A stretch of DNA of 64,000 bases from a virus (IMGVR_UViG_3300042691_018527:22012-86011); one strand, 5' to 3'; positions 1 to 64,000 are shown, numbered from the stretch's first letter. Numbers and translations: made by a program. The notes: generated by a model from the sequence alone, not told the origin.

Positions 1-277
1 TTAACGGAGAAACATAATCATTGTCTTTTATGTTTAAATTTTCAAACAAATAATTCAAAACAACCGATTTTTCGGTATGTTCTTTTACATTTGCCAAAAA
101 TTCTGGACCTCTAACGTGTGATTTACCAAAAGGGTTATATAAACAACCACCACCTAAGTATTTGGAACCGCAATATATACATTTATCTGGTGAATCAAAA
201 TGGACGTGTGTTTTTGTAGAAGAAAACAAACAAGGCTTCCCATAAGAAGTAGAATTACAGTATATACAACGACCCAT
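1..277 (-). CDS. Cys/His-repeat (putative Zn-binding) protein, runs off window start
   Basis: Manual translation from ATG at 277: MGRCIYCNSTSYGKPCLFSSTKTHVHFDSPDKCIYCGSKYLGGGCLYNPFGKSHVRG...; open to the window edge; starts 3 nt after the stop of the upstream minus-strand gene. Confidence 0.7.
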   Translation of the reverse strand, partial: MGRCIYCNSTSYGKPCLFSSTKTHVHFDSPDKCIYCGSKYLGGGCLYNPFGKSHVRGPEFLANVKEHTEKSVVLNYLFENLNIKDNDYVSPL

Positions 278-280
278 ATT

Positions 281-718
281 TTATATATTTACAATATTTT
301 TAAACTTTACCAATTCATCTTTAGGTGGGGTGCCAATTCTGACATTAATAATTCCATTATAATAATTTTCATCAAGAAGAACGTTTTTATCAATTTGTTC
401 TTTTATCTCATAATAGGCCAATGACCATTTGGAATCACACACTCTCATTATCTTGAATGTAAAATTTTCTTTTCCATATTTTTGAATATCTTCGTTTAAA
501 TCTTTAGATGAACTTGTATAAGATTTCCAATCCGATTCTTTAAAATCAATTCTTTTTCTTTTTTTACCCTTTAAAGGTTTTCTTCTAATTTTTGAAATAC
601 ATTGTTTTTTACCAATATATTTTTTATTTGTTATATTATTCGTTATTTCGTATATAAAACCAAACGTTTCTTCTGTTATTAAAACGTTTTCATTTAAAAT
701 CCAATGTCCAGTTTCCAT
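281..718 (-). CDS. GIY-YIG family endonuclease (T4 endonuclease II/Seg-like)
   Basis: FGFIYEITNNITNKKYIGKK, DWKSYTSSS and YYNGII motifs. Confidence 0.8.
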   Translation of the reverse strand: METGHWILNENVLITEETFGFIYEITNNITNKKYIGKKQCISKIRRKPLKGKKRKRIDFKESDWKSYTSSSKDLNEDIQKYGKENFTFKIMRVCDSKWSLAYYEIKEQIDKNVLLDENYYNGIINVRIGTPPKDELVKFKNIVNI

Positions 719-957
719 TACATTGATGGTTTTGGTCTACGAATAACTTTAGGAAAAAATTTCTTTTTCTTTTTCTTTTTGCTTTTTTTATTTGGCAATG
801 CAGTTGCCATTGCACCTTTTATGTTATCAGTATACCCACCAATAGGGTTTATAGACGTTGGGTTTGATATTTCAGCACCAATAGCCGGTGTCCCAAATGC
901 AGTGGCACTACTATTTTCCAAAATACTAGATATTAAAGTTTGAAATTTATTAAACAT
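718..957 (-). CDS. small basic protein, candidate internal head protein
   Basis: N-terminus MFNKFQTLISSILE, poly-Lys tail; ATAAGTA motif at 978-984 (-); stop overlaps next ATG. Confidence 0.55.
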   Translation of the reverse strand: MFNKFQTLISSILENSSATAFGTPAIGAEISNPTSINPIGGYTDNIKGAMATALPNKKSKKKKKKKFFPKVIRRPKPSM

Positions 958-982
958 ATATTATAATATAACATATATACTT

Positions 983-1381
983 ATGGACCTCTTTTATCAA
1001 TACGTGGAAGAAATACAAGAAGATGTTAAGTTTGACCAAATAAACATCTTAGAAAAACAATTGTCTCTTCCTGCAATAAAACACAAATGGGTGTCTCGGT
1101 TAATTACACAAAAAAGAAACAAAAATAATCTTGAACAGAAAAAAATAGATTTAAAGGAAGATGTTTTAAAAACTTTAACTGAAAAAGGAATTCCTACTGG
1201 AATTCCAAAAGCTGCTTTAACTGCAAAAGTAGAATCTTCTGAAACAATTAGAAAAATAAATCAAGATTTAAAAGAAATTGATCTAATAATAGAGTATTTA
1301 GAAAAAGTTGAAAAAATAATGTCTTCATTAACTTATGATATTGGAAATGCCACCAAAATAATGACATTAGAAGTAACATGA
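983..1381 (+). CDS. uvsY: UvsY-like recombination mediator
   Basis: 132 aa helical protein (LPAIKHKW...YLEKVEK...YDIGNA) directly upstream of uvsW. Confidence 0.7.
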   Translation: MDLFYQYVEEIQEDVKFDQINILEKQLSLPAIKHKWVSRLITQKRNKNNLEQKKIDLKEDVLKTLTEKGIPTGIPKAALTAKVESSETIRKINQDLKEIDLIIEYLEKVEKIMSSLTYDIGNATKIMTLEVT

Positions 1382-2802
1382 TTGTTAATTTTAAAAAGAA
1401 TAATAAAAACGGTCAGATATTATCAGATATAGATACTTTAAATTTGATAAGAGAATACTTTTCGGTCCCAAATAAAGCATTTGGTAGAAGAAACAATAGA
1501 TTTTCACAAAGAAGACTCTACGCAATAACACAATCGGGAAAATTTGAGATTGGAATGTTAAAAAATATAATCCAATTTTTGGATTTGAATCAAATAAAAT
1601 ACTCAATAGATGATGATTTGTTAAAGTCAATAAATCCAGTTATTGGTAATATACAAATTAAAACATTTAAAAATCTTATATACAGAGAACATCAACAAAA
1701 ATCAATAGAGTTAGCTCTTAAAAATGGTAGAGGCTTGGTTATTATTCCAACAGCTGGTGGTAAAACACTTATTATGGCTGGAATAATAGAAAGTATTCGC
1801 AAAAGCTTAAATCAACCAGATGCACTAGCAATGGTTTTAGTACCATCCATACAACTTGTAGAACAAACATCAAAAGACTTTGAGGAATATGGTATCGAAA
1901 AAGTAACTAAATGGTCTGGTAACAATAAACTTGATGACTCAGCAACTACCATAATAGCAGGAAATCAATTTTTATTGAGTGATAAAACAGATCTTTCTAT
2001 TTTATCAAATGTTAAAATATTATTAGTTGATGAAGCTCATGTTGTGAGAAAAAACAACGAAATAAACAAAATTTTTAATTTAATTAATACTGATTATATA
2101 TTTGGGTTTACTGGAACTTTACCAAGTACACCATTGGATGAATGGAACATAATAGGCAAAATTGGACCTATTCTATATGAGGAAAAAACAAAAGATTTAA
2201 AAATTAAAAAATATGTTTCTAATTTTAAAATTATTGTTTTAAACATTAATCACAAAAATCCTCCTAGATTTACACCAAATCCATTAAATCCAACTGAGGC
2301 GTATTCAAACGAGATAGATTATTTGATGAACAATCAAAGACGGAATGAAATTATAGCAAAAATAGCACACAAAATTAAAAATAACACAATAATAATGGTC
2401 GATAGAATTGACCATGGTATAAACTTAGAAAATGAACTTAAAAAAATGTGTGGTGATGAAAAACTTATATATTTTATAAGAGGTTCCACCGAAATGGAAG
2501 AAAGAGAACAAATAAGAAAACTTATGGAACAAAAAAGTAACGTTGTTGCAGTTGCTGTCTCAAAAATTTTTAGTACTGGTATTAACATACCAAACCTCCA
2601 TAACATTATTTTTGCATCTGCTGGAAAAGCAAAAATCAAAATAATGCAGTCAATTGGTCGAGCATTAAGATTGCACCCTACAAAGCAAATGGCAGCCATA
2701 ATCGACATAGCAGATAATACAAAATATGGAATAACACATTTAAAAGAAAGAACAGAACTTTACAAAAAAGAAAACTACAATTATGAAAAAAAAGAAATAT
2801 AG
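1378..2802 (+). CDS. uvsW: UvsW SF2 DNA helicase
   Basis: PTAGGKT, DEAH, GFTGT, STGINIPNL and QSIGRALR motifs. Confidence 0.92.
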   Translation: MIVNFKKNNKNGQILSDIDTLNLIREYFSVPNKAFGRRNNRFSQRRLYAITQSGKFEIGMLKNIIQFLDLNQIKYSIDDDLLKSINPVIGNIQIKTFKNLIYREHQQKSIELALKNGRGLVIIPTAGGKTLIMAGIIESIRKSLNQPDALAMVLVPSIQLVEQTSKDFEEYGIEKVTKWSGNNKLDDSATTIIAGNQFLLSDKTDLSILSNVKILLVDEAHVVRKNNEINKIFNLINTDYIFGFTGTLPSTPLDEWNIIGKIGPILYEEKTKDLKIKKYVSNFKIIVLNINHKNPPRFTPNPLNPTEAYSNEIDYLMNNQRRNEIIAKIAHKIKNNTIIMVDRIDHGINLENELKKMCGDEKLIYFIRGSTEMEEREQIRKLMEQKSNVVAVAVSKIFSTGINIPNLHNIIFASAGKAKIKIMQSIGRALRLHPTKQMAAIIDIADNTKYGITHLKERTELYKKENYNYEKKEI

Positions 2803-3424
2803 CAAAAAAGCATTTAAAGATGATTTAGATGATTTAGAAGAATTATACGATCTTCAAATTGAAGATGAAACAGATGAAACCATAGAAGACGATGGTTTTG
2901 TTTTACCTGATTCGGAAATAGATTCATTTGAAGAAGATTCAGATGAAATATTAGAAGAAGAAGAAGAAGAAGAAAAAGAAATACAAGAACTTCCACCAAA
3001 AGTAAAAAAGAAAGCATTAAAAGAAAAATTTTACGTAGAGCCGAAATTGTTTGACGAGGAAATAATGAAATATTATGATAGTGGTGTTATGACAAACGAA
3101 CTAGCTGAGATGGTTAGTAAAATTTCACATAAACTTAGCTATGCAAGTAATTTCATCAATTATTCTTATAGAGAAGAAATGGTTGGTGACGGAGTCATAC
3201 GAATGATGAAGGCGTTGATTTCAAAAAAATATAACAGAACTAAAGGAACTAACCCGTTCTCTTATTTTACAAGAATAGCATTTAATGCTTTTAGAAATAG
3301 AATTAAAAAAGAAAAACACATACACGAAACTCACGAAAAATACAAAGAAGAGCTAATGTTCATGTCTGGTTGTGTAAGCAATTTAAACAAAAATAAAAAC
3401 GGAAAGAAAAAAAATAATTACTGA
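2783..3424 (+). CDS. gp55: late-transcription sigma factor gp55 with acidic N-terminal extension
   Basis: NFINYSYREEMVGDG and NPFSYFTRIAFNAFRNRIKKEK; upstream of gp47 as in T4-like phages. Confidence 0.9.
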   Translation: MKKKKYSKKAFKDDLDDLEELYDLQIEDETDETIEDDGFVLPDSEIDSFEEDSDEILEEEEEEEKEIQELPPKVKKKALKEKFYVEPKLFDEEIMKYYDSGVMTNELAEMVSKISHKLSYASNFINYSYREEMVGDGVIRMMKALISKKYNRTKGTNPFSYFTRIAFNAFRNRIKKEKHIHETHEKYKEELMFMSGCVSNLNKNKNGKKKNNY

Positions 3425-4458
3425 TGAAAATTAAAAGCAAAAAAATTGGATGTTTTTCCGACATACATCTTGGTCTTGGTCAAGATGGTGAAATGTGGCA
3501 TAAAATATCTTTGGATTTTGCTGAATGGGCATCTTCTCTATATAGAGAAAAAGAAATAGATGAAATAATAATACCAGGAGACGTGTTTCACAATAGAAGT
3601 CAAATTTCAGTAGAAACATTGTCGATTGCAAAAAAGTTTTTTGATTATTTTAAAGATTTTAAAATACTAATTTCAGCTGGTAATCATGATTGTTTTTTAA
3701 AAAACACAAGCGTTATAAATTCGATATCATTGTTAGATGGTTGGAACAATATAACAGTTGTTGATAAAGATCCACTTGTCATAGAAGCTAATAATAAAAA
3801 AGTATCATTGATACCTTGGGGCGTTGAGATAGACCAAATGCCAAAAGTTGATATTATGTTTGGTCATTTTGAAATTAATTCTTTCCATATGAATTCTTAC
3901 AAAATATGTGAGCATGGAATGTCATATTCAAATCTTTTAAAAAAAGCTAAGACGGTTATATCTGGACATTTTCATAAAAAAGACCATAAAACATATCAAA
4001 CTGGACAGATTGTGTATTTAGGAAGTCCATATCAACACAATTTTGGTGATATGCTAGATGATAGAGGGATTTATATATTTGATATAGAAAATGAATCATT
4101 TGAGTTTATAGAAAATACAATATCACCCAAACATTATAAAATATATACTAGCAAATACGATGAAAGTGATGAAAAAACAAACCAAATAATAAAAAATAAT
4201 ATAATCAGTTTGGTTGTTGATAAAAAAATAGAACAAGATGAATTTATTAAACTAACATCAAAAATATCAAAACACGTCCCCCTTAACATTAGATCTGAAT
4301 ATGAAGAAAGACAAGAAAATCAAGAGGAAGATGTAGAAAAAGAGTATGATTCCGGTAATTTATTAAAAGATATAGACGATTATATTCAGAATTTAGATAT
4401 TCAACATAAAAAAGAAGTTGCGGACTATATCAAACAACTATATACTTTATTAACATGA
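3424..4458 (+). CDS. gp47: recombination endonuclease subunit gp47 (Mre11/SbcD-like)
   Basis: SDIHLG, GDVFH, GNHD, GHFH and YLGSP metallophosphoesterase motifs. Confidence 0.92.
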   Translation: MKIKSKKIGCFSDIHLGLGQDGEMWHKISLDFAEWASSLYREKEIDEIIIPGDVFHNRSQISVETLSIAKKFFDYFKDFKILISAGNHDCFLKNTSVINSISLLDGWNNITVVDKDPLVIEANNKKVSLIPWGVEIDQMPKVDIMFGHFEINSFHMNSYKICEHGMSYSNLLKKAKTVISGHFHKKDHKTYQTGQIVYLGSPYQHNFGDMLDDRGIYIFDIENESFEFIENTISPKHYKIYTSKYDESDEKTNQIIKNNIISLVVDKKIEQDEFIKLTSKISKHVPLNIRSEYEERQENQEEDVEKEYDSGNLLKDIDDYIQNLDIQHKKEVADYIKQLYTLLT

Positions 4459-5210
4459 CAACACAAGACATTGGAATAGCCATATTAGACGTTTATACCG
4501 AGGCAGATTTATTAAATTGTTATAATAGCGTATCTGGACTTGAAAACGTTTTAATAGTTTCTAATACAAAAAATAATTTACCTGATTGTAATTCAAGAAG
4601 ATATGATAACCAAGTTCCTTTTGCAACACTTAGGAATCATGCATTGTCTCAGTTTAGATTAATGGGTTTAAAACATTTCTTTTTGATAAATTCAAACCAA
4701 ATTATTAAAAATAAAAATGTGTTTTCGGATATTATAAAAACAGCAGAGATATTTGGAACGTGGTGCATAACGGGACCATCTGAAAAATTATTGAGTATTG
4801 AAGACGATAAAACAAATACATCTTTAACTATATCTGAAAAATTAAATAGCGATTTTATTTACATATTCAATGGTATAGTTTCCAATGTTGGTTATTTCGA
4901 TGAAAGATTTTTTAACACAAAAGACTTGGATGTACTTGATTATATTTTAAGAATGAGAGAAAAAGGAGTTTATCCTGTAAAAAACTATCATCCAGTTTAC
5001 ACAGAAAACATAGATTCTTCTAATAGTTTGATTCAAAAAATAAACCATAAAGAAATGAATGATGCTGATCAAAGTGTTAATTTATCTTATGCATATTTTT
5101 TACACAAATATCAATATATGCCATCGCAAAATGACCCAGCGTCAGTATCAAAAGATGAACTTTTAAAAAATTTAGAGGAAATTCAACAAAAATACGCTAA
5201 AAATGAATAA
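4455..5210 (+). CDS. degenerate GT-A (GT2-like) glycosyltransferase paralog
   Basis: Aligns by eye to both domains of the next gene but has NSN where they have EDD; VGYFDERF. Confidence 0.65.
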   Translation: MTTQDIGIAILDVYTEADLLNCYNSVSGLENVLIVSNTKNNLPDCNSRRYDNQVPFATLRNHALSQFRLMGLKHFFLINSNQIIKNKNVFSDIIKTAEIFGTWCITGPSEKLLSIEDDKTNTSLTISEKLNSDFIYIFNGIVSNVGYFDERFFNTKDLDVLDYILRMREKGVYPVKNYHPVYTENIDSSNSLIQKINHKEMNDADQSVNLSYAYFLHKYQYMPSQNDPASVSKDELLKNLEEIQQKYAKNE

Positions 5211-6987
5211 CAAAATAGGTCTTGGTTTAATTACATGTGACAGAATTGACTTTTTTACAAAAAGTTTAAATTCTGTTTTAGCATGTTCAAAGAACATTTC
5301 AAATTTTGAATTAGTTGTAATAAATGATGGAAATGAAAAGATAAAAAGATCCGAAAATATTAAAATAATTCAAACTAATGGAAAAACTGGTGTAGGTAAA
5401 GCTAAAAACTTAGCATTAAAATATCTCATGAAAAAAGAGTGTGAGCATATTTTTTTAATGGAAGATGATATCATTATTAAAGATGAAAAAGTTTTTGATT
5501 TATACATAAACACTTCAAAAATAACTGGCATCAAACATTTAAATTATGGGTTACATGGAAATCACAATAGAGATCCACTTGGATCTCCAGTTGTAAGAAA
5601 GACAGTAACATACAAAGACAATGTTACAAAGATAAATCTATACCCAAACATATTAGGTGCATTTAGTTATTATCATATTGATTGTTTAAACAAGATTGGT
5701 TTGATGGATGAGCAATATTATAATGCAATGGAACACGTCGATCACACATATGTTGCGTTTAAAGCAGGGTTTCACCCACCATTTAGATGGTTTGCTGATG
5801 TATTTGGTTCTGAAAATTATCTAGAAGACATTGTACCAGACCATAAACAGAGTAAAATTCGTAGCGAAGAAAATTTCCAAGAAACTTTTAAAAAGGGATT
5901 AGATATTTTTATAAAAAAACATAATTTTAGTGTAATTGGAAATTACGGACCACCCGAATATCTGTATTCAGAAGAAGAGTGTCTTAAAGACTTAAAAAAA
6001 ATATGGAAGACGCACAATTCAGAAAAAAATAAAGGATATATTCAGACAATTTTAGATAGTTTCTGGACTCCAAAAGCAGATGACATAAAAAAAAATGAGA
6101 TTTTGAATAACACAGTTGAAAATATACAAGAAAAAGAACCAGAACCATTACCTGATCCTGAACCTGAAAAAAAAGAAGTAAAGATGATTAAAAAACAAAA
6201 AGTAAAACAAGGGAAGTATGGGAAAATAGGAATAGGAGTAACAACTTATAATTCTGAAGAATATTTCAAAACATTGTTTAATAGTTTATATGATTGTGAA
6301 TACCAAGAACTTGTAGTTGTTAATGGTGGAGATGAATATAAAGAAAAATATGATTGTGATTGGATACAACACAACTCTAACAACTACCCATCTGTGTGCA
6401 GAAACGACGCAGTAAATTTTTTATTAAATAGAGGATGTGATCATATCTTCTTAATAGAAGATGATATGATTATTAAAGATAAAAACATATTTCAAGAATA
6501 TATCAAAGCATCTATTAATAGCGGATTAAAATATTTTTCTTTTACTAGTATGTCATGGGAATCTGGCAAACCATTCGAAAGAACACCTAGACTGACAGTT
6601 AATTATAAAAACGGCGTAAGTGTTTCTTTTTATAGAAATATGTGCAATGAGTTTACGTATCACCATAAATCATGTTTTGAAAAAACTGGACTATATGATA
6701 CTCAATTTAGAGATCCATTTGACATAGATATGGCATATAGAGAATCTCAAACCGATTATGCTGCACCATTTTGGTGGTTTGCTGACATAACTAATGCTGA
6801 TCAATACATTCAAAACAACGAAAACGCAAAAAGCAGATTACAGTCAGATAGACCAGATGGATCAAGAGAAGAAAGAATAAAAGAACAATGGCAGTTGTTT
6901 TATAAAAAACATGGAAAACTAGTACAAGAAATACCAGATACTAACAAAGAAGATGTTGTTAAATTTTTGAAAAAAACGATGAAATGA
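5203..6987 (+). CDS. tandem two-domain GT2-like glycosyltransferase
   Basis: Two copies of KIG.G..T / VVIND(G) / HIFL.EDD / G..D with a Pro-Glu linker. Confidence 0.85.
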   Translation: MNNKIGLGLITCDRIDFFTKSLNSVLACSKNISNFELVVINDGNEKIKRSENIKIIQTNGKTGVGKAKNLALKYLMKKECEHIFLMEDDIIIKDEKVFDLYINTSKITGIKHLNYGLHGNHNRDPLGSPVVRKTVTYKDNVTKINLYPNILGAFSYYHIDCLNKIGLMDEQYYNAMEHVDHTYVAFKAGFHPPFRWFADVFGSENYLEDIVPDHKQSKIRSEENFQETFKKGLDIFIKKHNFSVIGNYGPPEYLYSEEECLKDLKKIWKTHNSEKNKGYIQTILDSFWTPKADDIKKNEILNNTVENIQEKEPEPLPDPEPEKKEVKMIKKQKVKQGKYGKIGIGVTTYNSEEYFKTLFNSLYDCEYQELVVVNGGDEYKEKYDCDWIQHNSNNYPSVCRNDAVNFLLNRGCDHIFLIEDDMIIKDKNIFQEYIKASINSGLKYFSFTSMSWESGKPFERTPRLTVNYKNGVSVSFYRNMCNEFTYHHKSCFEKTGLYDTQFRDPFDIDMAYRESQTDYAAPFWWFADITNADQYIQNNENAKSRLQSDRPDGSREERIKEQWQLFYKKHGKLVQEIPDTNKEDVVKFLKKTMK

Positions 6988-7757
6988 AAATTTCAATAGG
7001 AATTAATATACATGGCGCATATAAAAGACAAGATCAATGTATTTTTGTTTTAAAAAAACTAAAACAAAAATATCCAAACATAACGTTATATAACATCACA
7101 TTTAGTGATGAATTTAATTTTGAGAAAGAGTTCATACATTTACCATTTTTAAATAAAACAGCATCAGACGTTATAACCGATTCAAATTCCAAAAAACCAA
7201 TAGCAAATCAATTTTTTGATATTTTATCACGAACAGACTGTGATTATTTTTTATTTTTAAACAGTGACATTCTTTTAACTGAAAAGGCGCTTAAATTAAT
7301 AACAAATGATTATGATACATATTGTTTTTCAAGAACCGACGTTGTATCAACTGACAAATTATCAGAAATCGTTCCTTGGCGAATAGAAATAGCTGGGTTT
7401 GATGCATGGGCAGTTAAAAAAGAATGGTGGTTAAACAATTCAGATCATTTTAGTGATGAATACGTGTACGCAGAACACCTTTGGGATGTTTTTTTCACAT
7501 TAACAATGTTTAATAACAGTAAATGCATGTTGGGTAATAAAGAAAATTACATAATACATGAAAAGCATGAATTAAATTGGAATGAAACTTCACCAGAAGC
7601 AACACATAATAGCAATTTATGGACCAAATCTCCATACGGAGAAAGGTGGAGAAAGTTTATATACGAAAATTTAATAAAAAGACAACCCATGGGTCAATTT
7701 TTAACCCCATTAGACAACGAGACTGAATTAGAACAAACATTTTTAACGGTGAAATGA
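6984..7757 (+). CDS. GT-A fold glycosyltransferase-like protein
   Basis: YFLFLNSDILL, GFDAW and HEKH motifs; cluster context. Confidence 0.6.
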   Translation: MKISIGINIHGAYKRQDQCIFVLKKLKQKYPNITLYNITFSDEFNFEKEFIHLPFLNKTASDVITDSNSKKPIANQFFDILSRTDCDYFLFLNSDILLTEKALKLITNDYDTYCFSRTDVVSTDKLSEIVPWRIEIAGFDAWAVKKEWWLNNSDHFSDEYVYAEHLWDVFFTLTMFNNSKCMLGNKENYIIHEKHELNWNETSPEATHNSNLWTKSPYGERWRKFIYENLIKRQPMGQFLTPLDNETELEQTFLTVK

Positions 7758-8410
7758 AAATTAGCGGTTTTTATGAAAAAATATATGTCGTTCATTGGAA
7801 ACCTTTAAAAGACAGAAAAGAATATTTAGAAAAAATTTTTAAAGATCTTGGTTTAAACAAGATGGTTGTTTGGGTTGACCAGTATGAATCAGAAAAAGAC
7901 GTTAAAGATATTAAAAATCCATTTAATTTAAATTTAAAATTATTAATGGTTAATATGTCTCATCTTTTTTGTTATAAAGACCAATTAAAAAACGGATATA
8001 AAAATATTTTAATACTCGAAGATGATATTGACTTTGAACATTTAAACGTGATCGCTTATTTAAATCAAGCAGCAGAAGAGTTTCAACAATTAGATGGTGA
8101 TATTGCTTTTCTTAGTACTTGTTGTGGATTGAATGTAAAAAACATAAAACCACCACAGCTATTATATTACAATCCTAATTATATAACAAGATGTTGTGGT
8201 GCATATATTGTTAATAAAAGATGTGTTGAAAAATTAATAGAATGTGTTATAAATTGTCATGCGATAGATAGAATGTTAAACGCTCTTATACCATTAATAA
8301 ATGTTCGTTGTTTGTGGAGTGGACATCCAATAAAACAAGGTTCAGAAACTGGGAAATATACCAGTGCATTATTGGATATAAGAGACAGTGACGGTAATTA
8401 TACGCTATGA
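7754..8410 (+). CDS. GT25-like glycosyltransferase
   Basis: KIYVVH...DRKE, SHL, ILILEDD, GAYIV, AID motifs. Confidence 0.8.
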   Translation: MKISGFYEKIYVVHWKPLKDRKEYLEKIFKDLGLNKMVVWVDQYESEKDVKDIKNPFNLNLKLLMVNMSHLFCYKDQLKNGYKNILILEDDIDFEHLNVIAYLNQAAEEFQQLDGDIAFLSTCCGLNVKNIKPPQLLYYNPNYITRCCGAYIVNKRCVEKLIECVINCHAIDRMLNALIPLINVRCLWSGHPIKQGSETGKYTSALLDIRDSDGNYTL

Positions 8411-9099
8411 AATTATATACAGTTTTTACAGAATCACATTATGGGATGTTTAAAGATTATTTTATAAAAACATTTCCATTTGATTCAAATTTAGAATTAG
8501 TTGTTAAGTTCAAACCACAAGTATGTCCATCTTCAGAGTTTCAAAGCGAAGGATGGAGAGACACGATGATGTATAAAGTACAGTGTTTTATTGATGCTGC
8601 ATATGAAACAAAAGATGGTGAATGTTTTATGTTTTCTGATCCCGACATTCAGTTTTTTAAACCATTCTCACAAGATGTTATTGAACACTTGGGAGATTAT
8701 GACGCAGCATTTCAAAATGATTTTGGTGGTGGCGTAAACACTGGATTTTTTATAATGCGATCAACATCTAAGACTAGAGCTTTTTTGAAAACAGTACAAG
8801 GAAATCTTCATATGTTTCCAGAAGAACAAGTGTGTTTTAACCATCTAATACAAAATTTTAACGTATATCCAAAAATAGCTTTCCGTGCAAAGTTTTTACC
8901 AAGAGAATATTGGACTTATGGTGAATTGGCAATACAAAGAAGAACACAAGAAAACCAAGTAGGAACGTGGCAAGGACATGAAGATTTTGATTTACCAGAA
9001 AATATAGTAATTCATCATTCAAACTGGACTGTTCCGTTTTCAAATAAAATAAAACTTTTAGATGTTGTTAGAAAGAAATACAATGATAGAAAAATTTAA
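8407..9099 (+). CDS. nucleotide-diphospho-sugar transferase (GT77-like)
   Basis: FMFSDPDIQF, NTGFF, EQVCFN, HSNW motifs. Confidence 0.75.
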   Translation: MKLYTVFTESHYGMFKDYFIKTFPFDSNLELVVKFKPQVCPSSEFQSEGWRDTMMYKVQCFIDAAYETKDGECFMFSDPDIQFFKPFSQDVIEHLGDYDAAFQNDFGGGVNTGFFIMRSTSKTRAFLKTVQGNLHMFPEEQVCFNHLIQNFNVYPKIAFRAKFLPREYWTYGELAIQRRTQENQVGTWQGHEDFDLPENIVIHHSNWTVPFSNKIKLLDVVRKKYNDRKI

Positions 9100-9970
9100 A
9101 AAATATTTAGTGAAAGCACAATCACCAGCATATCCACCTTACCATACTGGACCTTATTTAGAAGAATATTTTCTATATTATTATTTTAAAAATATAGAAA
9201 AATTTAAAAATGTAAAACATCAATATATACCGGTATTATGGACTGAGTTATATCTACATGTTGCGAGTTTAGTTGATGATTTACAAAATGATTTAAATGA
9301 ATTAGATAAAGACAAGTTTTACTTTACAGTATCTCAACATGATGATGCACCTTTTCAACAACTACCACCAAATACTATTAATTTTTCAGCTGGTGGAAAT
9401 CAACCAAACACAACACCAATTCCTTTAATCTGTAGTCCAATTACAGACGTTAAAGAAGTTGAAAAGGACATATTCTGTAGTTTTGTTGGTAGTATAACAG
9501 CACCATTAGAAGGTTGGGGACTAGTTTCACATAATCTTAGAATGAAGATGTTAGAAACGCTTGTTGATAAAAAAGAATATGTATTAAAACCAAAATCTTG
9601 GACAAATGAAGTTAAAAAAGACCGTCAAGATATGTTCTTGGATTTAACAGCAAGAAGTAAATTTACATTATGTCCTCGTGGATATGGAGCAACTAGCTTT
9701 AGGTTATACGAAGCAATGCAGTTAAAATCAGTGCCAGTTTACATATATTACGAAAAACCACACTTACCTTTTGTTGATAGAATAAACTGGAATGATATTT
9801 GTGTTTTAATTAACATTGATGATATTGGAAAATTAGATGATACATTAAAAAATATTTCAAATGAAAAGTATGCAAATATGGTTAAAACCATGCAAGAAAC
9901 ATATCAAAAATACTTTACACTAGAAGGTATGTGTAATGGTATACTGGAAACACTAGAAAATATAAAATGA
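9062..9970 (+). CDS. exostosin-like (GT47) glycosyltransferase; likely start at 9083
   Basis: SFVGS and SKFTLCPRGYGATSFRLYEAM..VPV motifs. Confidence 0.85.
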   Translation: MLLERNTMIEKFKKYLVKAQSPAYPPYHTGPYLEEYFLYYYFKNIEKFKNVKHQYIPVLWTELYLHVASLVDDLQNDLNELDKDKFYFTVSQHDDAPFQQLPPNTINFSAGGNQPNTTPIPLICSPITDVKEVEKDIFCSFVGSITAPLEGWGLVSHNLRMKMLETLVDKKEYVLKPKSWTNEVKKDRQDMFLDLTARSKFTLCPRGYGATSFRLYEAMQLKSVPVYIYYEKPHLPFVDRINWNDICVLINIDDIGKLDDTLKNISNEKYANMVKTMQETYQKYFTLEGMCNGILETLENIK

Positions 9971-10734
9971 AAAAAATATTATTTGTTATAGCAAAATACA
10001 ACGATGGTAGACAAAAAATATTTGATGAAATTATTTCGCCTAGAAATAAACATTACTGTGATAAACATGGATTTAAATATGTTGAAATTAAAAATGAAAC
10101 GCAGTTAACTTTGTTCAGAAACAATCCAACTTGGTGGAAATTTACAATAGTTAAAGATTTAATTGATAGTAATAAAGTAACTGACGGTGATATTATTGCT
10201 CACATAGACGCGGATATGTATTTTGTAAAGGATGATGTTTCAATAGAAACACCAAAGTCATTTTCTTATTCAATTGACAGTGGTAACACTCATTGTATGG
10301 GGTGGTACAGTTTAAAGATAAACGAATGGACAAAAAATCTTGTAAAAAATATCTTATCCGATGAAAGATTCAATCGTTTAAATGATAAAGTAACGATACA
10401 CGATAGATTTAAAACATATTCTAGTTTCTGGCATGACTTTAGAGAACAAGCAAGTTGGTATAGTTTGGCAGGAATAAAAAGACATTCTGATAAACCATTT
10501 TGGGAATATCCAAATAATGGTTTTTATAGTCAATATGACGAAAATGTTATATACACAATCGATGAACTCAAAGAAAACGTTGAAATATTTAAAACCAGCT
10601 TCAATGTAACAGAATGGGTTGGTGAAAGTTCTTGTGAATTTAACATCAATAACAATGTTAAAAAAGAAGATGTTGTCATAAGACACTTTGCCGGTGGACA
10701 AGACTGGAATAATGTTAGAAATTGGATTCAGTAA
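9967..10734 (+). CDS. GT34-like (MNN10/GMA12-type) glycosyltransferase
   Basis: NKHYCDKHGFKY, W.K, HIDAD, EQAS, HFAG motifs. Confidence 0.7.
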   Translation: MKKILFVIAKYNDGRQKIFDEIISPRNKHYCDKHGFKYVEIKNETQLTLFRNNPTWWKFTIVKDLIDSNKVTDGDIIAHIDADMYFVKDDVSIETPKSFSYSIDSGNTHCMGWYSLKINEWTKNLVKNILSDERFNRLNDKVTIHDRFKTYSSFWHDFREQASWYSLAGIKRHSDKPFWEYPNNGFYSQYDENVIYTIDELKENVEIFKTSFNVTEWVGESSCEFNINNNVKKEDVVIRHFAGGQDWNNVRNWIQ

Positions 10735-10738
10735 TGTA

Positions 10739-10766
10739 TTGATTTAAAAAAAAATTATTATACACT
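10739..10766 (+). promoter_or_regulatory. sigma70-type promoter inside the glycan island
   Basis: TTGATT-N16-TACACT, 10 nt before ATG 10777. Confidence 0.5.
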
Positions 10767-10776
10767 AATATATATT

Positions 10777-11451
10777 ATGAGCATAAACGAAATAACAAAT
10801 TTTTTAAATATTAAAAATTTTAATTTTGCAGAAGGTGGAGTATTTCACGAAGAAGGGCAAGTTGATATATTTTTTAATATATTAAAAAACATAAACACAG
10901 AAGAACCTAAAATGTTTGAATTGGGTAGTTATGAATCGTTTTATTCTGTTGTTTTTAATAAATTTTTCCAAAATAAAAACGTAACAAATGTTTGTTTAGA
11001 AATATGTAAGCCATGTTTAGACATAGGTGTTCAAAATTCAACCAATAATGAATGTAAAAACATGAGTTTTGAATATGCTAGTGTTGGCGAAACAAATTTA
11101 GGGATTTATAACGGAACCACACAATTTAAAGATTTAGAAATATCAGATAAAAAACTAACAGTTAAATATCTATTTGATTTCTATAAAATAGACGTATTAG
11201 ATGTATTACACGTAGACGTTCAAGGTTCAGAGGGGTCGGTTTTAGAAGAAATACAAAAAGAAAAATTGAAAATTAATTACTTTTTTATTAACATACACGA
11301 TGACAGTATAACAAATAATTTTTACGGTTATAGTGTATATGAAAAATGTAAACAAATATTAGATACTTTTGATGTCGATTATATCTATGATAATAGAATT
11401 TATGGTGGATATGGTGACGGCTTAATAGTAGCTAAAACTAAAAAAATATAA
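10777..11451 (+). CDS. FkbM-like SAM-dependent methyltransferase
   Basis: MFELGS and DVLHVDVQGSE motifs. Confidence 0.75.
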   Translation: MSINEITNFLNIKNFNFAEGGVFHEEGQVDIFFNILKNINTEEPKMFELGSYESFYSVVFNKFFQNKNVTNVCLEICKPCLDIGVQNSTNNECKNMSFEYASVGETNLGIYNGTTQFKDLEISDKKLTVKYLFDFYKIDVLDVLHVDVQGSEGSVLEEIQKEKLKINYFFINIHDDSITNNFYGYSVYEKCKQILDTFDVDYIYDNRIYGGYGDGLIVAKTKKI

Positions 11452-11459
11452 AACACACA

Positions 11460-12365
11460 ATGAAAAAAATTAAAATAAACTTTGTAGATTTTTGGCCCAA
11501 TCTTATTAAAGATGACAATTATTTTTATAATTTGTTAAAAACAAAATATGATGTAGAAATAGATGAAGTAAATCCTGATGTTTTGTTTTTTTCGGTTGAT
11601 TATGGTAATGCCAGAGAAAGAGATCGTTATAAAAATTGTTTAAAAGTGTTTTATACGGGAGAAGATGCAGCCCCCAACTGGAATGAATGTGATTTAGCAT
11701 ACACATTCAGACACTCGTCCGACCCTAGAGAATATAGACTTCCGCTATGGGCATTATACTTTAATTGGTTTAACAGACCATATAACGATGATAGAGATCA
11801 AGCATTGTTATGGGACATGAAAGACTTTTTAAATAAGCCCACACAGGTTAATAAACCAAATTTTTGTGGATTTATTAATATGCAACCTAAAGGAAAACGA
11901 GTTGAGTTTGTTCCAAAACTAATGAATTACAAAAAAGTAGATTGTGCTGGTCCGTTATACCACAATACACCATATGTTATTACAGATAGTCGTGGAAATT
12001 TAGCTAGAGGTGATCAAAAATATAAAGTTGATTGGTTATCTTCTTATAAGTTTTCAGTTTCAATGGAAAATTGTTGTTCGCTAGGATATTGTACTGAAAA
12101 AATAATACATGCTATGTTTGCCAACTGTATTCCAATTTATTGGGGTTCAGAATCTGTTAATCAAGATTTTAATGAAAATTCTTTTATAAATTGTCATAAT
12201 TTTTCTTCTGATGAAGAAGTTATAGAAAAAATTAAAGAACTAGATTCAGATAATAGAAAATATGCAAAAATGTTAATGGGAGAACCTTGGTTTAATGATA
12301 ATAAAATACCAGATTTTGTTCAACCTGATTCTGTTTTGACTTTACTTTCAAACAAATTAGATTAA
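11460..12365 (+). CDS. GT10 alpha-1,3/4-fucosyltransferase-like glycosyltransferase
   Basis: FYTGE and YKFSVSMEN...GYCTEKI..A....IPIYWG signature. Confidence 0.88.
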   Translation: MKKIKINFVDFWPNLIKDDNYFYNLLKTKYDVEIDEVNPDVLFFSVDYGNARERDRYKNCLKVFYTGEDAAPNWNECDLAYTFRHSSDPREYRLPLWALYFNWFNRPYNDDRDQALLWDMKDFLNKPTQVNKPNFCGFINMQPKGKRVEFVPKLMNYKKVDCAGPLYHNTPYVITDSRGNLARGDQKYKVDWLSSYKFSVSMENCCSLGYCTEKIIHAMFANCIPIYWGSESVNQDFNENSFINCHNFSSDEEVIEKIKELDSDNRKYAKMLMGEPWFNDNKIPDFVQPDSVLTLLSNKLD

Positions 12366-12374
12366 TATATATTT

Positions 12375-12503
12375 ATGAGTACAGATTTTGATGAAAATGA
12401 TTTTAGAAAATATAAAAATGATTGTAGTGTTTTTATAGAAACTGGTTCTAATATTGAGTACTATAAATCTTCAAACGAAAACGTTTTCTTAATTTCTGTG
12501 TAA
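12375..12503 (+). pseudogene. 42-codon internally deleted methyltransferase remnant
   Basis: Manual translation MSTDFDENDFRKYKNDCSVFIETGSNIEYYKSSNENVFLISV*; VFIETGS resembles SAM motif I; TAATG coupling to next gene. Confidence 0.5.
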
Positions 12504-13213
12504 TGAAACCAGATAAGATATACATTGTTCATTATACAAAATTAAAAGACAGATATGATACTTTAGTTCCGTTTTTAGAAAACTGCAAAATACCTTATGA
12601 GTTTATAACTGAATTTGACCAAGAAGTTTTAGACGAGAAAGTATTAAATAATTTTTATAATCCAGACAAACAAAAATTTGAAAATAAAATTAAAAACTTA
12701 TGGGACTTGAACATCCATAAGTTTCGTCATTTAAATAAACCAGAAATTTCATGCACAATAAAACATCTAGTTGCAATTAAAAAATTATCACAAGAATGTA
12801 AAAATTTTGGTCTAATCTTAGAAGATGACGTTTTGTTTTATGATAATTTTAATAAAAATTATAAAACATATATTGAAAACACACCAGCAGATTGGGATTC
12901 AATTTTTTTGGGTGACGGTTGCGGTATAAATTTTCAAAATGAATCTATAATAAAAAGTAAAAGAATAAACGATAATTTATTTTTAATGCCACATCCAGCA
13001 ACTAACTGCGCAGAGGCATATTTACTAAAACCAGATATAGCTAATAAAATTTATGAATCTTCTATCCCGTTTCAGTTAGTATCCGATTGGGAATTAGCGT
13101 ATCAGTTTTTTAAATTAGATGCTAAAGTTTATTGGTGGTATCCATCCTTAGTAACACAAGGATCTAGAAATGGAAAATATAATTCAACGTTAGATTTAGG
13201 TCAACGACTATGA
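12503..13213 (+). CDS. GT25-like glycosyltransferase
   Basis: KIYIVH...DR, EISC..KH, LILEDD, AYLL motifs. Confidence 0.82.
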   Translation: MKPDKIYIVHYTKLKDRYDTLVPFLENCKIPYEFITEFDQEVLDEKVLNNFYNPDKQKFENKIKNLWDLNIHKFRHLNKPEISCTIKHLVAIKKLSQECKNFGLILEDDVLFYDNFNKNYKTYIENTPADWDSIFLGDGCGINFQNESIIKSKRINDNLFLMPHPATNCAEAYLLKPDIANKIYESSIPFQLVSDWELAYQFFKLDAKVYWWYPSLVTQGSRNGKYNSTLDLGQRL

Positions 13214-14298
13214 AAAAAATAGCATTTATTAAATTCGCAGGAATGGCATCTGGTGGTATTGAAAAATATCTTCAAACCATTGCAATCTTGTTAAAACAAC
13301 AAAATCACCACGTTGATTTTTATTACACAAACGCAGCACCCTTTACGAATGGTTGGAAACACCCAGAAAATAGTGAAGAAAGAAGAAAATACGTAAAAGC
13401 TAACGGAATTAATACAATTGAAGTTCATGTTGATTACAAGATAGGAGAAAGAGAGCCTTATGAATGGGTTGGTACTAATTTTTGGGATATTTTTGATGAA
13501 AAAGAATACGATTTTATACAAACCGGAAGAGGTGGATATCCAGAATACCCATTTAATTTAATTAATGAATGTAGTATAATTGACAGTATTCATAGTTTTA
13601 CTGGAGAAGACAAACCAAATATCAAGAAAGCAATATTATTATGTAAATGGCAAGCTGATAGATGGGCAAATAGCGGAGGAAACATTAATAAAGCTGAAAT
13701 AATACCATCGATTGTATATGTTCCAGAGAAAAAGAAATCATCACTAAGAGAAGTATTAAACATTCCAGATGATATGTTCATATATGGTTTTCATCAAGCA
13801 AATAGAGAAGATATTTTTTCACCAGTATCGTTATTATCATATGCTCAAGTACAAAACGACAAAACATGTTTTGTTATATTGGGTGGAAGTCAACAACACG
13901 TTAACTTAGCAAAACAATTAAACTTAAAAAACATGTATTTCTTAGAATTTACAAGTTCTACCGAAGATATTCATGATTTTTTATCCGGAATAGATGTTTT
14001 TGCACACGCAAGATCTGATGGTGAAGTATGTTCTGCTTCGATTATAGAAGCAATGTATCACGGAAAGCCAGTTATAAGTCATCCAGCATTAAACATGGGA
14101 CATGCTGAACAAATAGATGGGTGTGGAAAGGTTTGCAATTCTTTAGAAGAATATGTAAACGAAATGAAACTTTTAAAAAATGAAAAAAATTATTATTCTG
14201 AAAAATCAGAAAAAACATTAGATCGTTATAATGAAAAATACAATTATAAAAAAGTTGAAAAGGCTATAATAGACTTATATAACAATATTGAAAATTGA
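13210..14298 (+). CDS. GT4-like (GT-B) glycosyltransferase
   Basis: GGIEKY and DVF...DGEVCSASIIEAMYHGKPVI (EX7E) motifs. Confidence 0.85.
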   Translation: MKKIAFIKFAGMASGGIEKYLQTIAILLKQQNHHVDFYYTNAAPFTNGWKHPENSEERRKYVKANGINTIEVHVDYKIGEREPYEWVGTNFWDIFDEKEYDFIQTGRGGYPEYPFNLINECSIIDSIHSFTGEDKPNIKKAILLCKWQADRWANSGGNINKAEIIPSIVYVPEKKKSSLREVLNIPDDMFIYGFHQANREDIFSPVSLLSYAQVQNDKTCFVILGGSQQHVNLAKQLNLKNMYFLEFTSSTEDIHDFLSGIDVFAHARSDGEVCSASIIEAMYHGKPVISHPALNMGHAEQIDGCGKVCNSLEEYVNEMKLLKNEKNYYSEKSEKTLDRYNEKYNYKKVEKAIIDLYNNIEN

Positions 14299-14322
14299 CT
14301 TTTAAAAATTATTTATTAATAT
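14295..14322 (+). promoter_or_regulatory. sigma70-type promoter inside the glycan island
   Basis: TTGACT-N16-TAATAT, 6 nt before ATG 14329. Confidence 0.55.
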
Positions 14323-14328
14323 TAATCT

Positions 14329-14994
14329 ATGACATTAGAACAAAAAATTGACGAAATCGAATATCGATTAAAAACAGAATCAAAGATAATGGCAAAACAT
14401 GATTACCATGAAACGTTTCATTTAGCTTGTACGGAATATGTTAAACTAGATGGTCTTTGGATGGAATTTGGTGTATTTACTGGTAGGAGTATTGAACAAT
14501 TTTCAAGAAAAGCACCACTCATATATGGTTTTGATTGTTTCGATGGACTACCAGAGTATTGGGACGAAAATAATCCAAAGGGTTGTTATGGTTTAGGTGG
14601 TCAAATTCCACCAGGTTATATCGTTGGTGAAAATCATTCAATGTTTAATAGCAATCTTCCAACAAATTGGAAGCCTTGGCCAGAAAATGTTAAATTGATT
14701 AAAGGGTATTTTGAAGATACACTTCCAGTTTTTTTAAAAAAATTTGAAGGTGATGTTTCTTTTGTACACATTGATGGTGATTTATATTCATCCGCAAAAA
14801 CAGTTTTGGATAATTTAAAACCAAGATTTAAAAAAGGTTCTATATTATTATTCGATGAAATTGTAGATTATGAAGCTTACAGAGAACATGAAATAAAAGC
14901 ATTTGCCGAGTTCCTATTGGATACTGGGTTTGATTATACACCACTTTTGTATCAAAATTTAGGATATAGTCAAGGTCTATTTGAACTAAAATAA
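14329..14994 (+). CDS. TylF/Methyltransf_24-like O-methyltransferase
   Basis: MEFGVFTGRS, GFDCFDGLPE, KGYFEDTL, HIDGDLYSS, FDE motifs. Confidence 0.85.
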   Translation: MTLEQKIDEIEYRLKTESKIMAKHDYHETFHLACTEYVKLDGLWMEFGVFTGRSIEQFSRKAPLIYGFDCFDGLPEYWDENNPKGCYGLGGQIPPGYIVGENHSMFNSNLPTNWKPWPENVKLIKGYFEDTLPVFLKKFEGDVSFVHIDGDLYSSAKTVLDNLKPRFKKGSILLFDEIVDYEAYREHEIKAFAEFLLDTGFDYTPLLYQNLGYSQGLFELK

Positions 14995-14995
14995 A

Positions 14996-15634
14996 ATGTA
15001 TTCATTAAACAACTTGGATGAAAAATTATTAAAATATTTAAATTTTAATAATGGATTCTTTATAGAAGCTGGTGCAAATGATGGCATTAGTCAGTCGAAT
15101 ACTTTGATGTATGAGCAGAAATTCAATTGGTCTGGTTTACTAGTTGAACCTTCTTTCATAAAATATGAAGAATGTAAGAAAAATAGACCAAACTGCATAG
15201 TTGAAAACTATGCACTTGTTAATGAAAATTATAAAGAGAAAACAATTTACGGTGATTTCGATTACTTTGAAAAACACCAGTCTTTATGTGGTCAAATTAC
15301 AAGAAAAGAAGAATATTTCGATGATGATCTAAAGTGGAACCTAGACGAAAAAAATAAAAACAGCAAGATAATAGAAGTTCCTTGTGCAACACTAAACTCT
15401 ATTTTAGAAAAACATAACATAAACCATATAGATTTTTTTAGTTTGGATGTTGAAGGTTATGAAATAGAAGTTTTAAGCGGCTTTAATGTTCAAAAATACA
15501 AACCAAAATATTTTTTAATTGAAACTGGAAACGAATACAGATATAATACTATCTGTTCTTATATGTTTTCTAGAAATTATAAAATATTAGAAAACATATC
15601 GGACGTTGACACACTTTTTACATATGAAAACTGA
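14996..15634 (+). CDS. FkbM family methyltransferase
   Basis: FIEAGANDG..SNT, LVEP, IDFFSLDVEGYE motifs. Confidence 0.9.
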   Translation: MYSLNNLDEKLLKYLNFNNGFFIEAGANDGISQSNTLMYEQKFNWSGLLVEPSFIKYEECKKNRPNCIVENYALVNENYKEKTIYGDFDYFEKHQSLCGQITRKEEYFDDDLKWNLDEKNKNSKIIEVPCATLNSILEKHNINHIDFFSLDVEGYEIEVLSGFNVQKYKPKYFLIETGNEYRYNTICSYMFSRNYKILENISDVDTLFTYEN

Positions 15635-16187
15635 AAAATATATATTGAAATATTTTAGTGAAATTAAACAAATAATAGATTCTATAAAGATAGCTGAAAT
15701 AGATAATTTTATTAACGTAATAAAAAATATAAAACAATCTAATGGTAGACTTTTTGTTTTAGGTGTTGGTGGAAGTGCTGCAAATGCAAGCCATGCTGTT
15801 AATGACTTTAGAAAAATCCTTAATATCGAAACATACGCTGTAACAGATAATGTTTCAGAATTAACGGCTAGAATAAATGACGAATCATGGGAAGTATCAT
15901 ATTTAAATTGGTTAAAAGGAAGTAAACTTTCATCTAAAGATGCCATTTTGGTTTTTTCTGTTGGTGGTGGATCACAAAACACATCTCAAAATCTTGTAAT
16001 GGCAATGAAATATGCTAAAAAGATGAATAGTAAAATACTCTCCGTTGTTAGTAAAGATGGTGGATATGCTAAAAAATTATCAAATGCATGTGTATTGATT
16101 CCTGTTATTGATGAAAAAAGAACAACCGCACATGCCGAAGAATGGCAAGGAATAATATTGCACTTAGTAGTAAATTATTTTTTATAA
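15606..16187 (+). CDS. gmhA: SIS-domain phosphoheptose isomerase (GmhA-like); likely start at ATG 15624
   Basis: GVGGSAANASHAVND, LTARIND, FSVGGGS.N, HAEE motifs. Confidence 0.8.
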   Translation: MTHFLHMKTEKYILKYFSEIKQIIDSIKIAEIDNFINVIKNIKQSNGRLFVLGVGGSAANASHAVNDFRKILNIETYAVTDNVSELTARINDESWEVSYLNWLKGSKLSSKDAILVFSVGGGSQNTSQNLVMAMKYAKKMNSKILSVVSKDGGYAKKLSNACVLIPVIDEKRTTAHAEEWQGIILHLVVNYFL

Positions 16188-16192
16188 TATAA

Positions 16193-16768
16193 ATGAACAA
16201 AGTATTCATAGATTGTGGGTCTAATAAAGGACAAGGGTTTCGTTCATTTATTGAAAAATATAATATAGACGAATCTTGGATAATTGAATTATATGAACCA
16301 AATCCACTATGTGATTTAAAAAACAATATAGCTGATTTAAATAATTCTTTAAACATATCAATATATGATTGTGCTATATTTGATTACAATGGAAAAATAA
16401 AATTTTCTCAGTTTTTAGAAAACGACGAAGGTTCATCGGTAAATTGTTTAATGTCAAAAGGTGTATGTAGTGATGTAAATCATCCGTCTTATAGAAAGCA
16501 TGACACAATAATAGAAGTTGAATGTAAAGATTTGTCTGATGTATTGAGCAGATATAATAAAAATGATTTCATTGTAGTTAAACTTGACATAGAAGGTGCA
16601 GAATTTTCAACATTAAGAAAGTTATTAAAAACAAATTCAATTGAAAAAATTAATGACTTATGTGTTGAATGGCACACGGCATATGTAAATAACGAAGATG
16701 ATTCATCATGCAATGAATTAAAAACAAAAATAACAGAAAAAGGAATAAACTTATATGAATGGCATTAA
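16193..16768 (+). CDS. FkbM family methyltransferase
   Basis: FIDCGSNKG, YEPNP, KLDIEGAE, VEWH motifs. Confidence 0.85.
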   Translation: MNKVFIDCGSNKGQGFRSFIEKYNIDESWIIELYEPNPLCDLKNNIADLNNSLNISIYDCAIFDYNGKIKFSQFLENDEGSSVNCLMSKGVCSDVNHPSYRKHDTIIEVECKDLSDVLSRYNKNDFIVVKLDIEGAEFSTLRKLLKTNSIEKINDLCVEWHTAYVNNEDDSSCNELKTKITEKGINLYEWH

Positions 16769-17462
16769 TATATACGCAGACACGTCGAATATTAAAGAAA
16801 TATTCGACATATACGAAAACAACAAACACATTACTGGATTTACAACAAATCCAAGTTTAATGAAAAAGGCGGGAATAACTGAGTACATTCCCTTCATTGA
16901 GGAAGTTACTAGTAAAATTTCAGATTTACCATTTTCATTTGAAATTTTTGCCGATGAACTAAATGAAATGGAGTATCAGATTAAAAAGATATCCGAGTTT
17001 GGACAAAACATATACGTTAAAGTACCAATAACAAACACAAAAGGTGAAAGCACTGTTCCTTTAATTGAAAAAATGTCAAGCGAGGGAATTAAAATCAATG
17101 TAACTGCTGTTTTTACAAAAAACCAAGTAGAAAATTTACTTAAAGATTTAATTAACACAAGAACACCAATGATAGTTTCTATTTTTGCTGGAAGAATTGC
17201 GGATACTGGTGTTAATCCGTGTCCATTAATTGAAGAAACGTCAAATTTGACTAGACCAACTGGTTTTATTAAAACATTATGGGCTAGTACTCGCACTATA
17301 TATAACGTTTACGAAGCACAAAATTCAAAATGTGATATTATAACCGTTACACCAGACTTAATACCTAAGTTAAATCTTAAAGATAAAAATTTAGATGAAT
17401 TTTCTTTAGAAACTGTTAAAATGTTTTATAACGACGCTATAAACGTTGGTTATAAACTATGA
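16755..17462 (+). CDS. tal: transaldolase (short TalC-type)
   Basis: GFTTNPSLM, YVKVP (Schiff-base Lys), INVTAVF, SIFAGRIAD motifs. Confidence 0.92.
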   Translation: MNGINIYADTSNIKEIFDIYENNKHITGFTTNPSLMKKAGITEYIPFIEEVTSKISDLPFSFEIFADELNEMEYQIKKISEFGQNIYVKVPITNTKGESTVPLIEKMSSEGIKINVTAVFTKNQVENLLKDLINTRTPMIVSIFAGRIADTGVNPCPLIEETSNLTRPTGFIKTLWASTRTIYNVYEAQNSKCDIITVTPDLIPKLNLKDKNLDEFSLETVKMFYNDAINVGYKL

Positions 17463-18442
17463 TATTAAGTAGAACACCTTTAAGAATTACATTAGCTGGA
17501 GGCGGAACAGATTTACCTAGTTTTTATTCTAAAAATGAAGGATTTGTTGTGTCAATGGCAATCAACAAGTATATTTATTTAACTTTTAAAGAAGATTTTT
17601 TCGAGACAGATTTAAAATTAAGATACTCACACATAGAAATTGTTAAGAGTGTATATGAATTAAAAAACCATAGAGCAAAGGAAGCTCTTTTATTGCATAA
17701 TATTAAAGATAGTTGTGAAATTAATTCTTGTGCTGATTTACCCTCAAACACAGGACTCGGTTCATCTGGTAGTTTTTTAGTTGGTTTGTTAAATTTGGTT
17801 AGAGAATACAAAAGATTAAACACAGAACCTAAAATTCTTGCAGATGAAGCATGTGATATTGAAATTAATCGTTTAAATGAACCAGTTGGTAAACAAGATC
17901 AATACATTGCTGCTTTTGGTGGACTTAGAATATTTGAAATAGATAAAAATGGAAACGTTTCAGTTAAAAATTTAGAAATTAATCAAAACACACTCAAAGA
18001 ATTAATATCAAATACTTGTATTTATTTTTTGAATATTAAAAGAGATGCATCTGAAGTTTTAGTCGATCAAAAAAATTTAAAAGGAAATTCCGAAGAATTA
18101 TTAAAAATAATCAAAGAACAAGCATATCAAACAGTTGAATATTTAAAAAATTCAGATCTGGATTCATATGGTAAAATAATGGATGACTATTGGAATCTAA
18201 AAAAACAGTTATCAAATAAAATATCTGTTCCAATAGTTGATGAAATATATGAAACAGTAAAAAAAGATTTTAATGTTCTTGGAGGAAAAATAATAGGTGC
18301 TGGTGGTGGTGGTTTTTTAATGTTATATTGCAACAAAAATCATTTAAAACTAGATGAATTTATGAAATCGGCTGGATATTCTAGATTACATTTCAATATA
18401 GATAACACAGGTTCTACAATTTTAGGAAATTTTTCTTGTTAA
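17459..18442 (+). CDS. hddA: D-glycero-D-manno-heptose-7-phosphate kinase (GHMP family, HddA-like)
   Basis: PLRITLAGGGTD, GLGSSG, GKQDQY.AAFGG, GAGGGGF motifs. Confidence 0.85.
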   Translation: MILSRTPLRITLAGGGTDLPSFYSKNEGFVVSMAINKYIYLTFKEDFFETDLKLRYSHIEIVKSVYELKNHRAKEALLLHNIKDSCEINSCADLPSNTGLGSSGSFLVGLLNLVREYKRLNTEPKILADEACDIEINRLNEPVGKQDQYIAAFGGLRIFEIDKNGNVSVKNLEINQNTLKELISNTCIYFLNIKRDASEVLVDQKNLKGNSEELLKIIKEQAYQTVEYLKNSDLDSYGKIMDDYWNLKKQLSNKISVPIVDEIYETVKKDFNVLGGKIIGAGGGGFLMLYCNKNHLKLDEFMKSAGYSRLHFNIDNTGSTILGNFSC

Positions 18443-18443
18443 C

Positions 18444-19178
18444 ATGATATATTGCTTTGATTTAGATAATACTTTATGTTTAACTGAACATAAAAAATAC
18501 GCAGATGCAACACCAATTTTAAATAGAATACAACGAGTAAACGAGTTGTATGATAAAGGTGATTATATAAAGATATACACCGCAAGAGGAATGACAGAAT
18601 TCTCTGGTTGTCTTCCTAAAATATTAGACAAATATTGGGTAATAACAAAGAACCAATTAACAAATTGGGGCGTAAAACACCATGAATTGATATTAGGAAA
18701 ACCATCATATGATTTTTTTGTAGACGATAAAGCATGTCACAGTGATTTTTATTTTAAACCTTTGAATAGAACATATGGTGTAATAATAGGATCTTTTGAT
18801 GTTATACACCCTGGTTATGTAAAAGCATTTAGAGAAGCAAAGGAACACTGTACACATCTTACAGTTTTTTTACACGAAGACCCATCAATTGATCGACCAA
18901 ATAAAATCAAACCGGTTTTGTCGGTTAAAGAAAGAACAGAAATATTATTGGCAATCAAATATATTGATGATATTATACCATATAAGACAGAAGAAGAACT
19001 TCTATCTTTATTAGAACAAAATTTAGACATGATCAATATTAGATTTGTTGGAGATGATTACGAATTTAAAGATTTTACGGGTAAACATCTTAATATACCA
19101 ATACACGTATTAAAAAGAGATCATGGATGGAGTTCAACAAAATATAAGAATTTAATTTATGAACAACTCAAAAAGTAA
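18444..19178 (+). CDS. fusion of a HAD phosphatase and a HIGH-type nucleotidyltransferase (TagD/HldE-C-like)
   Basis: N-terminal DLDNT...YTARG...GKP...DDK; C-terminal GSFDVIHPGY...KER...GDDY...SST. Confidence 0.85.
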   Translation: MIYCFDLDNTLCLTEHKKYADATPILNRIQRVNELYDKGDYIKIYTARGMTEFSGCLPKILDKYWVITKNQLTNWGVKHHELILGKPSYDFFVDDKACHSDFYFKPLNRTYGVIIGSFDVIHPGYVKAFREAKEHCTHLTVFLHEDPSIDRPNKIKPVLSVKERTEILLAIKYIDDIIPYKTEEELLSLLEQNLDMINIRFVGDDYEFKDFTGKHLNIPIHVLKRDHGWSSTKYKNLIYEQLKK

Positions 19179-20067
19179 TATAGTAGTAACCGGTGGATGT
19201 GGATTTATAGGAAGTCATTTGGTTGATGCGCTAGTAGATGATTATATTGTTTATGTTATTGATGATGAATCAGCAGAAGCAAATGATGTTTTTTATAAAA
19301 ATAAAAAAGCAAAATACATAAAAGAAGATATTTGTAATGCTGATAAGCTAAATTCTTCAATATTTAAAAATACAAAAGCTATATTTCATTTAGCAGCAGA
19401 ATCTAGAATTATACCATCAATTGAAAATCCGATAAAAGCAACAATGTCAAATGTTGTCGGTACCACTTCTCTTTTAAATTTATGTAAAAAATATAATATA
19501 CAAAAATTTATTTATTCATCAACCTCCGCAGCATATGGATTAAAAGCAGATATACCAACTGATGAAAACAATCAAATTGATTGTTTAAATCCTTACTCTG
19601 CTACTAAATTTGCTGGAGAAGAAATGATAAGAATGTTTACTAAATTATATAAGGTAGATTCTTGCATTTTTAGATACTTTAACGTGTTTGGGGAAAGATC
19701 ACCAACCAAAGGTTTATATGCGCCGGTTGTTGGTATATTCTTAAACCAATATAAGAATAAACAAAAACTCACTGTGGTTGGCACAGGACAACAAAAAAGA
19801 GATTTTGTACATGTTAGCGATGTTGTTAATGCTAATTTACTAGCATTAAATTATAAAAAAGCATTAAATGGAAATGTTTTTAATATTGGTAGCGGAAAAA
19901 ACTACTCAATAAACCAAATAGCAAGAATGGTAGACAAAAATATAAAATATATACCTAGTCGCCAGGGTGAATGTAAAAACACTCTAGCTGATATTACAAA
20001 AGCAAAAAAAATATTGAAATATTCACCAAAAATTGATATAAAAGATTGGATTAAAACACAAAAATAA
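19159..20067 (+). CDS. NAD-dependent NDP-sugar epimerase/dehydratase
   Basis: GGCGFIG, HLAA, YSATK (YxxxK), RYFNVFG, RDFVHV motifs. Confidence 0.92.
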   Translation: MNNSKSNIVVTGGCGFIGSHLVDALVDDYIVYVIDDESAEANDVFYKNKKAKYIKEDICNADKLNSSIFKNTKAIFHLAAESRIIPSIENPIKATMSNVVGTTSLLNLCKKYNIQKFIYSSTSAAYGLKADIPTDENNQIDCLNPYSATKFAGEEMIRMFTKLYKVDSCIFRYFNVFGERSPTKGLYAPVVGIFLNQYKNKQKLTVVGTGQQKRDFVHVSDVVNANLLALNYKKALNGNVFNIGSGKNYSINQIARMVDKNIKYIPSRQGECKNTLADITKAKKILKYSPKIDIKDWIKTQK

Positions 20068-20073
20068 AGTTAA

Positions 20074-21873
20074 ATGAAAAAAATTATATTTAATAATATA
20101 AAAATTCAAAATTTTTTGTCTATAGGTGATTCAGTCTTTGAACTAACATTCCAAAACGGGATAAATTTAATAACAGGCGAAAACAAAGACAGAGGTGGTA
20201 AAAACGGTGTCGGTAAAAGTACTATAGCTGATGCAATTTATTGGAATTTGTTCGGAAATACCATAAGAGAACTTAAAAAAGATAAAATCCAACACAATAA
20301 AAACAATAAAGAGTGTAGAGTTAGTTTAAATTTTTCAGTTGAGACTGAAAAAGAAACTAAAAACTATGAGATAGTAAGAATATTGAACCCTAGTAAAGTT
20401 GAAATACTTTGTGACGGGTCTGATATTACACCTTCTACAATTTTAAAAAGCGATGAGCTTATCAAGAAAATAATAAGTGCAAACGAAGAAGTATTTAACA
20501 ACGTTGTATTGATGTCTTCAGACAATACTTTGCCATTTATGGCGCAGAAAAAAGTAGATAAAAGAAAATTTATAGAGGGAATGCTACAACTTAATATTTT
20601 CAGTGAAATGTTGTCAAAAACAAGATCTGATTATAATGAGACAAAAAAACAAAATGATATAGAGTGTAACAATTTTATTAATTTACAAAAAAATTTAGAG
20701 ATTTTTGAACAACAATCTAAATTGGAGAATGAAGATAAAGAAAAAACATTAAAAAATTGGGAATATACGATTGAAACTAACCTTAAAACAATTGAAGAGT
20801 TAAAAAATAAAAATTTTCCAGATGTCCAAGAAGTAGATGATCAAATAAATAAGCTTGAGACTGAAAAACTTGTAAAATTAAAACAGTTCTTAAAGAAAAC
20901 AAATTCTGATAACACTGAAAACAATTCTAAAAAATATACACTAATAGCTGATATTAAAAATTTAAAAAATGAAAAACAAAAAATTTTAGATAAAGGGAAT
21001 GTTTGCCCAACCTGTAATCGAGAATATTGTAAAGATGATATTGAGACAATTAATAATAAAATTGTTGAGCTAAATGGTTTTATAGAAACACATGAATCAC
21101 AATTGGAAGAAGTGAATAAAAAATATTTAGAGTTTCAAAATAAAATCCAAACAATAGAAGATGGTATTGATAAAGTTGAAGTCAAAATCAAAGAGCTTAA
21201 CAAATTTAAACAATCAATTGTAACCAATAAAAATAAAATACATGAGTTAGAAAATCATAACAGGTTAGCTAGTCATCAAATTAAAGAACTACAAAACAAA
21301 AAAGTCATTTCAAATACAAACATCGAAAGTTACAAGAAACAGATAGAAGAAAAAGAAACACAACTGAAAAAAATAAAAAAAGAATTGTCAATATTAGAGG
21401 ATGTTAAATTTATTGTTTCTGAAGAAGGAGTTAAAACATATATTGTTAAAAAAATGATAGATGTTTTGAACTCTAGGTTAAATTTTTACTTAAATGAGTT
21501 GAACGCACCATGTAAATTTGTTTTTGATGAATTCTTTGAAGAAACAATATACAACAATAGTGGAAACGAATGTTCATATTATAACTTTAGTGGTGGAGAA
21601 AGAAAGAGAATAGATGTTGCAATTCTTTTTATGTTCCAAGATATGTTGAGACTACAATCAAATACTTCGTTTTCTTTGAATATATATGATGAATTGTTTG
21701 ATTCTGCTTTAGATGAAGTTGGTGTGGAAAAAATATTAACTATTTTAAAACAAAAAGTTGAAAAACACCAAGAATCGATTTATATTATATCTCACAAGAA
21801 TAATACAAGAAATTCCGTAGATAATGTTATCTTATTAGAGAAAGTAAACGGAGAAACAAAATTAGCGGCTTGA
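20074..21873 (+). CDS. gp46: recombination ATPase subunit gp46 (Rad50/SbcC-like)
   Basis: NGVGKST, coiled coil with CPTC hook, FSGGE, DELFD, ISH motifs. Confidence 0.93.
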   Translation: MKKIIFNNIKIQNFLSIGDSVFELTFQNGINLITGENKDRGGKNGVGKSTIADAIYWNLFGNTIRELKKDKIQHNKNNKECRVSLNFSVETEKETKNYEIVRILNPSKVEILCDGSDITPSTILKSDELIKKIISANEEVFNNVVLMSSDNTLPFMAQKKVDKRKFIEGMLQLNIFSEMLSKTRSDYNETKKQNDIECNNFINLQKNLEIFEQQSKLENEDKEKTLKNWEYTIETNLKTIEELKNKNFPDVQEVDDQINKLETEKLVKLKQFLKKTNSDNTENNSKKYTLIADIKNLKNEKQKILDKGNVCPTCNREYCKDDIETINNKIVELNGFIETHESQLEEVNKKYLEFQNKIQTIEDGIDKVEVKIKELNKFKQSIVTNKNKIHELENHNRLASHQIKELQNKKVISNTNIESYKKQIEEKETQLKKIKKELSILEDVKFIVSEEGVKTYIVKKMIDVLNSRLNFYLNELNAPCKFVFDEFFEETIYNNSGNECSYYNFSGGERKRIDVAILFMFQDMLRLQSNTSFSLNIYDELFDSALDEVGVEKILTILKQKVEKHQESIYIISHKNNTRNSVDNVILLEKVNGETKLAA

Positions 21874-21902
21874 ATTAAACACCTTTACAATTAAATTTTC
21901 AT

Positions 21903-23213
21903 ATGGCATTAAAAATAAAAGAAAACAAAGAAGAACTTAAAAATATAGTTTTTGAGTACAAACCATTTGCTGCTGGATTACCTATGTCGCCACCTGTTTT
22001 ACCAGCAGGAATGCCAACATACAGTTACGTTGAACTTAAACCAGTACATATCCCAGCACCACCACCGGTTGAAATGCCAGAAGCAAAGCTTCCAAGAGCA
22101 TTAAATTACTATGCTGACTATGGTGGATGTGGATTCTGGAGAATGATATGGCCAGAGTTTTTATTGAACTCATACCAGAAGATGTGTATTAGTGGACTAA
22201 CCAGCATGGTATTAGATTTAAGGTTTTACCAAGGCATAAAAGCAATTAGAATGCAACGCCAAGCTACACCAGTACAAAGAAACTTTATTAAGGAATTACG
22301 TAAAGCCAGCAAAGACATGGGCTTTAAATTACTTTATGAAGTAGATGATATTGTTTTTAAAGATGATATCCCCGATTACAATAGATGCAAAGAAGCGTTT
22401 GTATCACAGGAAATAATTGATAGTATATTAGACATCATGGGAATGATGGATGAAATCACGGTCACATGTAAATACATGAAAGAATATTATCAATATAAAA
22501 CTGGTAATAAGAATATCACAATTATTCCAAACTATCCTCCTAAATTTTGGTTAGACAGATTCTACGATAAAGACAGAATTGAAAAATTATACGAGAAGAA
22601 TAAGAAACGTCCTAGAATTTTATACTCTGGTTCCGGTACACACATTGACGTATTAAATAAAACTGGCTTGAAGGATGATTTTGAGCATGTAACCGAAGCA
22701 ATTATCAAAGCTAGAAAGAAATTTAAATTTGTTTGGAAGGGATGTTATCCACTTGCAATAAAACCATACATCGATAACGGAGAAATGGAATATATTGACT
22801 GGTCAGCATTACCAAACTACCCACAAGGACTTGTTGATACTAATTGTAATGCTGTTTTTGCACCTTTACAAGACAACGTGTTCAATAAATCAAAGAGTAA
22901 TATCAAGATGGTCGAAGCTGGTGGATTGGGATTACCCGGAGCATATCAAGACCTCTGTACATACGAAGAAGCAGAGCTAAAATTCAAGACTGGCGATGAG
23001 TTAATCGATCACTTATCATATATCACAAAAGATTTTGATAGATACATGGATCTTTCTCAAAAATCTAGAGAATTTACAGAAAAACTTTGGATGGAAGACC
23101 ATCTGAATGAATACGAGGCGTTGTATAATACTGATTTTGGGTCAAAGGAAAGAAAAGAAATGGCACCAAGATTAATAGAAAACAATCCAGATCAAGATTT
23201 CGAAAAAAAATAA
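21903..23213 (+). CDS. GT-B fold glycosyltransferase
   Basis: GCGFWRM, YEVDD, IIPN, APLQDNVFNKSKSNIKMVE motifs. Confidence 0.75.
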   Translation: MALKIKENKEELKNIVFEYKPFAAGLPMSPPVLPAGMPTYSYVELKPVHIPAPPPVEMPEAKLPRALNYYADYGGCGFWRMIWPEFLLNSYQKMCISGLTSMVLDLRFYQGIKAIRMQRQATPVQRNFIKELRKASKDMGFKLLYEVDDIVFKDDIPDYNRCKEAFVSQEIIDSILDIMGMMDEITVTCKYMKEYYQYKTGNKNITIIPNYPPKFWLDRFYDKDRIEKLYEKNKKRPRILYSGSGTHIDVLNKTGLKDDFEHVTEAIIKARKKFKFVWKGCYPLAIKPYIDNGEMEYIDWSALPNYPQGLVDTNCNAVFAPLQDNVFNKSKSNIKMVEAGGLGLPGAYQDLCTYEEAELKFKTGDELIDHLSYITKDFDRYMDLSQKSREFTEKLWMEDHLNEYEALYNTDFGSKERKEMAPRLIENNPDQDFEKK

Positions 23214-23220
23214 TTTCAAC

Positions 23221-23249
23221 TTGCTTTTTATTTCAACATAACCCATAAT
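23221..23249 (+). promoter_or_regulatory. sigma70-type promoter for DNA polymerase
   Basis: TTGCTT-N17-CATAAT, 7 nt before ATG 23257. Confidence 0.6.
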
Positions 23250-23256
23250 ATAGAGT

Positions 23257-25842
23257 ATGGGATACCGAAATATTTTTTATGATATCAAAAAGTCTATTGT
23301 TCACTTGTGGACATGGACAGAAGATGGCGAAAGAATAAAAACAGAGTGTTCTTTTGAACCATATTTGTACATAGAAAGCAAAGACCATGAAGATGCAGTT
23401 TCCATTTTCAACACACCGTTAAAAAAATTAAAATTTAACAATCAATTTGATAGAGCTAGGTATGTAAAAGATACACCATTAAAACGTTTATTCTATAATA
23501 TAAACGTTGAGCAACAGTTTTTATTAGATACTTTTAAAAATGAAGTTTCAAAGCCTAGTTTTGGAAACTTTCCTCTTAAAATTTTTTATTTGGATATTGA
23601 GACATATGCAACTGATCATTTTGCAACACCACAAGAAGCATCTGATCCAATAAATCTAATTACAATATATGATTCTTTACAAAATAGGTATTTTACATGG
23701 GGATGTAAAAACTATTCCACGTTAGAAGAAGATGTTACATATTTTAAATGTAAAGATGAAAGAGATTTATTAAGAAGTTTTGTAAAATTTTGGAAAAATG
23801 ATCCACCAGATATTGTTACTGGTTGGAATATTCATGGATATGATATTCCATACATCATGAATCGTTTGAGCATTATCTTCGATGAAGATTATAACAAAAA
23901 ACTTTCTCCAGTAGAAAGAATTCAGTTGATAGAAAATGCAGCAGTTAATAAACTTGGAAGACAAATTGATAGATGGGTTATTAAGGGTGTTAGCATTTTG
24001 GATTACATGGAACTCTATGAAACACTGTGTGGTGGTAAAAGAGAGTCGATGTCACTCAATTATATTTCAGAATTTGAATTGGGTGATTCTAAAATAGCAA
24101 TTGAAAGCACATCACTATCAACTTTAGCTGATACAGATTGGTTTAAGTTTGTTGACTATAACATACAGGACGTAAGACTTCTAATAAAATTAGAAAACAA
24201 GTTAAAATATTTAAGACTTGTTAAAAATCTTTCATATAGAGGATTTATTCCATTTGAAAAATCAATGGGTAAAGTTTCTATGATTACCGGTGCGGTTGCA
24301 CATCAAGCATTGAACCAAAAATTAATAATTCCTACATTTAACCAAGAAAATATTAAACAAAAGTTTGCTGGTGGATTTGTATATGAACCAATACCAGGTT
24401 TATATGAAAACCTTGTAACATATGATGCAAACAGTCTATATCCGAACACAATTATAACTTTGAACATTTCACCAGAGACTAAAATTGGTAAAATTTTAGA
24501 AAACAAAAATGGTAATTTGAAAATAAGGTTAATAAATGGAAAAGAATTAAATGTTACACAGGAACAATTTGAAAAAGTCATAGAAAAGGAAAAATTATCA
24601 ATAACTAAAGCAAACGTTTTATATTCTCAAAAGTTCAAAGGGGTTATTCCTAATTTAATTGATAAACTTTATAATGATCGTGTTGAAGCAAAAAACAAAA
24701 TGATCAAAGCTAAAAAACTATTGAGTAAAGCAACATCAGAAGAAGATAAGTTAAAATTAGCTGAACAAATCAACGACAATGATACGTTATCAAACGTGTA
24801 TAAGACATTTCTTAATTCAATTTATGGTGTATTCTCGCAAATTTATTCTCCTTTTTTTGATATAGACCATGCTGAAAGTATTACATTAACAGGACAAGCT
24901 GTAGTTAAACAAGGATCTCAAATTATTTATGATCACGCAAAAACTTCAGGTTTTGAAGGAAAAATAGAAGACGTTTGTGTATACCAAGACACTGATAGTG
25001 AATTTTTCTCATTTGATGATATTTTAAAATTAAAAAATGTAAAACTTTTAAATGATAAAAATGAAATTACAAAAGAAGCATATGACATAATTGAAGAATA
25101 TGGTGATATTTTAAATAAAGAAATTAATGATTGGGCTAAAACAGAATTAAAATCAACTGATCCTAGATATTTCTTTAAGAGAGAAAAAATATGTGACGTT
25201 GCTTTGTTACAAGCTAAAAAGTATTACATTTTACATATATTAGATAAAGAAGGGGTGGTTCCTAAAGACGATGAAATGTTTGAATATAAGGGAATGGAGG
25301 TCGCAAAAGCTATTTTTTCAAAGGAAGTAAAATGTTTGATTAAAAATATTATAGAATCTGCAATAATGGCTAAAGAAAGAAAGAAAGCAACAAAATTGTT
25401 TCATGAAGCATATGAAAATTATTGTAATCTGTCACCAGAACAAATTTCAAACAGAAAAAAAGTAAACAATTACCAAAAATATAAAGATATTTATGACGAA
25501 ACAACATCTGAGTTTGGAAAAGGAACACCACATCACGTTAAAAGCTCTATAAATTTCAACGATGCCCTTAAAAAATTAAACATCGATTCAAAATATCCTG
25601 TTATTGAAAACGGTACAAAAATGAAACATTTTTATTGTAAGAAAAATATATATGGATATGAAACAATTGGATTTATCCATCATTATCCAAAAGAATTGTT
25701 AAATGTTGTAAAACCTGATTACAAATTTATGTTTGAAAAAAACGTAATTCCAATTATTAGTAAAATATTCCAAATTATTGGATGGCCAATACCAGCAATC
25801 GGTTGTGAAGAGTATACTGACTTGAATGAATTATTTTCCTGA
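23257..25842 (+). CDS. gp43: family B DNA polymerase gp43
   Basis: Exonuclease LDIET, GWN..GYDIPY, YNIQD; polymerase YDANSLYP, K..LNSIYG, YQDTDS. Confidence 0.96.
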   Translation: MGYRNIFYDIKKSIVHLWTWTEDGERIKTECSFEPYLYIESKDHEDAVSIFNTPLKKLKFNNQFDRARYVKDTPLKRLFYNINVEQQFLLDTFKNEVSKPSFGNFPLKIFYLDIETYATDHFATPQEASDPINLITIYDSLQNRYFTWGCKNYSTLEEDVTYFKCKDERDLLRSFVKFWKNDPPDIVTGWNIHGYDIPYIMNRLSIIFDEDYNKKLSPVERIQLIENAAVNKLGRQIDRWVIKGVSILDYMELYETLCGGKRESMSLNYISEFELGDSKIAIESTSLSTLADTDWFKFVDYNIQDVRLLIKLENKLKYLRLVKNLSYRGFIPFEKSMGKVSMITGAVAHQALNQKLIIPTFNQENIKQKFAGGFVYEPIPGLYENLVTYDANSLYPNTIITLNISPETKIGKILENKNGNLKIRLINGKELNVTQEQFEKVIEKEKLSITKANVLYSQKFKGVIPNLIDKLYNDRVEAKNKMIKAKKLLSKATSEEDKLKLAEQINDNDTLSNVYKTFLNSIYGVFSQIYSPFFDIDHAESITLTGQAVVKQGSQIIYDHAKTSGFEGKIEDVCVYQDTDSEFFSFDDILKLKNVKLLNDKNEITKEAYDIIEEYGDILNKEINDWAKTELKSTDPRYFFKREKICDVALLQAKKYYILHILDKEGVVPKDDEMFEYKGMEVAKAIFSKEVKCLIKNIIESAIMAKERKKATKLFHEAYENYCNLSPEQISNRKKVNNYQKYKDIYDETTSEFGKGTPHHVKSSINFNDALKKLNIDSKYPVIENGTKMKHFYCKKNIYGYETIGFIHHYPKELLNVVKPDYKFMFEKNVIPIISKIFQIIGWPIPAIGCEEYTDLNELFS

Positions 25843-26112
25843 AAAGAAATAATCCTTGAAGCTTTCAGATAATTTTTTTCTTAATTCAGCAAACATTTTT
25901 GTTATTTCTTCATCAGTAGCTTGCAATTGTTCTCTTTTTGGTTTCTTAATTGAAGAAATTTCATTATTAATTTCTTGTAATTTTGAATTTAAAAAATTTG
26001 TTAATTCATCATCTGACATATCTTTAAATAATTCAGAATCAATAGATACAGGATATTCTTTGTGCCTGTATTCGTTTGTATATGGGTGGTATATAAATTC
26101 TTTTTTTATCAT
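25831..26112 (-). CDS. hypothetical late protein convergent with gp43
   Basis: 93 aa ORF preceded by ATAAATA (26118-26124) 5 nt from its ATG. Confidence 0.6.
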   Translation of the reverse strand: MIKKEFIYHPYTNEYRHKEYPVSIDSELFKDMSDDELTNFLNSKLQEINNEISSIKKPKREQLQATDEEITKMFAELRKKLSESFKDYFFSGK

Positions 26113-26165
26113 TTTTATATTTATCCTGTTGATTTTTTAGTAAATCATATTAATATATTAATGAT

Positions 26166-26549
26166 ATGAGTAATCAAAACAACAACACAAACCTAACAAC
26201 ATTCCTAGATGCAGTCGGTCGTACGATCTTAGGAGAACCAGTAGAAACAACAGACACACATGTTAAAGTTAAAAACCCAGTAGTTTTACATGTTGTTCCA
26301 ACCGATAACACAGGAAAGATGTCAGTCCAGTTACTTCCTATTTTCTTTAGAGAATTCTTGGCTGATAAGACGGGTGATGTTGTTTTCACATATGAAAAGA
26401 GAAACGTGACTTTAACTGATATTGATGCCTTGGATTTTAGACTCCAAGCTCAATATTCACAGATGTTCAACAAGAACAATACTTTTGTAACTCCTCAACA
26501 GCAACCACAAGCCCCATCACAAAGCGTAATAAATTTGTTTGACGAATAA
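26166..26549 (+). CDS. hypothetical protein (possible Sm-like fold)
   Basis: GRTILGE...VKVKNPVVL...VQLLP pattern; TTGATT-N16-TAATAT upstream. Confidence 0.6.
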   Translation: MSNQNNNTNLTTFLDAVGRTILGEPVETTDTHVKVKNPVVLHVVPTDNTGKMSVQLLPIFFREFLADKTGDVVFTYEKRNVTLTDIDALDFRLQAQYSQMFNKNNTFVTPQQQPQAPSQSVINLFDE

Positions 26550-26572
26550 TAAAATCAAATAAAGTTTATTTA

Positions 26573-26606
26573 AGAAAACCTCAAAATTGACTTTTTGAGG
26601 TTTTCT
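26573..26606. terminator. perfect 14-bp inverted repeat, terminator-like, overlapping the uvsX promoter
   Basis: AGAAAACCTCAAAA-TTGACT-TTTTGAGGTTTTCT. Confidence 0.65.
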
Positions 26607-26614
26607 GTTATTAT
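26587..26614 (+). promoter_or_regulatory. sigma70-type promoter for uvsX
   Basis: TTGACT-N16-TATTAT with extended TGn, 6 nt before ATG 26621. Confidence 0.65.
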
Positions 26615-26620
26615 AAAAAC

Positions 26621-27736
26621 ATGGCTAAAACAAAAAAAGAAAACGTAGAAGAAGTAATAACAGGTGAAATCGAAGACGCGTTCCAAGTTTTGGATGACTT
26701 AAATCCAAATGCAGCATTTTTAAATGATAATTCGTTATCAAATGTTAAAGATTGGATTGATACCGGATCAATGGCGTTAAATGCTATCGTGTCTGGTTCA
26801 TTATATGGTGGAATTCCCATGGGTAGATTAACAGGGTTTATTGGACCAGAATCGTGTGGGAAAACTTTAATGGCTAATAAAATTATGGCAAATGCTCAAA
26901 AGAAAGGAATGCACGTGGCATATTTTGATACAGAAGGAGCATTGGATGAAGATACGGCAAAACGTCTTGGGTGTGATTCATCTAAAATCAAACATGTGCC
27001 ATCCGAGGTAACTGAAGAGTGTAGAAACCAAGTTGTTAAATTTTTAGATACGGTTATTCAGAAAAATTTACACGGCAAAGTTCTGATTGTTATTGATTCT
27101 CTTGGAAATCTTATAACAACACAAGAAAAGAAAAAAATCGAAGAGGGTAGTGATACACCGGATATGGGTAATAGAGCAAAGGCGCTCAAAAGCATGTTAA
27201 GAGCAATAACACATTATGCTGCAAAGGCGAATTGTCCTGTTATTTTCACAAACCACATTTACGATGACCCATCTCAACTACATCCATCAGCATTAAAGAA
27301 GCAAGCTGGTGGCTCTGGCCCTCTTTATATGGCATCGGTTATTATACAGATGGCAAAAAAAACAGAACGAGTGAGTGATAGTAAGAATAAAGATTCAAAC
27401 GAAGAAACAACATTCCTATCAAAAGACATTAACGGTTTAACTTTAAGGGCATTAACTACAAAAAATAGATTTGTGGTTCCATTTTTAGAATGTGAGATGT
27501 ATTTAAATTTTAAAAATGGATTAAACAAATACTCTGGATTGGTTGAAATGGCAGAAGCATATAAAGTAATCGAAAAACAAGGACATCGATATGTTTTAGA
27601 TGGAGAAATGTTAGGCTTTTTCAAAGAATGGAAAACAAATCAAGAAATTTGGGGTAAAATTCTACCAAAACTTGAAGATAAATTAAAAAATGAACTATCA
27701 TTTAAAAATGAAAATGTGACCGAGGAATTAGAATAG
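26621..27736 (+). CDS. uvsX: UvsX RecA-like recombinase
   Basis: IDTGS.ALN, GPESCGKT, FDTEGA, VIDSLG, FTNH motifs. Confidence 0.93.
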   Translation: MAKTKKENVEEVITGEIEDAFQVLDDLNPNAAFLNDNSLSNVKDWIDTGSMALNAIVSGSLYGGIPMGRLTGFIGPESCGKTLMANKIMANAQKKGMHVAYFDTEGALDEDTAKRLGCDSSKIKHVPSEVTEECRNQVVKFLDTVIQKNLHGKVLIVIDSLGNLITTQEKKKIEEGSDTPDMGNRAKALKSMLRAITHYAAKANCPVIFTNHIYDDPSQLHPSALKKQAGGSGPLYMASVIIQMAKKTERVSDSKNKDSNEETTFLSKDINGLTLRALTTKNRFVVPFLECEMYLNFKNGLNKYSGLVEMAEAYKVIEKQGHRYVLDGEMLGFFKEWKTNQEIWGKILPKLEDKLKNELSFKNENVTEELE

Positions 27737-27744
27737 GTTTTTGA

Positions 27745-27773
27745 TTGCCTTTTTCAAAACTATACATTAGTAT
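27745..27773 (+). promoter_or_regulatory. sigma70-type promoter for gp41
   Basis: TTGCCT-N17-TAGTAT, 6 nt before ATG 27780. Confidence 0.55.
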
Positions 27774-27779
27774 TTTTAT

Positions 27780-29207
27780 ATGGCAGCTAAAAACCTATCA
27801 TTGGATTTAGACTTTTTTGAAAAGATTATAATTTATAATTGTTTAACCGATCAAAATTATTTAGAGACAATCATTGAGCATTTAAAGTCTTCTTATTTTA
27901 AAGAAAAACAACACGCAACTATAATTTCTTTGGTTAAAAACTTTTATTCTGAACATAGCGTCTTTCCAAACCTAACAGAATTAAAAGCGTATTTAACAAC
28001 ACAAGAACAGAGAGAACACTTCAAAGAAGTAATCATATCTTTTAATTCTATTGATAAGAATTACAATAAAGATTTACTAATAAAAAACACAGAGAAATTC
28101 TTAAAAGAAAAGGCAGTGTTAAACACAATGTTTGACACGTCAGTAAATGTTCAAAGTGGAAATATTGATACTGCATCGATATTAAAAAAGTTTGAAGAAG
28201 CTTGTAGTATATCATTGGTTGATAATATTGGATTTGATTACTTGGAAGATATTGAAAAACATTGTGAAGATTTACAAAAAGTTTTTAAAACTGTTTCAAC
28301 TGGTTGGAAATGGTTAGATAAAAATCTTGGTGGTGGATTTATGGCAGAAGGAAGGGCTTTGTATGTATTTTTCGGTATTACAAACGTAGGAAAATCCATA
28401 TTTCTCGGAAATATTGCAACAAATATCTTAAATCAAGACAAAACAGTTGTTTTAATTAGTCTAGAAATGCCAGAACAGGTATATGCAAAAAGAATTTCGG
28501 CACAATTATCAAAAATACCTTCTGATGATTTAAAATTACAAATAAGTCCACTTAAAAACTTTTTAAATCAATATAAAGTAAAAAATAAATCAGCTAAATT
28601 GGTTATTAAAGAATTTCCACCAAAAGGTGTGACTGTTTTAGGTATTAAAAGCTATTTAAAAAAACTTGAAAAGAATAACATTAAGCCAGATGTTGTTATT
28701 ATTGATTATTTGAATTTGATAGCACCACCAACAAATGGACTTAGTTCATATGAATCTGTAAAACAAATATCAGAAGAGGTTAGAGCACTATCATATCACT
28801 TTTCGTGTCCAATTGTGTCTGCAACACAAGCAACGAGAGCGGCTGTAACAACACCAAAACCAGAATTAGATAAAACCAGTGAATCTATGGGTCTTTCGCA
28901 TACTGTTGATGCTCAAATTTCAATTTGGACAGAACAAGGTGATTCAGATTTGGGAATTATTCACATGGGTATAGAAAAAAATAGGTTTGGTCCTAGACAA
29001 GTTTATACACACCTCGAAATTGATTATCCAACATTATCTTTATCAGAACCAACGGACGCTATGTTAGATCTTGTTGATTCAAAATCAGCAAGACCTCCAA
29101 AAATTTCGGATGATATTGAAAAAAATTCAATAGATGAAATCGAAAATTCAAATATTTTTGAAACTTTGAATAGTTTTGAAAATGTAAGTTTTGATGATGA
29201 AAAATAA
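27780..29207 (+). CDS. gp41: replicative DnaB-like helicase gp41
   Basis: NVGKS, ISLEM, KEFPP, IIDYLNL, SATQ, SESMGL, KNRFG motifs. Confidence 0.93.
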   Translation: MAAKNLSLDLDFFEKIIIYNCLTDQNYLETIIEHLKSSYFKEKQHATIISLVKNFYSEHSVFPNLTELKAYLTTQEQREHFKEVIISFNSIDKNYNKDLLIKNTEKFLKEKAVLNTMFDTSVNVQSGNIDTASILKKFEEACSISLVDNIGFDYLEDIEKHCEDLQKVFKTVSTGWKWLDKNLGGGFMAEGRALYVFFGITNVGKSIFLGNIATNILNQDKTVVLISLEMPEQVYAKRISAQLSKIPSDDLKLQISPLKNFLNQYKVKNKSAKLVIKEFPPKGVTVLGIKSYLKKLEKNNIKPDVVIIDYLNLIAPPTNGLSSYESVKQISEEVRALSYHFSCPIVSATQATRAAVTTPKPELDKTSESMGLSHTVDAQISIWTEQGDSDLGIIHMGIEKNRFGPRQVYTHLEIDYPTLSLSEPTDAMLDLVDSKSARPPKISDDIEKNSIDEIENSNIFETLNSFENVSFDDEK

Positions 29208-29229
29208 GTAACTGATTATAAATATCCTT

Positions 29230-30123
29230 ATGCAAAATAAGATTTATCAAATCTTTACTCATAAGGACTTGGATGGTGCAGGAAGTTTATTATCTTTTAT
29301 TTGGTCGCACCCACAAGCAACTATAACATTTACAGAAATAAATAATAATGAATTATTTAAAATAAAGGATTATGTCAAAAAAACATTTAATCCTCCAAGT
29401 ATTTTGATATTTGATATCTCTTTGAGAGATGAATTTTTACCAGAACTAGATAATAGTAACATTACTATAATAGATCATCACAAAAGATCTGAAAACAATA
29501 TATCAAAATTTAAAAATTCAAAAATAGTATATAAAGATTTTTCATCAAACACTCTTCTTTTGAGAAAGTTATTTAAAAACAAAGAGAATGATACATTGGA
29601 TGACAAAAAAAAGAAGTTAATTGCATATATAGATGATTTTGATTCTCAAAAAAATCAATTTAAAGAGTCATACGACTTGAATATTATTTTTTGGACACAG
29701 TTTAAAAATGATTTTACTGGTTTTATAAATTTTTATAAAGATGGTTTTGTTCCTTTTACAGAAAAACAATTAAAATTAATAGAGTATACTAAAAATGTAG
29801 CAGAAGAAGCTTTAAAAAATATAAAATATTTTTCCGGTGAGTTAATAATAGAAGGTTTTCCAAGAAAAACATTAGCATGTTTGACTAATACTACTAACTT
29901 GATAGTTATTGATAAAATAATGAATAAAAATGAACAAAATTTATTCTTTTTCATAAACACTGAAACCGAAAAGGTTAGTATTAAACAAAAAAAATCCAAC
30001 TCGATGATAGATTTACCTAATTTTACAAAAAAATATTGCGACGGTGATGGTAGTTTATTAAATTGCGGTGGAAAAATAACACCATTATTCATGGAACTGA
30101 CAAAAAAACTTAACCCATTATGA
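29230..30123 (+). CDS. DHH-family phosphoesterase-like protein
   Basis: THKDLDG, FDIS and IIDHH motifs; TATAAATA at 29217-29224, 5 nt before ATG. Confidence 0.75.
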   Translation: MQNKIYQIFTHKDLDGAGSLLSFIWSHPQATITFTEINNNELFKIKDYVKKTFNPPSILIFDISLRDEFLPELDNSNITIIDHHKRSENNISKFKNSKIVYKDFSSNTLLLRKLFKNKENDTLDDKKKKLIAYIDDFDSQKNQFKESYDLNIIFWTQFKNDFTGFINFYKDGFVPFTEKQLKLIEYTKNVAEEALKNIKYFSGELIIEGFPRKTLACLTNTTNLIVIDKIMNKNEQNLFFFINTETEKVSIKQKKSNSMIDLPNFTKKYCDGDGSLLNCGGKITPLFMELTKKLNPL

Positions 30124-30419
30124 TAATCACATCATCACAACAACTAGAAGAACTATCTAACCCCTCGAATGCAATAAACGTGGAAGAATTCGAACAGATA
30201 ACCATGCGATTTGGTGCTTTTGTTTGTCTATGTAGGGGTAAGAAGATGAATTATTTGAATTTTTTAAAATATTTGATAGAAGATAAAAGGACACAGAAAA
30301 TTTATTTTGCTTTACTTGGAGAAAATAATCTGCATAATATTATCAGATTGTATCTAAGCTCTACACCCAACGTGTATAAAAAAATGTTTAGATCCAAGTA
30401 TCACAAAAAAAATGAATGA
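30120..30419 (+). CDS. hypothetical protein
   Basis: Overlaps both neighbours in the replication operon. Confidence 0.6.
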   Translation: MIITSSQQLEELSNPSNAINVEEFEQITMRFGAFVCLCRGKKMNYLNFLKYLIEDKRTQKIYFALLGENNLHNIIRLYLSSTPNVYKKMFRSKYHKKNE

Positions 30420-31065
30420 ATTAACAGATTTCGAGAAATTTATATATAATTCTTATTTAAAATATTCAAGATTTGGATTGCCATTTACACCAAGAAGAGA
30501 TTTTTCAAACATTGACGATAATATCGTTGTTTATCTTAAAAAAATTTCTTATTTTTTAACAAAATATAATCACATTAGCGTTGATGAATACTTTAAATCG
30601 TTTGTAGAAATACATAAAGACGAAAAATACCCACAATTAGATTTTTTTTATAGTAGATTAGCACTTAAAACGTATTCTTTATATAAAAAACAGCAAGAAA
30701 ACAGAGATCCAGAAAATCAATTTGATGAAATCAAAAACGGATTTCGTTTTATTGGTAATTTTTGTATTGAAAACAACATCGACATTAAAAAATATCTACA
30801 ACATAAAACAGGTTACATGTATTCTTGGTTAAATCATTATAGAGAACATAGAATAAACCCATATTGTTTGATGGAACTTGGAAATGTTGTTCAAATTTTA
30901 GATGGAATACAAAAAGATGAAGTGTCTCTATTCGCAGATAATCTTAATAACACGTTTGTTGCATTTAAAACAAGATATATGAACTCAACCAAAACAATAT
31001 CTCTTGTCAAGCAAGCAACAAAAAAAATAGAGGATTTCGTAAAAAAAGAGTTGACCCAAAAGTAA
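30412..31065 (+). CDS. putative helicase loader (gp59-like)
   Basis: 217 aa helical, Tyr/Phe-rich protein immediately upstream of gp32; weak by-eye similarity only. Confidence 0.5.
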   Translation: MNELTDFEKFIYNSYLKYSRFGLPFTPRRDFSNIDDNIVVYLKKISYFLTKYNHISVDEYFKSFVEIHKDEKYPQLDFFYSRLALKTYSLYKKQQENRDPENQFDEIKNGFRFIGNFCIENNIDIKKYLQHKTGYMYSWLNHYREHRINPYCLMELGNVVQILDGIQKDEVSLFADNLNNTFVAFKTRYMNSTKTISLVKQATKKIEDFVKKELTQK

Positions 31066-31078
31066 TCTGTGATATATT
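31051..31078 (+). promoter_or_regulatory. sigma70-type promoter for gp32
   Basis: TTGACC-N16-TATATT with TGn, 9 nt before ATG 31088. Confidence 0.6.
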
Positions 31079-31087
31079 AATTTTACC

Positions 31088-31915
31088 ATGAGCAATAAAT
31101 ACAACCAAAGTCTCTTTGATTCACTCAAAGACGCATTAGCAGACAAAAGCAACGTGGAATCCTCTTTCAAGGATTTCCTCAAGTTCGAGCCAGATAAGAC
31201 ATATGTTGTCCGTTTGGTTCCAAACATCAAAGATGGAAAGAAAACACGTTTCCATTATTTCCAGCATATCTTTGATAGTTGTGTGACAGGAAAGAAAATC
31301 TCTGTTCTCTGTCCAAATACATACGGAGAAAAATGCCCAATTGATGAACATCGTTCCAAGGTTTGGGCAACTAAGAACCAAACATTGATTGATCAGGTAA
31401 AACCTTTGAAGAAATCTGAAAGATGGCTCTATAACGCATATGTCATCAAAGATCCGACCAATCCTTCTAATGAAGGAAGTGTCAAAATCTTGAACTCTGG
31501 TGCTCAGTTGCAAAAAATTATTCAATCTGCAATTGATGGAGATGACTCTGACGAGTTCGGTTTTAGAATTTTTGATCTTTCCGAGAATGGTTGCAATTTA
31601 AGGATCAAAGTTGAGAAGAATGATGGTGGTTATCCTTCTTATACAAGTTCTAAGTTCCTTTCACCATCAAAAGTAGATGGTCTTACAGATCAAGATTCTG
31701 CATATGAATCTGTAAAAGACTTAGATTCCTTCTTCCAAAGGAAGACTTATGCAGAAATCAAAGAAATTCTCGATGTTCATTTCTTGGGTAAAGAAAAAGC
31801 AGAATCTATTAATGAAACAGTTGAAGAAGACGAGATTGAAACGGTTCGTGAAGAACCAAAGTCAGCAGTATCTGACATCGACAAAGAGATGGAAGACATT
31901 TTGAAGGATCTTTAA
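31088..31915 (+). CDS. gp32: single-stranded DNA-binding protein gp32
   Basis: VRLVP, H...CPNTYGEKCPI Zn site, VIKDP.NP.NEG.VKI, acidic C-terminal tail. Confidence 0.9.
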   Translation: MSNKYNQSLFDSLKDALADKSNVESSFKDFLKFEPDKTYVVRLVPNIKDGKKTRFHYFQHIFDSCVTGKKISVLCPNTYGEKCPIDEHRSKVWATKNQTLIDQVKPLKKSERWLYNAYVIKDPTNPSNEGSVKILNSGAQLQKIIQSAIDGDDSDEFGFRIFDLSENGCNLRIKVEKNDGGYPSYTSSKFLSPSKVDGLTDQDSAYESVKDLDSFFQRKTYAEIKEILDVHFLGKEKAESINETVEEDEIETVREEPKSAVSDIDKEMEDILKDL

Positions 31916-31916
31916 T

Positions 31917-32396
31917 ATGTCTCCACAGCAAGAAGCTCTGGAAGCTGCAAAAATGGCGGCGATGATTGGTTCACAGTTAAAAACTGTGGACCAATTGTCT
32001 ATTGGTGGGTCTATTCCAGCAAACCGAATAAACATAAACGAGTTTATTGGATGTGTAAACAACCCAAATGCAAGAATAACTAACAAATTTGCACAACCAC
32101 CGCCTGGATTTGCTGCGCCAATTCCAGAAGAAGTAATTCAACAGCAGATTCAGTATACTCCTTTGGTTATACCAACAGAACAAACTCAACCTGTTCAACA
32201 ACAAATTCAACCGGTCCAGTCAGTTTCTATTCCAGAGGCTAAAACAGAACCTATTATTAAAAATGAAAAGGTTCAAGTTAATAGTATAAAATCTGAAAAC
32301 GGTTTAGTGGAAGATATCGCATCAATAAAGAAAAGTGTTGACCAAATCAATAAAAATCTGGTAAGATTAGTGGACATTATCAGAAATAAGAAATGA
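31917..32396 (+). CDS. hypothetical protein (Q/P-rich middle, C-terminal coiled coil)
   Basis: Tightly packed operon ORF. Confidence 0.6.
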   Translation: MSPQQEALEAAKMAAMIGSQLKTVDQLSIGGSIPANRININEFIGCVNNPNARITNKFAQPPPGFAAPIPEEVIQQQIQYTPLVIPTEQTQPVQQQIQPVQSVSIPEAKTEPIIKNEKVQVNSIKSENGLVEDIASIKKSVDQINKNLVRLVDIIRNKK

Positions 32397-33148
32397 GCGA
32401 TCTAGAAATACCAATTCCCAAAACATCACTTGAAAAACTTTTAAAACCAGTAAACAGGTTAACAGAAAGTTGTGTCTTAAAAAGTTCAGATGACTCAATA
32501 TATACTGTATGTTCATCTAATGACAATAGTGTAATTTTGTATGCAAAAACCAAATTACCGAACACAATAGACTCTATACGTTTAAATTTGATCAATATTA
32601 AAAAGTTATTGACTGGTTTAGAATGTTTGGGTGATGAAGGAGATTTTAGTATTTCTTATAATCAAAATAACATTGTTTGTAAGTCATCCAATAATGAAAA
32701 TGGTGAAAACACTCATTTTAAATATCATTTAGTTGATGATAATATTATTAAAGAATCAACTGTAAATGTTCAAAATATTGCAAAATTGAAATTTGATACT
32801 ATTTTTGAAATTTCTACTCAAAAATTGAGACAAATCATTTCTGCATATTCTTTTGTAAACGATGTAAATAAAATTTACTTTTATACAAAAGAAAACATGG
32901 TTTATGCTGAAATAAATGATAGAACATTACAAAATATAGATAATGTTTCATTGTTAGCATCTTCTTCTTATCAAGGCGAAGAAATAAAAATACCACTTTC
33001 CGTTAAAATTGAAGTTTTTAAAATTCTTGCATCGAATAAAAACTCAATAAAAGTAAAAATAAACAACGAGTTTAAAGTTTTTGTTTTTCAAACACAAGAA
33101 GACGAAAATACTGAGTTAAAATATATTATTTCTGCTCTTGTTAAATAA
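32393..33148 (+). CDS. gp45: sliding clamp (gp45/PCNA-like)
   Basis: 251 aa, two-domain alpha/beta pattern ending LKYIISAL; replication context. Confidence 0.65.
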   Translation: MSDLEIPIPKTSLEKLLKPVNRLTESCVLKSSDDSIYTVCSSNDNSVILYAKTKLPNTIDSIRLNLINIKKLLTGLECLGDEGDFSISYNQNNIVCKSSNNENGENTHFKYHLVDDNIIKESTVNVQNIAKLKFDTIFEISTQKLRQIISAYSFVNDVNKIYFYTKENMVYAEINDRTLQNIDNVSLLASSSYQGEEIKIPLSVKIEVFKILASNKNSIKVKINNEFKVFVFQTQEDENTELKYIISALVK

Positions 33149-33171
33149 TAAATTTGTGGTAAATTGTTTAT

Positions 33172-33492
33172 ATGGCAAAGAACAAACTTACAACTGTTGG
33201 CTATTTTATTAAAAGATTAAGAGATTCCGGTTATGTAACCGATAAAGTTTATACTGGATATGCTAAGATAGATCCAAGAGCATGGACTGTCGTTGTTGAT
33301 CCAAAACATACTTCTGTTTTTATAACTTGTTATAATAATCACAACTGTTTTGGAGAAGAGTATTTTGAATTTCATGACGGGGGGCAGTTTGTTCCAGAAA
33401 GATTTAAATTAAAAACTAGTTCAATTGAAACTGTAATTGAATATTTGGTTAAATTTAACATAAATAACAAATCAGATACATATAGTAAGTAG
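33172..33492 (+). CDS. hypothetical protein
   Basis: 106 aa ORF in operon. Confidence 0.6.
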   Translation: MAKNKLTTVGYFIKRLRDSGYVTDKVYTGYAKIDPRAWTVVVDPKHTSVFITCYNNHNCFGEEYFEFHDGGQFVPERFKLKTSSIETVIEYLVKFNINNKSDTYSK

Positions 33493-33497
33493 TTGTT

Positions 33498-33893
33498 ATG
33501 GCGAACTATAAGAAAAAATCTGTATCTCAAAATACAAATAATCCTTCGCTATCGTCTGAGAGTATTCAGCAAAAAAAAGGAATGACCGATGCTGATGTAC
33601 AAGAATTAAATAAAAAAGTTTATGCCGCAATAAACAATTTAGAACTTCAAAAAAGTTTAGATAGATTTCTTAAAGAAAATAGAACCCAACAACAAACCGC
33701 ATTAAGAGATTTAGGTCTTTTAAAATCAATAATAACAGAATATTTAGATTCTTTTATATTGTTTGGTTATAGTATAGATGGTGAAAGAGTAATTATACAG
33801 AATTTTGAAAAATCTAAAGACCGAGATGCTCTTATGGAATTTTTAAAGATAATTTTTTTTAAACAACAACAAGATAATTTTTTAGATGATTGA
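33498..33893 (+). CDS. hypothetical protein
   Basis: GTAAGTA at 33485-33491, 6 nt before ATG. Confidence 0.6.
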   Translation: MANYKKKSVSQNTNNPSLSSESIQQKKGMTDADVQELNKKVYAAINNLELQKSLDRFLKENRTQQQTALRDLGLLKSIITEYLDSFILFGYSIDGERVIIQNFEKSKDRDALMEFLKIIFFKQQQDNFLDD

Positions 33894-34924
33894 TTATGGA
33901 AGAAGAAATACAATATTGTAACACAAGTGCGACAGGTCCAACATTAGGAAAAAGTCCTTTATTAGATCCTTCACTGTTTCCTGTTGGATCTGCTACTTTT
34001 CTTAATCCAAATTATAACATTTTACCATTTCTTTGTAACTTGTTACAAGTTTCTAACGACGAAACAATCAGTCCAGTTTTAGTCGAACAACCAGAGTTTG
34101 ATATTACACCATATACAGATTTTAGTCTTTTAAATAATGTTGGAGATTCTAGAGTTTCTTTGGGTCAATCATTGTCAGCCGCATTTATATATTTTTTACC
34201 AAGAGTAATTGTTCAAAATGAAGTTATTAAATCTGGTGGAACTCAAATAATAAATAATTACATTTGTGATGCCGACGGGAATGTTAAAAAAGAATCACAA
34301 ACAGTACCGGTTATTTTATCTTTAGATTTAAGTGGTGAAAAAAGTTATAAATATGGTGCAATAGAAGTTCCAGCACAAAAATATGAACCAGAAGAGTTAT
34401 TAAAAAGATTTACTGGAGATGATATTACAAACTTTGTAAAAAATTATGTGCAGTCAGAAAAAAATAAACATTCTGAATATTTTGTTAGTTTTATTAATAC
34501 ACACTTTATACCAGCTGGGTGGATACCAACTTTAAAATGTCATAGTAATTTAAATATTTTTTATGTTGAATTGACTCTTAATACAAAAAAAGTTTATTTA
34601 AAATATTATGATGACGTAAAAGAAAATGTAGCAAAATTGTTAGGAATTGATACCATATATTCATATGAAAATCCCCCAAAAATGAGTAGTCAAGCACAAG
34701 CTTCTGCTGTTTTTGGAAAAGTAGAAGATTATAAAAAAATAATGTCTTCTCTAGAATTAGAGAATAATTTTTTAGATTTTGTTTTAAAAAATTATTTAGA
34801 AGATACAACTAAAACTTTTAGTTTTTTCGATTCAAATACGGCAACTAGTAAAAGTATATTCGATAACTTAGATTCGATTTATAAATCTTATAATAACAAT
34901 ATTTCCGAGATAAAAGTAACTTAA
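33890..34924 (+). CDS. hypothetical protein
   Basis: 344 aa ORF; its stop shares TTAA with the convergent gene. Confidence 0.6.
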   Translation: MIMEEEIQYCNTSATGPTLGKSPLLDPSLFPVGSATFLNPNYNILPFLCNLLQVSNDETISPVLVEQPEFDITPYTDFSLLNNVGDSRVSLGQSLSAAFIYFLPRVIVQNEVIKSGGTQIINNYICDADGNVKKESQTVPVILSLDLSGEKSYKYGAIEVPAQKYEPEELLKRFTGDDITNFVKNYVQSEKNKHSEYFVSFINTHFIPAGWIPTLKCHSNLNIFYVELTLNTKKVYLKYYDDVKENVAKLLGIDTIYSYENPPKMSSQAQASAVFGKVEDYKKIMSSLELENNFLDFVLKNYLEDTTKTFSFFDSNTATSKSIFDNLDSIYKSYNNNISEIKVT

Positions 34925-37032
34925 CATTTACCTAAACCGTTGAAACTTGGCGCTGGGTTCATTGAACCATCTGGATTAAATGAATAATTTCCAGTTTCTG
35001 GTGTCAAATTAACATAATTTTGACCGTTAAACCCATTCCCATCACCAACAATGTTGAATCTTTTGTTTCTTTTTGACTTTGCGGCTGAAACGTTTCCACC
35101 AAAACCAGCACCACCGCCACCACAAGACATAATATCTCCTAAATTGGTATTTCCCGGTGCGGATCCCATTCCCTTTTTCTTTGCAGGAGTTGGTACATGA
35201 CTTGGTGATGGTGCTGCTGCTCTAGAAGAAGCCGCGTTTGCATGACCATCAAACGCAGGAACAGAATAATCGTGTGTGTGATCAGTTGTGGGAGAACCAT
35301 GTGAATGTGAAAAAGTAAATACAGGTGTTATTTGTCCTGGAACAACATAACCTACAACATCAGTAACAACTGCTCCACCATATGTGCAAGTACCTTTTCC
35401 TATTCCAATCACTTCTAAAGGCATTGCACCATATGGATACCATCCAGTTAAACCATACCCAGTTGGCGATGCTTCATTATCTACTTGGGTTTTTAATAAA
35501 ATACCGGAATATGCATCCATTATTTTTCCATAAATATAAGACATTCCTTTATCTATAGCAAAAAGTGACAATACTGCATATACATCCAAGCATATTGATT
35601 TTTTTAATGCGTCATATGCTTCTAAAATTGTAGCTTGGTTTCCATTTAATGGAGTATTCCATGTTGCATTATAATTTATTTCATTAGTATCACCGGTTGG
35701 GGTGGTACTCAATCTTTCGGATGGGCATGTAATATGTGTACAACACAATCCACCATCCATTACTAAACTACCTTTTAGTCCAATATCACCAGTAACACTT
35801 AGTTTACCAGCAACAATCGTATTATCTGCCTCTATTCTGCAACCATTATCACCAGAACCGTCTTTGGCATCTATTATAACATTTTTTCCTTTAATAATAG
35901 TTCTATTCGCAGATGTTAGAACAAGTTCACCCTTTGTAGCTGCAATTGTTGCAACCGCAGCATTAGCTTGTAATTTACCAGATGTATTAACTTCAACTCC
36001 CGGTGAGCCAGCATTTACTGTTAATTTATTACAAACGTTTACAACAAGACTTCCTGGATTTATTAATGGATCAGAATGTATTGCATGTTCTGTGCTTCCA
36101 CTAGTATCTAAACACAACCCTGCTCCAACTTGCTTGGCTTTAACAAGAGCAAATGGAGTTACATGTTGACCCTTTTCTCCTTTTCTAGTAACAACAGTTT
36201 CCGCATCATTAGGAACTAATCCAACATCAATTACAACATCACCGGCATATCTTTGAACTTGACTACCACCAGTTCCAAGTTTTTTTTGTTGTTCTTTTAT
36301 TTCTTCTTGTTTTGATTCTAATTCCTTTGCTGCTTTGTCGTTTGCTTCTTGTATTGCTGTTATTGCGGTTTTTACTTTACCGTTTTTACAACCCGGACTT
36401 CCGCAACCCTCACCGCCGTTTAAAGTTGAATTTGGTGTTGCTGTTAAAAACGGAACAATCAACATATTTACGTATTTTTGTATAACATCCCACGGAAATG
36501 GAAATTTTGGTAAATAATCTCTTACTATTTTAAATGCTTTATCAGATATTTGTTGTGCTCTATCTGTTAAAAATTTTTGAGTACAAGTCGGACACGGCAT
36601 ATCTGCACCTTCTGCATTTTCTATGGTGTCCATTTTTGTTTTATCAACACTTTTTGTTAATTCTTGTAATTTTTTTGCTGCCTTTTGTTTTTCTTCGGTT
36701 TGTTCTCCATATTGAACAGTATGGTTTCCTTGAATATATTCATGTTTATCACCACCATAGTTCCATTGAACGTCTCCTCTTACAGAGAAATATAAATTTT
36801 GACCAGCATGGATGCACATATCAGAAGCAGCTTTTAAAGTTACTGTTCCTCCGATAAATTGAATCAAACTTTTAAATTTGTCTTGTAATAAAACATATGA
36901 TCTATCATCGGGTATAAGAGATCCAAACTCATCAACCCTAACTTGATTTTTCATCTCAAAAATGCCAGCTTCTGATGCAATAGTATTTGCTTGATTTGTT
37001 TCAGTTTGAGTTGTTTTTGTTTGCTGTGGCAT
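34921..37032 (-). CDS. gp5 C-terminal-like baseplate spike (beta-helix) protein
   Basis: VRGDVQWNYGGDKHEYIQGNHTVQYG beta-repeats, Gly-rich beta-helix, HSH...HTH near the C-terminus; follows the gp5 OB-fold gene. Confidence 0.65.
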   Translation of the reverse strand: MPQQTKTTQTETNQANTIASEAGIFEMKNQVRVDEFGSLIPDDRSYVLLQDKFKSLIQFIGGTVTLKAASDMCIHAGQNLYFSVRGDVQWNYGGDKHEYIQGNHTVQYGEQTEEKQKAAKKLQELTKSVDKTKMDTIENAEGADMPCPTCTQKFLTDRAQQISDKAFKIVRDYLPKFPFPWDVIQKYVNMLIVPFLTATPNSTLNGGEGCGSPGCKNGKVKTAITAIQEANDKAAKELESKQEEIKEQQKKLGTGGSQVQRYAGDVVIDVGLVPNDAETVVTRKGEKGQHVTPFALVKAKQVGAGLCLDTSGSTEHAIHSDPLINPGSLVVNVCNKLTVNAGSPGVEVNTSGKLQANAAVATIAATKGELVLTSANRTIIKGKNVIIDAKDGSGDNGCRIEADNTIVAGKLSVTGDIGLKGSLVMDGGLCCTHITCPSERLSTTPTGDTNEINYNATWNTPLNGNQATILEAYDALKKSICLDVYAVLSLFAIDKGMSYIYGKIMDAYSGILLKTQVDNEASPTGYGLTGWYPYGAMPLEVIGIGKGTCTYGGAVVTDVVGYVVPGQITPVFTFSHSHGSPTTDHTHDYSVPAFDGHANAASSRAAAPSPSHVPTPAKKKGMGSAPGNTNLGDIMSCGGGGAGFGGNVSAAKSKRNKRFNIVGDGNGFNGQNYVNLTPETGNYSFNPDGSMNPAPSFNGLGKC

Positions 37033-37060
37033 ATTTTTATTTATAAAGATTTTTTATTAA

Positions 37061-38716
37061 TCAACTTGTCATACCAGCAGCAGCTGCATTAGAAGGTTCG
37101 TATACATTTGCAAAATAAACTGGGCGTTGTGGGTTTTCTGCTTGAAAGAATACCCAAACCTTTGCACCAACAGCTGGACAAGAAAACATACCAGCCGGTC
37201 CACCTATTCTACCGGCATTAACAGATCCTGTTGCCATTTGAAGTTGGTTCGTTGTTCTAAATAATTTATTACCATTACTACCACCAGTGTATGTTCCATT
37301 TGCTTTTTCAGATGCTTTCATGTTTTCTGCTAGTAATTGTTTTTCGTTGTTTGTTAAAAAATTACCAGTTGATGCTCTTTGTACTGGACCGTATGCCGTT
37401 GATATACCACCCCATCCATATGGGTTCCAAGAAGAAACTAGTGACTTATCTTGAAAAGCTATTTTATTTCTTCCACCATATTTTGAACCAAAATATAAAT
37501 CTTCAGAATAATTTATAAAAGATTTAGTATTATCATCTGGATTATATATGTTTCCATTTTTTCCATGTGCTCGCCATGCATCATTACCCATTTGATATAA
37601 TCCATATGATGGTCCACTTGTTGTTTGTGGGTTGAAACTACTTTCTACACTAGCCATTCTAGTAAAAAGATGCGCCCATTCTTCCTTTGAACCGGTGGTA
37701 ATACCATATGTTTTACCATCATCTGGTATTATGTATTTACCACCATTTGATGCTGGGTCAAATTTACTACCATTTAAAGAATTTAAAACTCTTTCATACT
37801 GTGTTTTAAATGCTGGAGACATAGATTTAGTATCACCAATTTCAGTAGAACTATAATTTAATGTTTCTCCGGTATAAGCACCATCTGATCTTACAAAACC
37901 ATCATTCTCAATTTCTATAGGACTAACTTTACCACTAACTGGTTCATTTGTTTTTGGTGCTTGTGCATATCTTTGTAATGTGCCATTTTTATATTGATTT
38001 CCTATATTTTCAAACCACGACGGAGAACCAGCCAAATTTGTTTTAACGCTTTCACTTGGACTATTTCTCCAAAAAACACTCTTACTTCCATCTTGTCTGA
38101 AACCAACGTGTATATGATTTCCTTCCCATCCAATTTCGGTAGCACCACCTTGGGTCATCCACCAATTAACTATTCTTTCTTGTTCAACTGGACTAGCTGG
38201 CATCGCAACATCTATAGCATTTCCTGATAAATGTAAACTAGTTTGAGAACCTCCTTCTGGCACATAGTCTCTTTTTGCACTAGTTATGATTGCATTTGGA
38301 AAATTCGCAGCAAATCCACCTAAAGAAGCTTTCATTGTTTCACTTAACCCGGCATCACTTTTATTCGGTGCAAATAATTTTTTATAATCAGCAGTAGCAC
38401 CTTGATATGAAAAGGATTGATCAGTTGGAAATGGAGTTGGTTCACCAGTATCAGTATTTACTGGTGCTCCAGTACCACCACCCCATATTGGAACAGCTGC
38501 TTCAGCCCAAGGTAATAAAGACAATAATCTTTCTTTTATTTCTGAATCAAAAATACTTTCTTCAAAAGTTTTAAATTCTATGTTTTCTAATTTTTCATTC
38601 CAGTTATTATATAATGTTGTTGATATATGTGGAATATAAACTTGAACACGACCTCTATTTTCTGGATCATTTGTATTAACTACAAGACCAACATGATTCC
38701 CAACTGCTGTTTTCAT
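37061..38716 (-). CDS. gp5 N-terminal OB-fold protein with inserted peptidase M15 and lytic transglycosylase domains
   Basis: GLVVNTNDPENRGRVQV..LPWA [TSAKR..SLHLSGNAID..HIHVG; VESSFNP..GLYQM] PAVGAKVWVFF...PVYF. Confidence 0.8.
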   Translation of the reverse strand: MKTAVGNHVGLVVNTNDPENRGRVQVYIPHISTTLYNNWNEKLENIEFKTFEESIFDSEIKERLLSLLPWAEAAVPIWGGGTGAPVNTDTGEPTPFPTDQSFSYQGATADYKKLFAPNKSDAGLSETMKASLGGFAANFPNAIITSAKRDYVPEGGSQTSLHLSGNAIDVAMPASPVEQERIVNWWMTQGGATEIGWEGNHIHVGFRQDGSKSVFWRNSPSESVKTNLAGSPSWFENIGNQYKNGTLQRYAQAPKTNEPVSGKVSPIEIENDGFVRSDGAYTGETLNYSSTEIGDTKSMSPAFKTQYERVLNSLNGSKFDPASNGGKYIIPDDGKTYGITTGSKEEWAHLFTRMASVESSFNPQTTSGPSYGLYQMGNDAWRAHGKNGNIYNPDDNTKSFINYSEDLYFGSKYGGRNKIAFQDKSLVSSWNPYGWGGISTAYGPVQRASTGNFLTNNEKQLLAENMKASEKANGTYTGGSNGNKLFRTTNQLQMATGSVNAGRIGGPAGMFSCPAVGAKVWVFFQAENPQRPVYFANVYEPSNAAAAGMTS

Positions 38717-38719
38717 TTA

Positions 38720-40411
38720 TTATGTTGATGGTTTTTCAGTTTTAGTTTCTTCTTTCTTTTTAAATGGATTTATTGCATTTAATCCATTTCCAATAGAACC
38801 CGTAAATTTAGAAACACCAGTAATTAATTCATCTTTTGCTAATGATGCATTAACACTAGCATCTTGTAAATTTTTATTCAATAATCTAAAATCTTCTTTA
38901 ACGTTTCCAATAATATCAGTTGCTTCAATTGGATTACCATAAACATCCATTTTACCACCACTGTATACATTTGGACCAAGAATTTGATTAGATGTTGGAA
39001 ATAAACTTGAACCGTCACCGTATCTATTATAAATTGCTTCTGCCTTTGACAGAATATCACCAATTGGCGATGCTTTAGAATATTGTGGGCCAAATTTATT
39101 AACCAATGCACCAACTAAATTTCCTTGTAATGCTGTTGCAATATATGAATAACCATAGTTTGATAACATGTCAGACATGAAAGATCCCGGATCACTTCCA
39201 ATTTGATCAACAGTATCCATAATTTTTTGAACATCTGGTGGTAAAAATCCTTTTAACAAACTTAATGGGTTTGGGTTTGTTAAAATATTAGATGCTGTGT
39301 TCATAAAAGTTTGAATTGTATTTAAATAATTTAAAAACGGTCCTGACATATTAAACAAAGATGTAAAGAAATTTATATCATCCATTATTACTTGCAGTGT
39401 ATCTAACAATAAACAAATTAAATCTAATGGAATAATTTCTTCTATTTTTGCCATTAACCATCTTTGTGCTTCTGCAATTAATCCATTTACCCATGCATAT
39501 ACTTGTTGAACATATGCAATTATACCATTATATATGTCTGATATGATAGCATTAAATGCTGCAACGACACCATTTATTGCTCTCACAAGTCTACCAACAG
39601 AACTAAAAGCACCTTTGGGCATCGAAAGATATGAGCGTGTTCTTATTGTATTACAAAATTTTTCTAAATTAGTTACTGCATCCGGATGTATGTTATTTAA
39701 AAGTCTTTCAACTAAACTTGGTGTTGTTTTCTTTGGTCCAGTTAATGGACTTTCTGCCATATTATCAGCATTTGCTTCAGTTACACCTTCTTTTCCTATT
39801 TCATCAAAACAACCTTTTTGCCATGCTGGTGTTTTTTTCAATGCCTCTTGTAATAATGGTTGTTTTGCCATCTTGAAAAAGTCATTTAAAAATGCTTCAT
39901 CTATAATATATTTCTCATGACCTTGTACTGACGATGATAGTGTTTTATTATCAAATCCATATACTAATAATGCCAATAATAAATAATACTTGTTTATATT
40001 TAAATTACTAAATTGATGTTTTATTCTTGCTAATTCACCGCCAAATAAATATGGATATAATGTTAAGTTAGTTTGTTTTTCAAGTGTTCTTATTTCTTCT
40101 TTAGTAACATCTGTTTTTGCAACAGGTGTGGCTAATTTAGTTTGATCAATAACTTGTTTTGGTTTATCGGCAGGATTTTTTCTTGTTTGTGGTGGAACTT
40201 GGTTTGGTTTTGCAACAACAGAAGGTTGTGGTTGTGTTGGACCATAGTCTCTACCTAATTCTGGAAAGGTAACAGAAGGTTGTGGTTGTGTTGGACCATA
40301 GTCTCTACCTAATTCTGGAAAGGTAACATCATTTGTTTTTGCTTGTCTAGTTTGTGGTGCTGGTTCGTAGTTTCTACCTAGAACTGAAAACTCTTCATCT
40401 TTTGTTGCCAT
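38720..40411 (-). CDS. hypothetical virion/baseplate-associated protein
   Basis: 563 aa in baseplate cluster; P/Q-rich repeated N-terminus, helical core. Confidence 0.6.
   Translation of the reverse strand: MATKDEEFSVLGRNYEPAPQTRQAKTNDVTFPELGRDYGPTQPQPSVTFPELGRDYGPTQPQPSVVAKPNQVPPQTRKNPADKPKQVIDQTKLATPVAKTDVTKEEIRTLEKQTNLTLYPYLFGGELARIKHQFSNLNINKYYLLLALLVYGFDNKTLSSSVQGHEKYIIDEAFLNDFFKMAKQPLLQEALKKTPAWQKGCFDEIGKEGVTEANADNMAESPLTGPKKTTPSLVERLLNNIHPDAVTNLEKFCNTIRTRSYLSMPKGAFSSVGRLVRAINGVVAAFNAIISDIYNGIIAYVQQVYAWVNGLIAEAQRWLMAKIEEIIPLDLICLLLDTLQVIMDDINFFTSLFNMSGPFLNYLNTIQTFMNTASNILTNPNPLSLLKGFLPPDVQKIMDTVDQIGSDPGSFMSDMLSNYGYSYIATALQGNLVGALVNKFGPQYSKASPIGDILSKAEAIYNRYGDGSSLFPTSNQILGPNVYSGGKMDVYGNPIEATDIIGNVKEDFRLLNKNLQDASVNASLAKDELITGVSKFTGSIGNGLNAINPFKKKEETKTEKPST
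40217..40328. repeat. perfect 54-bp tandem duplication (18-aa repeat)
   Basis: 40217-40270 is identical to 40271-40324; encodes VTFPELGRDYGPTQPQPS twice. Confidence 0.95.
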
Positions 40412-40481
40412 ATAAAAACTTACTCGATTTTAATATTTTATCCTTGATATATAATAATTTTTTATTAATATAATAATATTT

Positions 40482-41081
40482 ATGCCATTTTATCCATTAA
40501 TCGGAATATCCGGTGCTGCAAGAGTAGGAAAAGACACTTTATGTAGAGCTTTAATAAGAGAATTTAAAAAAATAAATTTAATAGCAATTAGAAAATCAAT
40601 TGCCGGTGATACTGTTAAAAAAGATTTACAAGAGTTATTAATGCAAAAACTTAATATCGATTCATTTACAGAAAATACCGATGAAAAAACTTTATTAAGA
40701 CCTATTTTAGTAGAATATGGTAAACTGATGAGAAATACTTCACAAGGAAGATATTTTATAGACAACTTCGAATATTCAAGAAACACTATTAACATTATTC
40801 CAGATATTAGATATGCAGAATATAAAAGAGATGAACTTTCTTGGTTGAAAGACGAATCAAAGGGTGTTTTAATTTTTTTGGAAAGAGAAGAAATTTCAGA
40901 TGCAAATGAAACCGAAAAAATTAACAATAAAATAATTAGAAATTTTGCAGACCATTATATAAGATGGGGTAGATTAGATGAAAATGATGAAAAAGAAAAA
41001 ACTTTAATTAACTCTTATGCAAGAGAATTTTTAGTTAAAAAATATCTACCACTTGTTGATTGGACAGTGAGAAGCCTTTAG
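40482..41081 (+). CDS. deoxynucleoside monophosphate kinase-like (gp1-like) P-loop kinase
   Basis: IGISGAARVGKDT, R.ILVEYG, IIPDIRY motifs. Confidence 0.72.
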   Translation: MPFYPLIGISGAARVGKDTLCRALIREFKKINLIAIRKSIAGDTVKKDLQELLMQKLNIDSFTENTDEKTLLRPILVEYGKLMRNTSQGRYFIDNFEYSRNTINIIPDIRYAEYKRDELSWLKDESKGVLIFLEREEISDANETEKINNKIIRNFADHYIRWGRLDENDEKEKTLINSYAREFLVKKYLPLVDWTVRSL

Positions 41082-41402
41082 GTATGTTTTAACTGCCATA
41101 TAGCATCCACACTTAGTACATCTATCTTGTGCGGAGTTAAAAAATTCACAAGAATTACATATCGATTTCCTTTTGGAAACTTCATCGTCACTAGCATTTA
41201 TCGGATTACCAGTAGCAACACTTTGAACCGTTTTAACAACATCTCTTCCTAAATTTTTTGCCATCTGTACAGCAGATGGAAAAGTTTGTTTATTTGAGTT
41301 TGCCAATTTACTTATTTGATGTTGTTGCATCATATTTTTTAAATAATCTTTACCATTCATAATATTAGAAATTTGTATCTTTTTTGTTCCAAACTTTATC
41401 AA
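41046..41402 (-). CDS. small Cys-rich protein (likely start at 41360)
   Basis: R..ICNSCEF...RCTKCGC...K......CP..KW pattern. Confidence 0.7.
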   Translation of the reverse strand: MIKFGTKKIQISNIMNGKDYLKNMMQQHQISKLANSNKQTFPSAVQMAKNLGRDVVKTVQSVATGNPINASDDEVSKRKSICNSCEFFNSAQDRCTKCGCYMAVKTYLKASHCPINKW

Positions 41403-42966
41403 AACTATCTATTTTTACAGCAACAACTTCAGTTATATAAGTTTCTTGTGTAAACAAATGACTAACTTTAGTTATTAACCATTGACCAAAAAATCTGTCA
41501 TCAAATGGATTGGAATCATAATCCATTCTGTCTATAAAAATAAAACGACCAGGTGATCTGATTGTTAATCCATATGCTTGGAAACATATTGATTGATTCA
41601 AAAAAATAGAATCCAATATCATTTCATTTCTTTTTATATCTTCATAAACAAATGACCCATTATAACTTTGTTTTGTTTCAAACATTAAACCTGATTGTTT
41701 TGTTTTATTTAAATTTAAAAGTATTTGAGCATCTCTTCCTTTTGTAAAACTATATAAACCACCTTTAGCGTATTTTTCTAATGTTTGTATAACACTATCT
41801 GCTGTGTTATTTTTTACTTTTATATGGAAAGAACCGGTTGAATGATCGTAGTAACTAATTCCAGAATTAGTTATTCGATTGTCATCTGATGCAACCATTG
41901 GTGAAAAATAATATTTTTGTATTCTTGATGCTATTGGAGACATAACATCACCAGTGTCTGTTGGACCTCTGGAAACATGAGGTTTGTTTTTTTCATCAAA
42001 TCCACTAGATGCTTCTAATATCAATCTTTCTATTTGTTTACCAGAAGAATCTTCAAAATATTTTAAAACCGGAACCAAATGCCATTTTTTATCTTCTGTG
42101 TGTCTACCAAAATCCAAAATAACAGGTCCACCATCTGATGCAACACAATATGGTAAAATGTTATACATATCATCTAATGCACTATACGATGCGGAGGTAT
42201 GATACGGTATTTTGTTATTTGAATGACCAGAATCCCAATTATCATCAAAACTAGCAAATGGAATAGATGGCGTATCTATATTTTCTCCTTCTTTAAACCC
42301 AACATTTAAAATGCTGTTTGAATCAAAGTTAGGATTTGGGTTTGTACCAGCTATTTTTATTAATTCTTTTAATAACTGATTTGGGTTTATAGATTTTTCC
42401 GCATCTGTAAGTTCATAAGGTTTTTTATTTGTATTGTTTAGTTTTACCGCTAAATTAGCTGATGACCATTCTAAATTTCTTTCTTTTAATATCTGATATC
42501 TTTCGTCTATAAAAATATATTTTCTTTTTTTAATTTGAGCATTTGGCGTTGGTAAATCTTGTACATCGGTTACAACAAAATCAAACGACATTTCCCATTT
42601 GTCTTTTGGAAATAAAGAATTTTTTTCTTGAACTTTATCGTTTTCACTAGCTAATGGTAAAATTCGTATTGCTATTTTATTTCTACCATCTGTTCTATCA
42701 ATATAAGGTGCTTTTACTTTTTTAATGCTGGAATTTTCAGTAGAAAATTCAGTAGAATTTCCTCTTGAAAAAATTTCAAATGAAGTGTTTAAAACAATAT
42801 AACCAGTTGTTGGCCAATTTTGAAGACTTTCTTCTATCATCAATGAATCAATAAAGAAAAATGGAACACTCAAAGGTTTCTCACCTTCAATTTGATTGTA
42901 CATCAAAATTTCAATGTAATATTTTTGATCTCTAATTTGGTGAATATATCCAAGTTTATTGTTCAT
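41365..42966 (-). CDS. baseplate hub protein (gp27-like)
   Basis: C-terminal G.TIRSPGRFI.I...FFGQWLITKVSHLF...Y.TE hub-type motif; baseplate context. Confidence 0.6.
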   Translation of the reverse strand: MNNKLGYIHQIRDQKYYIEILMYNQIEGEKPLSVPFFFIDSLMIEESLQNWPTTGYIVLNTSFEIFSRGNSTEFSTENSSIKKVKAPYIDRTDGRNKIAIRILPLASENDKVQEKNSLFPKDKWEMSFDFVVTDVQDLPTPNAQIKKRKYIFIDERYQILKERNLEWSSANLAVKLNNTNKKPYELTDAEKSINPNQLLKELIKIAGTNPNPNFDSNSILNVGFKEGENIDTPSIPFASFDDNWDSGHSNNKIPYHTSASYSALDDMYNILPYCVASDGGPVILDFGRHTEDKKWHLVPVLKYFEDSSGKQIERLILEASSGFDEKNKPHVSRGPTDTGDVMSPIASRIQKYYFSPMVASDDNRITNSGISYYDHSTGSFHIKVKNNTADSVIQTLEKYAKGGLYSFTKGRDAQILLNLNKTKQSGLMFETKQSYNGSFVYEDIKRNEMILDSIFLNQSICFQAYGLTIRSPGRFIFIDRMDYDSNPFDDRFFGQWLITKVSHLFTQETYITEVVAVKIDSFDKVWNKKDTNF

Positions 42967-42972
42967 ATTTTA

Positions 42973-43581
42973 TTAACAAACAGCTTTGTTTAAGTCATTC
43001 ATTAAATCGACATGTAGTTGATTAAATACAAATGATACATTACAGTTAATTTCATTTGGATCTTGGTTAGAATAATTTAATTCACTCAAATTTGTTGGAA
43101 AAGCATTCGTATATTCAAAAGAAATAATTTTTTTATTATATTCATCTATCCCATATATCCAAAATCGTGTAGAATAATCTGACATCGGATTTTTTAAAAT
43201 AGCTTCTTTATTAAATTGATTCAATTCGGTTATAGCTGAATGAGCTTCTGCTGTACTTTTCTTCGCATCATTTAGTAAATTCAACCAACTCCATAGAATC
43301 CAATAATTTTTGTAGTTGTTATCAACTAAAAATTTTATGTTTAATTGTCCATATTCTGGTCTTGAGAATGATGAAGTTTGATACGATTGACCACCATATG
43401 GAACTTTTATAGATGGTACTGAAATAGAAGGAACAGGTGAACCAAATATTGAAATTTGTAACGGATCGGCATTAAAATAATCACCAAACCCCTGAGTAAA
43501 ATTGTTTTTAAGTGCTTTTGGAATATCCAAAACCAATATGAATTTATCGTTTCTTGATCTGTTTAGTGGTGGTTGTAACAT
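42973..43581 (-). CDS. gp3: tail tube terminator (gp3-like)
   Basis: YGQLNIKFLVDNNYKNY...W and F.Y.NAFPTNLSELNY motifs. Confidence 0.7.
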   Translation of the reverse strand: MLQPPLNRSRNDKFILVLDIPKALKNNFTQGFGDYFNADPLQISIFGSPVPSISVPSIKVPYGGQSYQTSSFSRPEYGQLNIKFLVDNNYKNYWILWSWLNLLNDAKKSTAEAHSAITELNQFNKEAILKNPMSDYSTRFWIYGIDEYNKKIISFEYTNAFPTNLSELNYSNQDPNEINCNVSFVFNQLHVDLMNDLNKAVC

Positions 43582-43582
43582 A

Positions 43583-45445
43583 TTAAAATAAAACTATTGG
43601 GTAATAATCTTCTCTCTTATATAACTTATCAGAATTATCTTTTTCTTTTTTATTATCTACTTTAGGTTGACCCCAACTTAACAACCAACGTTGTAATTCT
43701 GCTGCATCTTCATCGCTAGTCTGTACTGTATTTTCTTCAAATTTACCTACAAAAGAATAAGATGCATTTGTAACTATATTTTTCTTAAAAGTTGATATAG
43801 TTCCAGCAAATATTGGACTTTTTTTAATTAAATCTGAGTTATCTGCTAATGGTTTAATAACCAATGGTCGTCCTTGATCATCATAATCTATTATATTGTA
43901 ATATTTTTCAGCAATTGCTGGGTCTAAAATAAAAAGACCCCATATTAATGACATAACTCTATCATCAAAGTCGTCATTTTTTCTTTTACTGTATGTAAAG
44001 TTTGGGTGTTGAACAAAATTATTAAGTTCTAACAACGTATCCATATCATACAAATTAACAGCTTTCAAACTATTCATCCAATATCTAAAATTTATAACAC
44101 CACGATAACGTGTGTTAGTGTGATTATATATACCAAATCTATTTTCTTTATTATAATGTTTGCTATTTCCCTCTAAATTGTATGTTACAACTGATTCATA
44201 ATTGTGAGTATGACATAAAACATCAAGAACCTGTTGACCATTGTTATTGTTTTCTATCAAAATTGGTGGTCTACCCCAATCGTCTAATATGCCCATCAAT
44301 CTAGTTCCAAAATGATAAGGGCTAATTTGGTTTGATGCAAATATAGCAACTTGTTTTATGTTTGTTAAATCAGAGAAATCTAATATTTGAGCTACTGTAT
44401 TTGACCTTCCAATACCTTCTCCAACGTCAACACCTATTGCATAAAAACTATTTGGGTTTGGTTCGTGGAATATTTTATATGCACCATCATCCATTACCAT
44501 TATAGGTTCTTTGCATTGTGCTTTTAATGCTTCCAACAAATCTGGATCAATTGCGGTTTTACCTGGTTCGTGGAATACGTTAGCATATTCTTGGTCAAAA
44601 TCTTCTTTTGATCCCATCAATGCAATTGTTTTTTGTTTCCATTCTTCGTCTCTTCCTGGAACATCCCAGTAATTAACAACTTCCAAATGCCACTCGCTGT
44701 TTGGTTTTTGAGATTCTTTGTATAATTCGTAAAATTTATTTTCTGTTCCATTTGGAGTACTAATCACAACAACTTGTGACTTCTTCATTGAAGAAATAAT
44801 TGGTATGGCAGACTTCCAAAGTTCTTTCATCAAATCGTTTGGACAGTGAGCCATCTCATCAATGATTAACAAATTACTAGTAGAACCTCTAGGACCAGAA
44901 GAAGATGTTGTGCTTACTGTTATAGCAGAATCGTTTGATAGTTGAAATCCGTCTCTTCTCCAAGATTTAACGCTAGGTTTCATCCAAACAGGAAGTTGTT
45001 CAAATGACATTTTAATTCTTGCAAAAATTTCTTTTGCAGTAGATTCTTTATTAGCAACGATGGTTATTCTTTTATCTGACTGAAAACAAACTAACCATAA
45101 AGCATAAATTGTTATAGTTGTGGTTTTACCGCTCTGTCTAGAACTTAAAACTACATTAAATCTATTTCCTTTAAAAGCCTTTAACAAACTTTTTTGGTAC
45201 TTATATAAACTAATTTTTTCTTTACCTTCTTCTGTTATTATGTAAAAATAGTTTTCTGCAAAATGAAGAACACTTTTGGCACAAAGTTTTAATTCATCTT
45301 TCATCTGAGGAGTCCATTTGAACAATGAATTTCCTCTTAATAAATTTTCATTACCTTTATAATATGTACCATCAACAACAATATCTTCTGGTTCAATTTC
45401 TTCAATCGATTCATCTTCAATTGTTTCTTTTTTAGGTCTTCCCAT
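43583..45445 (-). CDS. gp17: terminase large subunit gp17
   Basis: SRQSGKTT, LLIIDEMAH, ISTPNG, FDQEY, GVDVGEG, DDRVMS motifs. Confidence 0.95.
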   Translation of the reverse strand: MGRPKKETIEDESIEEIEPEDIVVDGTYYKGNENLLRGNSLFKWTPQMKDELKLCAKSVLHFAENYFYIITEEGKEKISLYKYQKSLLKAFKGNRFNVVLSSRQSGKTTTITIYALWLVCFQSDKRITIVANKESTAKEIFARIKMSFEQLPVWMKPSVKSWRRDGFQLSNDSAITVSTTSSSGPRGSTSNLLIIDEMAHCPNDLMKELWKSAIPIISSMKKSQVVVISTPNGTENKFYELYKESQKPNSEWHLEVVNYWDVPGRDEEWKQKTIALMGSKEDFDQEYANVFHEPGKTAIDPDLLEALKAQCKEPIMVMDDGAYKIFHEPNPNSFYAIGVDVGEGIGRSNTVAQILDFSDLTNIKQVAIFASNQISPYHFGTRLMGILDDWGRPPILIENNNNGQQVLDVLCHTHNYESVVTYNLEGNSKHYNKENRFGIYNHTNTRYRGVINFRYWMNSLKAVNLYDMDTLLELNNFVQHPNFTYSKRKNDDFDDRVMSLIWGLFILDPAIAEKYYNIIDYDDQGRPLVIKPLADNSDLIKKSPIFAGTISTFKKNIVTNASYSFVGKFEENTVQTSDEDAAELQRWLLSWGQPKVDNKKEKDNSDKLYKREDYYPIVLF

Positions 45446-45455
45446 AATATTTTAC

Positions 45456-45469
45456 AATAAATATTTATT
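45456..45469. promoter_or_regulatory. palindromic bidirectional late-promoter motif
   Basis: AATAAATATTTATT presents ATAAATA on both strands between divergent genes. Confidence 0.5.
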
Positions 45470-45488
45470 AATAAACAAGAAAAAACAA

Positions 45489-45857
45489 ATGGATTATAAA
45501 AATAACACAGAACATTTGTTGGGTAAAGACGACAAAAAGTTGCCGTTTTATAGCAAATGGCCAATATATAAACTTAATAATTTCAAAAATAATTGTTTAT
45601 GGAAAAAATTTCAAAATAAATTATTAGAATTAAAAGAAAAAGATATTTTAAAAAACATAGAAGATGAAGATATTGTAGATTATTTTACAAATAATCCAGA
45701 CATAGATTTTGAGATTTTATTTTTCAAAGATAGTATGCCAAAGCAATATATATTTAAAATTGATAATGAAATTTATTCTTATACTTTTGGATATTGTAGT
45801 AAAAGAAAGTTTGTTGTTAGATTTTATTTTGATTTAAATAAATTCTTTAGTTTTTAA
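45489..45857 (+). CDS. hypothetical protein
   Basis: 122 aa ORF filling the gap between gp17 and gp53. Confidence 0.55.
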   Translation: MDYKNNTEHLLGKDDKKLPFYSKWPIYKLNNFKNNCLWKKFQNKLLELKEKDILKNIEDEDIVDYFTNNPDIDFEILFFKDSMPKQYIFKIDNEIYSYTFGYCSKRKFVVRFYFDLNKFFSF

Positions 45858-46206
45858 TTTGTCTCATCAACTCTGAAATTATTGGCCAAACATATTCAGA
45901 TTTTAATAATTTTAATTTTGTTCCTTGTTTTGGTGCAACTGTTGGATTTTTTATTTGATTATATTCACAAACCAACCACCATAATTCTATAGTATTGTAA
46001 TATTTATGTGATATATAAACCCAAGAATCGCTTGGTTTTACGACATATTCATCTTCAGCAGAACTATCGTTTGCAGGAAATATATTTATAGCTCTTAATA
46101 AATTATAAAACCTATTTTTATTTTCATCTTCATACAAATTAAAAAAATTTTCATACCTATAAACAGATAATTTTGGTAGATCTGGAAATGATGATTGCGG
46201 TGTCAT
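45847..46206 (-). CDS. gp53: baseplate wedge protein gp53-like (LysM-type)
   Basis: YVVKPSDSW..ISHKYY....LWWLVCEYNQI.NP motif. Confidence 0.78.
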   Translation of the reverse strand: MTPQSSFPDLPKLSVYRYENFFNLYEDENKNRFYNLLRAINIFPANDSSAEDEYVVKPSDSWVYISHKYYNTIELWWLVCEYNQIKNPTVAPKQGTKLKLLKSEYVWPIISELMRQIKN

Positions 46207-46212
46207 AATGTT

Positions 46213-47325
46213 TTATTGGTTTGTGTTTGGTGGAGGGTTGTTTCCACCATAACTATTTTTAACACTTTCAACTACGGCAGAACCAACATTTTTTACAGCA
46301 TTGACCGTTTCATCTCTCAGATTAGCCGCCCATTCCGGTATTCTACCAGCATCGGTAACTTCTATTTTAGATCCTCCGATGGCACCTGAAAATATGTTAG
46401 AACTTTGAGATATTAAATCTCTGAATGTGATAGATATTTTATATGCTTCCGGTATCAAAATTTCAGATGGTCCAAACCCTGAAAAATCTTTCATTCTTCT
46501 TGTTGTACCAATACTATCAACTTTAAAATTGCTAACAAATGCAGCTGCCATATATACACCACCTTTAGAAAAAGTATCAACTGTATATAATTTAGGTGGT
46601 ATATATGTCATCAAAGATGTTCTGGTTTTTAAATTTTGAAATGTAAAAAGTTGAACAAAACAATAATGATCAAACGCAGATTCTAATGACATGGTATTAT
46701 ATAATGGAAATGTTACAGTTAATTCATTTAAATTAGTGTTTGCGTATTGGTATGTGTCTTCAAACCCAAATCCAGGTGTTACCATACCAACACCAAAACC
46801 AACAGCAGCACCAATTAAATTCGCTTTTACTCCAGTTGAACCACTACCAGACCCAGCCATTCCTTTAAACATATCACCCAATCCACTTGCTTTAGTCCAT
46901 TCATTTGAAACATTTCTAATGTTATCACCGTTTTTTAATAAAAATGGAAAATTATAAGAAAATCCAGTTTTTTCAGATGCATATAATTGAAGATATGTGT
47001 CAACGGACTTATCACCAGCAAGACCTTGGAAAAAATTACCACCTTGTTCTAAAAATTGTAATAAGTTTGCTGTCCATATACCATATTTAAGTTCTCTCTC
47101 TGTAACCCAAACGGAAGGAACTTCTTCTGTACTTCCAATATTTTTCCAATGCATTGAATTTACGACATCAACAATACCAGAACCTCTTGGTTTAAGTTTT
47201 GTATATGGTTTTGCTAAATTATCAAGACCAAACACAGACAGTTGTGATTGTTCCGCTGTAAAATATTTATTGGAAGCAAATGATTTATTGATCCCACTTG
47301 TTCCTGTTATTGCTTCAAGTGACAT
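46213..47325 (-). CDS. baseplate tail-tube cap/initiator (gp48-like)
   Basis: PPKLYTV...AFVSNFKVD...PEAYKISITFRDL tube-fold C-terminus; context. Confidence 0.55.
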   Translation of the reverse strand: MSLEAITGTSGINKSFASNKYFTAEQSQLSVFGLDNLAKPYTKLKPRGSGIVDVVNSMHWKNIGSTEEVPSVWVTERELKYGIWTANLLQFLEQGGNFFQGLAGDKSVDTYLQLYASEKTGFSYNFPFLLKNGDNIRNVSNEWTKASGLGDMFKGMAGSGSGSTGVKANLIGAAVGFGVGMVTPGFGFEDTYQYANTNLNELTVTFPLYNTMSLESAFDHYCFVQLFTFQNLKTRTSLMTYIPPKLYTVDTFSKGGVYMAAAFVSNFKVDSIGTTRRMKDFSGFGPSEILIPEAYKISITFRDLISQSSNIFSGAIGGSKIEVTDAGRIPEWAANLRDETVNAVKNVGSAVVESVKNSYGGNNPPPNTNQ

Positions 47326-47333
47326 AATATTAT

Positions 47334-49433
47334 TTATCCAATTGTGGCACTACGCCTTTCTGTTATATTCCACCATCTGGATCTTTCATCAAATATTCCG
47401 TCTCTTTGATTTCCAAATAAATATTCTTTTGATGTATTAGAACCAGAATTTACAGTAGAATTGTTAACATTAACAACAGAAGGATTGTTGTTCTTTTCAG
47501 AAGAAACCAACATTATATTTCTACTCAAATTGTTTATATTTTTATTAATATCAGAAATTGCAATTGTAATGTCTTTAAGTGCTAAATCCAAAACACCACC
47601 AGATTTAAAAGCCAAAACACTATCACTTGGAGCAGTCTCATATGTAGTATTTCCCAATTTCATTTGAATTGGTTGACCCGGTTCTAGTAAACCATCTTGA
47701 ATCGGTACAAAATTTTGCGGAACTTCATCAAAAGTTTCTGGTTTGTTGTTTTGATCTCTTTGTGCAGCAGCATCTGCTCTTGTTTTTGGTGTCGGTTGCT
47801 GTTGAGGTTGTTGTTGAGGTTGTTGTTGAGGTTGCGTTTGAGTCTGTATTGGTTGTGGTGGTTGTTGTTTTGCGTCATCTTCAATACCAAAAACCTCCGC
47901 TGCAAACCCACGCATCCAACCTGGAAACCAATGTAAAACTTGCTTTCCAATCATCTGTTTCATCTTATCAAAGTTTATTTTTCTTGCACCACTTGCATCA
48001 GTTGATACTGTTGCTTCCATTATTGGCAATAAAGCATTTGATATAAAGGATAGTGGAGTTTCTTTTAAAAGATTTAATGATTTTAATACATCTTGTGGGT
48101 TGTTTGATGATAAGCCATCAATTAACCCATATATACCTTCACCCATTTTCATCAATGATGAAATAAAAGGAACTTCCTTTAATGTGTTATATATAGCAGT
48201 TCCCCAATCTTTCAAAATGTTTAATTTGCCTTGTTGTATCTCTTCTGGCGATTTACCCTCACCTTGAGTTTTGTAATCTAAAAAGGCGTTTAATAAACTT
48301 AAACCAATCGACAATGGAACACCAGCATATGGAATAAAACCAACTAAACCATTTGCAACATCTATTAATGCACCAACATAATCACCTTTTTCATATCTAT
48401 CATATGCGAAATAAAAACTTATTAATGCACCGATACCGGGAATTGCTTTAGCGGCAAGTAATCCGGTACCTTTAAATATACCACCTACTAACTTAGGTAA
48501 AATTTTTGCAAATAATCCAGGAGATGCTTTTACTCCAGCTTTAGCAACATCATCACCAAACCCCATTGAAAATATTGCCTTTAACCCATCTTCTAATAGC
48601 TGACCAAATGTTGTAAACATTTTACCGGCAAGTGCAGGAATTCCACCAAGTGCTAATTTCAACCCACTTACCGAGAAAAATTTAGCAATACCTTCAACAA
48701 TTCCTTCAAATTTATTAAAAAAACTTAAATCAATGTTAAACTTTTCTTCTAACCATGGTTTGATATGACTATCCCAAAACATTGATATTAATACAGCAGC
48801 AAGCCCACCAGCAAGTAATAGTTTTGCAAGAGTTCCTAGCAAACTACCACTGTCAGCTGATTCGTATATTGCATCTTTTATTTCATCTTGTTTTGATACT
48901 AATTTTGATAGTTCTTTTTGTTGAAATTGGTATAAATTTCTCTCTTGATCTCTTGCCTTACCAAACAATTCTTTAAAGAATATTTTATTTTCATCTGAGA
49001 ATTCAATCACTTGTATATCTGGACCAAACGTTTTTTGTTCTGCTATATTTTCTTGTTTAGCTTTTTCCGGAACCACATTATCTATACTTGTATCTTTTAG
49101 TTTTTCTTTTGGTGATTGAAAAAAACCAGAAAAATCAGGAAGATTCATTTTAGAAAATTCTTTAAATTTATCTTTTATTTTTTTAATATTACTAACGGAT
49201 TCATCGTCTTTTAATTCTGATAAACCCAAAGGATCTGTAATTTTTTTAATCTCATCTGGTTTGATGTTTTTTACTCTATTTAAAAGAGGTTGGATGAATT
49301 TTGTTTTAAAATCTGATTTTAAATCATTTAATTCTTGAGTTTCGTTATCAAAAAAGAGTTGTTTGATAAAATCCTTGGCAGTCAAAGTACCATCGTCTTT
49401 GATTTGTGAAAAAATATCTTCTATTGCTGCCAT
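47334..49433 (-). CDS. tape measure/baseplate hub-like protein (gp29-like)
   Basis: 699 aa, Gly/Ala-rich amphipathic repeats (KAIPGIGALI, GFIPYAG), Q/P tract; tail context. Confidence 0.55.
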   Translation of the reverse strand: MAAIEDIFSQIKDDGTLTAKDFIKQLFFDNETQELNDLKSDFKTKFIQPLLNRVKNIKPDEIKKITDPLGLSELKDDESVSNIKKIKDKFKEFSKMNLPDFSGFFQSPKEKLKDTSIDNVVPEKAKQENIAEQKTFGPDIQVIEFSDENKIFFKELFGKARDQERNLYQFQQKELSKLVSKQDEIKDAIYESADSGSLLGTLAKLLLAGGLAAVLISMFWDSHIKPWLEEKFNIDLSFFNKFEGIVEGIAKFFSVSGLKLALGGIPALAGKMFTTFGQLLEDGLKAIFSMGFGDDVAKAGVKASPGLFAKILPKLVGGIFKGTGLLAAKAIPGIGALISFYFAYDRYEKGDYVGALIDVANGLVGFIPYAGVPLSIGLSLLNAFLDYKTQGEGKSPEEIQQGKLNILKDWGTAIYNTLKEVPFISSLMKMGEGIYGLIDGLSSNNPQDVLKSLNLLKETPLSFISNALLPIMEATVSTDASGARKINFDKMKQMIGKQVLHWFPGWMRGFAAEVFGIEDDAKQQPPQPIQTQTQPQQQPQQQPQQQPTPKTRADAAAQRDQNNKPETFDEVPQNFVPIQDGLLEPGQPIQMKLGNTTYETAPSDSVLAFKSGGVLDLALKDITIAISDINKNINNLSRNIMLVSSEKNNNPSVVNVNNSTVNSGSNTSKEYLFGNQRDGIFDERSRWWNITERRSATIG
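47794..47834. repeat. short 12-bp tandem repeat encoding PQQQ
   Basis: About three copies of GGTTGTTGTTGA-like units. Confidence 0.7.
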
Positions 49434-49464
49434 ATATAGTACTTATTGTACTATAATTGTTTTA

Positions 49465-50295
49465 TTAAGTTAAAAACAATAAACTATCGACATTAATTAC
49501 CTTTTTATAATCTTCGTGTTCAACAAGTAATATTTCATCAACATCTTTTTTCCATTTTGATATTTGGTCCAAAACCTTTTGAATCAACACACTTGGTAAT
49601 TTTTCTATTAATTTTACTCTTTGATCAATTCTATCTAAGTTTAAATCAACCTCGATGTCGTTTATGTATAACTTTTTAATATATTTTGAAGTCTCCATTA
49701 TAAAAGCATCGGATATTATATCTTTAACATCTTCATTGTTTTTTGCTTGGTTGGATTTTTTATGAGTTTTTAACATTTGTTTGTCGTGTTGTAATTCTTC
49801 AAGAATAGAAGGAACCGACAAATCAACAGACAATGAAATATTGTTGTTTAACACTTTAATTGTTTCTTTTTCTGGAGTTACATAATTTTTAAATTTTTCA
49901 ATTATATTATTTAAATCTACCTTAAAAGAAATATTATTTTTATCATCAAAAATAACATTTAATTTGTTTGATATTTTACTTTTTAGAAATATTGCTATAC
50001 AATTTTTATCATAAACAGTGAAATCGTTTATGTCATTTTTATTATCTCCCAAATAATTTGATTTCAATATATCGTAAAATACATTTACGAAAGTTGTGTT
50101 ATACACCGAACTGTCCATTGCAGAACCAAGTAATTCTTTTTGTTGTTTGGTGTCTATCTCCCTAAAACAAAAATATTTCTTTTTAGATGGAATCCAAATA
50201 TCAACCTTAAATGTTTGTGAGATTTCATCCAATGCAACTAAAGCATTTTTAAAATCAATTAACTGTGTTTCTTCTTGTTCTGTATATTCTTCCAT
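49465..50295 (-). CDS. baseplate hub assembly protein (gp26-like paralog)
   Basis: IPSKKK...FREIDTKQQKELL...FTVYDK..I.IFLKSK motif. Confidence 0.6.
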   Translation of the reverse strand: MEEYTEQEETQLIDFKNALVALDEISQTFKVDIWIPSKKKYFCFREIDTKQQKELLGSAMDSSVYNTTFVNVFYDILKSNYLGDNKNDINDFTVYDKNCIAIFLKSKISNKLNVIFDDKNNISFKVDLNNIIEKFKNYVTPEKETIKVLNNNISLSVDLSVPSILEELQHDKQMLKTHKKSNQAKNNEDVKDIISDAFIMETSKYIKKLYINDIEVDLNLDRIDQRVKLIEKLPSVLIQKVLDQISKWKKDVDEILLVEHEDYKKVINVDSLLFLT

Positions 50296-50306
50296 ATTAT
50301 ATAAAC

Positions 50307-51266
50307 TTATGGTGGCACATCTCCAAATTCAAGTGCTAAATCTTTTAACGATTGATTTTGTAATGCTTCCTCTGGAGAGGATTTTTTATTTTGATTGTTT
50401 TTCTGTTCCTGCATTATAGAAAAATATATATTTCTTTCAGATGGAGAAATTTGCATTATATAATCTGTTGATAATCCACATCCAGATAGTATATAAATTT
50501 CTTGATATAATGATCTTACATCATAAGAAAAAAACAATTTTAAATGTTCTAAAAAACTTAATGTATAAAAATTAAATTTATAATCTTTAAAATACTCCAA
50601 CCCAAAAAGATCTGATTCAAATAATTTTGTGACGATTGAAATTACTATTTCTTGTATTTTTTGTTTCAAAGAAACAGATATTTTATCAAAAATATATTTT
50701 TTTTCTTCCAAATTAAAATCATTTAAAACAATTTTTTTATTTTTAAATTTTATGTAATCTATAAACTCATGTAAAGTGTCATTTATTAGGTTATAATCAT
50801 TGGTTTTATTTAATAAAATTGAATTAAATGTTTTTAAAGAATTTATATTTGGCCATTTTAATTTTATTTCTACGTCATTGTCATACAAAAATTGTTCATC
50901 CTCAATACACAATGATGCATTATATAAATTTGTTAAATATGTTCTTAGGTCTACATTTAATTTTGTTTTTTCTTTCCCACCAGTATTTAAAAAAAACGTC
51001 ACACTTGTTCCAACACTTATCATTCTAAATTTCACCAAGAATAAAATATATTCAATGATGTCAATATTTTTTAAAACTTCTTTATTTTGAACACAATTTG
51101 AAACTAAATTTAAAACAAAATTATGATAATTTAAATAATCTTCCTTTTTATTTAAAAAATTTAAATTGGCTTTTGCTAATAAAATTTGTTCATTTGTTTT
51201 TAATTCTCTAAAATTCAAAGTTGTTTTAGAGAACGGTAAATCTAAACTTTGTGAATAATATTCCAC
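50307..51266 (-). CDS. gp26-like protein with C-terminal gp51-like segment (GTG start)
   Basis: LPFSK...FRELKTNEQILL...FLVKFRMISVG; C-terminal YQEIYIL...ISPSERNIYF. Confidence 0.65.
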   Translation of the reverse strand: MEYYSQSLDLPFSKTTLNFRELKTNEQILLAKANLNFLNKKEDYLNYHNFVLNLVSNCVQNKEVLKNIDIIEYILFLVKFRMISVGTSVTFFLNTGGKEKTKLNVDLRTYLTNLYNASLCIEDEQFLYDNDVEIKLKWPNINSLKTFNSILLNKTNDYNLINDTLHEFIDYIKFKNKKIVLNDFNLEEKKYIFDKISVSLKQKIQEIVISIVTKLFESDLFGLEYFKDYKFNFYTLSFLEHLKLFFSYDVRSLYQEIYILSGCGLSTDYIMQISPSERNIYFSIMQEQKNNQNKKSSPEEALQNQSLKDLALEFGDVPP

Positions 51267-51274
51267 TAATATAG

Positions 51275-52006
51275 TTACTTCAAATACATGTAATTTCCAG
51301 TTTGACCATCCAAAACAGAATATCTATCATAAACAAATTTAATATCACTATATTTCATACCTTCTTCTGCATATGAATATGTTTCACCTTGAATTGAAAT
51401 GGGGGCAACATTAAAAAATCTATATATTTTTCTTACTGCCATTTTTCTCTTAGGACCAGTTTTAGCATACATAACAACATCAGCAAAATTACACTTAACA
51501 TACTTTTGTGAATTTTTGCTTCTTGCAACTAATCCATTATAGCCAACAGAAACTATCCAAGGTCTTACTATTAAATCTAAAAAAGAAGCATTAGTTTCTA
51601 ACATCGTAACACTTAAATTTTGATATTTTTCTCTATTTCCAACAGTAGCGGGTGGCATAAAACCACCATATTCCAATCCCTCGTTACCACCAGCAATTGT
51701 TTCGGACGGTAACTGAACTTGTCTAGCAAACGCACAACCAACCATGTTATTAGTTGAATATTGTAGTTTTCCATCTAACAAATATCTTGTTACAGAACTA
51801 TTATATGTCCAATTATTACCATATTCTCTTTTTCTCAGAGTTGACTGTAAATTATTCATCAACGAATTAACTGAGCTAAAATCAAAATATATTAGCCATT
51901 GGCTTGCTAATGATATGCTAGTCGGCCAAGAACCAAGAAGTTCTAAATAATACTCATAAGGACTCTTGTTTTCACCAAGAGCAAAAAAATCAGTTAAAGA
52001 AAGCAT
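51275..52006 (-). CDS. tail tube-fold protein (gp54/gp19-like)
   Basis: ARQVQLPSE, LSVTMLET, YRFFNVAPISI, IKFVYDRY motifs. Confidence 0.65.
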   Translation of the reverse strand: MLSLTDFFALGENKSPYEYYLELLGSWPTSISLASQWLIYFDFSSVNSLMNNLQSTLRKREYGNNWTYNSSVTRYLLDGKLQYSTNNMVGCAFARQVQLPSETIAGGNEGLEYGGFMPPATVGNREKYQNLSVTMLETNASFLDLIVRPWIVSVGYNGLVARSKNSQKYVKCNFADVVMYAKTGPKRKMAVRKIYRFFNVAPISIQGETYSYAEEGMKYSDIKFVYDRYSVLDGQTGNYMYLK

Positions 52007-52032
52007 AATAATATTTATGCTTTAATCTTTTA

Positions 52033-52575
52033 TTACTTGGCTAATCTCCAGTATTGATATGCTAATGTGACCTGTTGTTCTAAAATTTCACCAGCTGTGG
52101 TAATATTTAAAGTAAGATCACCTATAGTTTGACAGTAAGCACCATACAAAGTATAAGTTCTTAGTGCATTACCTTGTTTGTCCATTAGACTTAAAGTAAT
52201 TTGATTTGATACATCTTTACTTGGAATGTTGTATGAACCAGTACTATTTGCATCATCAAATACTTGTTTTGTCCAATCTTCAAATTTTCTACGAATAGAA
52301 AGATTCTGTGGAACCCTAAATGTTATTTGCCAGCCTTGACTATTTGGATATGTTGCAGTTCCAGGAACATTAAACGACAATCCCATGAAAGGAACTGGAA
52401 TGTTAGTAATTGATCTTCCGGGTAATGTAGTACTTGTAACATACATTAATTCATTTGTGGTAAATCTTGTTCCTCCCAATGCAATAACTCTAAATAAGTT
52501 ATTACGAGCAAAGTCATTTGAAATTGCTGTGTCGTAGAAGTTTTCTATACCTTGTGTTTCGAGTATTCCAGCCAT
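52033..52575 (-). CDS. gp19: tail tube protein gp19
   Basis: ARNNLFRV, TLPG, VPFMG, WQITF, IRRKFEDW, LAYQYW motifs; follows sheath gene. Confidence 0.88.
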   Translation of the reverse strand: MAGILETQGIENFYDTAISNDFARNNLFRVIALGGTRFTTNELMYVTSTTLPGRSITNIPVPFMGLSFNVPGTATYPNSQGWQITFRVPQNLSIRRKFEDWTKQVFDDANSTGSYNIPSKDVSNQITLSLMDKQGNALRTYTLYGAYCQTIGDLTLNITTAGEILEQQVTLAYQYWRLAK

Positions 52576-52614
52576 AATTTTATATTAATATTTATCCTCC
52601 AGTAGTATCATTTA

Positions 52615-55116
52615 TTAACCATTTAACTCAGAGAAATCAACTCCAGTTCTTGTTGCAATGAAATCTGCCAATATGAATTCAGAAGCTCTTACTGGTTTAA
52701 TGTAAATAGCTATTTTTAATTCATTGTTATCAATAACATCTGGTGTGTTGTTTCTTTCGTCACAAATTAATTGATAATCATATAAACCATCATTCAATTT
52801 GGCTCTGTCGAAAGTAGGCATTAAAGCACCTTTTAATCTGTTTCTAGTTGCAAACGTATTTGGTTCAAAAACAAAGTACTTTAATAATGCTTGAGTTTCT
52901 TTTTCAAGAGTCAAGAACAATCTACGAACATTGATTCTATCAAATGCGGATGGTTTACGGTATAATGTTTTTTGTCCGAAGATAACAAACCCATCGTTAG
53001 AGAAATATGCGATTGGATTTATATTGATCTTGTATAATAAATCTCTCTGTTTTTGTGTTGGGTTTACACCTAAGTCATTTACGCCATTCAACACCCCTCT
53101 GGTAAACCCAGCTGGTGCAATCCATGGGAACGATTGTTGTGATGTTGATGCGAATGCAGCAGCAGCATATCCAGACGATGGAACCCAAACTTGTTTATTT
53201 GAATTTGCATCATTTGTTTTAACCCAGTTACCATATGTTGCAACGTAACTACTTTGAATAGAACCAAATTGATTTTTCAAAGGCCAATATATATGATTAG
53301 AGAATATATAGTTTTTAGTATCTTCTACTTTGTAATTTTCACCTCTTACGAAAATATATCTCAATGGATCAGCAACGAAAACGTGGTCTTTTCTGGTTTT
53401 GTCAGCAAATGTTACAAATTGATCACCAATAGCTTTGTAGGCAATACAAGCTTCTCCGTTTGCTATGCCATTTCCAGTTGTTGCTAATAAATCTCCAAGA
53501 TCTGGATTGTATGATTCATCGAAATCACTGATGTCTGATTGAGAAGTATAATTCAAATCTTTCTGTTTAGAATTAGCACCAACCCAAATAGTGCCTAACC
53601 CAGCTTCTGCTATAACATCTATGTTCATGGTATCATCGTTTTCCAATTTACGAATTATTCTTTGTAATTTTAATGGAACGTTTCCAACGTCTTTTGCTTT
53701 CTTGTCAGTATCGGATTTATATACTCCAGTTGAGTACAAATTTTTAGCTTTACCAGATACTTTTATTGTTTTAATTGGTGTACCATCGTCGTTTAACCAA
53801 TTTCCTGTTGTTGATATGTAAGGATTTGTTAAAATCTTTATAGTATTTGAAGAATTATTTACAACAGTATCTAAGAAATAACTATTTGGTGTTCCACCAT
53901 ATTGGTTATTTTGAGTTCTTTTTGAATACAACGAGCCAGAATATCCTTCTGCTAGATTGTATTCCAACGTGATAGTGTCTTGATTATATTGAGATGTTCT
54001 TAATTTAAAAACAGTTAAAATTAAGCTATCATTAAATGAATCTAATGCGAAATCATATCCGGTTGGATAATTTTCAATAACTTTTGAAATACTGTAACCT
54101 CCAAATGCACTAGATGCTTGTGTTAAATTAAAGTTTAATCTAGAATTTGGAATTCTTGTAAATGGTTGTGTCATTCCATCTATTGAAGCTGTTGTTTTAA
54201 CTGATGTTACACAGTCAAAATCTGTTGATGGGTTGAAATTTGAATTATCTGCGAGTGCAACATAATAACCTTCATAAAGATTATTAATGGATGTTTTTGC
54301 AGAATTTATAATTACCAATCCAGCCTTTCCAATATCTGAGAAATTATTAATTATTGGATTATACGATTTACTCCAAACAATATTATTTTGAGTTAATTGT
54401 TCATACTGATTATCAGTTAAAAGCATTGATATTGGTTCATCAAGTTCGTAATTATTACTAGTTGAATAGTCGTTCGTGATTTGACCAATTATTCCAAGAT
54501 TTGCACCAGCAGCAGCACTAGATCCACCACCACCTACAAATTGAACGTTTGGTGATGATTCGTATCCATAACCATTGTTTGTTATTTCTATTGCTGAAAT
54601 TTTACCAACAGTGTTTACGTTAAGTGGATCACCCAATTTAGCAATAGCGGTTGCTTTGATAGTTGGATTACTTCCATTTGGACCACCACCTAATAATTCA
54701 ACACTAGGTGGTGTTGTGTAATCAGTTCCTGAATTAGACAATGTAATTGTTGTTACACCATATACATCAGATCCAACGCCAATATTTTTAATTGGATAAA
54801 CCAATGCACTATATGTATTAGAATACCCTTCACCACCACCAGAACCATAAGGTAAACGAGTAACCATTAAGTTTGCTGGAGAATTTAATAAAATTTGTTT
54901 TGCTGTGTGGTATAAATATCTTTCAGCTGCATTAGTAGGAACACCGAAAACTTGTTCATATTCAGAAACACTTCCAATATTGACAATATCTTCAGTTGGT
55001 CCTTGATCAGAAAAACCAGTTATGAAAACATCTGTTGTTCCTAATGGTCTACTAATCAAACTTAAATCTATTTCATTGATCTGAACTCCGGGTGATGTTA
55101 TAATTCTTGATGACAT
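52615..55116 (-). CDS. gp18: tail sheath protein gp18
   Basis: SPGVQINEIDL, PWIAPAGFTRG, GQKTL...SAFDRINVRRLF, FEPN, CDERNNTP, IYIKP motifs. Confidence 0.96.
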   Translation of the reverse strand: MSSRIITSPGVQINEIDLSLISRPLGTTDVFITGFSDQGPTEDIVNIGSVSEYEQVFGVPTNAAERYLYHTAKQILLNSPANLMVTRLPYGSGGGEGYSNTYSALVYPIKNIGVGSDVYGVTTITLSNSGTDYTTPPSVELLGGGPNGSNPTIKATAIAKLGDPLNVNTVGKISAIEITNNGYGYESSPNVQFVGGGGSSAAAGANLGIIGQITNDYSTSNNYELDEPISMLLTDNQYEQLTQNNIVWSKSYNPIINNFSDIGKAGLVIINSAKTSINNLYEGYYVALADNSNFNPSTDFDCVTSVKTTASIDGMTQPFTRIPNSRLNFNLTQASSAFGGYSISKVIENYPTGYDFALDSFNDSLILTVFKLRTSQYNQDTITLEYNLAEGYSGSLYSKRTQNNQYGGTPNSYFLDTVVNNSSNTIKILTNPYISTTGNWLNDDGTPIKTIKVSGKAKNLYSTGVYKSDTDKKAKDVGNVPLKLQRIIRKLENDDTMNIDVIAEAGLGTIWVGANSKQKDLNYTSQSDISDFDESYNPDLGDLLATTGNGIANGEACIAYKAIGDQFVTFADKTRKDHVFVADPLRYIFVRGENYKVEDTKNYIFSNHIYWPLKNQFGSIQSSYVATYGNWVKTNDANSNKQVWVPSSGYAAAAFASTSQQSFPWIAPAGFTRGVLNGVNDLGVNPTQKQRDLLYKININPIAYFSNDGFVIFGQKTLYRKPSAFDRINVRRLFLTLEKETQALLKYFVFEPNTFATRNRLKGALMPTFDRAKLNDGLYDYQLICDERNNTPDVIDNNELKIAIYIKPVRASEFILADFIATRTGVDFSELNG

Positions 55117-55128
55117 AATTTATAAGAA

Positions 55129-55135
55129 TATTTAT
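55129..55135 (-). promoter_or_regulatory. late promoter motif (ATAAATA) for gp18
   Basis: Resembles T4 late TATAAATA; 12 nt before ATG; same motif before gp19 at 52589-52595. Confidence 0.65.
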
Positions 55136-55193
55136 CTTTCATTTTTTACAAATACAGATATTTTATTAGAAAGCATTAAGTGTAAATAGTATT

Positions 55194-55475
55194 ATGAACA
55201 ATAAATTTGATTTAATTGTTAATTCATTATTAACTGAAGCAAAATGCACTGGACCAACACAAAAAGCATCATCCACGTCAAAAGGTAAAAAATGGATGAA
55301 GTGTGTTAAACCCCCAAAAGGAAAAGGATATAAACGAATTCATTGGGGTCAAAAGGGAGTTAGAGTTACTGGAAAATCCGGAAACACTAAAAGAAAAAAA
55401 TCTTTCCGCGCAAGACATGGATGCTCAAGTGCAAAACCAGGAACACCAAAATATCAGGCTTGTAAAGATTGGTAA
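55194..55475 (+). CDS. small basic protein (RKKSFRARH.C type), candidate internal head protein
   Basis: GTAAATA 5 nt before ATG; N-terminus MNNKFDLIVNSLLTE. Confidence 0.7.
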   Translation: MNNKFDLIVNSLLTEAKCTGPTQKASSTSKGKKWMKCVKPPKGKGYKRIHWGQKGVRVTGKSGNTKRKKSFRARHGCSSAKPGTPKYQACKDW

Positions 55476-55479
55476 TTTT

Positions 55480-55487
55480 TATAAATA
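55480..55487 (+). promoter_or_regulatory. T4-type late promoter TATAAATA
   Basis: Exact consensus, 6 nt before ATG 55494. Confidence 0.7.
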
Positions 55488-55493
55488 ATAAAA

Positions 55494-55910
55494 ATGAATA
55501 ATAAATTCACTTCTGTTTTAGAAAAATATCTAAAAGAAAACAATCCAAATGTAGCATCTCAAATAGAGGACTTAAAAAGAAAAGCAACAGCTGCACCAAA
55601 ACAAGTTCAAGATGTTTTAAAGGTTACAGTTGGTGGTATGAGTAGTGCATTGTCAAAAAATGATCCTAAAACATTAGATTTGATTCAATCAATTACAAGT
55701 AAATTGGGAAAACCTGATGCAACATACAGTGCAGACGAATTAAAATTCATGGCAAATAGTGGTTTTTTACAAAATACAAATAAAGAACAACCACAAGAAG
55801 AAAACGAAGAAGAACAAAAAAAAGAAGAACCACAGCAAACACAAGTTCAAAAACAACAACAACCCGTTCAATCGTCACAAAACAGCATGACGTACGATCC
55901 GAACAAATAA
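55494..55910 (+). CDS. hypothetical late protein, candidate internal head protein
   Basis: N-terminus MNNKFTSVLEKYLKE; Q/E-rich tail. Confidence 0.65.
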   Translation: MNNKFTSVLEKYLKENNPNVASQIEDLKRKATAAPKQVQDVLKVTVGGMSSALSKNDPKTLDLIQSITSKLGKPDATYSADELKFMANSGFLQNTNKEQPQEENEEEQKKEEPQQTQVQKQQQPVQSSQNSMTYDPNK

Positions 55911-55917
55911 TTTTCAA

Positions 55918-56730
55918 ATGAAAAAACAAAAATCGCGCCTAAAAAACGCATCTCCTGTTGTCGAAACAAATACTACTGACACTTCGCCATATGTATTTCA
56001 AAGTGAAAAAATAAATTTCGATCTTACCATCAAAGAATTACCTTGGACAGAAAAACAAAAAGAAATTATTGCTAATTTTTTAGATAAAAAAACAAAAGTT
56101 CTTTTATTAAAGGGTCCAGCTGGTACATCAAAAACTATTTTAGCGATGTATTGTGGTTTAACTCTTCTAAACAAAAGAAGAGTTTCTGATTTAGTTTTGG
56201 TAAGATCTGCTGTCGAATCATCTGATTCAAAATTAGGATTCTTACCAGGTGATATTATGGAGAAGTTTAATGTGTATTTAACACCTTTTCATGATAAATT
56301 TTCTGAACTTTTAAGTAAACCCAATATAGATAGACTCCAAAAAGACAATAGGCTTACAATTTGTCCCATAAATTTTGCAAGAGGATTACATTTTTCTGCA
56401 AAGTTTGTTTGTGCTGATGAAGTTCAAAATTTTTCTACCAAAGAATTACAGACGATCATGAGTAGAATTGGTGAATTTTCAAAAGTATTTTTGTGTGGTG
56501 ATCCAGAACAAAGTGATTTACCACAAGGAAAATCAGGATTTAGTAAAGTGTATGACTTATTCAATAATGAAGAATCAAGAGAAAACGGAATTATTTGTAT
56601 GGAATTAACAGAAGCTGATATTGTAAGATCAGAACTTTGTAGGTTTATAACACATAAGTTTAAAGAGTTAAATGTTCCAAAAACAGAAGAATCTAAAAAA
56701 GATTCTTGGAAACCGGGAGATCACAAATAA
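55918..56730 (+). CDS. phoH: PhoH-like ATPase
   Basis: GPAGTSKT, LGFLPG, ARG, DEVQN, SRIGE, GDPEQSDL, DIVRS motifs. Confidence 0.92.
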   Translation: MKKQKSRLKNASPVVETNTTDTSPYVFQSEKINFDLTIKELPWTEKQKEIIANFLDKKTKVLLLKGPAGTSKTILAMYCGLTLLNKRRVSDLVLVRSAVESSDSKLGFLPGDIMEKFNVYLTPFHDKFSELLSKPNIDRLQKDNRLTICPINFARGLHFSAKFVCADEVQNFSTKELQTIMSRIGEFSKVFLCGDPEQSDLPQGKSGFSKVYDLFNNEESRENGIICMELTEADIVRSELCRFITHKFKELNVPKTEESKKDSWKPGDHK

Positions 56731-56741
56731 GTAATTAAGTT

Positions 56742-56924
56742 ATGAATAACACACCACAATATCAAACAGTTGAAAACAGACCAATTCCATGCAATTTTTG
56801 TGGAGCAACTGTGAACGGAAGAATCATGGAAAGAGTTGACGCTAAAACAAAATCTGTTATCAAAGAATGTAAATGGGTTTGTGCTAGGTGTGGTAATCTT
56901 TCAAAGGTTGGAAACATTAGATAA
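56742..56924 (+). CDS. small Zn-ribbon protein
   Basis: CNFCG...CARCG; ATAAGTA at 56727-56733 upstream. Confidence 0.65.
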   Translation: MNNTPQYQTVENRPIPCNFCGATVNGRIMERVDAKTKSVIKECKWVCARCGNLSKVGNIR

Positions 56925-57418
56925 TGAATCTAGAGAAGATAATTGAAGAAGTCTATGATACTGGAAACAAACAGTATTCAGCTGGGTCTATGGCACCTAG
57001 AAAAGATTTTGCACCAGTCTCAACAACTGGAAACTACAATTATCCTTATCAAAAAAACATGCCGTCGGATGTTCCAACAACACCACCTCCCGATGGAACA
57101 CCAAGTTATCCTTGGCCATTACATACTATTGTGGATGATTTGTCAGATAGTTTCGTGTATTTAATAGCTGCTGCAAACAAATTAGCACAGTGTGCAAAAA
57201 ACAATCCAGTTATTAAACCAAAACAAAAAGACCAGCTAATAGAACTTTATAAAAAATCAAAACAAGCTTTGTTATTGATTAAAGATGTTGGTCTTTCGAT
57301 AGAAAAAGTTGCAAATTTAGCTGGTCCTCAGCCACCACAATCAACAGCAAGAGGACCAGAAAGTATTAAACCGGAATCACAACCAGAAAAACCATCTGTT
57401 TTAGTTAAAGTTTCTTAA
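56924..57418 (+). CDS. hypothetical protein
   Basis: 164 aa, TAATG-coupled to the previous gene. Confidence 0.6.
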   Translation: MNLEKIIEEVYDTGNKQYSAGSMAPRKDFAPVSTTGNYNYPYQKNMPSDVPTTPPPDGTPSYPWPLHTIVDDLSDSFVYLIAAANKLAQCAKNNPVIKPKQKDQLIELYKKSKQALLLIKDVGLSIEKVANLAGPQPPQSTARGPESIKPESQPEKPSVLVKVS

Positions 57419-57425
57419 TATTTTG

Positions 57426-57454
57426 TTGACATATTAAATATTAAATGCTAACTT
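57426..57454 (+). promoter_or_regulatory. sigma70-type promoter
   Basis: TTGACA-N17-TAACTT with TGn, 6 nt before ATG 57461. Confidence 0.6.
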
Positions 57455-57460
57455 TAATGC

Positions 57461-57889
57461 ATGAAAAAATTAAGTATTCCGGTTGAGTTGTTTTTTTCAA
57501 CTTTGAAAGTTTTAATGTTATCAACCATAGGCGCATTGTGTCTATGGTTTTTTGGTTTTGATTTCATCCCATCATTTTGTTTGGTGTTTGTATTTCAATA
57601 TATTTTGTTTTCTTTTATTGGTAATATTATAAACAATTATTATATCCAAAAAACTAAACAAAAAGAACTAGAAGCATTGGAACCACTTTCAACTATTTTA
57701 GAATGTGCATATTGCAATACTAAAAACTTAATGACGTTCCTTCCAGACCAAAATGAAAGAATGGAATTTGAATGTTCTTCTTGTAACAAGAAAAATGTTG
57801 TTAATATTCAGTTTGTTGTTGCAAGAACAACTGAACCTGTTACTGTTTCAAGTGCAACAAATATACCTTTAATCAACGATGAAAAATAG
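57461..57889 (+). CDS. membrane protein with C-terminal Zn ribbon
   Basis: Two hydrophobic segments followed by CAYC...CSSC. Confidence 0.65.
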   Translation: MKKLSIPVELFFSTLKVLMLSTIGALCLWFFGFDFIPSFCLVFVFQYILFSFIGNIINNYYIQKTKQKELEALEPLSTILECAYCNTKNLMTFLPDQNERMEFECSSCNKKNVVNIQFVVARTTEPVTVSSATNIPLINDEK

Positions 57890-58166
57890 AAATAAAAACT
57901 GGAAAACAATCCACGAAGAAACATCTGTTTTGGCTAAATGGATGGCTCTTTATGAAGCAATAAATATTTTAGCTGATAAAGCAGAGGAGAAAGGTATACC
58001 GTTTAAACAAATAGAATTAAAACCTCTTGCAATTAAGAAATATATCACGTCAACAGAAAACATCATTCTTAAAAAGTTGTTAAAGAACGATTATAATATT
58101 GATATTTGTTATGATGACGACTACGAGAGTAGAGATTACTCTGATTGTGAAATAGAAAAGATTTAA
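57879..58166 (+). CDS. hypothetical protein
   Basis: 95 aa ORF overlapping the previous gene. Confidence 0.55.
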   Translation: MKNRNKNWKTIHEETSVLAKWMALYEAINILADKAEEKGIPFKQIELKPLAIKKYITSTENIILKKLLKNDYNIDICYDDDYESRDYSDCEIEKI

Positions 58167-58792
58167 TAATCTCCGTATACGGAAGTATCTGAACAAGGAC
58201 TTTCTTCAAAGTAATCAAAGTTATCTTTAGATGCTTGTTCTAATATATCATTGTCATTATTTGGAGTATTTCCTTGACCAGCACCAGGACTTCCATTTTC
58301 AAAACTAAAGTCATATCTCTTAGCTTTGAAGAACCATACATAATGTCCTGCTATTGCATTTAATTGAAATTCATCAATTACTTCAGTTATCTCGTAAACA
58401 GTCGGTCCTCTTTTTGGAAAGTTTATTCTATCACTACCAAATTCAGTCAGCTTGATTAGGTCGCCCATTTTTGGTTCAGATGAAAGACCATATACTTCTG
58501 TGAATGATGTTGGGTGTATAACACCAGTCATATCACTATCTGCAATTACACCAAATTTTGATAACAAATAAGAATCATTTGTTAAATTTAAAAGTAAAAT
58601 CATGTTTTTACCATTACTAAATCCAGCAGTTGGGTCTTCGCCATATAGAGGATTTGATCCACTTAAAGTTGTTTGGTTTGAATAATATGTAACGTCTTGA
58701 CCAAATATGTTTATTTGTTCAAGCCACCAATTTGAGAAATTTAATCTTTCCTGTAAATTGATTTGTTTATTTAAAAACCTTAAAGATTCCAT
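58163..58792 (-). CDS. gp14: neck protein gp14-like
   Basis: INIFGQDVTY, LYGEDP, LSKFG, PKMGDLI, YEITEV motifs. Confidence 0.78.
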   Translation of the reverse strand: MESLRFLNKQINLQERLNFSNWWLEQINIFGQDVTYYSNQTTLSGSNPLYGEDPTAGFSNGKNMILLLNLTNDSYLLSKFGVIADSDMTGVIHPTSFTEVYGLSSEPKMGDLIKLTEFGSDRINFPKRGPTVYEITEVIDEFQLNAIAGHYVWFFKAKRYDFSFENGSPGAGQGNTPNNDNDILEQASKDNFDYFEESPCSDTSVYGDY

Positions 58793-58793
58793 G

Positions 58794-59159
58794 TTATTCC
58801 TTTTCTTTTCTTATAAGAATATATTCTTGTGGTGCAATATATCTAATATAAACGCCTGTTTGTTTGATAGCTTTGTCTTTTTCGGATTCAGTCGGACAAG
58901 CATTATATTTTTTTATAATATCCATTGCTTCACCATTTGTTAATGGGACAATTCCTTTTTCACAATTTAAACATACTGTTATTTTTGGATGTTCGTGTTG
59001 TTTTTCTGTTGCTGATCTAGCAACCAAATTAGCACCGGTCTTTCTGGTTAATCCAGAGTTCATTAATCTACCAACAGTTTGATGCTTTTTATTTCCAGTG
59101 TTAGGACTTAAAAGTTTTTTGTCGTTCTGTTTAAAATAATCACCAAAACTAATATTCAT
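58794..59159 (-). CDS. hypothetical late protein
   Basis: GTAAGTA at 59166-59172, 6 nt before ATG. Confidence 0.6.
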   Translation of the reverse strand: MNISFGDYFKQNDKKLLSPNTGNKKHQTVGRLMNSGLTRKTGANLVARSATEKQHEHPKITVCLNCEKGIVPLTNGEAMDIIKKYNACPTESEKDKAIKQTGVYIRYIAPQEYILIRKEKE

Positions 59160-59172
59160 TTGATATACTTAC

Positions 59173-59209
59173 AAAAAAAGAAACCCCGCACAAGCGAGGT
59201 TTCTTTTTT
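59173..59209 (-). terminator. rho-independent terminator
   Basis: Minus strand AGAAACCTCGC-TTGT-GCGGGGTTTCT followed by a T-run, just after the 59230 gene end. Confidence 0.8.
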
Positions 59210-59229
59210 ATTTTATTTTTATGTTAGTA

Positions 59230-60099
59230 TTATTTAAAATACTCGTCGCCCTTTTTAATTGATGAACCTTCAACGTCTTGTTTCTTTTTTGTTAATTTAG
59301 AAACAGCTGGTTTTGTATTATGGGACTTCATTGGCTTATTTGATCCTTTACCAGTAGCAGGAACCGAAGCTGATTTTCCTTTTACTTTTGATAAAGTTCC
59401 TTCAACCTTATGGCTTTTAGGGCTTGTTAATTTCTTTACAGCAGAATCAACATTAACTTTATCTGCTTCATCTAAGGCAAATGATTCTTTGGAAAGAGTT
59501 TCGTCGTCTTCGCCTTCTTCTTCGCCTTCTTCCATTTCACTGGAATCTTCTGGCATTTCTTCTTCATCTTCACCTTCTTCACCTTCTTCTTCTGATTCTT
59601 CTTCACCCAAAGCGGCTTGTAAAACTTCAATTAACTTGGAAGCTAAATCTTTATCCAAAGTTAAAGTAACTTCTTCACCAGATTCTTCTTCACTATCATC
59701 AAATTCGGCTAAATCTTCTTCGGCTTCTTCATCACCAAGACCCATTGTGGTATCTTCAAATGCATTAGATGGTTCAATTTCGTTTTCTTCATCTGTTGAG
59801 AAGTTGAATGTTTCTTCTGAAACAATTTTATTGAACAAAGCATCAAATGGATTTGTTGCTTCTTTGAATGTAGGAGCTTTCTTTAAAGCAGAATCAACAT
59901 CAGATGTTAATTCTTTTGGAGCTTCTTCAGCATCTTCTAAATCTTCAACGTCTTCTGGTCCAGAATCTTTGATAAAATTGCTGGCGTTTTTTTCATTTTC
60001 AGAATGACCAAATGCGGCACCAACTTTTAAATTGGTTTTAACTTTGCAATCAGCTTCTTCGTTGATAATTTGCATGTAGGCTTGTGTTAATGGGTCCAT
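59230..60099 (-). CDS. highly acidic late protein with basic C-terminus (prohead core/internal protein-like)
   Basis: E/D-rich middle, many I/L/V-x-E sites (IINE, IVSE); GTAAATA at 60111-60117; own terminator. Confidence 0.6.
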   Translation of the reverse strand: MDPLTQAYMQIINEEADCKVKTNLKVGAAFGHSENEKNASNFIKDSGPEDVEDLEDAEEAPKELTSDVDSALKKAPTFKEATNPFDALFNKIVSEETFNFSTDEENEIEPSNAFEDTTMGLGDEEAEEDLAEFDDSEEESGEEVTLTLDKDLASKLIEVLQAALGEEESEEEGEEGEDEEEMPEDSSEMEEGEEEGEDDETLSKESFALDEADKVNVDSAVKKLTSPKSHKVEGTLSKVKGKSASVPATGKGSNKPMKSHNTKPAVSKLTKKKQDVEGSSIKKGDEYFK

Positions 60100-60143
60100 A
60101 GTATTTTAAATATTTACTCTAATCAAATTACAAATCTACAAAA

Positions 60144-60368
60144 TTATTTCTTTTTTGGCTCAACTTTATCAGAAGTAATTTTCTTACCTGATTTTTTTGC
60201 TGATTTTTTAATTCCCTTAATTATTTCTTCTTTATGTTCTTTCCCAAACTTTTTACCAGTTTTCTTTTCAATAGATTTTTCAACAGCCCAAGGATTTACT
60301 TTCTTTTTAGCTTCTTCTAAAATTTGACCATATGCTTCTTCCAATAAAATTTGATCTTTACTTCTCAT
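60144..60368 (-). CDS. small basic protein, candidate internal head protein
   Basis: MRSKDQILLEEAYGQILEE then Lys-rich region with NPWAV; GTAAATA 5 nt before ATG. Confidence 0.65.
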   Translation of the reverse strand: MRSKDQILLEEAYGQILEEAKKKVNPWAVEKSIEKKTGKKFGKEHKEEIIKGIKKSAKKSGKKITSDKVEPKKK

Positions 60369-60398
60369 GTTAATATTTACTTCTCATGTTAATATTTA
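60357..60398. repeat. 19-bp tandem duplication of promoter plus start codon
   Basis: TTTACTTCTCATGTTAATA twice, plus TTTA. Confidence 0.9.
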
Positions 60399-60892
60399 AT
60401 TGGCTTGTATATAGTGCTGTTTGGTTTTTCTTCTGAAATTTTCCAATGTCCCCAATGGTTTAAAATATTATTAAGCACTATATAATATATATTTCCAGTT
60501 TCTTTCTTCATTGTTCTAGGTTTAAATCTTATTTTATTTTCAACTTCAATAGATAATACATTTTTTTTTATTTCACTTGGTTGTTCTTTTACTATTTTTT
60601 CTGAATGTCCAGTAGTTGATTTTAAAAAATCATGAGAAGGTTTTTTGTTTATTGGATCATAAATAGTTAAACCATTAGAAATAATTTCAATTACAATTCC
60701 AGATTTATTTTGACCTTGACCCAATGCTAGATTGCGATCAGTTGAAAAATAATATTCCTTTGGTCCCCCTGGACTATTCGATGACATATTAGGATGTATA
60801 AATTCAACAGCTTCATCAACCGAAAGCTCTCTAAATAAAGAATAATTTAAATTTTCATTAATTATTTTTTTAAAAATTTTATCAAATTTCAT
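60389..60892 (-). CDS. putative ADP-ribosyltransferase-fold protein
   Basis: LFRELS...YYFSTDRNLA...GIVIEI...HSEKIV (R-S-E-like order); TAAATA 6 nt before ATG. Confidence 0.45.
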   Translation of the reverse strand: MKFDKIFKKIINENLNYSLFRELSVDEAVEFIHPNMSSNSPGGPKEYYFSTDRNLALGQGQNKSGIVIEIISNGLTIYDPINKKPSHDFLKSTTGHSEKIVKEQPSEIKKNVLSIEVENKIRFKPRTMKKETGNIYYIVLNNILNHWGHWKISEEKPNSTIYKPIKY

Positions 60893-61691
60893 ATTGATTA
60901 TTTAGTAATAATAGAGACTCTTTTTTTAAGTCTAAACATTGAATTAATTCATAATCATTTTCACCATTAACCCAAACTATAAATGATTTTGGAACTTTAA
61001 ATTCTGTAACTTTTTCAATTATCGTAGAATACAAAGAAAGTTGCAAACTATATTTAGAATACTCGCAATTATCCAAGTGAGACAAAGAATATAACAATTT
61101 TTCCTTTCTCGGATTTTTCATTTTTATCTCTTTGTTTGTTTTATAATCGAACATAACAAATTCCTTTTTTACAAAATTATATGAAAGATTATCAATAGAT
61201 CCACATATACCAGTTTCCTCGTCGCCTACTACAAATTCTGATTTTATTAAAATGTGTTCTTTTTTCCACCATTCATAGAAATTTTTAAAATTTCTAATCA
61301 ATAGTGCAATATCTTGATAATATGTCTTAATAGAATTATCAGTCTTGAAATCCTTTTTGTTTTCAAAAAATAAATTTATAGCATCTTTGTCTATGGTTGT
61401 TTGTTTTCTATTAAAGAAATTTTCAACAAATTTATGAAATTCCGATCCTTTATGACATGAATAATCTCTTGCAAAGTCCCATTGACTTAAGACTTCTTCA
61501 ACAGAAAATCCATCTCTTTTGGCTACCATTTCTGCTATTACCTTTGATTCAAAAGGCTTTTCAAACTTCTTAATAAGCTGAGATACTGACATTTTAGCCG
61601 GTTTCCCGCTTATTGTGTATTTGTGATCTTTTTCAAAAAACAAGATATTTGAAAAAGAACTTTCTAGTGTTATGAGTGTATCAAAATTCAT
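60882..61691 (-). CDS. PD-(D/E)XK exonuclease
   Basis: H.Y...SVSQLI, KGSEFH, SEF, GSIDNL, FDYKT, YSLQLSLY motifs. Confidence 0.85.
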   Translation of the reverse strand: MNFDTLITLESSFSNILFFEKDHKYTISGKPAKMSVSQLIKKFEKPFESKVIAEMVAKRDGFSVEEVLSQWDFARDYSCHKGSEFHKFVENFFNRKQTTIDKDAINLFFENKKDFKTDNSIKTYYQDIALLIRNFKNFYEWWKKEHILIKSEFVVGDEETGICGSIDNLSYNFVKKEFVMFDYKTNKEIKMKNPRKEKLLYSLSHLDNCEYSKYSLQLSLYSTIIEKVTEFKVPKSFIVWVNGENDYELIQCLDLKKESLLLLNNQYEI

Positions 61692-62893
61692 TAAGCACCA
61701 AATCCAATCTTTTTTTCTTTTTTCTTTTCGCTCTTTTCTGGTTTGTATAAAAGATTGTAAATGTCTGCTATAACCATCTTATCGGTTATATTTTCTTCTA
61801 TTTCTTGTTTAGAAAAACCAAGATGTTTTGCTAATTTTTTTGAATCTTCCATTTCAAGTGGACCAAACTCATAATCGATTTGAAGTCTACCTTTTCTACG
61901 TAATGCTTCATCGACATCTTGTTTTGGACAGTTATATGTCAATATAATAGGACATTTTAAAATATCTCCTAATATTCCATCTGAAATATTCAGTAGAGAT
62001 GTAACAGATGAAGAATCTATTCCATCATTTAACCTTTTAACAATTGCTTTTTCAGCATCTTCAAGAATCAATATTGAGTTTTTCTTCTGCAAAAGAGAAG
62101 CAAAATTACTTGGATTATTGATAAAACTATCAACCATAATCGCTGGAATATAAATAAAATCTTTTTTAACTTGTGTTGTTAAATATTTTAGGAAAGTGCT
62201 TTTACCAGTTCCAGGAGGACCATGGAACATATAAAGTCCTTTGTTGCTTTCTGTTAATTTTTTAACTATTTCTTTTTCTACATCTAAAAACTTTTCACCG
62301 TAATTTAAACCAATATTAACATCTTTTGGTAAATCCATTTTTATTGGTTCAAAAACATATTCATCATATCTGTTTTTTATAAACAGATGAATTTTAGAAC
62401 ATTCAACATTATCTATAAATGGTTCAAAATCTTCCAATGGAATTTTTGGATTCAGACTGGTGTAGTAAATCATCATTTCATATGTTCTATCTTCCAAATC
62501 TTTTAATTTTTCGTTCACATTTTCTGGTGTACCAAAACTAACCAATTCCCCCTTTGAATTTGTAAAATAAGGGATTTCATCTAATTCCGCTTCTTTCACC
62601 ATTATTTTTACAAAAATGTTTTTATATTTAAAAATAAAACTGCCAGCTTTAAAATTTTTATTGTTAACTCTTAAATTTTTGAGTTTACCTGATATTGAAT
62701 TATATACTAAACTTCCATTTTTTAATAAAAAATCCAAAATAGGAGAATTAAAAGCCTCGTTTATATATAAAACACAAGGAATACCTTCGTTTAAAGAACT
62801 CAAATATAAAAACAAAGGAAACTCATTTGTTGATGTGTTGCTTTTATAAAAGCCAGTTAAATCGGTGTTAAATTTGTTTTTTGTTGAAAACAT
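61691..62893 (-). CDS. AAA+ ATPase
   Basis: GPPGTGKS, LILEDAE, LLNISDG, ALRRKGR motifs. Confidence 0.9.
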   Translation of the reverse strand: MFSTKNKFNTDLTGFYKSNTSTNEFPLFLYLSSLNEGIPCVLYINEAFNSPILDFLLKNGSLVYNSISGKLKNLRVNNKNFKAGSFIFKYKNIFVKIMVKEAELDEIPYFTNSKGELVSFGTPENVNEKLKDLEDRTYEMMIYYTSLNPKIPLEDFEPFIDNVECSKIHLFIKNRYDEYVFEPIKMDLPKDVNIGLNYGEKFLDVEKEIVKKLTESNKGLYMFHGPPGTGKSTFLKYLTTQVKKDFIYIPAIMVDSFINNPSNFASLLQKKNSILILEDAEKAIVKRLNDGIDSSSVTSLLNISDGILGDILKCPIILTYNCPKQDVDEALRRKGRLQIDYEFGPLEMEDSKKLAKHLGFSKQEIEENITDKMVIADIYNLLYKPEKSEKKKEKKIGFGA

Positions 62894-62899
62894 ACAGTC

Positions 62900-62928
62900 A
62901 TACTATATGAAAAAAAAAATATTTTCAA
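62900..62928 (-). promoter_or_regulatory. sigma70-type promoter for the AAA ATPase
   Basis: TTGAAA-N17-TAGTAT, 6 nt before ATG 62893. Confidence 0.55.
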
Positions 62929-63093
62929 TAAAAATTTTTTTTATTTCGTATATTGTTTAAAAAATAAACAGTTTAGAACAAAAAAATGTGCAAAAATATG
63001 TACAATTTTTTATATATAAATTATTCAAAACAAAGTTTTTATATTTTATTTCTTGATTATTTTTTAAAAACATGATATGAAATAAGTATTAAG

Positions 63094-63468
63094 ATGAAAA
63101 GATTGACCAAAAAACAAGTTCTAGACATTCATGAAAAGTGTCTTAATTTGGTCAAAAGAAAACCACCTGAGTTTTTTCAACTCAAAAAAATGAGAAGATA
63201 TCAGGGTTCGTGTAATTGGACAGATATAGAGATCGATTATAGAACTGAACTTTTATCGACAGCTTATCACGAATGCGTACATTATCTTTTCCCTCATTTT
63301 TCAGAATCAATGGTTCTTTATACAGAAAAAAGAATTGTAAATGTATGTGATCCATTCGACATTTCATATTTTTTAAAAATACTTGCGAATAAACTTTACA
63401 AATCGGAATTTCAAAAGTATATATTAAAACACCGAAAAATTAAAAAAACAAAACACAAAACAACATGA
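63094..63468 (+). CDS. small HExxH metallopeptidase-like protein
   Basis: TAYHECVHY; ATAAGTA at 63082-63088, 5 nt before ATG. Confidence 0.6.
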   Translation: MKRLTKKQVLDIHEKCLNLVKRKPPEFFQLKKMRRYQGSCNWTDIEIDYRTELLSTAYHECVHYLFPHFSESMVLYTEKRIVNVCDPFDISYFLKILANKLYKSEFQKYILKHRKIKKTKHKTT

Positions 63469-64000
63469 TATTCGAAGAACAAATCTCACGCAAACCTAAC
63501 CTTTACCCTTGGACAGATGAATTTATTGAAGCTATGCACAATGGCTTTTGGACGGATAAAGAATTTTCATTTAAATCTGATGTTCAACAATTCAAGGTAA
63601 AATTAACAGATCAAGAAAAAGAAATTATAGTAAGAACCCTTTCTGCTATTGGACAAATCGAAATTGCAGTTAAAACGTTTTGGTCTAAGTTGGGAGAGAA
63701 TCTACCACATCCATCTCTTGCCGATTTAGGTTTTGTTATGGCTAATGTGGAAGTAATTCACAATAATGCATACGAAAGATTGATTACTACACTAGGATTA
63801 GAAGATGTTTTTGAGAAAAATTTAAAACTCGACTGGATTCAAGGTCGTGTAAAATATCTCAAAAAATATACACACCGTTTTTATAAAGATAGTAAGAAAC
63901 AATATCTTTATGCATTAATTTTATTCACATTGTTTGTCGAAAACGTTTCTTTGTTTTCACAATTTTATGTAATCAATTGGTTTGCTAGACATAAGAATGT
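63465..64000 (+). CDS. nrdB: ribonucleotide reductase beta subunit (class Id-like), truncated by window end
   Basis: Manual translation MIFEEQISRKPNLYPW...FWTDKEF...AIGQIEIAVKTFW...EVIHNNAY...FVENVSLFSQF. Confidence 0.92.
   Translation, partial: MIFEEQISRKPNLYPWTDEFIEAMHNGFWTDKEFSFKSDVQQFKVKLTDQEKEIIVRTLSAIGQIEIAVKTFWSKLGENLPHPSLADLGFVMANVEVIHNNAYERLITTLGLEDVFEKNLKLDWIQGRVKYLKKYTHRFYKDSKKQYLYALILFTLFVENVSLFSQFYVINWFARHKN

Follow-up and report, generated by a model that had tools for sequence, protein, structure and literature searches.

A putative nucleotide-heptose activation cassette with a fused phosphatase-nucleotidyltransferase in the glycan island of a T4-like freshwater phage

Gene content of the glycan island

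The DNA analysed here (IMGVR_UViG_3300042691_018527:22012-86011, hereafter the window) is a 64,000-nucleotide stretch of an 86-kb record that represents only about 40% of the genome of a T4-like freshwater phage. It carries a 15.6 kb glycan island of glycosyltransferase and methyltransferase genes, flanked by gp47 (3424-4458) immediately upstream and by gp46 (20074-21873) directly after the SDR gene described below; the island sits in the replication/recombination module. Based on Pfam, PHROGs, and ORF calls, its upstream part (4455..13213, + strand) encodes soluble glycosyltransferases (a double GT2-like protein, two GT25 proteins, a Nucleotid_trans protein, a GT47-like protein, and a GT10 fucosyltransferase-like protein), one weak FkbM-like methyltransferase, and several unassigned ORFs. 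These are followed, on the same strand, by a GT4-like glycosyltransferase (13210..14298; Glycos_transf_1, E 1.7e-10) and by two methyltransferases that lie just upstream of our main interval (14329-15634), namely a TylF/Methyltransf_24-type (sugar O-) methyltransferase (14329..14994; Pfam TylF, E 3e-10) and an FkbM-family enzyme (14996..15634; PF05050, E 5e-21).

The interval 15606-20067 (+ strand) contains, head to tail, genes for an SIS isomerase, an FkbM methyltransferase, a transaldolase, a GHMP kinase, a HAD::nucleotidyltransferase fusion, and an SDR, with ORFs called as closely packed or overlapping. All five proteins named in the initial annotation (isomerase, transaldolase, kinase, fusion, and epimerase) are thus present; the FkbM-family methyltransferase between isomerase and transaldolase (16193..16768, + strand; PF05050, E 6e-13; TIGR01444, 65.8 bits against a cut-off of 37.7) was absent from its list. 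The interval is best explained as the sugar-activation module of the island, and the GT4-like protein is a candidate consumer of the activated sugar: homology (E 2e-9) links its C-terminal half to the N-terminal region of a single metagenomic protein (P0121), in which this GT4-related region is joined to an HLGY transferase that shares 60% identity with that of the window. In another locus (L014), an orthologue of the TylF methyltransferase (E 5e-82) precedes the SIS gene.

Isomerase and transaldolase

The SIS isomerase (15606..16187, + strand, with ATG 15624 as the likelier start; Pfam SIS_2, E 5.9e-8) has GmhA models as its best NCBIfam matches, at about 42-43 bits against cut-offs of 209-276 (TIGR00441, 41.6 bits, cut-off 209.45), and all ten of its PDB matches are phosphoheptose isomerases (best 1tk9, E 1.4e-8). 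No KdsD-type or PGI-type signal was detected, and the homology of the protein to GmhA is clear. H61, the N93-D94 pair, the GGS motif, and the phosphate-loop serines are retained. The conserved catalytic triad of GmhA is given as E/Q/H (PMC4697000), while the window's isomerase has D/E/H, as do 25/25 isomerases of the cassette.

The transaldolase (16755..17462, + strand) is of the staphylococcal type and exceeds its curated threshold (TIGR02134, 288.5 bits, cut-off 281.95, residues 4-234). The role originally assigned to it, supply of sedoheptulose-7-P, is plausible, given that transaldolase genes also adjoin heptose genes in a Pelagibacter genome (L010) and in other viral loci (L014 and L074); at the same time, transaldolase accompanies the fusion in only 1/29 other viral loci. 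Transaldolase yields fructose-6-P as well.

GHMP kinase

The best NCBIfam family for the GHMP kinase (17459..18442, + strand) is HddA (NF049969), matched over its full length (residues 2-308) at 147 bits against a cut-off of 600. Its four best PDB matches are HddA-type, and the best matches include 4n3o (E 4e-33), 3k85, and WcbL (4usk). HddA-type kinases are described as leading to the alpha anomer (PMC4691232). Both the 86-kb record of the phage and related records were examined for alternative enzymes. Other kinase or transferase types were not found there or in most of the fuller related records: the 86-kb record encodes neither an NTP_transferase-fold (HddC-like) nor a PfkB gene, and among five related records (63-89% complete) PfkB is found in none and NTP_transferase in one, which leaves the GHMP kinase without another phage-encoded partner.

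Phosphatase-nucleotidyltransferase fusion

The fusion (18444-19178, + strand) comprises an N-terminal HAD domain (residues 1-108) and a C-terminal CTP_transf_like domain (residues 109-244). NCBIfam, PDB, and Pfam comparisons bear out the anatomy first described: the HIGH-fold transferase is joined to a HAD that is not of the GmhB type, and its companion kinase is HddA-like. The HAD domain (18444..18767, + strand; DxDxT motif) scores 44.5 bits against TIGR01689 (EcbF-BcbF; cut-off 162), and no GmhB model appears in the list of nine NCBIfam families with E <= 0.01. In phmmer searches of PDB it matches 9iqw (E 3.5e-14, residues 3-108), titled as the D-arabinose 1,5-diphosphate phosphatase AfhF of phage HY126, and 1xpj (E 4.4e-7), and Foldseek gives a probability of 1.00 against AfhF-type structures. 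All 121 aligned sequences share D6, D8, T10, K86, and D95, and T46 is conserved. Sequence, fold, and intact HAD motifs I-IV together point to an AfhF-type small HAD with a putative sugar-bisphosphate substrate.

In the HIGH-fold nucleotidyltransferase domain (18768..19178, + strand; PF01467, E 6e-11), GSFDVIHPGY replaces HxGH. This substitution, noted at the outset, is kept across the family (first His in 121/121 and Tyr in 119/121 aligned members), and the catalytic residues of both fusion domains are invariant or near-invariant in the 121 sequences. Scores are low against both rfaE_dom_II (46.9 bits, cut-off 181.5; the Pelagibacter L010 protein reaches 160 bits) and TagD (TIGR01518, 46.0 bits, cut-off 165.4), and TagD is the nearest solved fold (Foldseek TMt 0.82-0.83, compared with 0.65-0.68 for HldC). 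Phylogenetically, the transferase falls in a separate phage clade (support 99/97) outside TagD, HldC, and HldE-type sequences; the TagD clade (100/99) leaves it out, and the transferases from PfkB contexts (L010, L074, S-SM2) cluster with HldE/RfaE2 references. HldC membership, defined by HldC grouping and a PfkB partner, was rejected on account of this separate clade and the lack of a PfkB gene in the record. The motif pair HxGH plus (F/L)xxGxSTT was likewise searched for, and the window has HPGY plus RDHGWSST in its place.

E. coli HldE and three plasmid RfaE2 proteins have H(A/P/L)GH, and F, L, or another non-Arg residue where the window has R225. This Arg, invariant in the family, lies in the R-x-x-G-x-S-T-T motif common to the TagD sequences compared and at the position termed STTR5, five residues before STT, which commentaries on Tang et al. 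(Science 2024) link to CTP/UTP use; the invariant residue suggests CTP or UTP as the nucleotide. According to the same commentaries, the only known HIGH-fold heptose transferases use the beta anomer.

Members of the transferase clade occur in a variety of fusions, including GHMP::HPGY-transferase in a jumbo phage locus (L088), SIS::transferase (P0151, P0178), HAD::transferase in both domain orders (P0126, P0170, P0180), a PNK3P/Hydrolase_like (HAD-IIIA-type) HAD::transferase (P0147), a HAD-transferase-TylF tridomain protein (P0128), a fusion to a Stealth sugar-phosphate transferase (P0196), and further fusions to glycosyltransferases (including GT2) and to a cupin. Judged from these architectures, the clade is tied to SIS, GHMP kinase, and HAD activities.

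Epimerase

The last gene of the interval encodes a GalE-like extended SDR of the NDP-sugar 4-epimerase type (19159..20067, + strand; Epimerase, E 9e-55). It scores 138 bits against the HldD model TIGR02197 (cut-off 274.6) and 174.6 bits against GalE, and GalE-type structures (6dnt, 177.6 bits; 4zrm, 172.8 bits) exceed HldD structures (81-82 bits); an HldD identity was therefore rejected. Close SDR orthologues (E about 1e-90) occur in NeuB contexts (L055, L063, L064). Because the SDR is GalE-like rather than HldD-like and its orthologue is also found in NeuB cassettes, its place in the pathway is doubtful. The small HAD likewise occurs in nonulosonic-acid (NeuB) cassettes, and in one TET/JBP DNA-glycosylation locus, so neither protein is heptose-specific.

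Recurrence of the cassette

The full-length fusion was found in 29 viral loci, at least three pairs of which look like duplicates; it is accompanied by a GHMP kinase in 28/29, a GmhA-like SIS in 27/29, and an SDR (E <= 1e-41) in 25/29, in each of these 25 immediately 3' of the fusion. In cyanophage SynMITS9220M01, the kinase, isomerase, fusion, and epimerase genes are adjacent (genes 204-207), and the fusion is 46.5% identical to that of the window at 100% query coverage. GT9 heptosyltransferases were found in 0/26 cassette-carrying records and are present only in two PfkB-type records. In Pelagibacter L010, a near-canonical GmhA (188 bits), transaldolase, methyltransferases, a PfkB kinase, and rfaE-domain-II accompany the same small HAD, and viral locus L074 combines GT9, the small HAD, an RpiB::transferase fusion, PfkB, and transaldolase.

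Proposed pathway and alternative explanations

We consider it probable, though with considerable reservation, that the interval encodes a four-step nucleotide-heptose pathway in which kinase, phosphatase, and transferase are non-orthologous, with transaldolase as its feeder and the island's glycosyltransferases as users of its product. Transaldolase would raise the supply of sedoheptulose-7-P, which the GmhA-like isomerase would convert to heptose-7-P; the HddA-like kinase would phosphorylate C1 to give heptose-1,7-bisphosphate; the HAD domain of the fusion would remove the distal 7-phosphate, elsewhere the job of GmhB; and the fused transferase would join heptose-1-P and NTP into NDP-heptose. 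The GalE-like SDR may then epimerise this product and the interleaved methyltransferases may O-methylate it, prior to use by the island's soluble glycosyltransferases. We infer each chemical step, as well as the sugar, nucleotide, anomer, and acceptor, from gene content, homologies, synteny, domain fusions, and catalytic-motif conservation.

Conserved synteny, the clade fusions to SIS, GHMP, and HAD, and the AfhF homology of the HAD support the logic of the four steps originally proposed, and the matches of the isomerase to GmhA, of the kinase to HddA/WcbL, and of the HAD to AfhF sugar-bisphosphate phosphatase point to heptose steps. Against this stand heptose-family scores that, except for transaldolase, are far under curated cut-offs, the D/E/H triad of the isomerase, the Tyr in place of the second His of HxGH, the alpha anomer reported for HddA-type kinases set against the beta anomer of HIGH-fold heptose transferases, the lack of GT9 in cassette records, the rarity of transaldolase alongside the fusion, and the occurrence of HAD and SDR in NeuB cassettes.

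The low scores and the altered triad would equally suit the same enzyme logic acting on another ketose or aldose phosphate (hexose, pentose, or octose), giving a product other than a nucleotide-heptose, as would the fructose-6-P made by transaldolase, the arabinose-1,5-bisphosphate substrate of the nearest solved HAD relative, and the identical four-step logic by which phages are reported to make UDP-arabinose (PMC13326640). We regard this as unlikely: the best matches of isomerase (10/10 in PDB) and kinase (top four) are heptose enzymes, KdsD-type and PGI-type signals are absent, and phage-encoded activation of hexoses would bring little benefit, as host mutases already provide for it.

Less likely still, the activated sugar could serve to glycosylate modified bases of the phage DNA, as in the arabinosylation of RB69 and HY126, and not to build a glycan on a surface or virion. 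Of the 390 phage records in which the AfhF family is present, 177 belong to Escherichia phages; a T4-like locus (L070) has a related solo transferase beside TET/JBP, TAGT, a 480 aa NTase, and the small HAD; the island lies within the replication/recombination module; and the 86-kb record encodes a dNMP kinase (40482-41081) and a thymidylate-kinase-like protein. However, that record (about 40% of the genome) has no thymidylate-synthase-family base-modifying enzyme, the scans of window ORFs reported no match to TET/JBP or TAGT, and the roughly nine LPS/glycan-type glycosyltransferases (GT2, GT25, GT10, GT47-like, GT4) plus sugar methyltransferases go far beyond what known DNA sugar decorations require.

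That the fusion is a TagD-like or alditol-phosphate cytidylyltransferase with CDP-glycerol or some other CDP-polyol as its product, its HAD supplying the phospho-alcohol and the isomerase and kinase being unrelated to it, agrees with the TagD fold, the shared Arg, and the Stealth fusion of P0196, but is very improbable given the TIGR01518 score, the exclusion of the phage clade from the TagD clade, the finding of no teichoic-acid genes among the window ORFs scanned, and the SIS and GHMP fusions and fixed synteny that favour a shared pathway.

Comparison with known systems

The proposed nucleotide-heptose pathway shares with the ADP-L-glycero-beta-D-manno-heptose pathway (GmhA, HldE or HldA+HldC, GmhB, HldD) the four-step logic from sedoheptulose-7-P, a GmhA-family isomerase, a HIGH-fold nucleotidyltransferase, and a neighbouring SDR. 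It differs in having a GHMP rather than PfkB kinase, an AfhF-type small HAD rather than GmhB, a transferase of its own clade with HPGY and an Arg at a position that is F or L in HldE, a GalE-like SDR rather than HldD, and no GT9 found. With the HddA/HddC heptose route it shares the pairing of an HddA-like GHMP kinase with a GmhA-like isomerase, whereas HddC (NTP_transferase fold) and GmhB are missing and the last step would fall to a HIGH-fold transferase.

The UDP-arabinose pathway reported for DNA arabinosylation in phages HY126, RB69, and DLP3 (arabinose-5-P isomerase, AfhE kinase/transferase, AfhF phosphatase) is also phage-encoded, follows an identical order of isomerase, anomeric kinase, distal phosphatase, and transferase, and has a homologous HAD. 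In the window, by contrast, the isomerase is GmhA-like rather than KdsD-like, the kinase GHMP rather than APH-like, and the transferase HIGH-fold rather than RmlA/GlmU-like, and phosphatase and transferase are fused in place of kinase and transferase.

Viral heptose biosynthetic enzymes have been reported by Tang et al. (Science 2024), as relayed in commentaries, which describe mono-, kinase/-, and isomerase/kinase/-transferase forms of heptose nucleotidyltransferase (HENase) and state that viruses lack the phosphatase. The architectures given in those commentaries do not include a phosphatase::transferase form whose HAD is of a type other than GmhB. Cyanophages S-SM2 (T4-like gene clusters 304-308) and S-CAM3 differ from the window in having a PfkB kinase, a stand-alone HAD, and cupin; their stand-alone HAD is mislabelled 'phosphoheptose isomerase'.

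The kinase, isomerase, and epimerase of SynMITS9220M01 are listed as heptose-related LPS genes (PMC7378029), while its fusion is annotated 'hypothetical protein' and, in contrast to the window, transaldolase and methyltransferase genes are not interleaved. The cassette is not unique to the window; it is common in aquatic phages but unstudied, and was already present in a published cyanophage genome, where it went unrecognised.

Genomic context

Matches to PHROGs identify the phage as a T4-like myovirus, with a UvsW-like helicase, a gp55-like late sigma factor, gp43 polymerase, UvsX, gp41, and gp32, as well as terminase, sheath, tube, and baseplate proteins, in the window. G+C content of the window is 26-34%, the completeness of the 86-kb IMG/VR record is estimated at ~40%, and the polymerase shares only ~30% identity with cyanophage and Cr30 polymerases. 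The genes for gp47/SbcD (3424-4458) and gp46/SbcC (20074-21873; both assigned by PHROGs), which are adjacent in T4, are separated here by a 15.6-kb island whose ORFs lie on one strand and are tightly packed or overlapping. This island encodes approximately nine soluble glycosyltransferases (GT2, two GT25, Nucleotid_trans, GT47-like, GT10-like, and GT4 according to Pfam) and five or six methyltransferases, and the interval considered here (15606-20067) forms its 3' end. PHROGs and Pfam scans of window positions 3424-21873 revealed neither lipid-carrier nor flippase nor polymerase genes. Between gp46 and the DNA polymerase, a 436-aa protein (21903-23213) with no assignable Pfam family matches a PHROG glycosyltransferase family (E 1e-20), and a homing-endonuclease-like ORF on the minus strand (281-718), upstream of UvsY, matches homing-endonuclease PHROGs, the top PHROG being labelled 'NAD synthetase'. 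The T4 late-promoter motif TATAAATA occurs 7 times in the window, below the 14 expected by chance, and 0 times in the island, and thus provides no usable evidence of timing.

Between 55 and 88% of sampled words of the interval were present in contigs of 11 public runs, none of them flagged as possible source. These runs belong to 10 studies whose metagenome labels are freshwater, lake water, plankton, aquaculture, or fungus, and none of the runs listed as sharing words with the interval is an RNA run. This word sharing suggests a phage that recurs in fresh waters; a freshwater SAR11-type host is our guess from the 28% G+C and a Pelagibacter-like gene order.

Proteins encoded in the interval

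All proteins named in the initial annotation of the interval were recovered through ORF, Pfam, and NCBIfam analyses, together with an FkbM methyltransferase absent from its list. With the exception of the transaldolase, which exceeds the TIGR02134 cut-off (288.5 vs. 281.95), scores against heptose families fall far below curated cut-offs. The best family matches of the SIS protein (15606-16187) are GmhA models (42-43 bits vs. cut-offs of 209-276), and 10/10 of its solved-structure matches are phosphoheptose isomerases (best 1tk9, E 1.4e-8). HddA is the best family for the GHMP kinase (147 bits, cut-off 600), and its top four solved structures are all of the HddA type (4n3o, E 4e-33; 3k85; WcbL 4usm; WcbL 4usk). 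The fusion (18444-19178; 244 residues) joins a small HAD domain (DxDxT) to a CTP_transf_like domain containing GSFDVIHPGY; the HAD half matches TIGR01689 'capsule biosynthesis phosphatase' (44.5 bits), and no GmhB model is among the families listed. The earlier interpretation, in which an HddA-like kinase is paired with a HIGH-type transferase fused to a non-GmhB HAD, was right in its anatomy and pathway logic, its chemistry being putative.

The epimerase is less straightforward. An SDR is present as described, but its placement in a heptose pathway is doubtful: this extended SDR is nearest to GalE-type 4-epimerases (6dnt, 177.6 bits; 4zrm, 172.8 bits), with HldD structures scoring just 81-82 bits, and orthologues (E ~1e-90) also occur in nonulosonic-acid (NeuB) contexts (loci L055, L063, L064). 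Instead of acting on a heptose, it may be a general UDP-hexose 4-epimerase.

Conservation and structure of the fusion

A word-indexed search with the fusion returned 1208 proteins at E <= 0.001 among 1365 candidates, and in all of the best 120 of these 1208 relatives query coverage was at least 93%. Residues were counted in an alignment of the window protein with those 120 (n = 121). In the HAD domain, D8, T10, K86, and D95 are present in 121/121 sequences and D6 and T46 in 120/121; in the transferase domain, H122, G124, and R225 are present in 121/121, Y125 in 119/121, and P123 in 118/121. This conservation marks HPGY and the Arg of R-x-H-G-W-S-(T/S)-T as signatures of the clade. A profile search of 1.84 billion representatives, in which single-domain relatives are included, yielded 19,779 proteins at E <= 0.001, of which 208 reached E <= 1e-30, and Atlas clusters of the fused form are 98-100% viral. 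Judged by its sequences, the fusion is a family and no accident.

An AlphaFold model of the fusion (mean pLDDT 90.3, pTM 0.58) is confident inside the domains; the inter-domain orientation is unreliable, and we therefore make no claim of channelling. The C-terminal domain of the model is nearest to TagD (TMt 0.82-0.83), followed by Fom1 cytidylyltransferase, HldC (TMt 0.65-0.68), and 3glv.

Lineage and fusion partners of the transferase

NCBIfam models do not separate TagD from HldC for the transferase domain (rfaE_dom_II, 46.9 bits; TagD, 46.0 bits). The phylogeny proposed in the initial annotation, of the transferase against the TagD and HldE lineages, was inferred from 35 transferase domains, with three PGAP-named plasmid TagD, three plasmid RfaE2, and E. 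coli HldE as references. Three groups were obtained: HldC, including transferases beside PfkB kinases (Pelagibacter L010, viral L074, and S-SM2); a TagD clade (support 100/99); and a phage clade (99/97) that unites the HPGY fused clade (95/87) with stand-alone phage enzymes in which HxGH is normal (Cr30, a Vibrio phage, L066, and L070/L072). The window domain thus belongs to neither TagD nor HldC, and the branch uniting TagD with the phage clade is weak (54/85). The CDP-6-glucitol precedent offers no more than a loose analogy for a CDP-polyol product, its cytidylyltransferase being of another fold (PF01128; PMC10918830).

Fusion architectures reveal that each of the remaining activities in the proposed pathway is joined somewhere to this transferase clade. 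In an uncultured jumbo phage (LR756511; L088:4029-5405), one ORF consists of a GHMP kinase and an HPGY transferase that is nested in the HAD-fused clade; it is followed by an SDR orthologue (E 6e-87), with neither a HAD nor a SIS gene within ~5 kb. Among the profile matches, Pfam identified SIS::transferase (P0151, with HPGY, and P0178), the reversed transferase::HAD order (P0126, P0170, P0180), a PNK3P/Hydrolase_like (HAD-IIIA-type) HAD::transferase (P0147), GT2::HAD::transferase (P0135), HAD::transferase::TylF methyltransferase (P0128), transferase::cupin, UDP-glucose dehydrogenase::transferase, and transferase::HAD::Stealth. A search for longer homologues found two proteins only, one of which, P0121, combines a GT4-like part homologous to the 13210-14298 protein (E 2e-9) with an HLGY transferase sharing 60% identity with that of the window; as a single sequence on one contig, it may be an assembly or frame artefact. 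Other members of the clade carry a cREC_REC 'cyclic-phosphate processing receiver' domain (P0171, P0175, P0192, P0212, P0269), a SET domain (P0209), or a HAD (P0195 and P0213, the latter with an added P-loop AAA_33 kinase). The cREC_REC, SET, and P-loop kinase partners have no obvious fit with sugar activation, and the clade is thus not confined to a single use.

Kinship of the HAD domain

The HAD half of the fusion matches 1xpj and 9iqw (E 3.5e-14), the latter titled 'phage HY126 encoded D-arabinose 1,5-diphosphate phosphatase AfhF' in Foldseek. In an account of glycosylated 5-hydroxycytosine (NAR 2026, PMC13326640), AfhF is described as stripping the 5-phosphate from arabinose-1,5-bisphosphate within a phage pathway that runs from isomerase to kinase, phosphatase, and transferase; this step is the exact analogue of that of GmhB. 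Literature searches found nothing relevant on 9IQW, and that paper alone on AfhE/AfhF.

The small HAD is not heptose-specific, as it also occurs in NeuB/CMP-synthetase cassettes (L006, L039, L041, L043, L055, L066) and in a TET/JBP-TAGT locus (L070). In the latter, a T4-like viral locus next to UvsX (L070:1975-6432), the small HAD occurs together with a TET/JBP oxygenase, an NTP-transferase protein of 480 aa, a TET-associated glycosyltransferase, and a stand-alone transferase belonging to the phage clade described above; the locus is probably a DNA hypermodification module. Homologues of the small HAD were found in 390 phage records, including 177 from Escherichia phages, and are mostly labelled 'phosphoheptose isomerase', as is PHROG 1238; given the HAD motifs and the match to the AfhF structure, this label looks wrong.

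Gene neighbourhoods

The fusion query recovered 69 viral loci, 29 of which encode HAD and transferase in a single ORF. Within 6 kb of these 29 fused loci we found a GHMP kinase in 28, a GmhA-like SIS in 27, and an SDR (E <= 1e-41) in 25; the exceptions include L036, at a contig end, and the counts contain apparent duplicates (L025/L026, L029/L030, L033/L034). The genes are most commonly ordered kinase-isomerase-fusion-SDR. In the window and in L014, its nearest relative, they run methyltransferase-isomerase-methyltransferase-transaldolase-kinase-fusion-SDR. Just downstream of the cassette in L014 lies a 455-aa HAD_2::NTP_transferase fusion (L014:9296-10663), at the place occupied by gp46 in the window.

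In the cultured cyanophage SynMITS9220M01 the cassette corresponds to genes 204-207, and the fusion, 46.5% identical across 100% of the query, is annotated 'hypothetical protein'; the genome announcement calls the other three cassette genes heptose-related LPS genes (PMC7378029). NTP_transferase-fold (HddC-like) and PfkB genes are absent from the 86-kb record. Among five cassette-bearing records of 63-89% completeness, PfkB is absent from all five and NTP_transferase occurs in one (G003, the record of L014). A GT9 heptosyltransferase was found in 0/26 cassette records, mostly fragments, and only in two records with PfkB-type loci; its absence does not decide the sugar.

Transaldolase accompanies the fusion in only 1/29 other fused viral loci (L014). 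It lies beside heptose genes in two independent settings: Pelagibacter L010 (GmhA (188 bits), transaldolase, two methyltransferases, PfkB kinase, rfaE domain II (160 bits), methyltransferase, an unassigned ORF, and the small HAD), and viral L074, L075, and L077, where it is near HAD and transferase (L074, the Pfam-annotated one, reads GT9, HAD, RpiB::transferase, aldolase, PfkB, cupin, transaldolase). This recurrence lends moderate support to the suggested supply of sedoheptulose-7-P by transaldolase. The recurrent methyltransferases hint at a methylated heptose.

Isomerase variant, anomer, and nucleotide

The conserved E-Q-H catalytic triad of GmhA is described as including Glu65 and Gln172 of E. 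coli (PMC4697000). These positions are Asp and Glu in 25/25 cassette isomerases (window 15606-16187 and SIS genes of L001, L012-L035, L056, L062, and L079), with H61 and H180 kept; Glu and Gln are kept in 4/4 canonical GmhA (E. coli, L010, and two NeuB-context proteins). Judging from these residues, the cassette isomerases form a distinct subtype with a co-varying active-site change.

HddA/WcbL kinases are reported to form alpha-1,7-bisphosphate (PMC4691232), and the HIGH-fold heptose transferases described so far, according to commentaries on Tang et al., form beta-linked NDP-heptoses; either the kinase or the transferase of the window therefore differs in anomer from its relatives. The same commentaries distinguish three transferase architectures (alone, kinase-fused, and isomerase/kinase-fused), attribute the use of CTP and UTP to the 'STTR5' Arg, five residues before STT, and treat the roles of CDP- and UDP-heptose as unknown; they also say that heptose enzymes are encoded by viruses, and one commentary states that the phosphatase is absent in viruses. 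R225 of the window's fusion occupies the 'STTR5' position, as does an Arg in the TagD sequences compared, and CTP or UTP is thus a reasonable guess for the nucleotide.

Proposed route and significance

The arrangement represents an uncharacterised variant of putative nucleotide-heptose synthesis that is widespread in phages. We tentatively propose, as a possible although on balance doubtful reading, a third, phage-borne nucleotide-heptose route, in which an alpha-specific GHMP kinase would feed a HIGH-fold transferase with Tyr in place of His, giving a CDP- or UDP-linked alpha-heptose, or its C2/C4 epimer, that would be O-methylated and used in glycosylation directed by the phage. The role of the 'missing' viral heptose phosphatase would fall to the fused AfhF-type HAD. 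The C2/C4 epimer would be enabled by the D/E/H isomerase variant together with the GalE-like SDR. We know of no characterised pathway that yields a CDP- or UDP-linked alpha-heptose or such an epimer.

Use of the activated sugar in DNA glycosylation is an alternative compatible with the AfhF kinship of the HAD, the position of the island in the replication module, a dNMP-kinase-like gene (window 40482-41081), and a thymidylate-kinase-like gene (G000:C1:17733-18380, in the same record); the two kinase genes together might hint at non-canonical nucleotides. However, no thymidylate-synthase-family base-modifying enzyme was found in the 86-kb record (~40% complete), and a surface or protein glycan agrees better with the glycosyltransferases and sugar methyltransferases, in both their number and their types, making this role quite improbable.

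Nucleotide-heptoses serve as building blocks for the bacterial surface and are potent agonists of innate immunity. For the route proposed here, the cassette offers a candidate viral phosphatase of the AfhF type, fused to or beside the transferase, and its analysis would correct a widespread misannotation of the small HAD as 'phosphoheptose isomerase'. It also offers a fourth transferase architecture relative to the three described in the commentaries on Tang et al., and it naturally pairs an alpha-route kinase with a transferase of the HIGH fold, which poses the question of which anomer and nucleotide are made. More broadly, the findings indicate that aquatic T4-like phages carry large, self-contained glycan-building islands.
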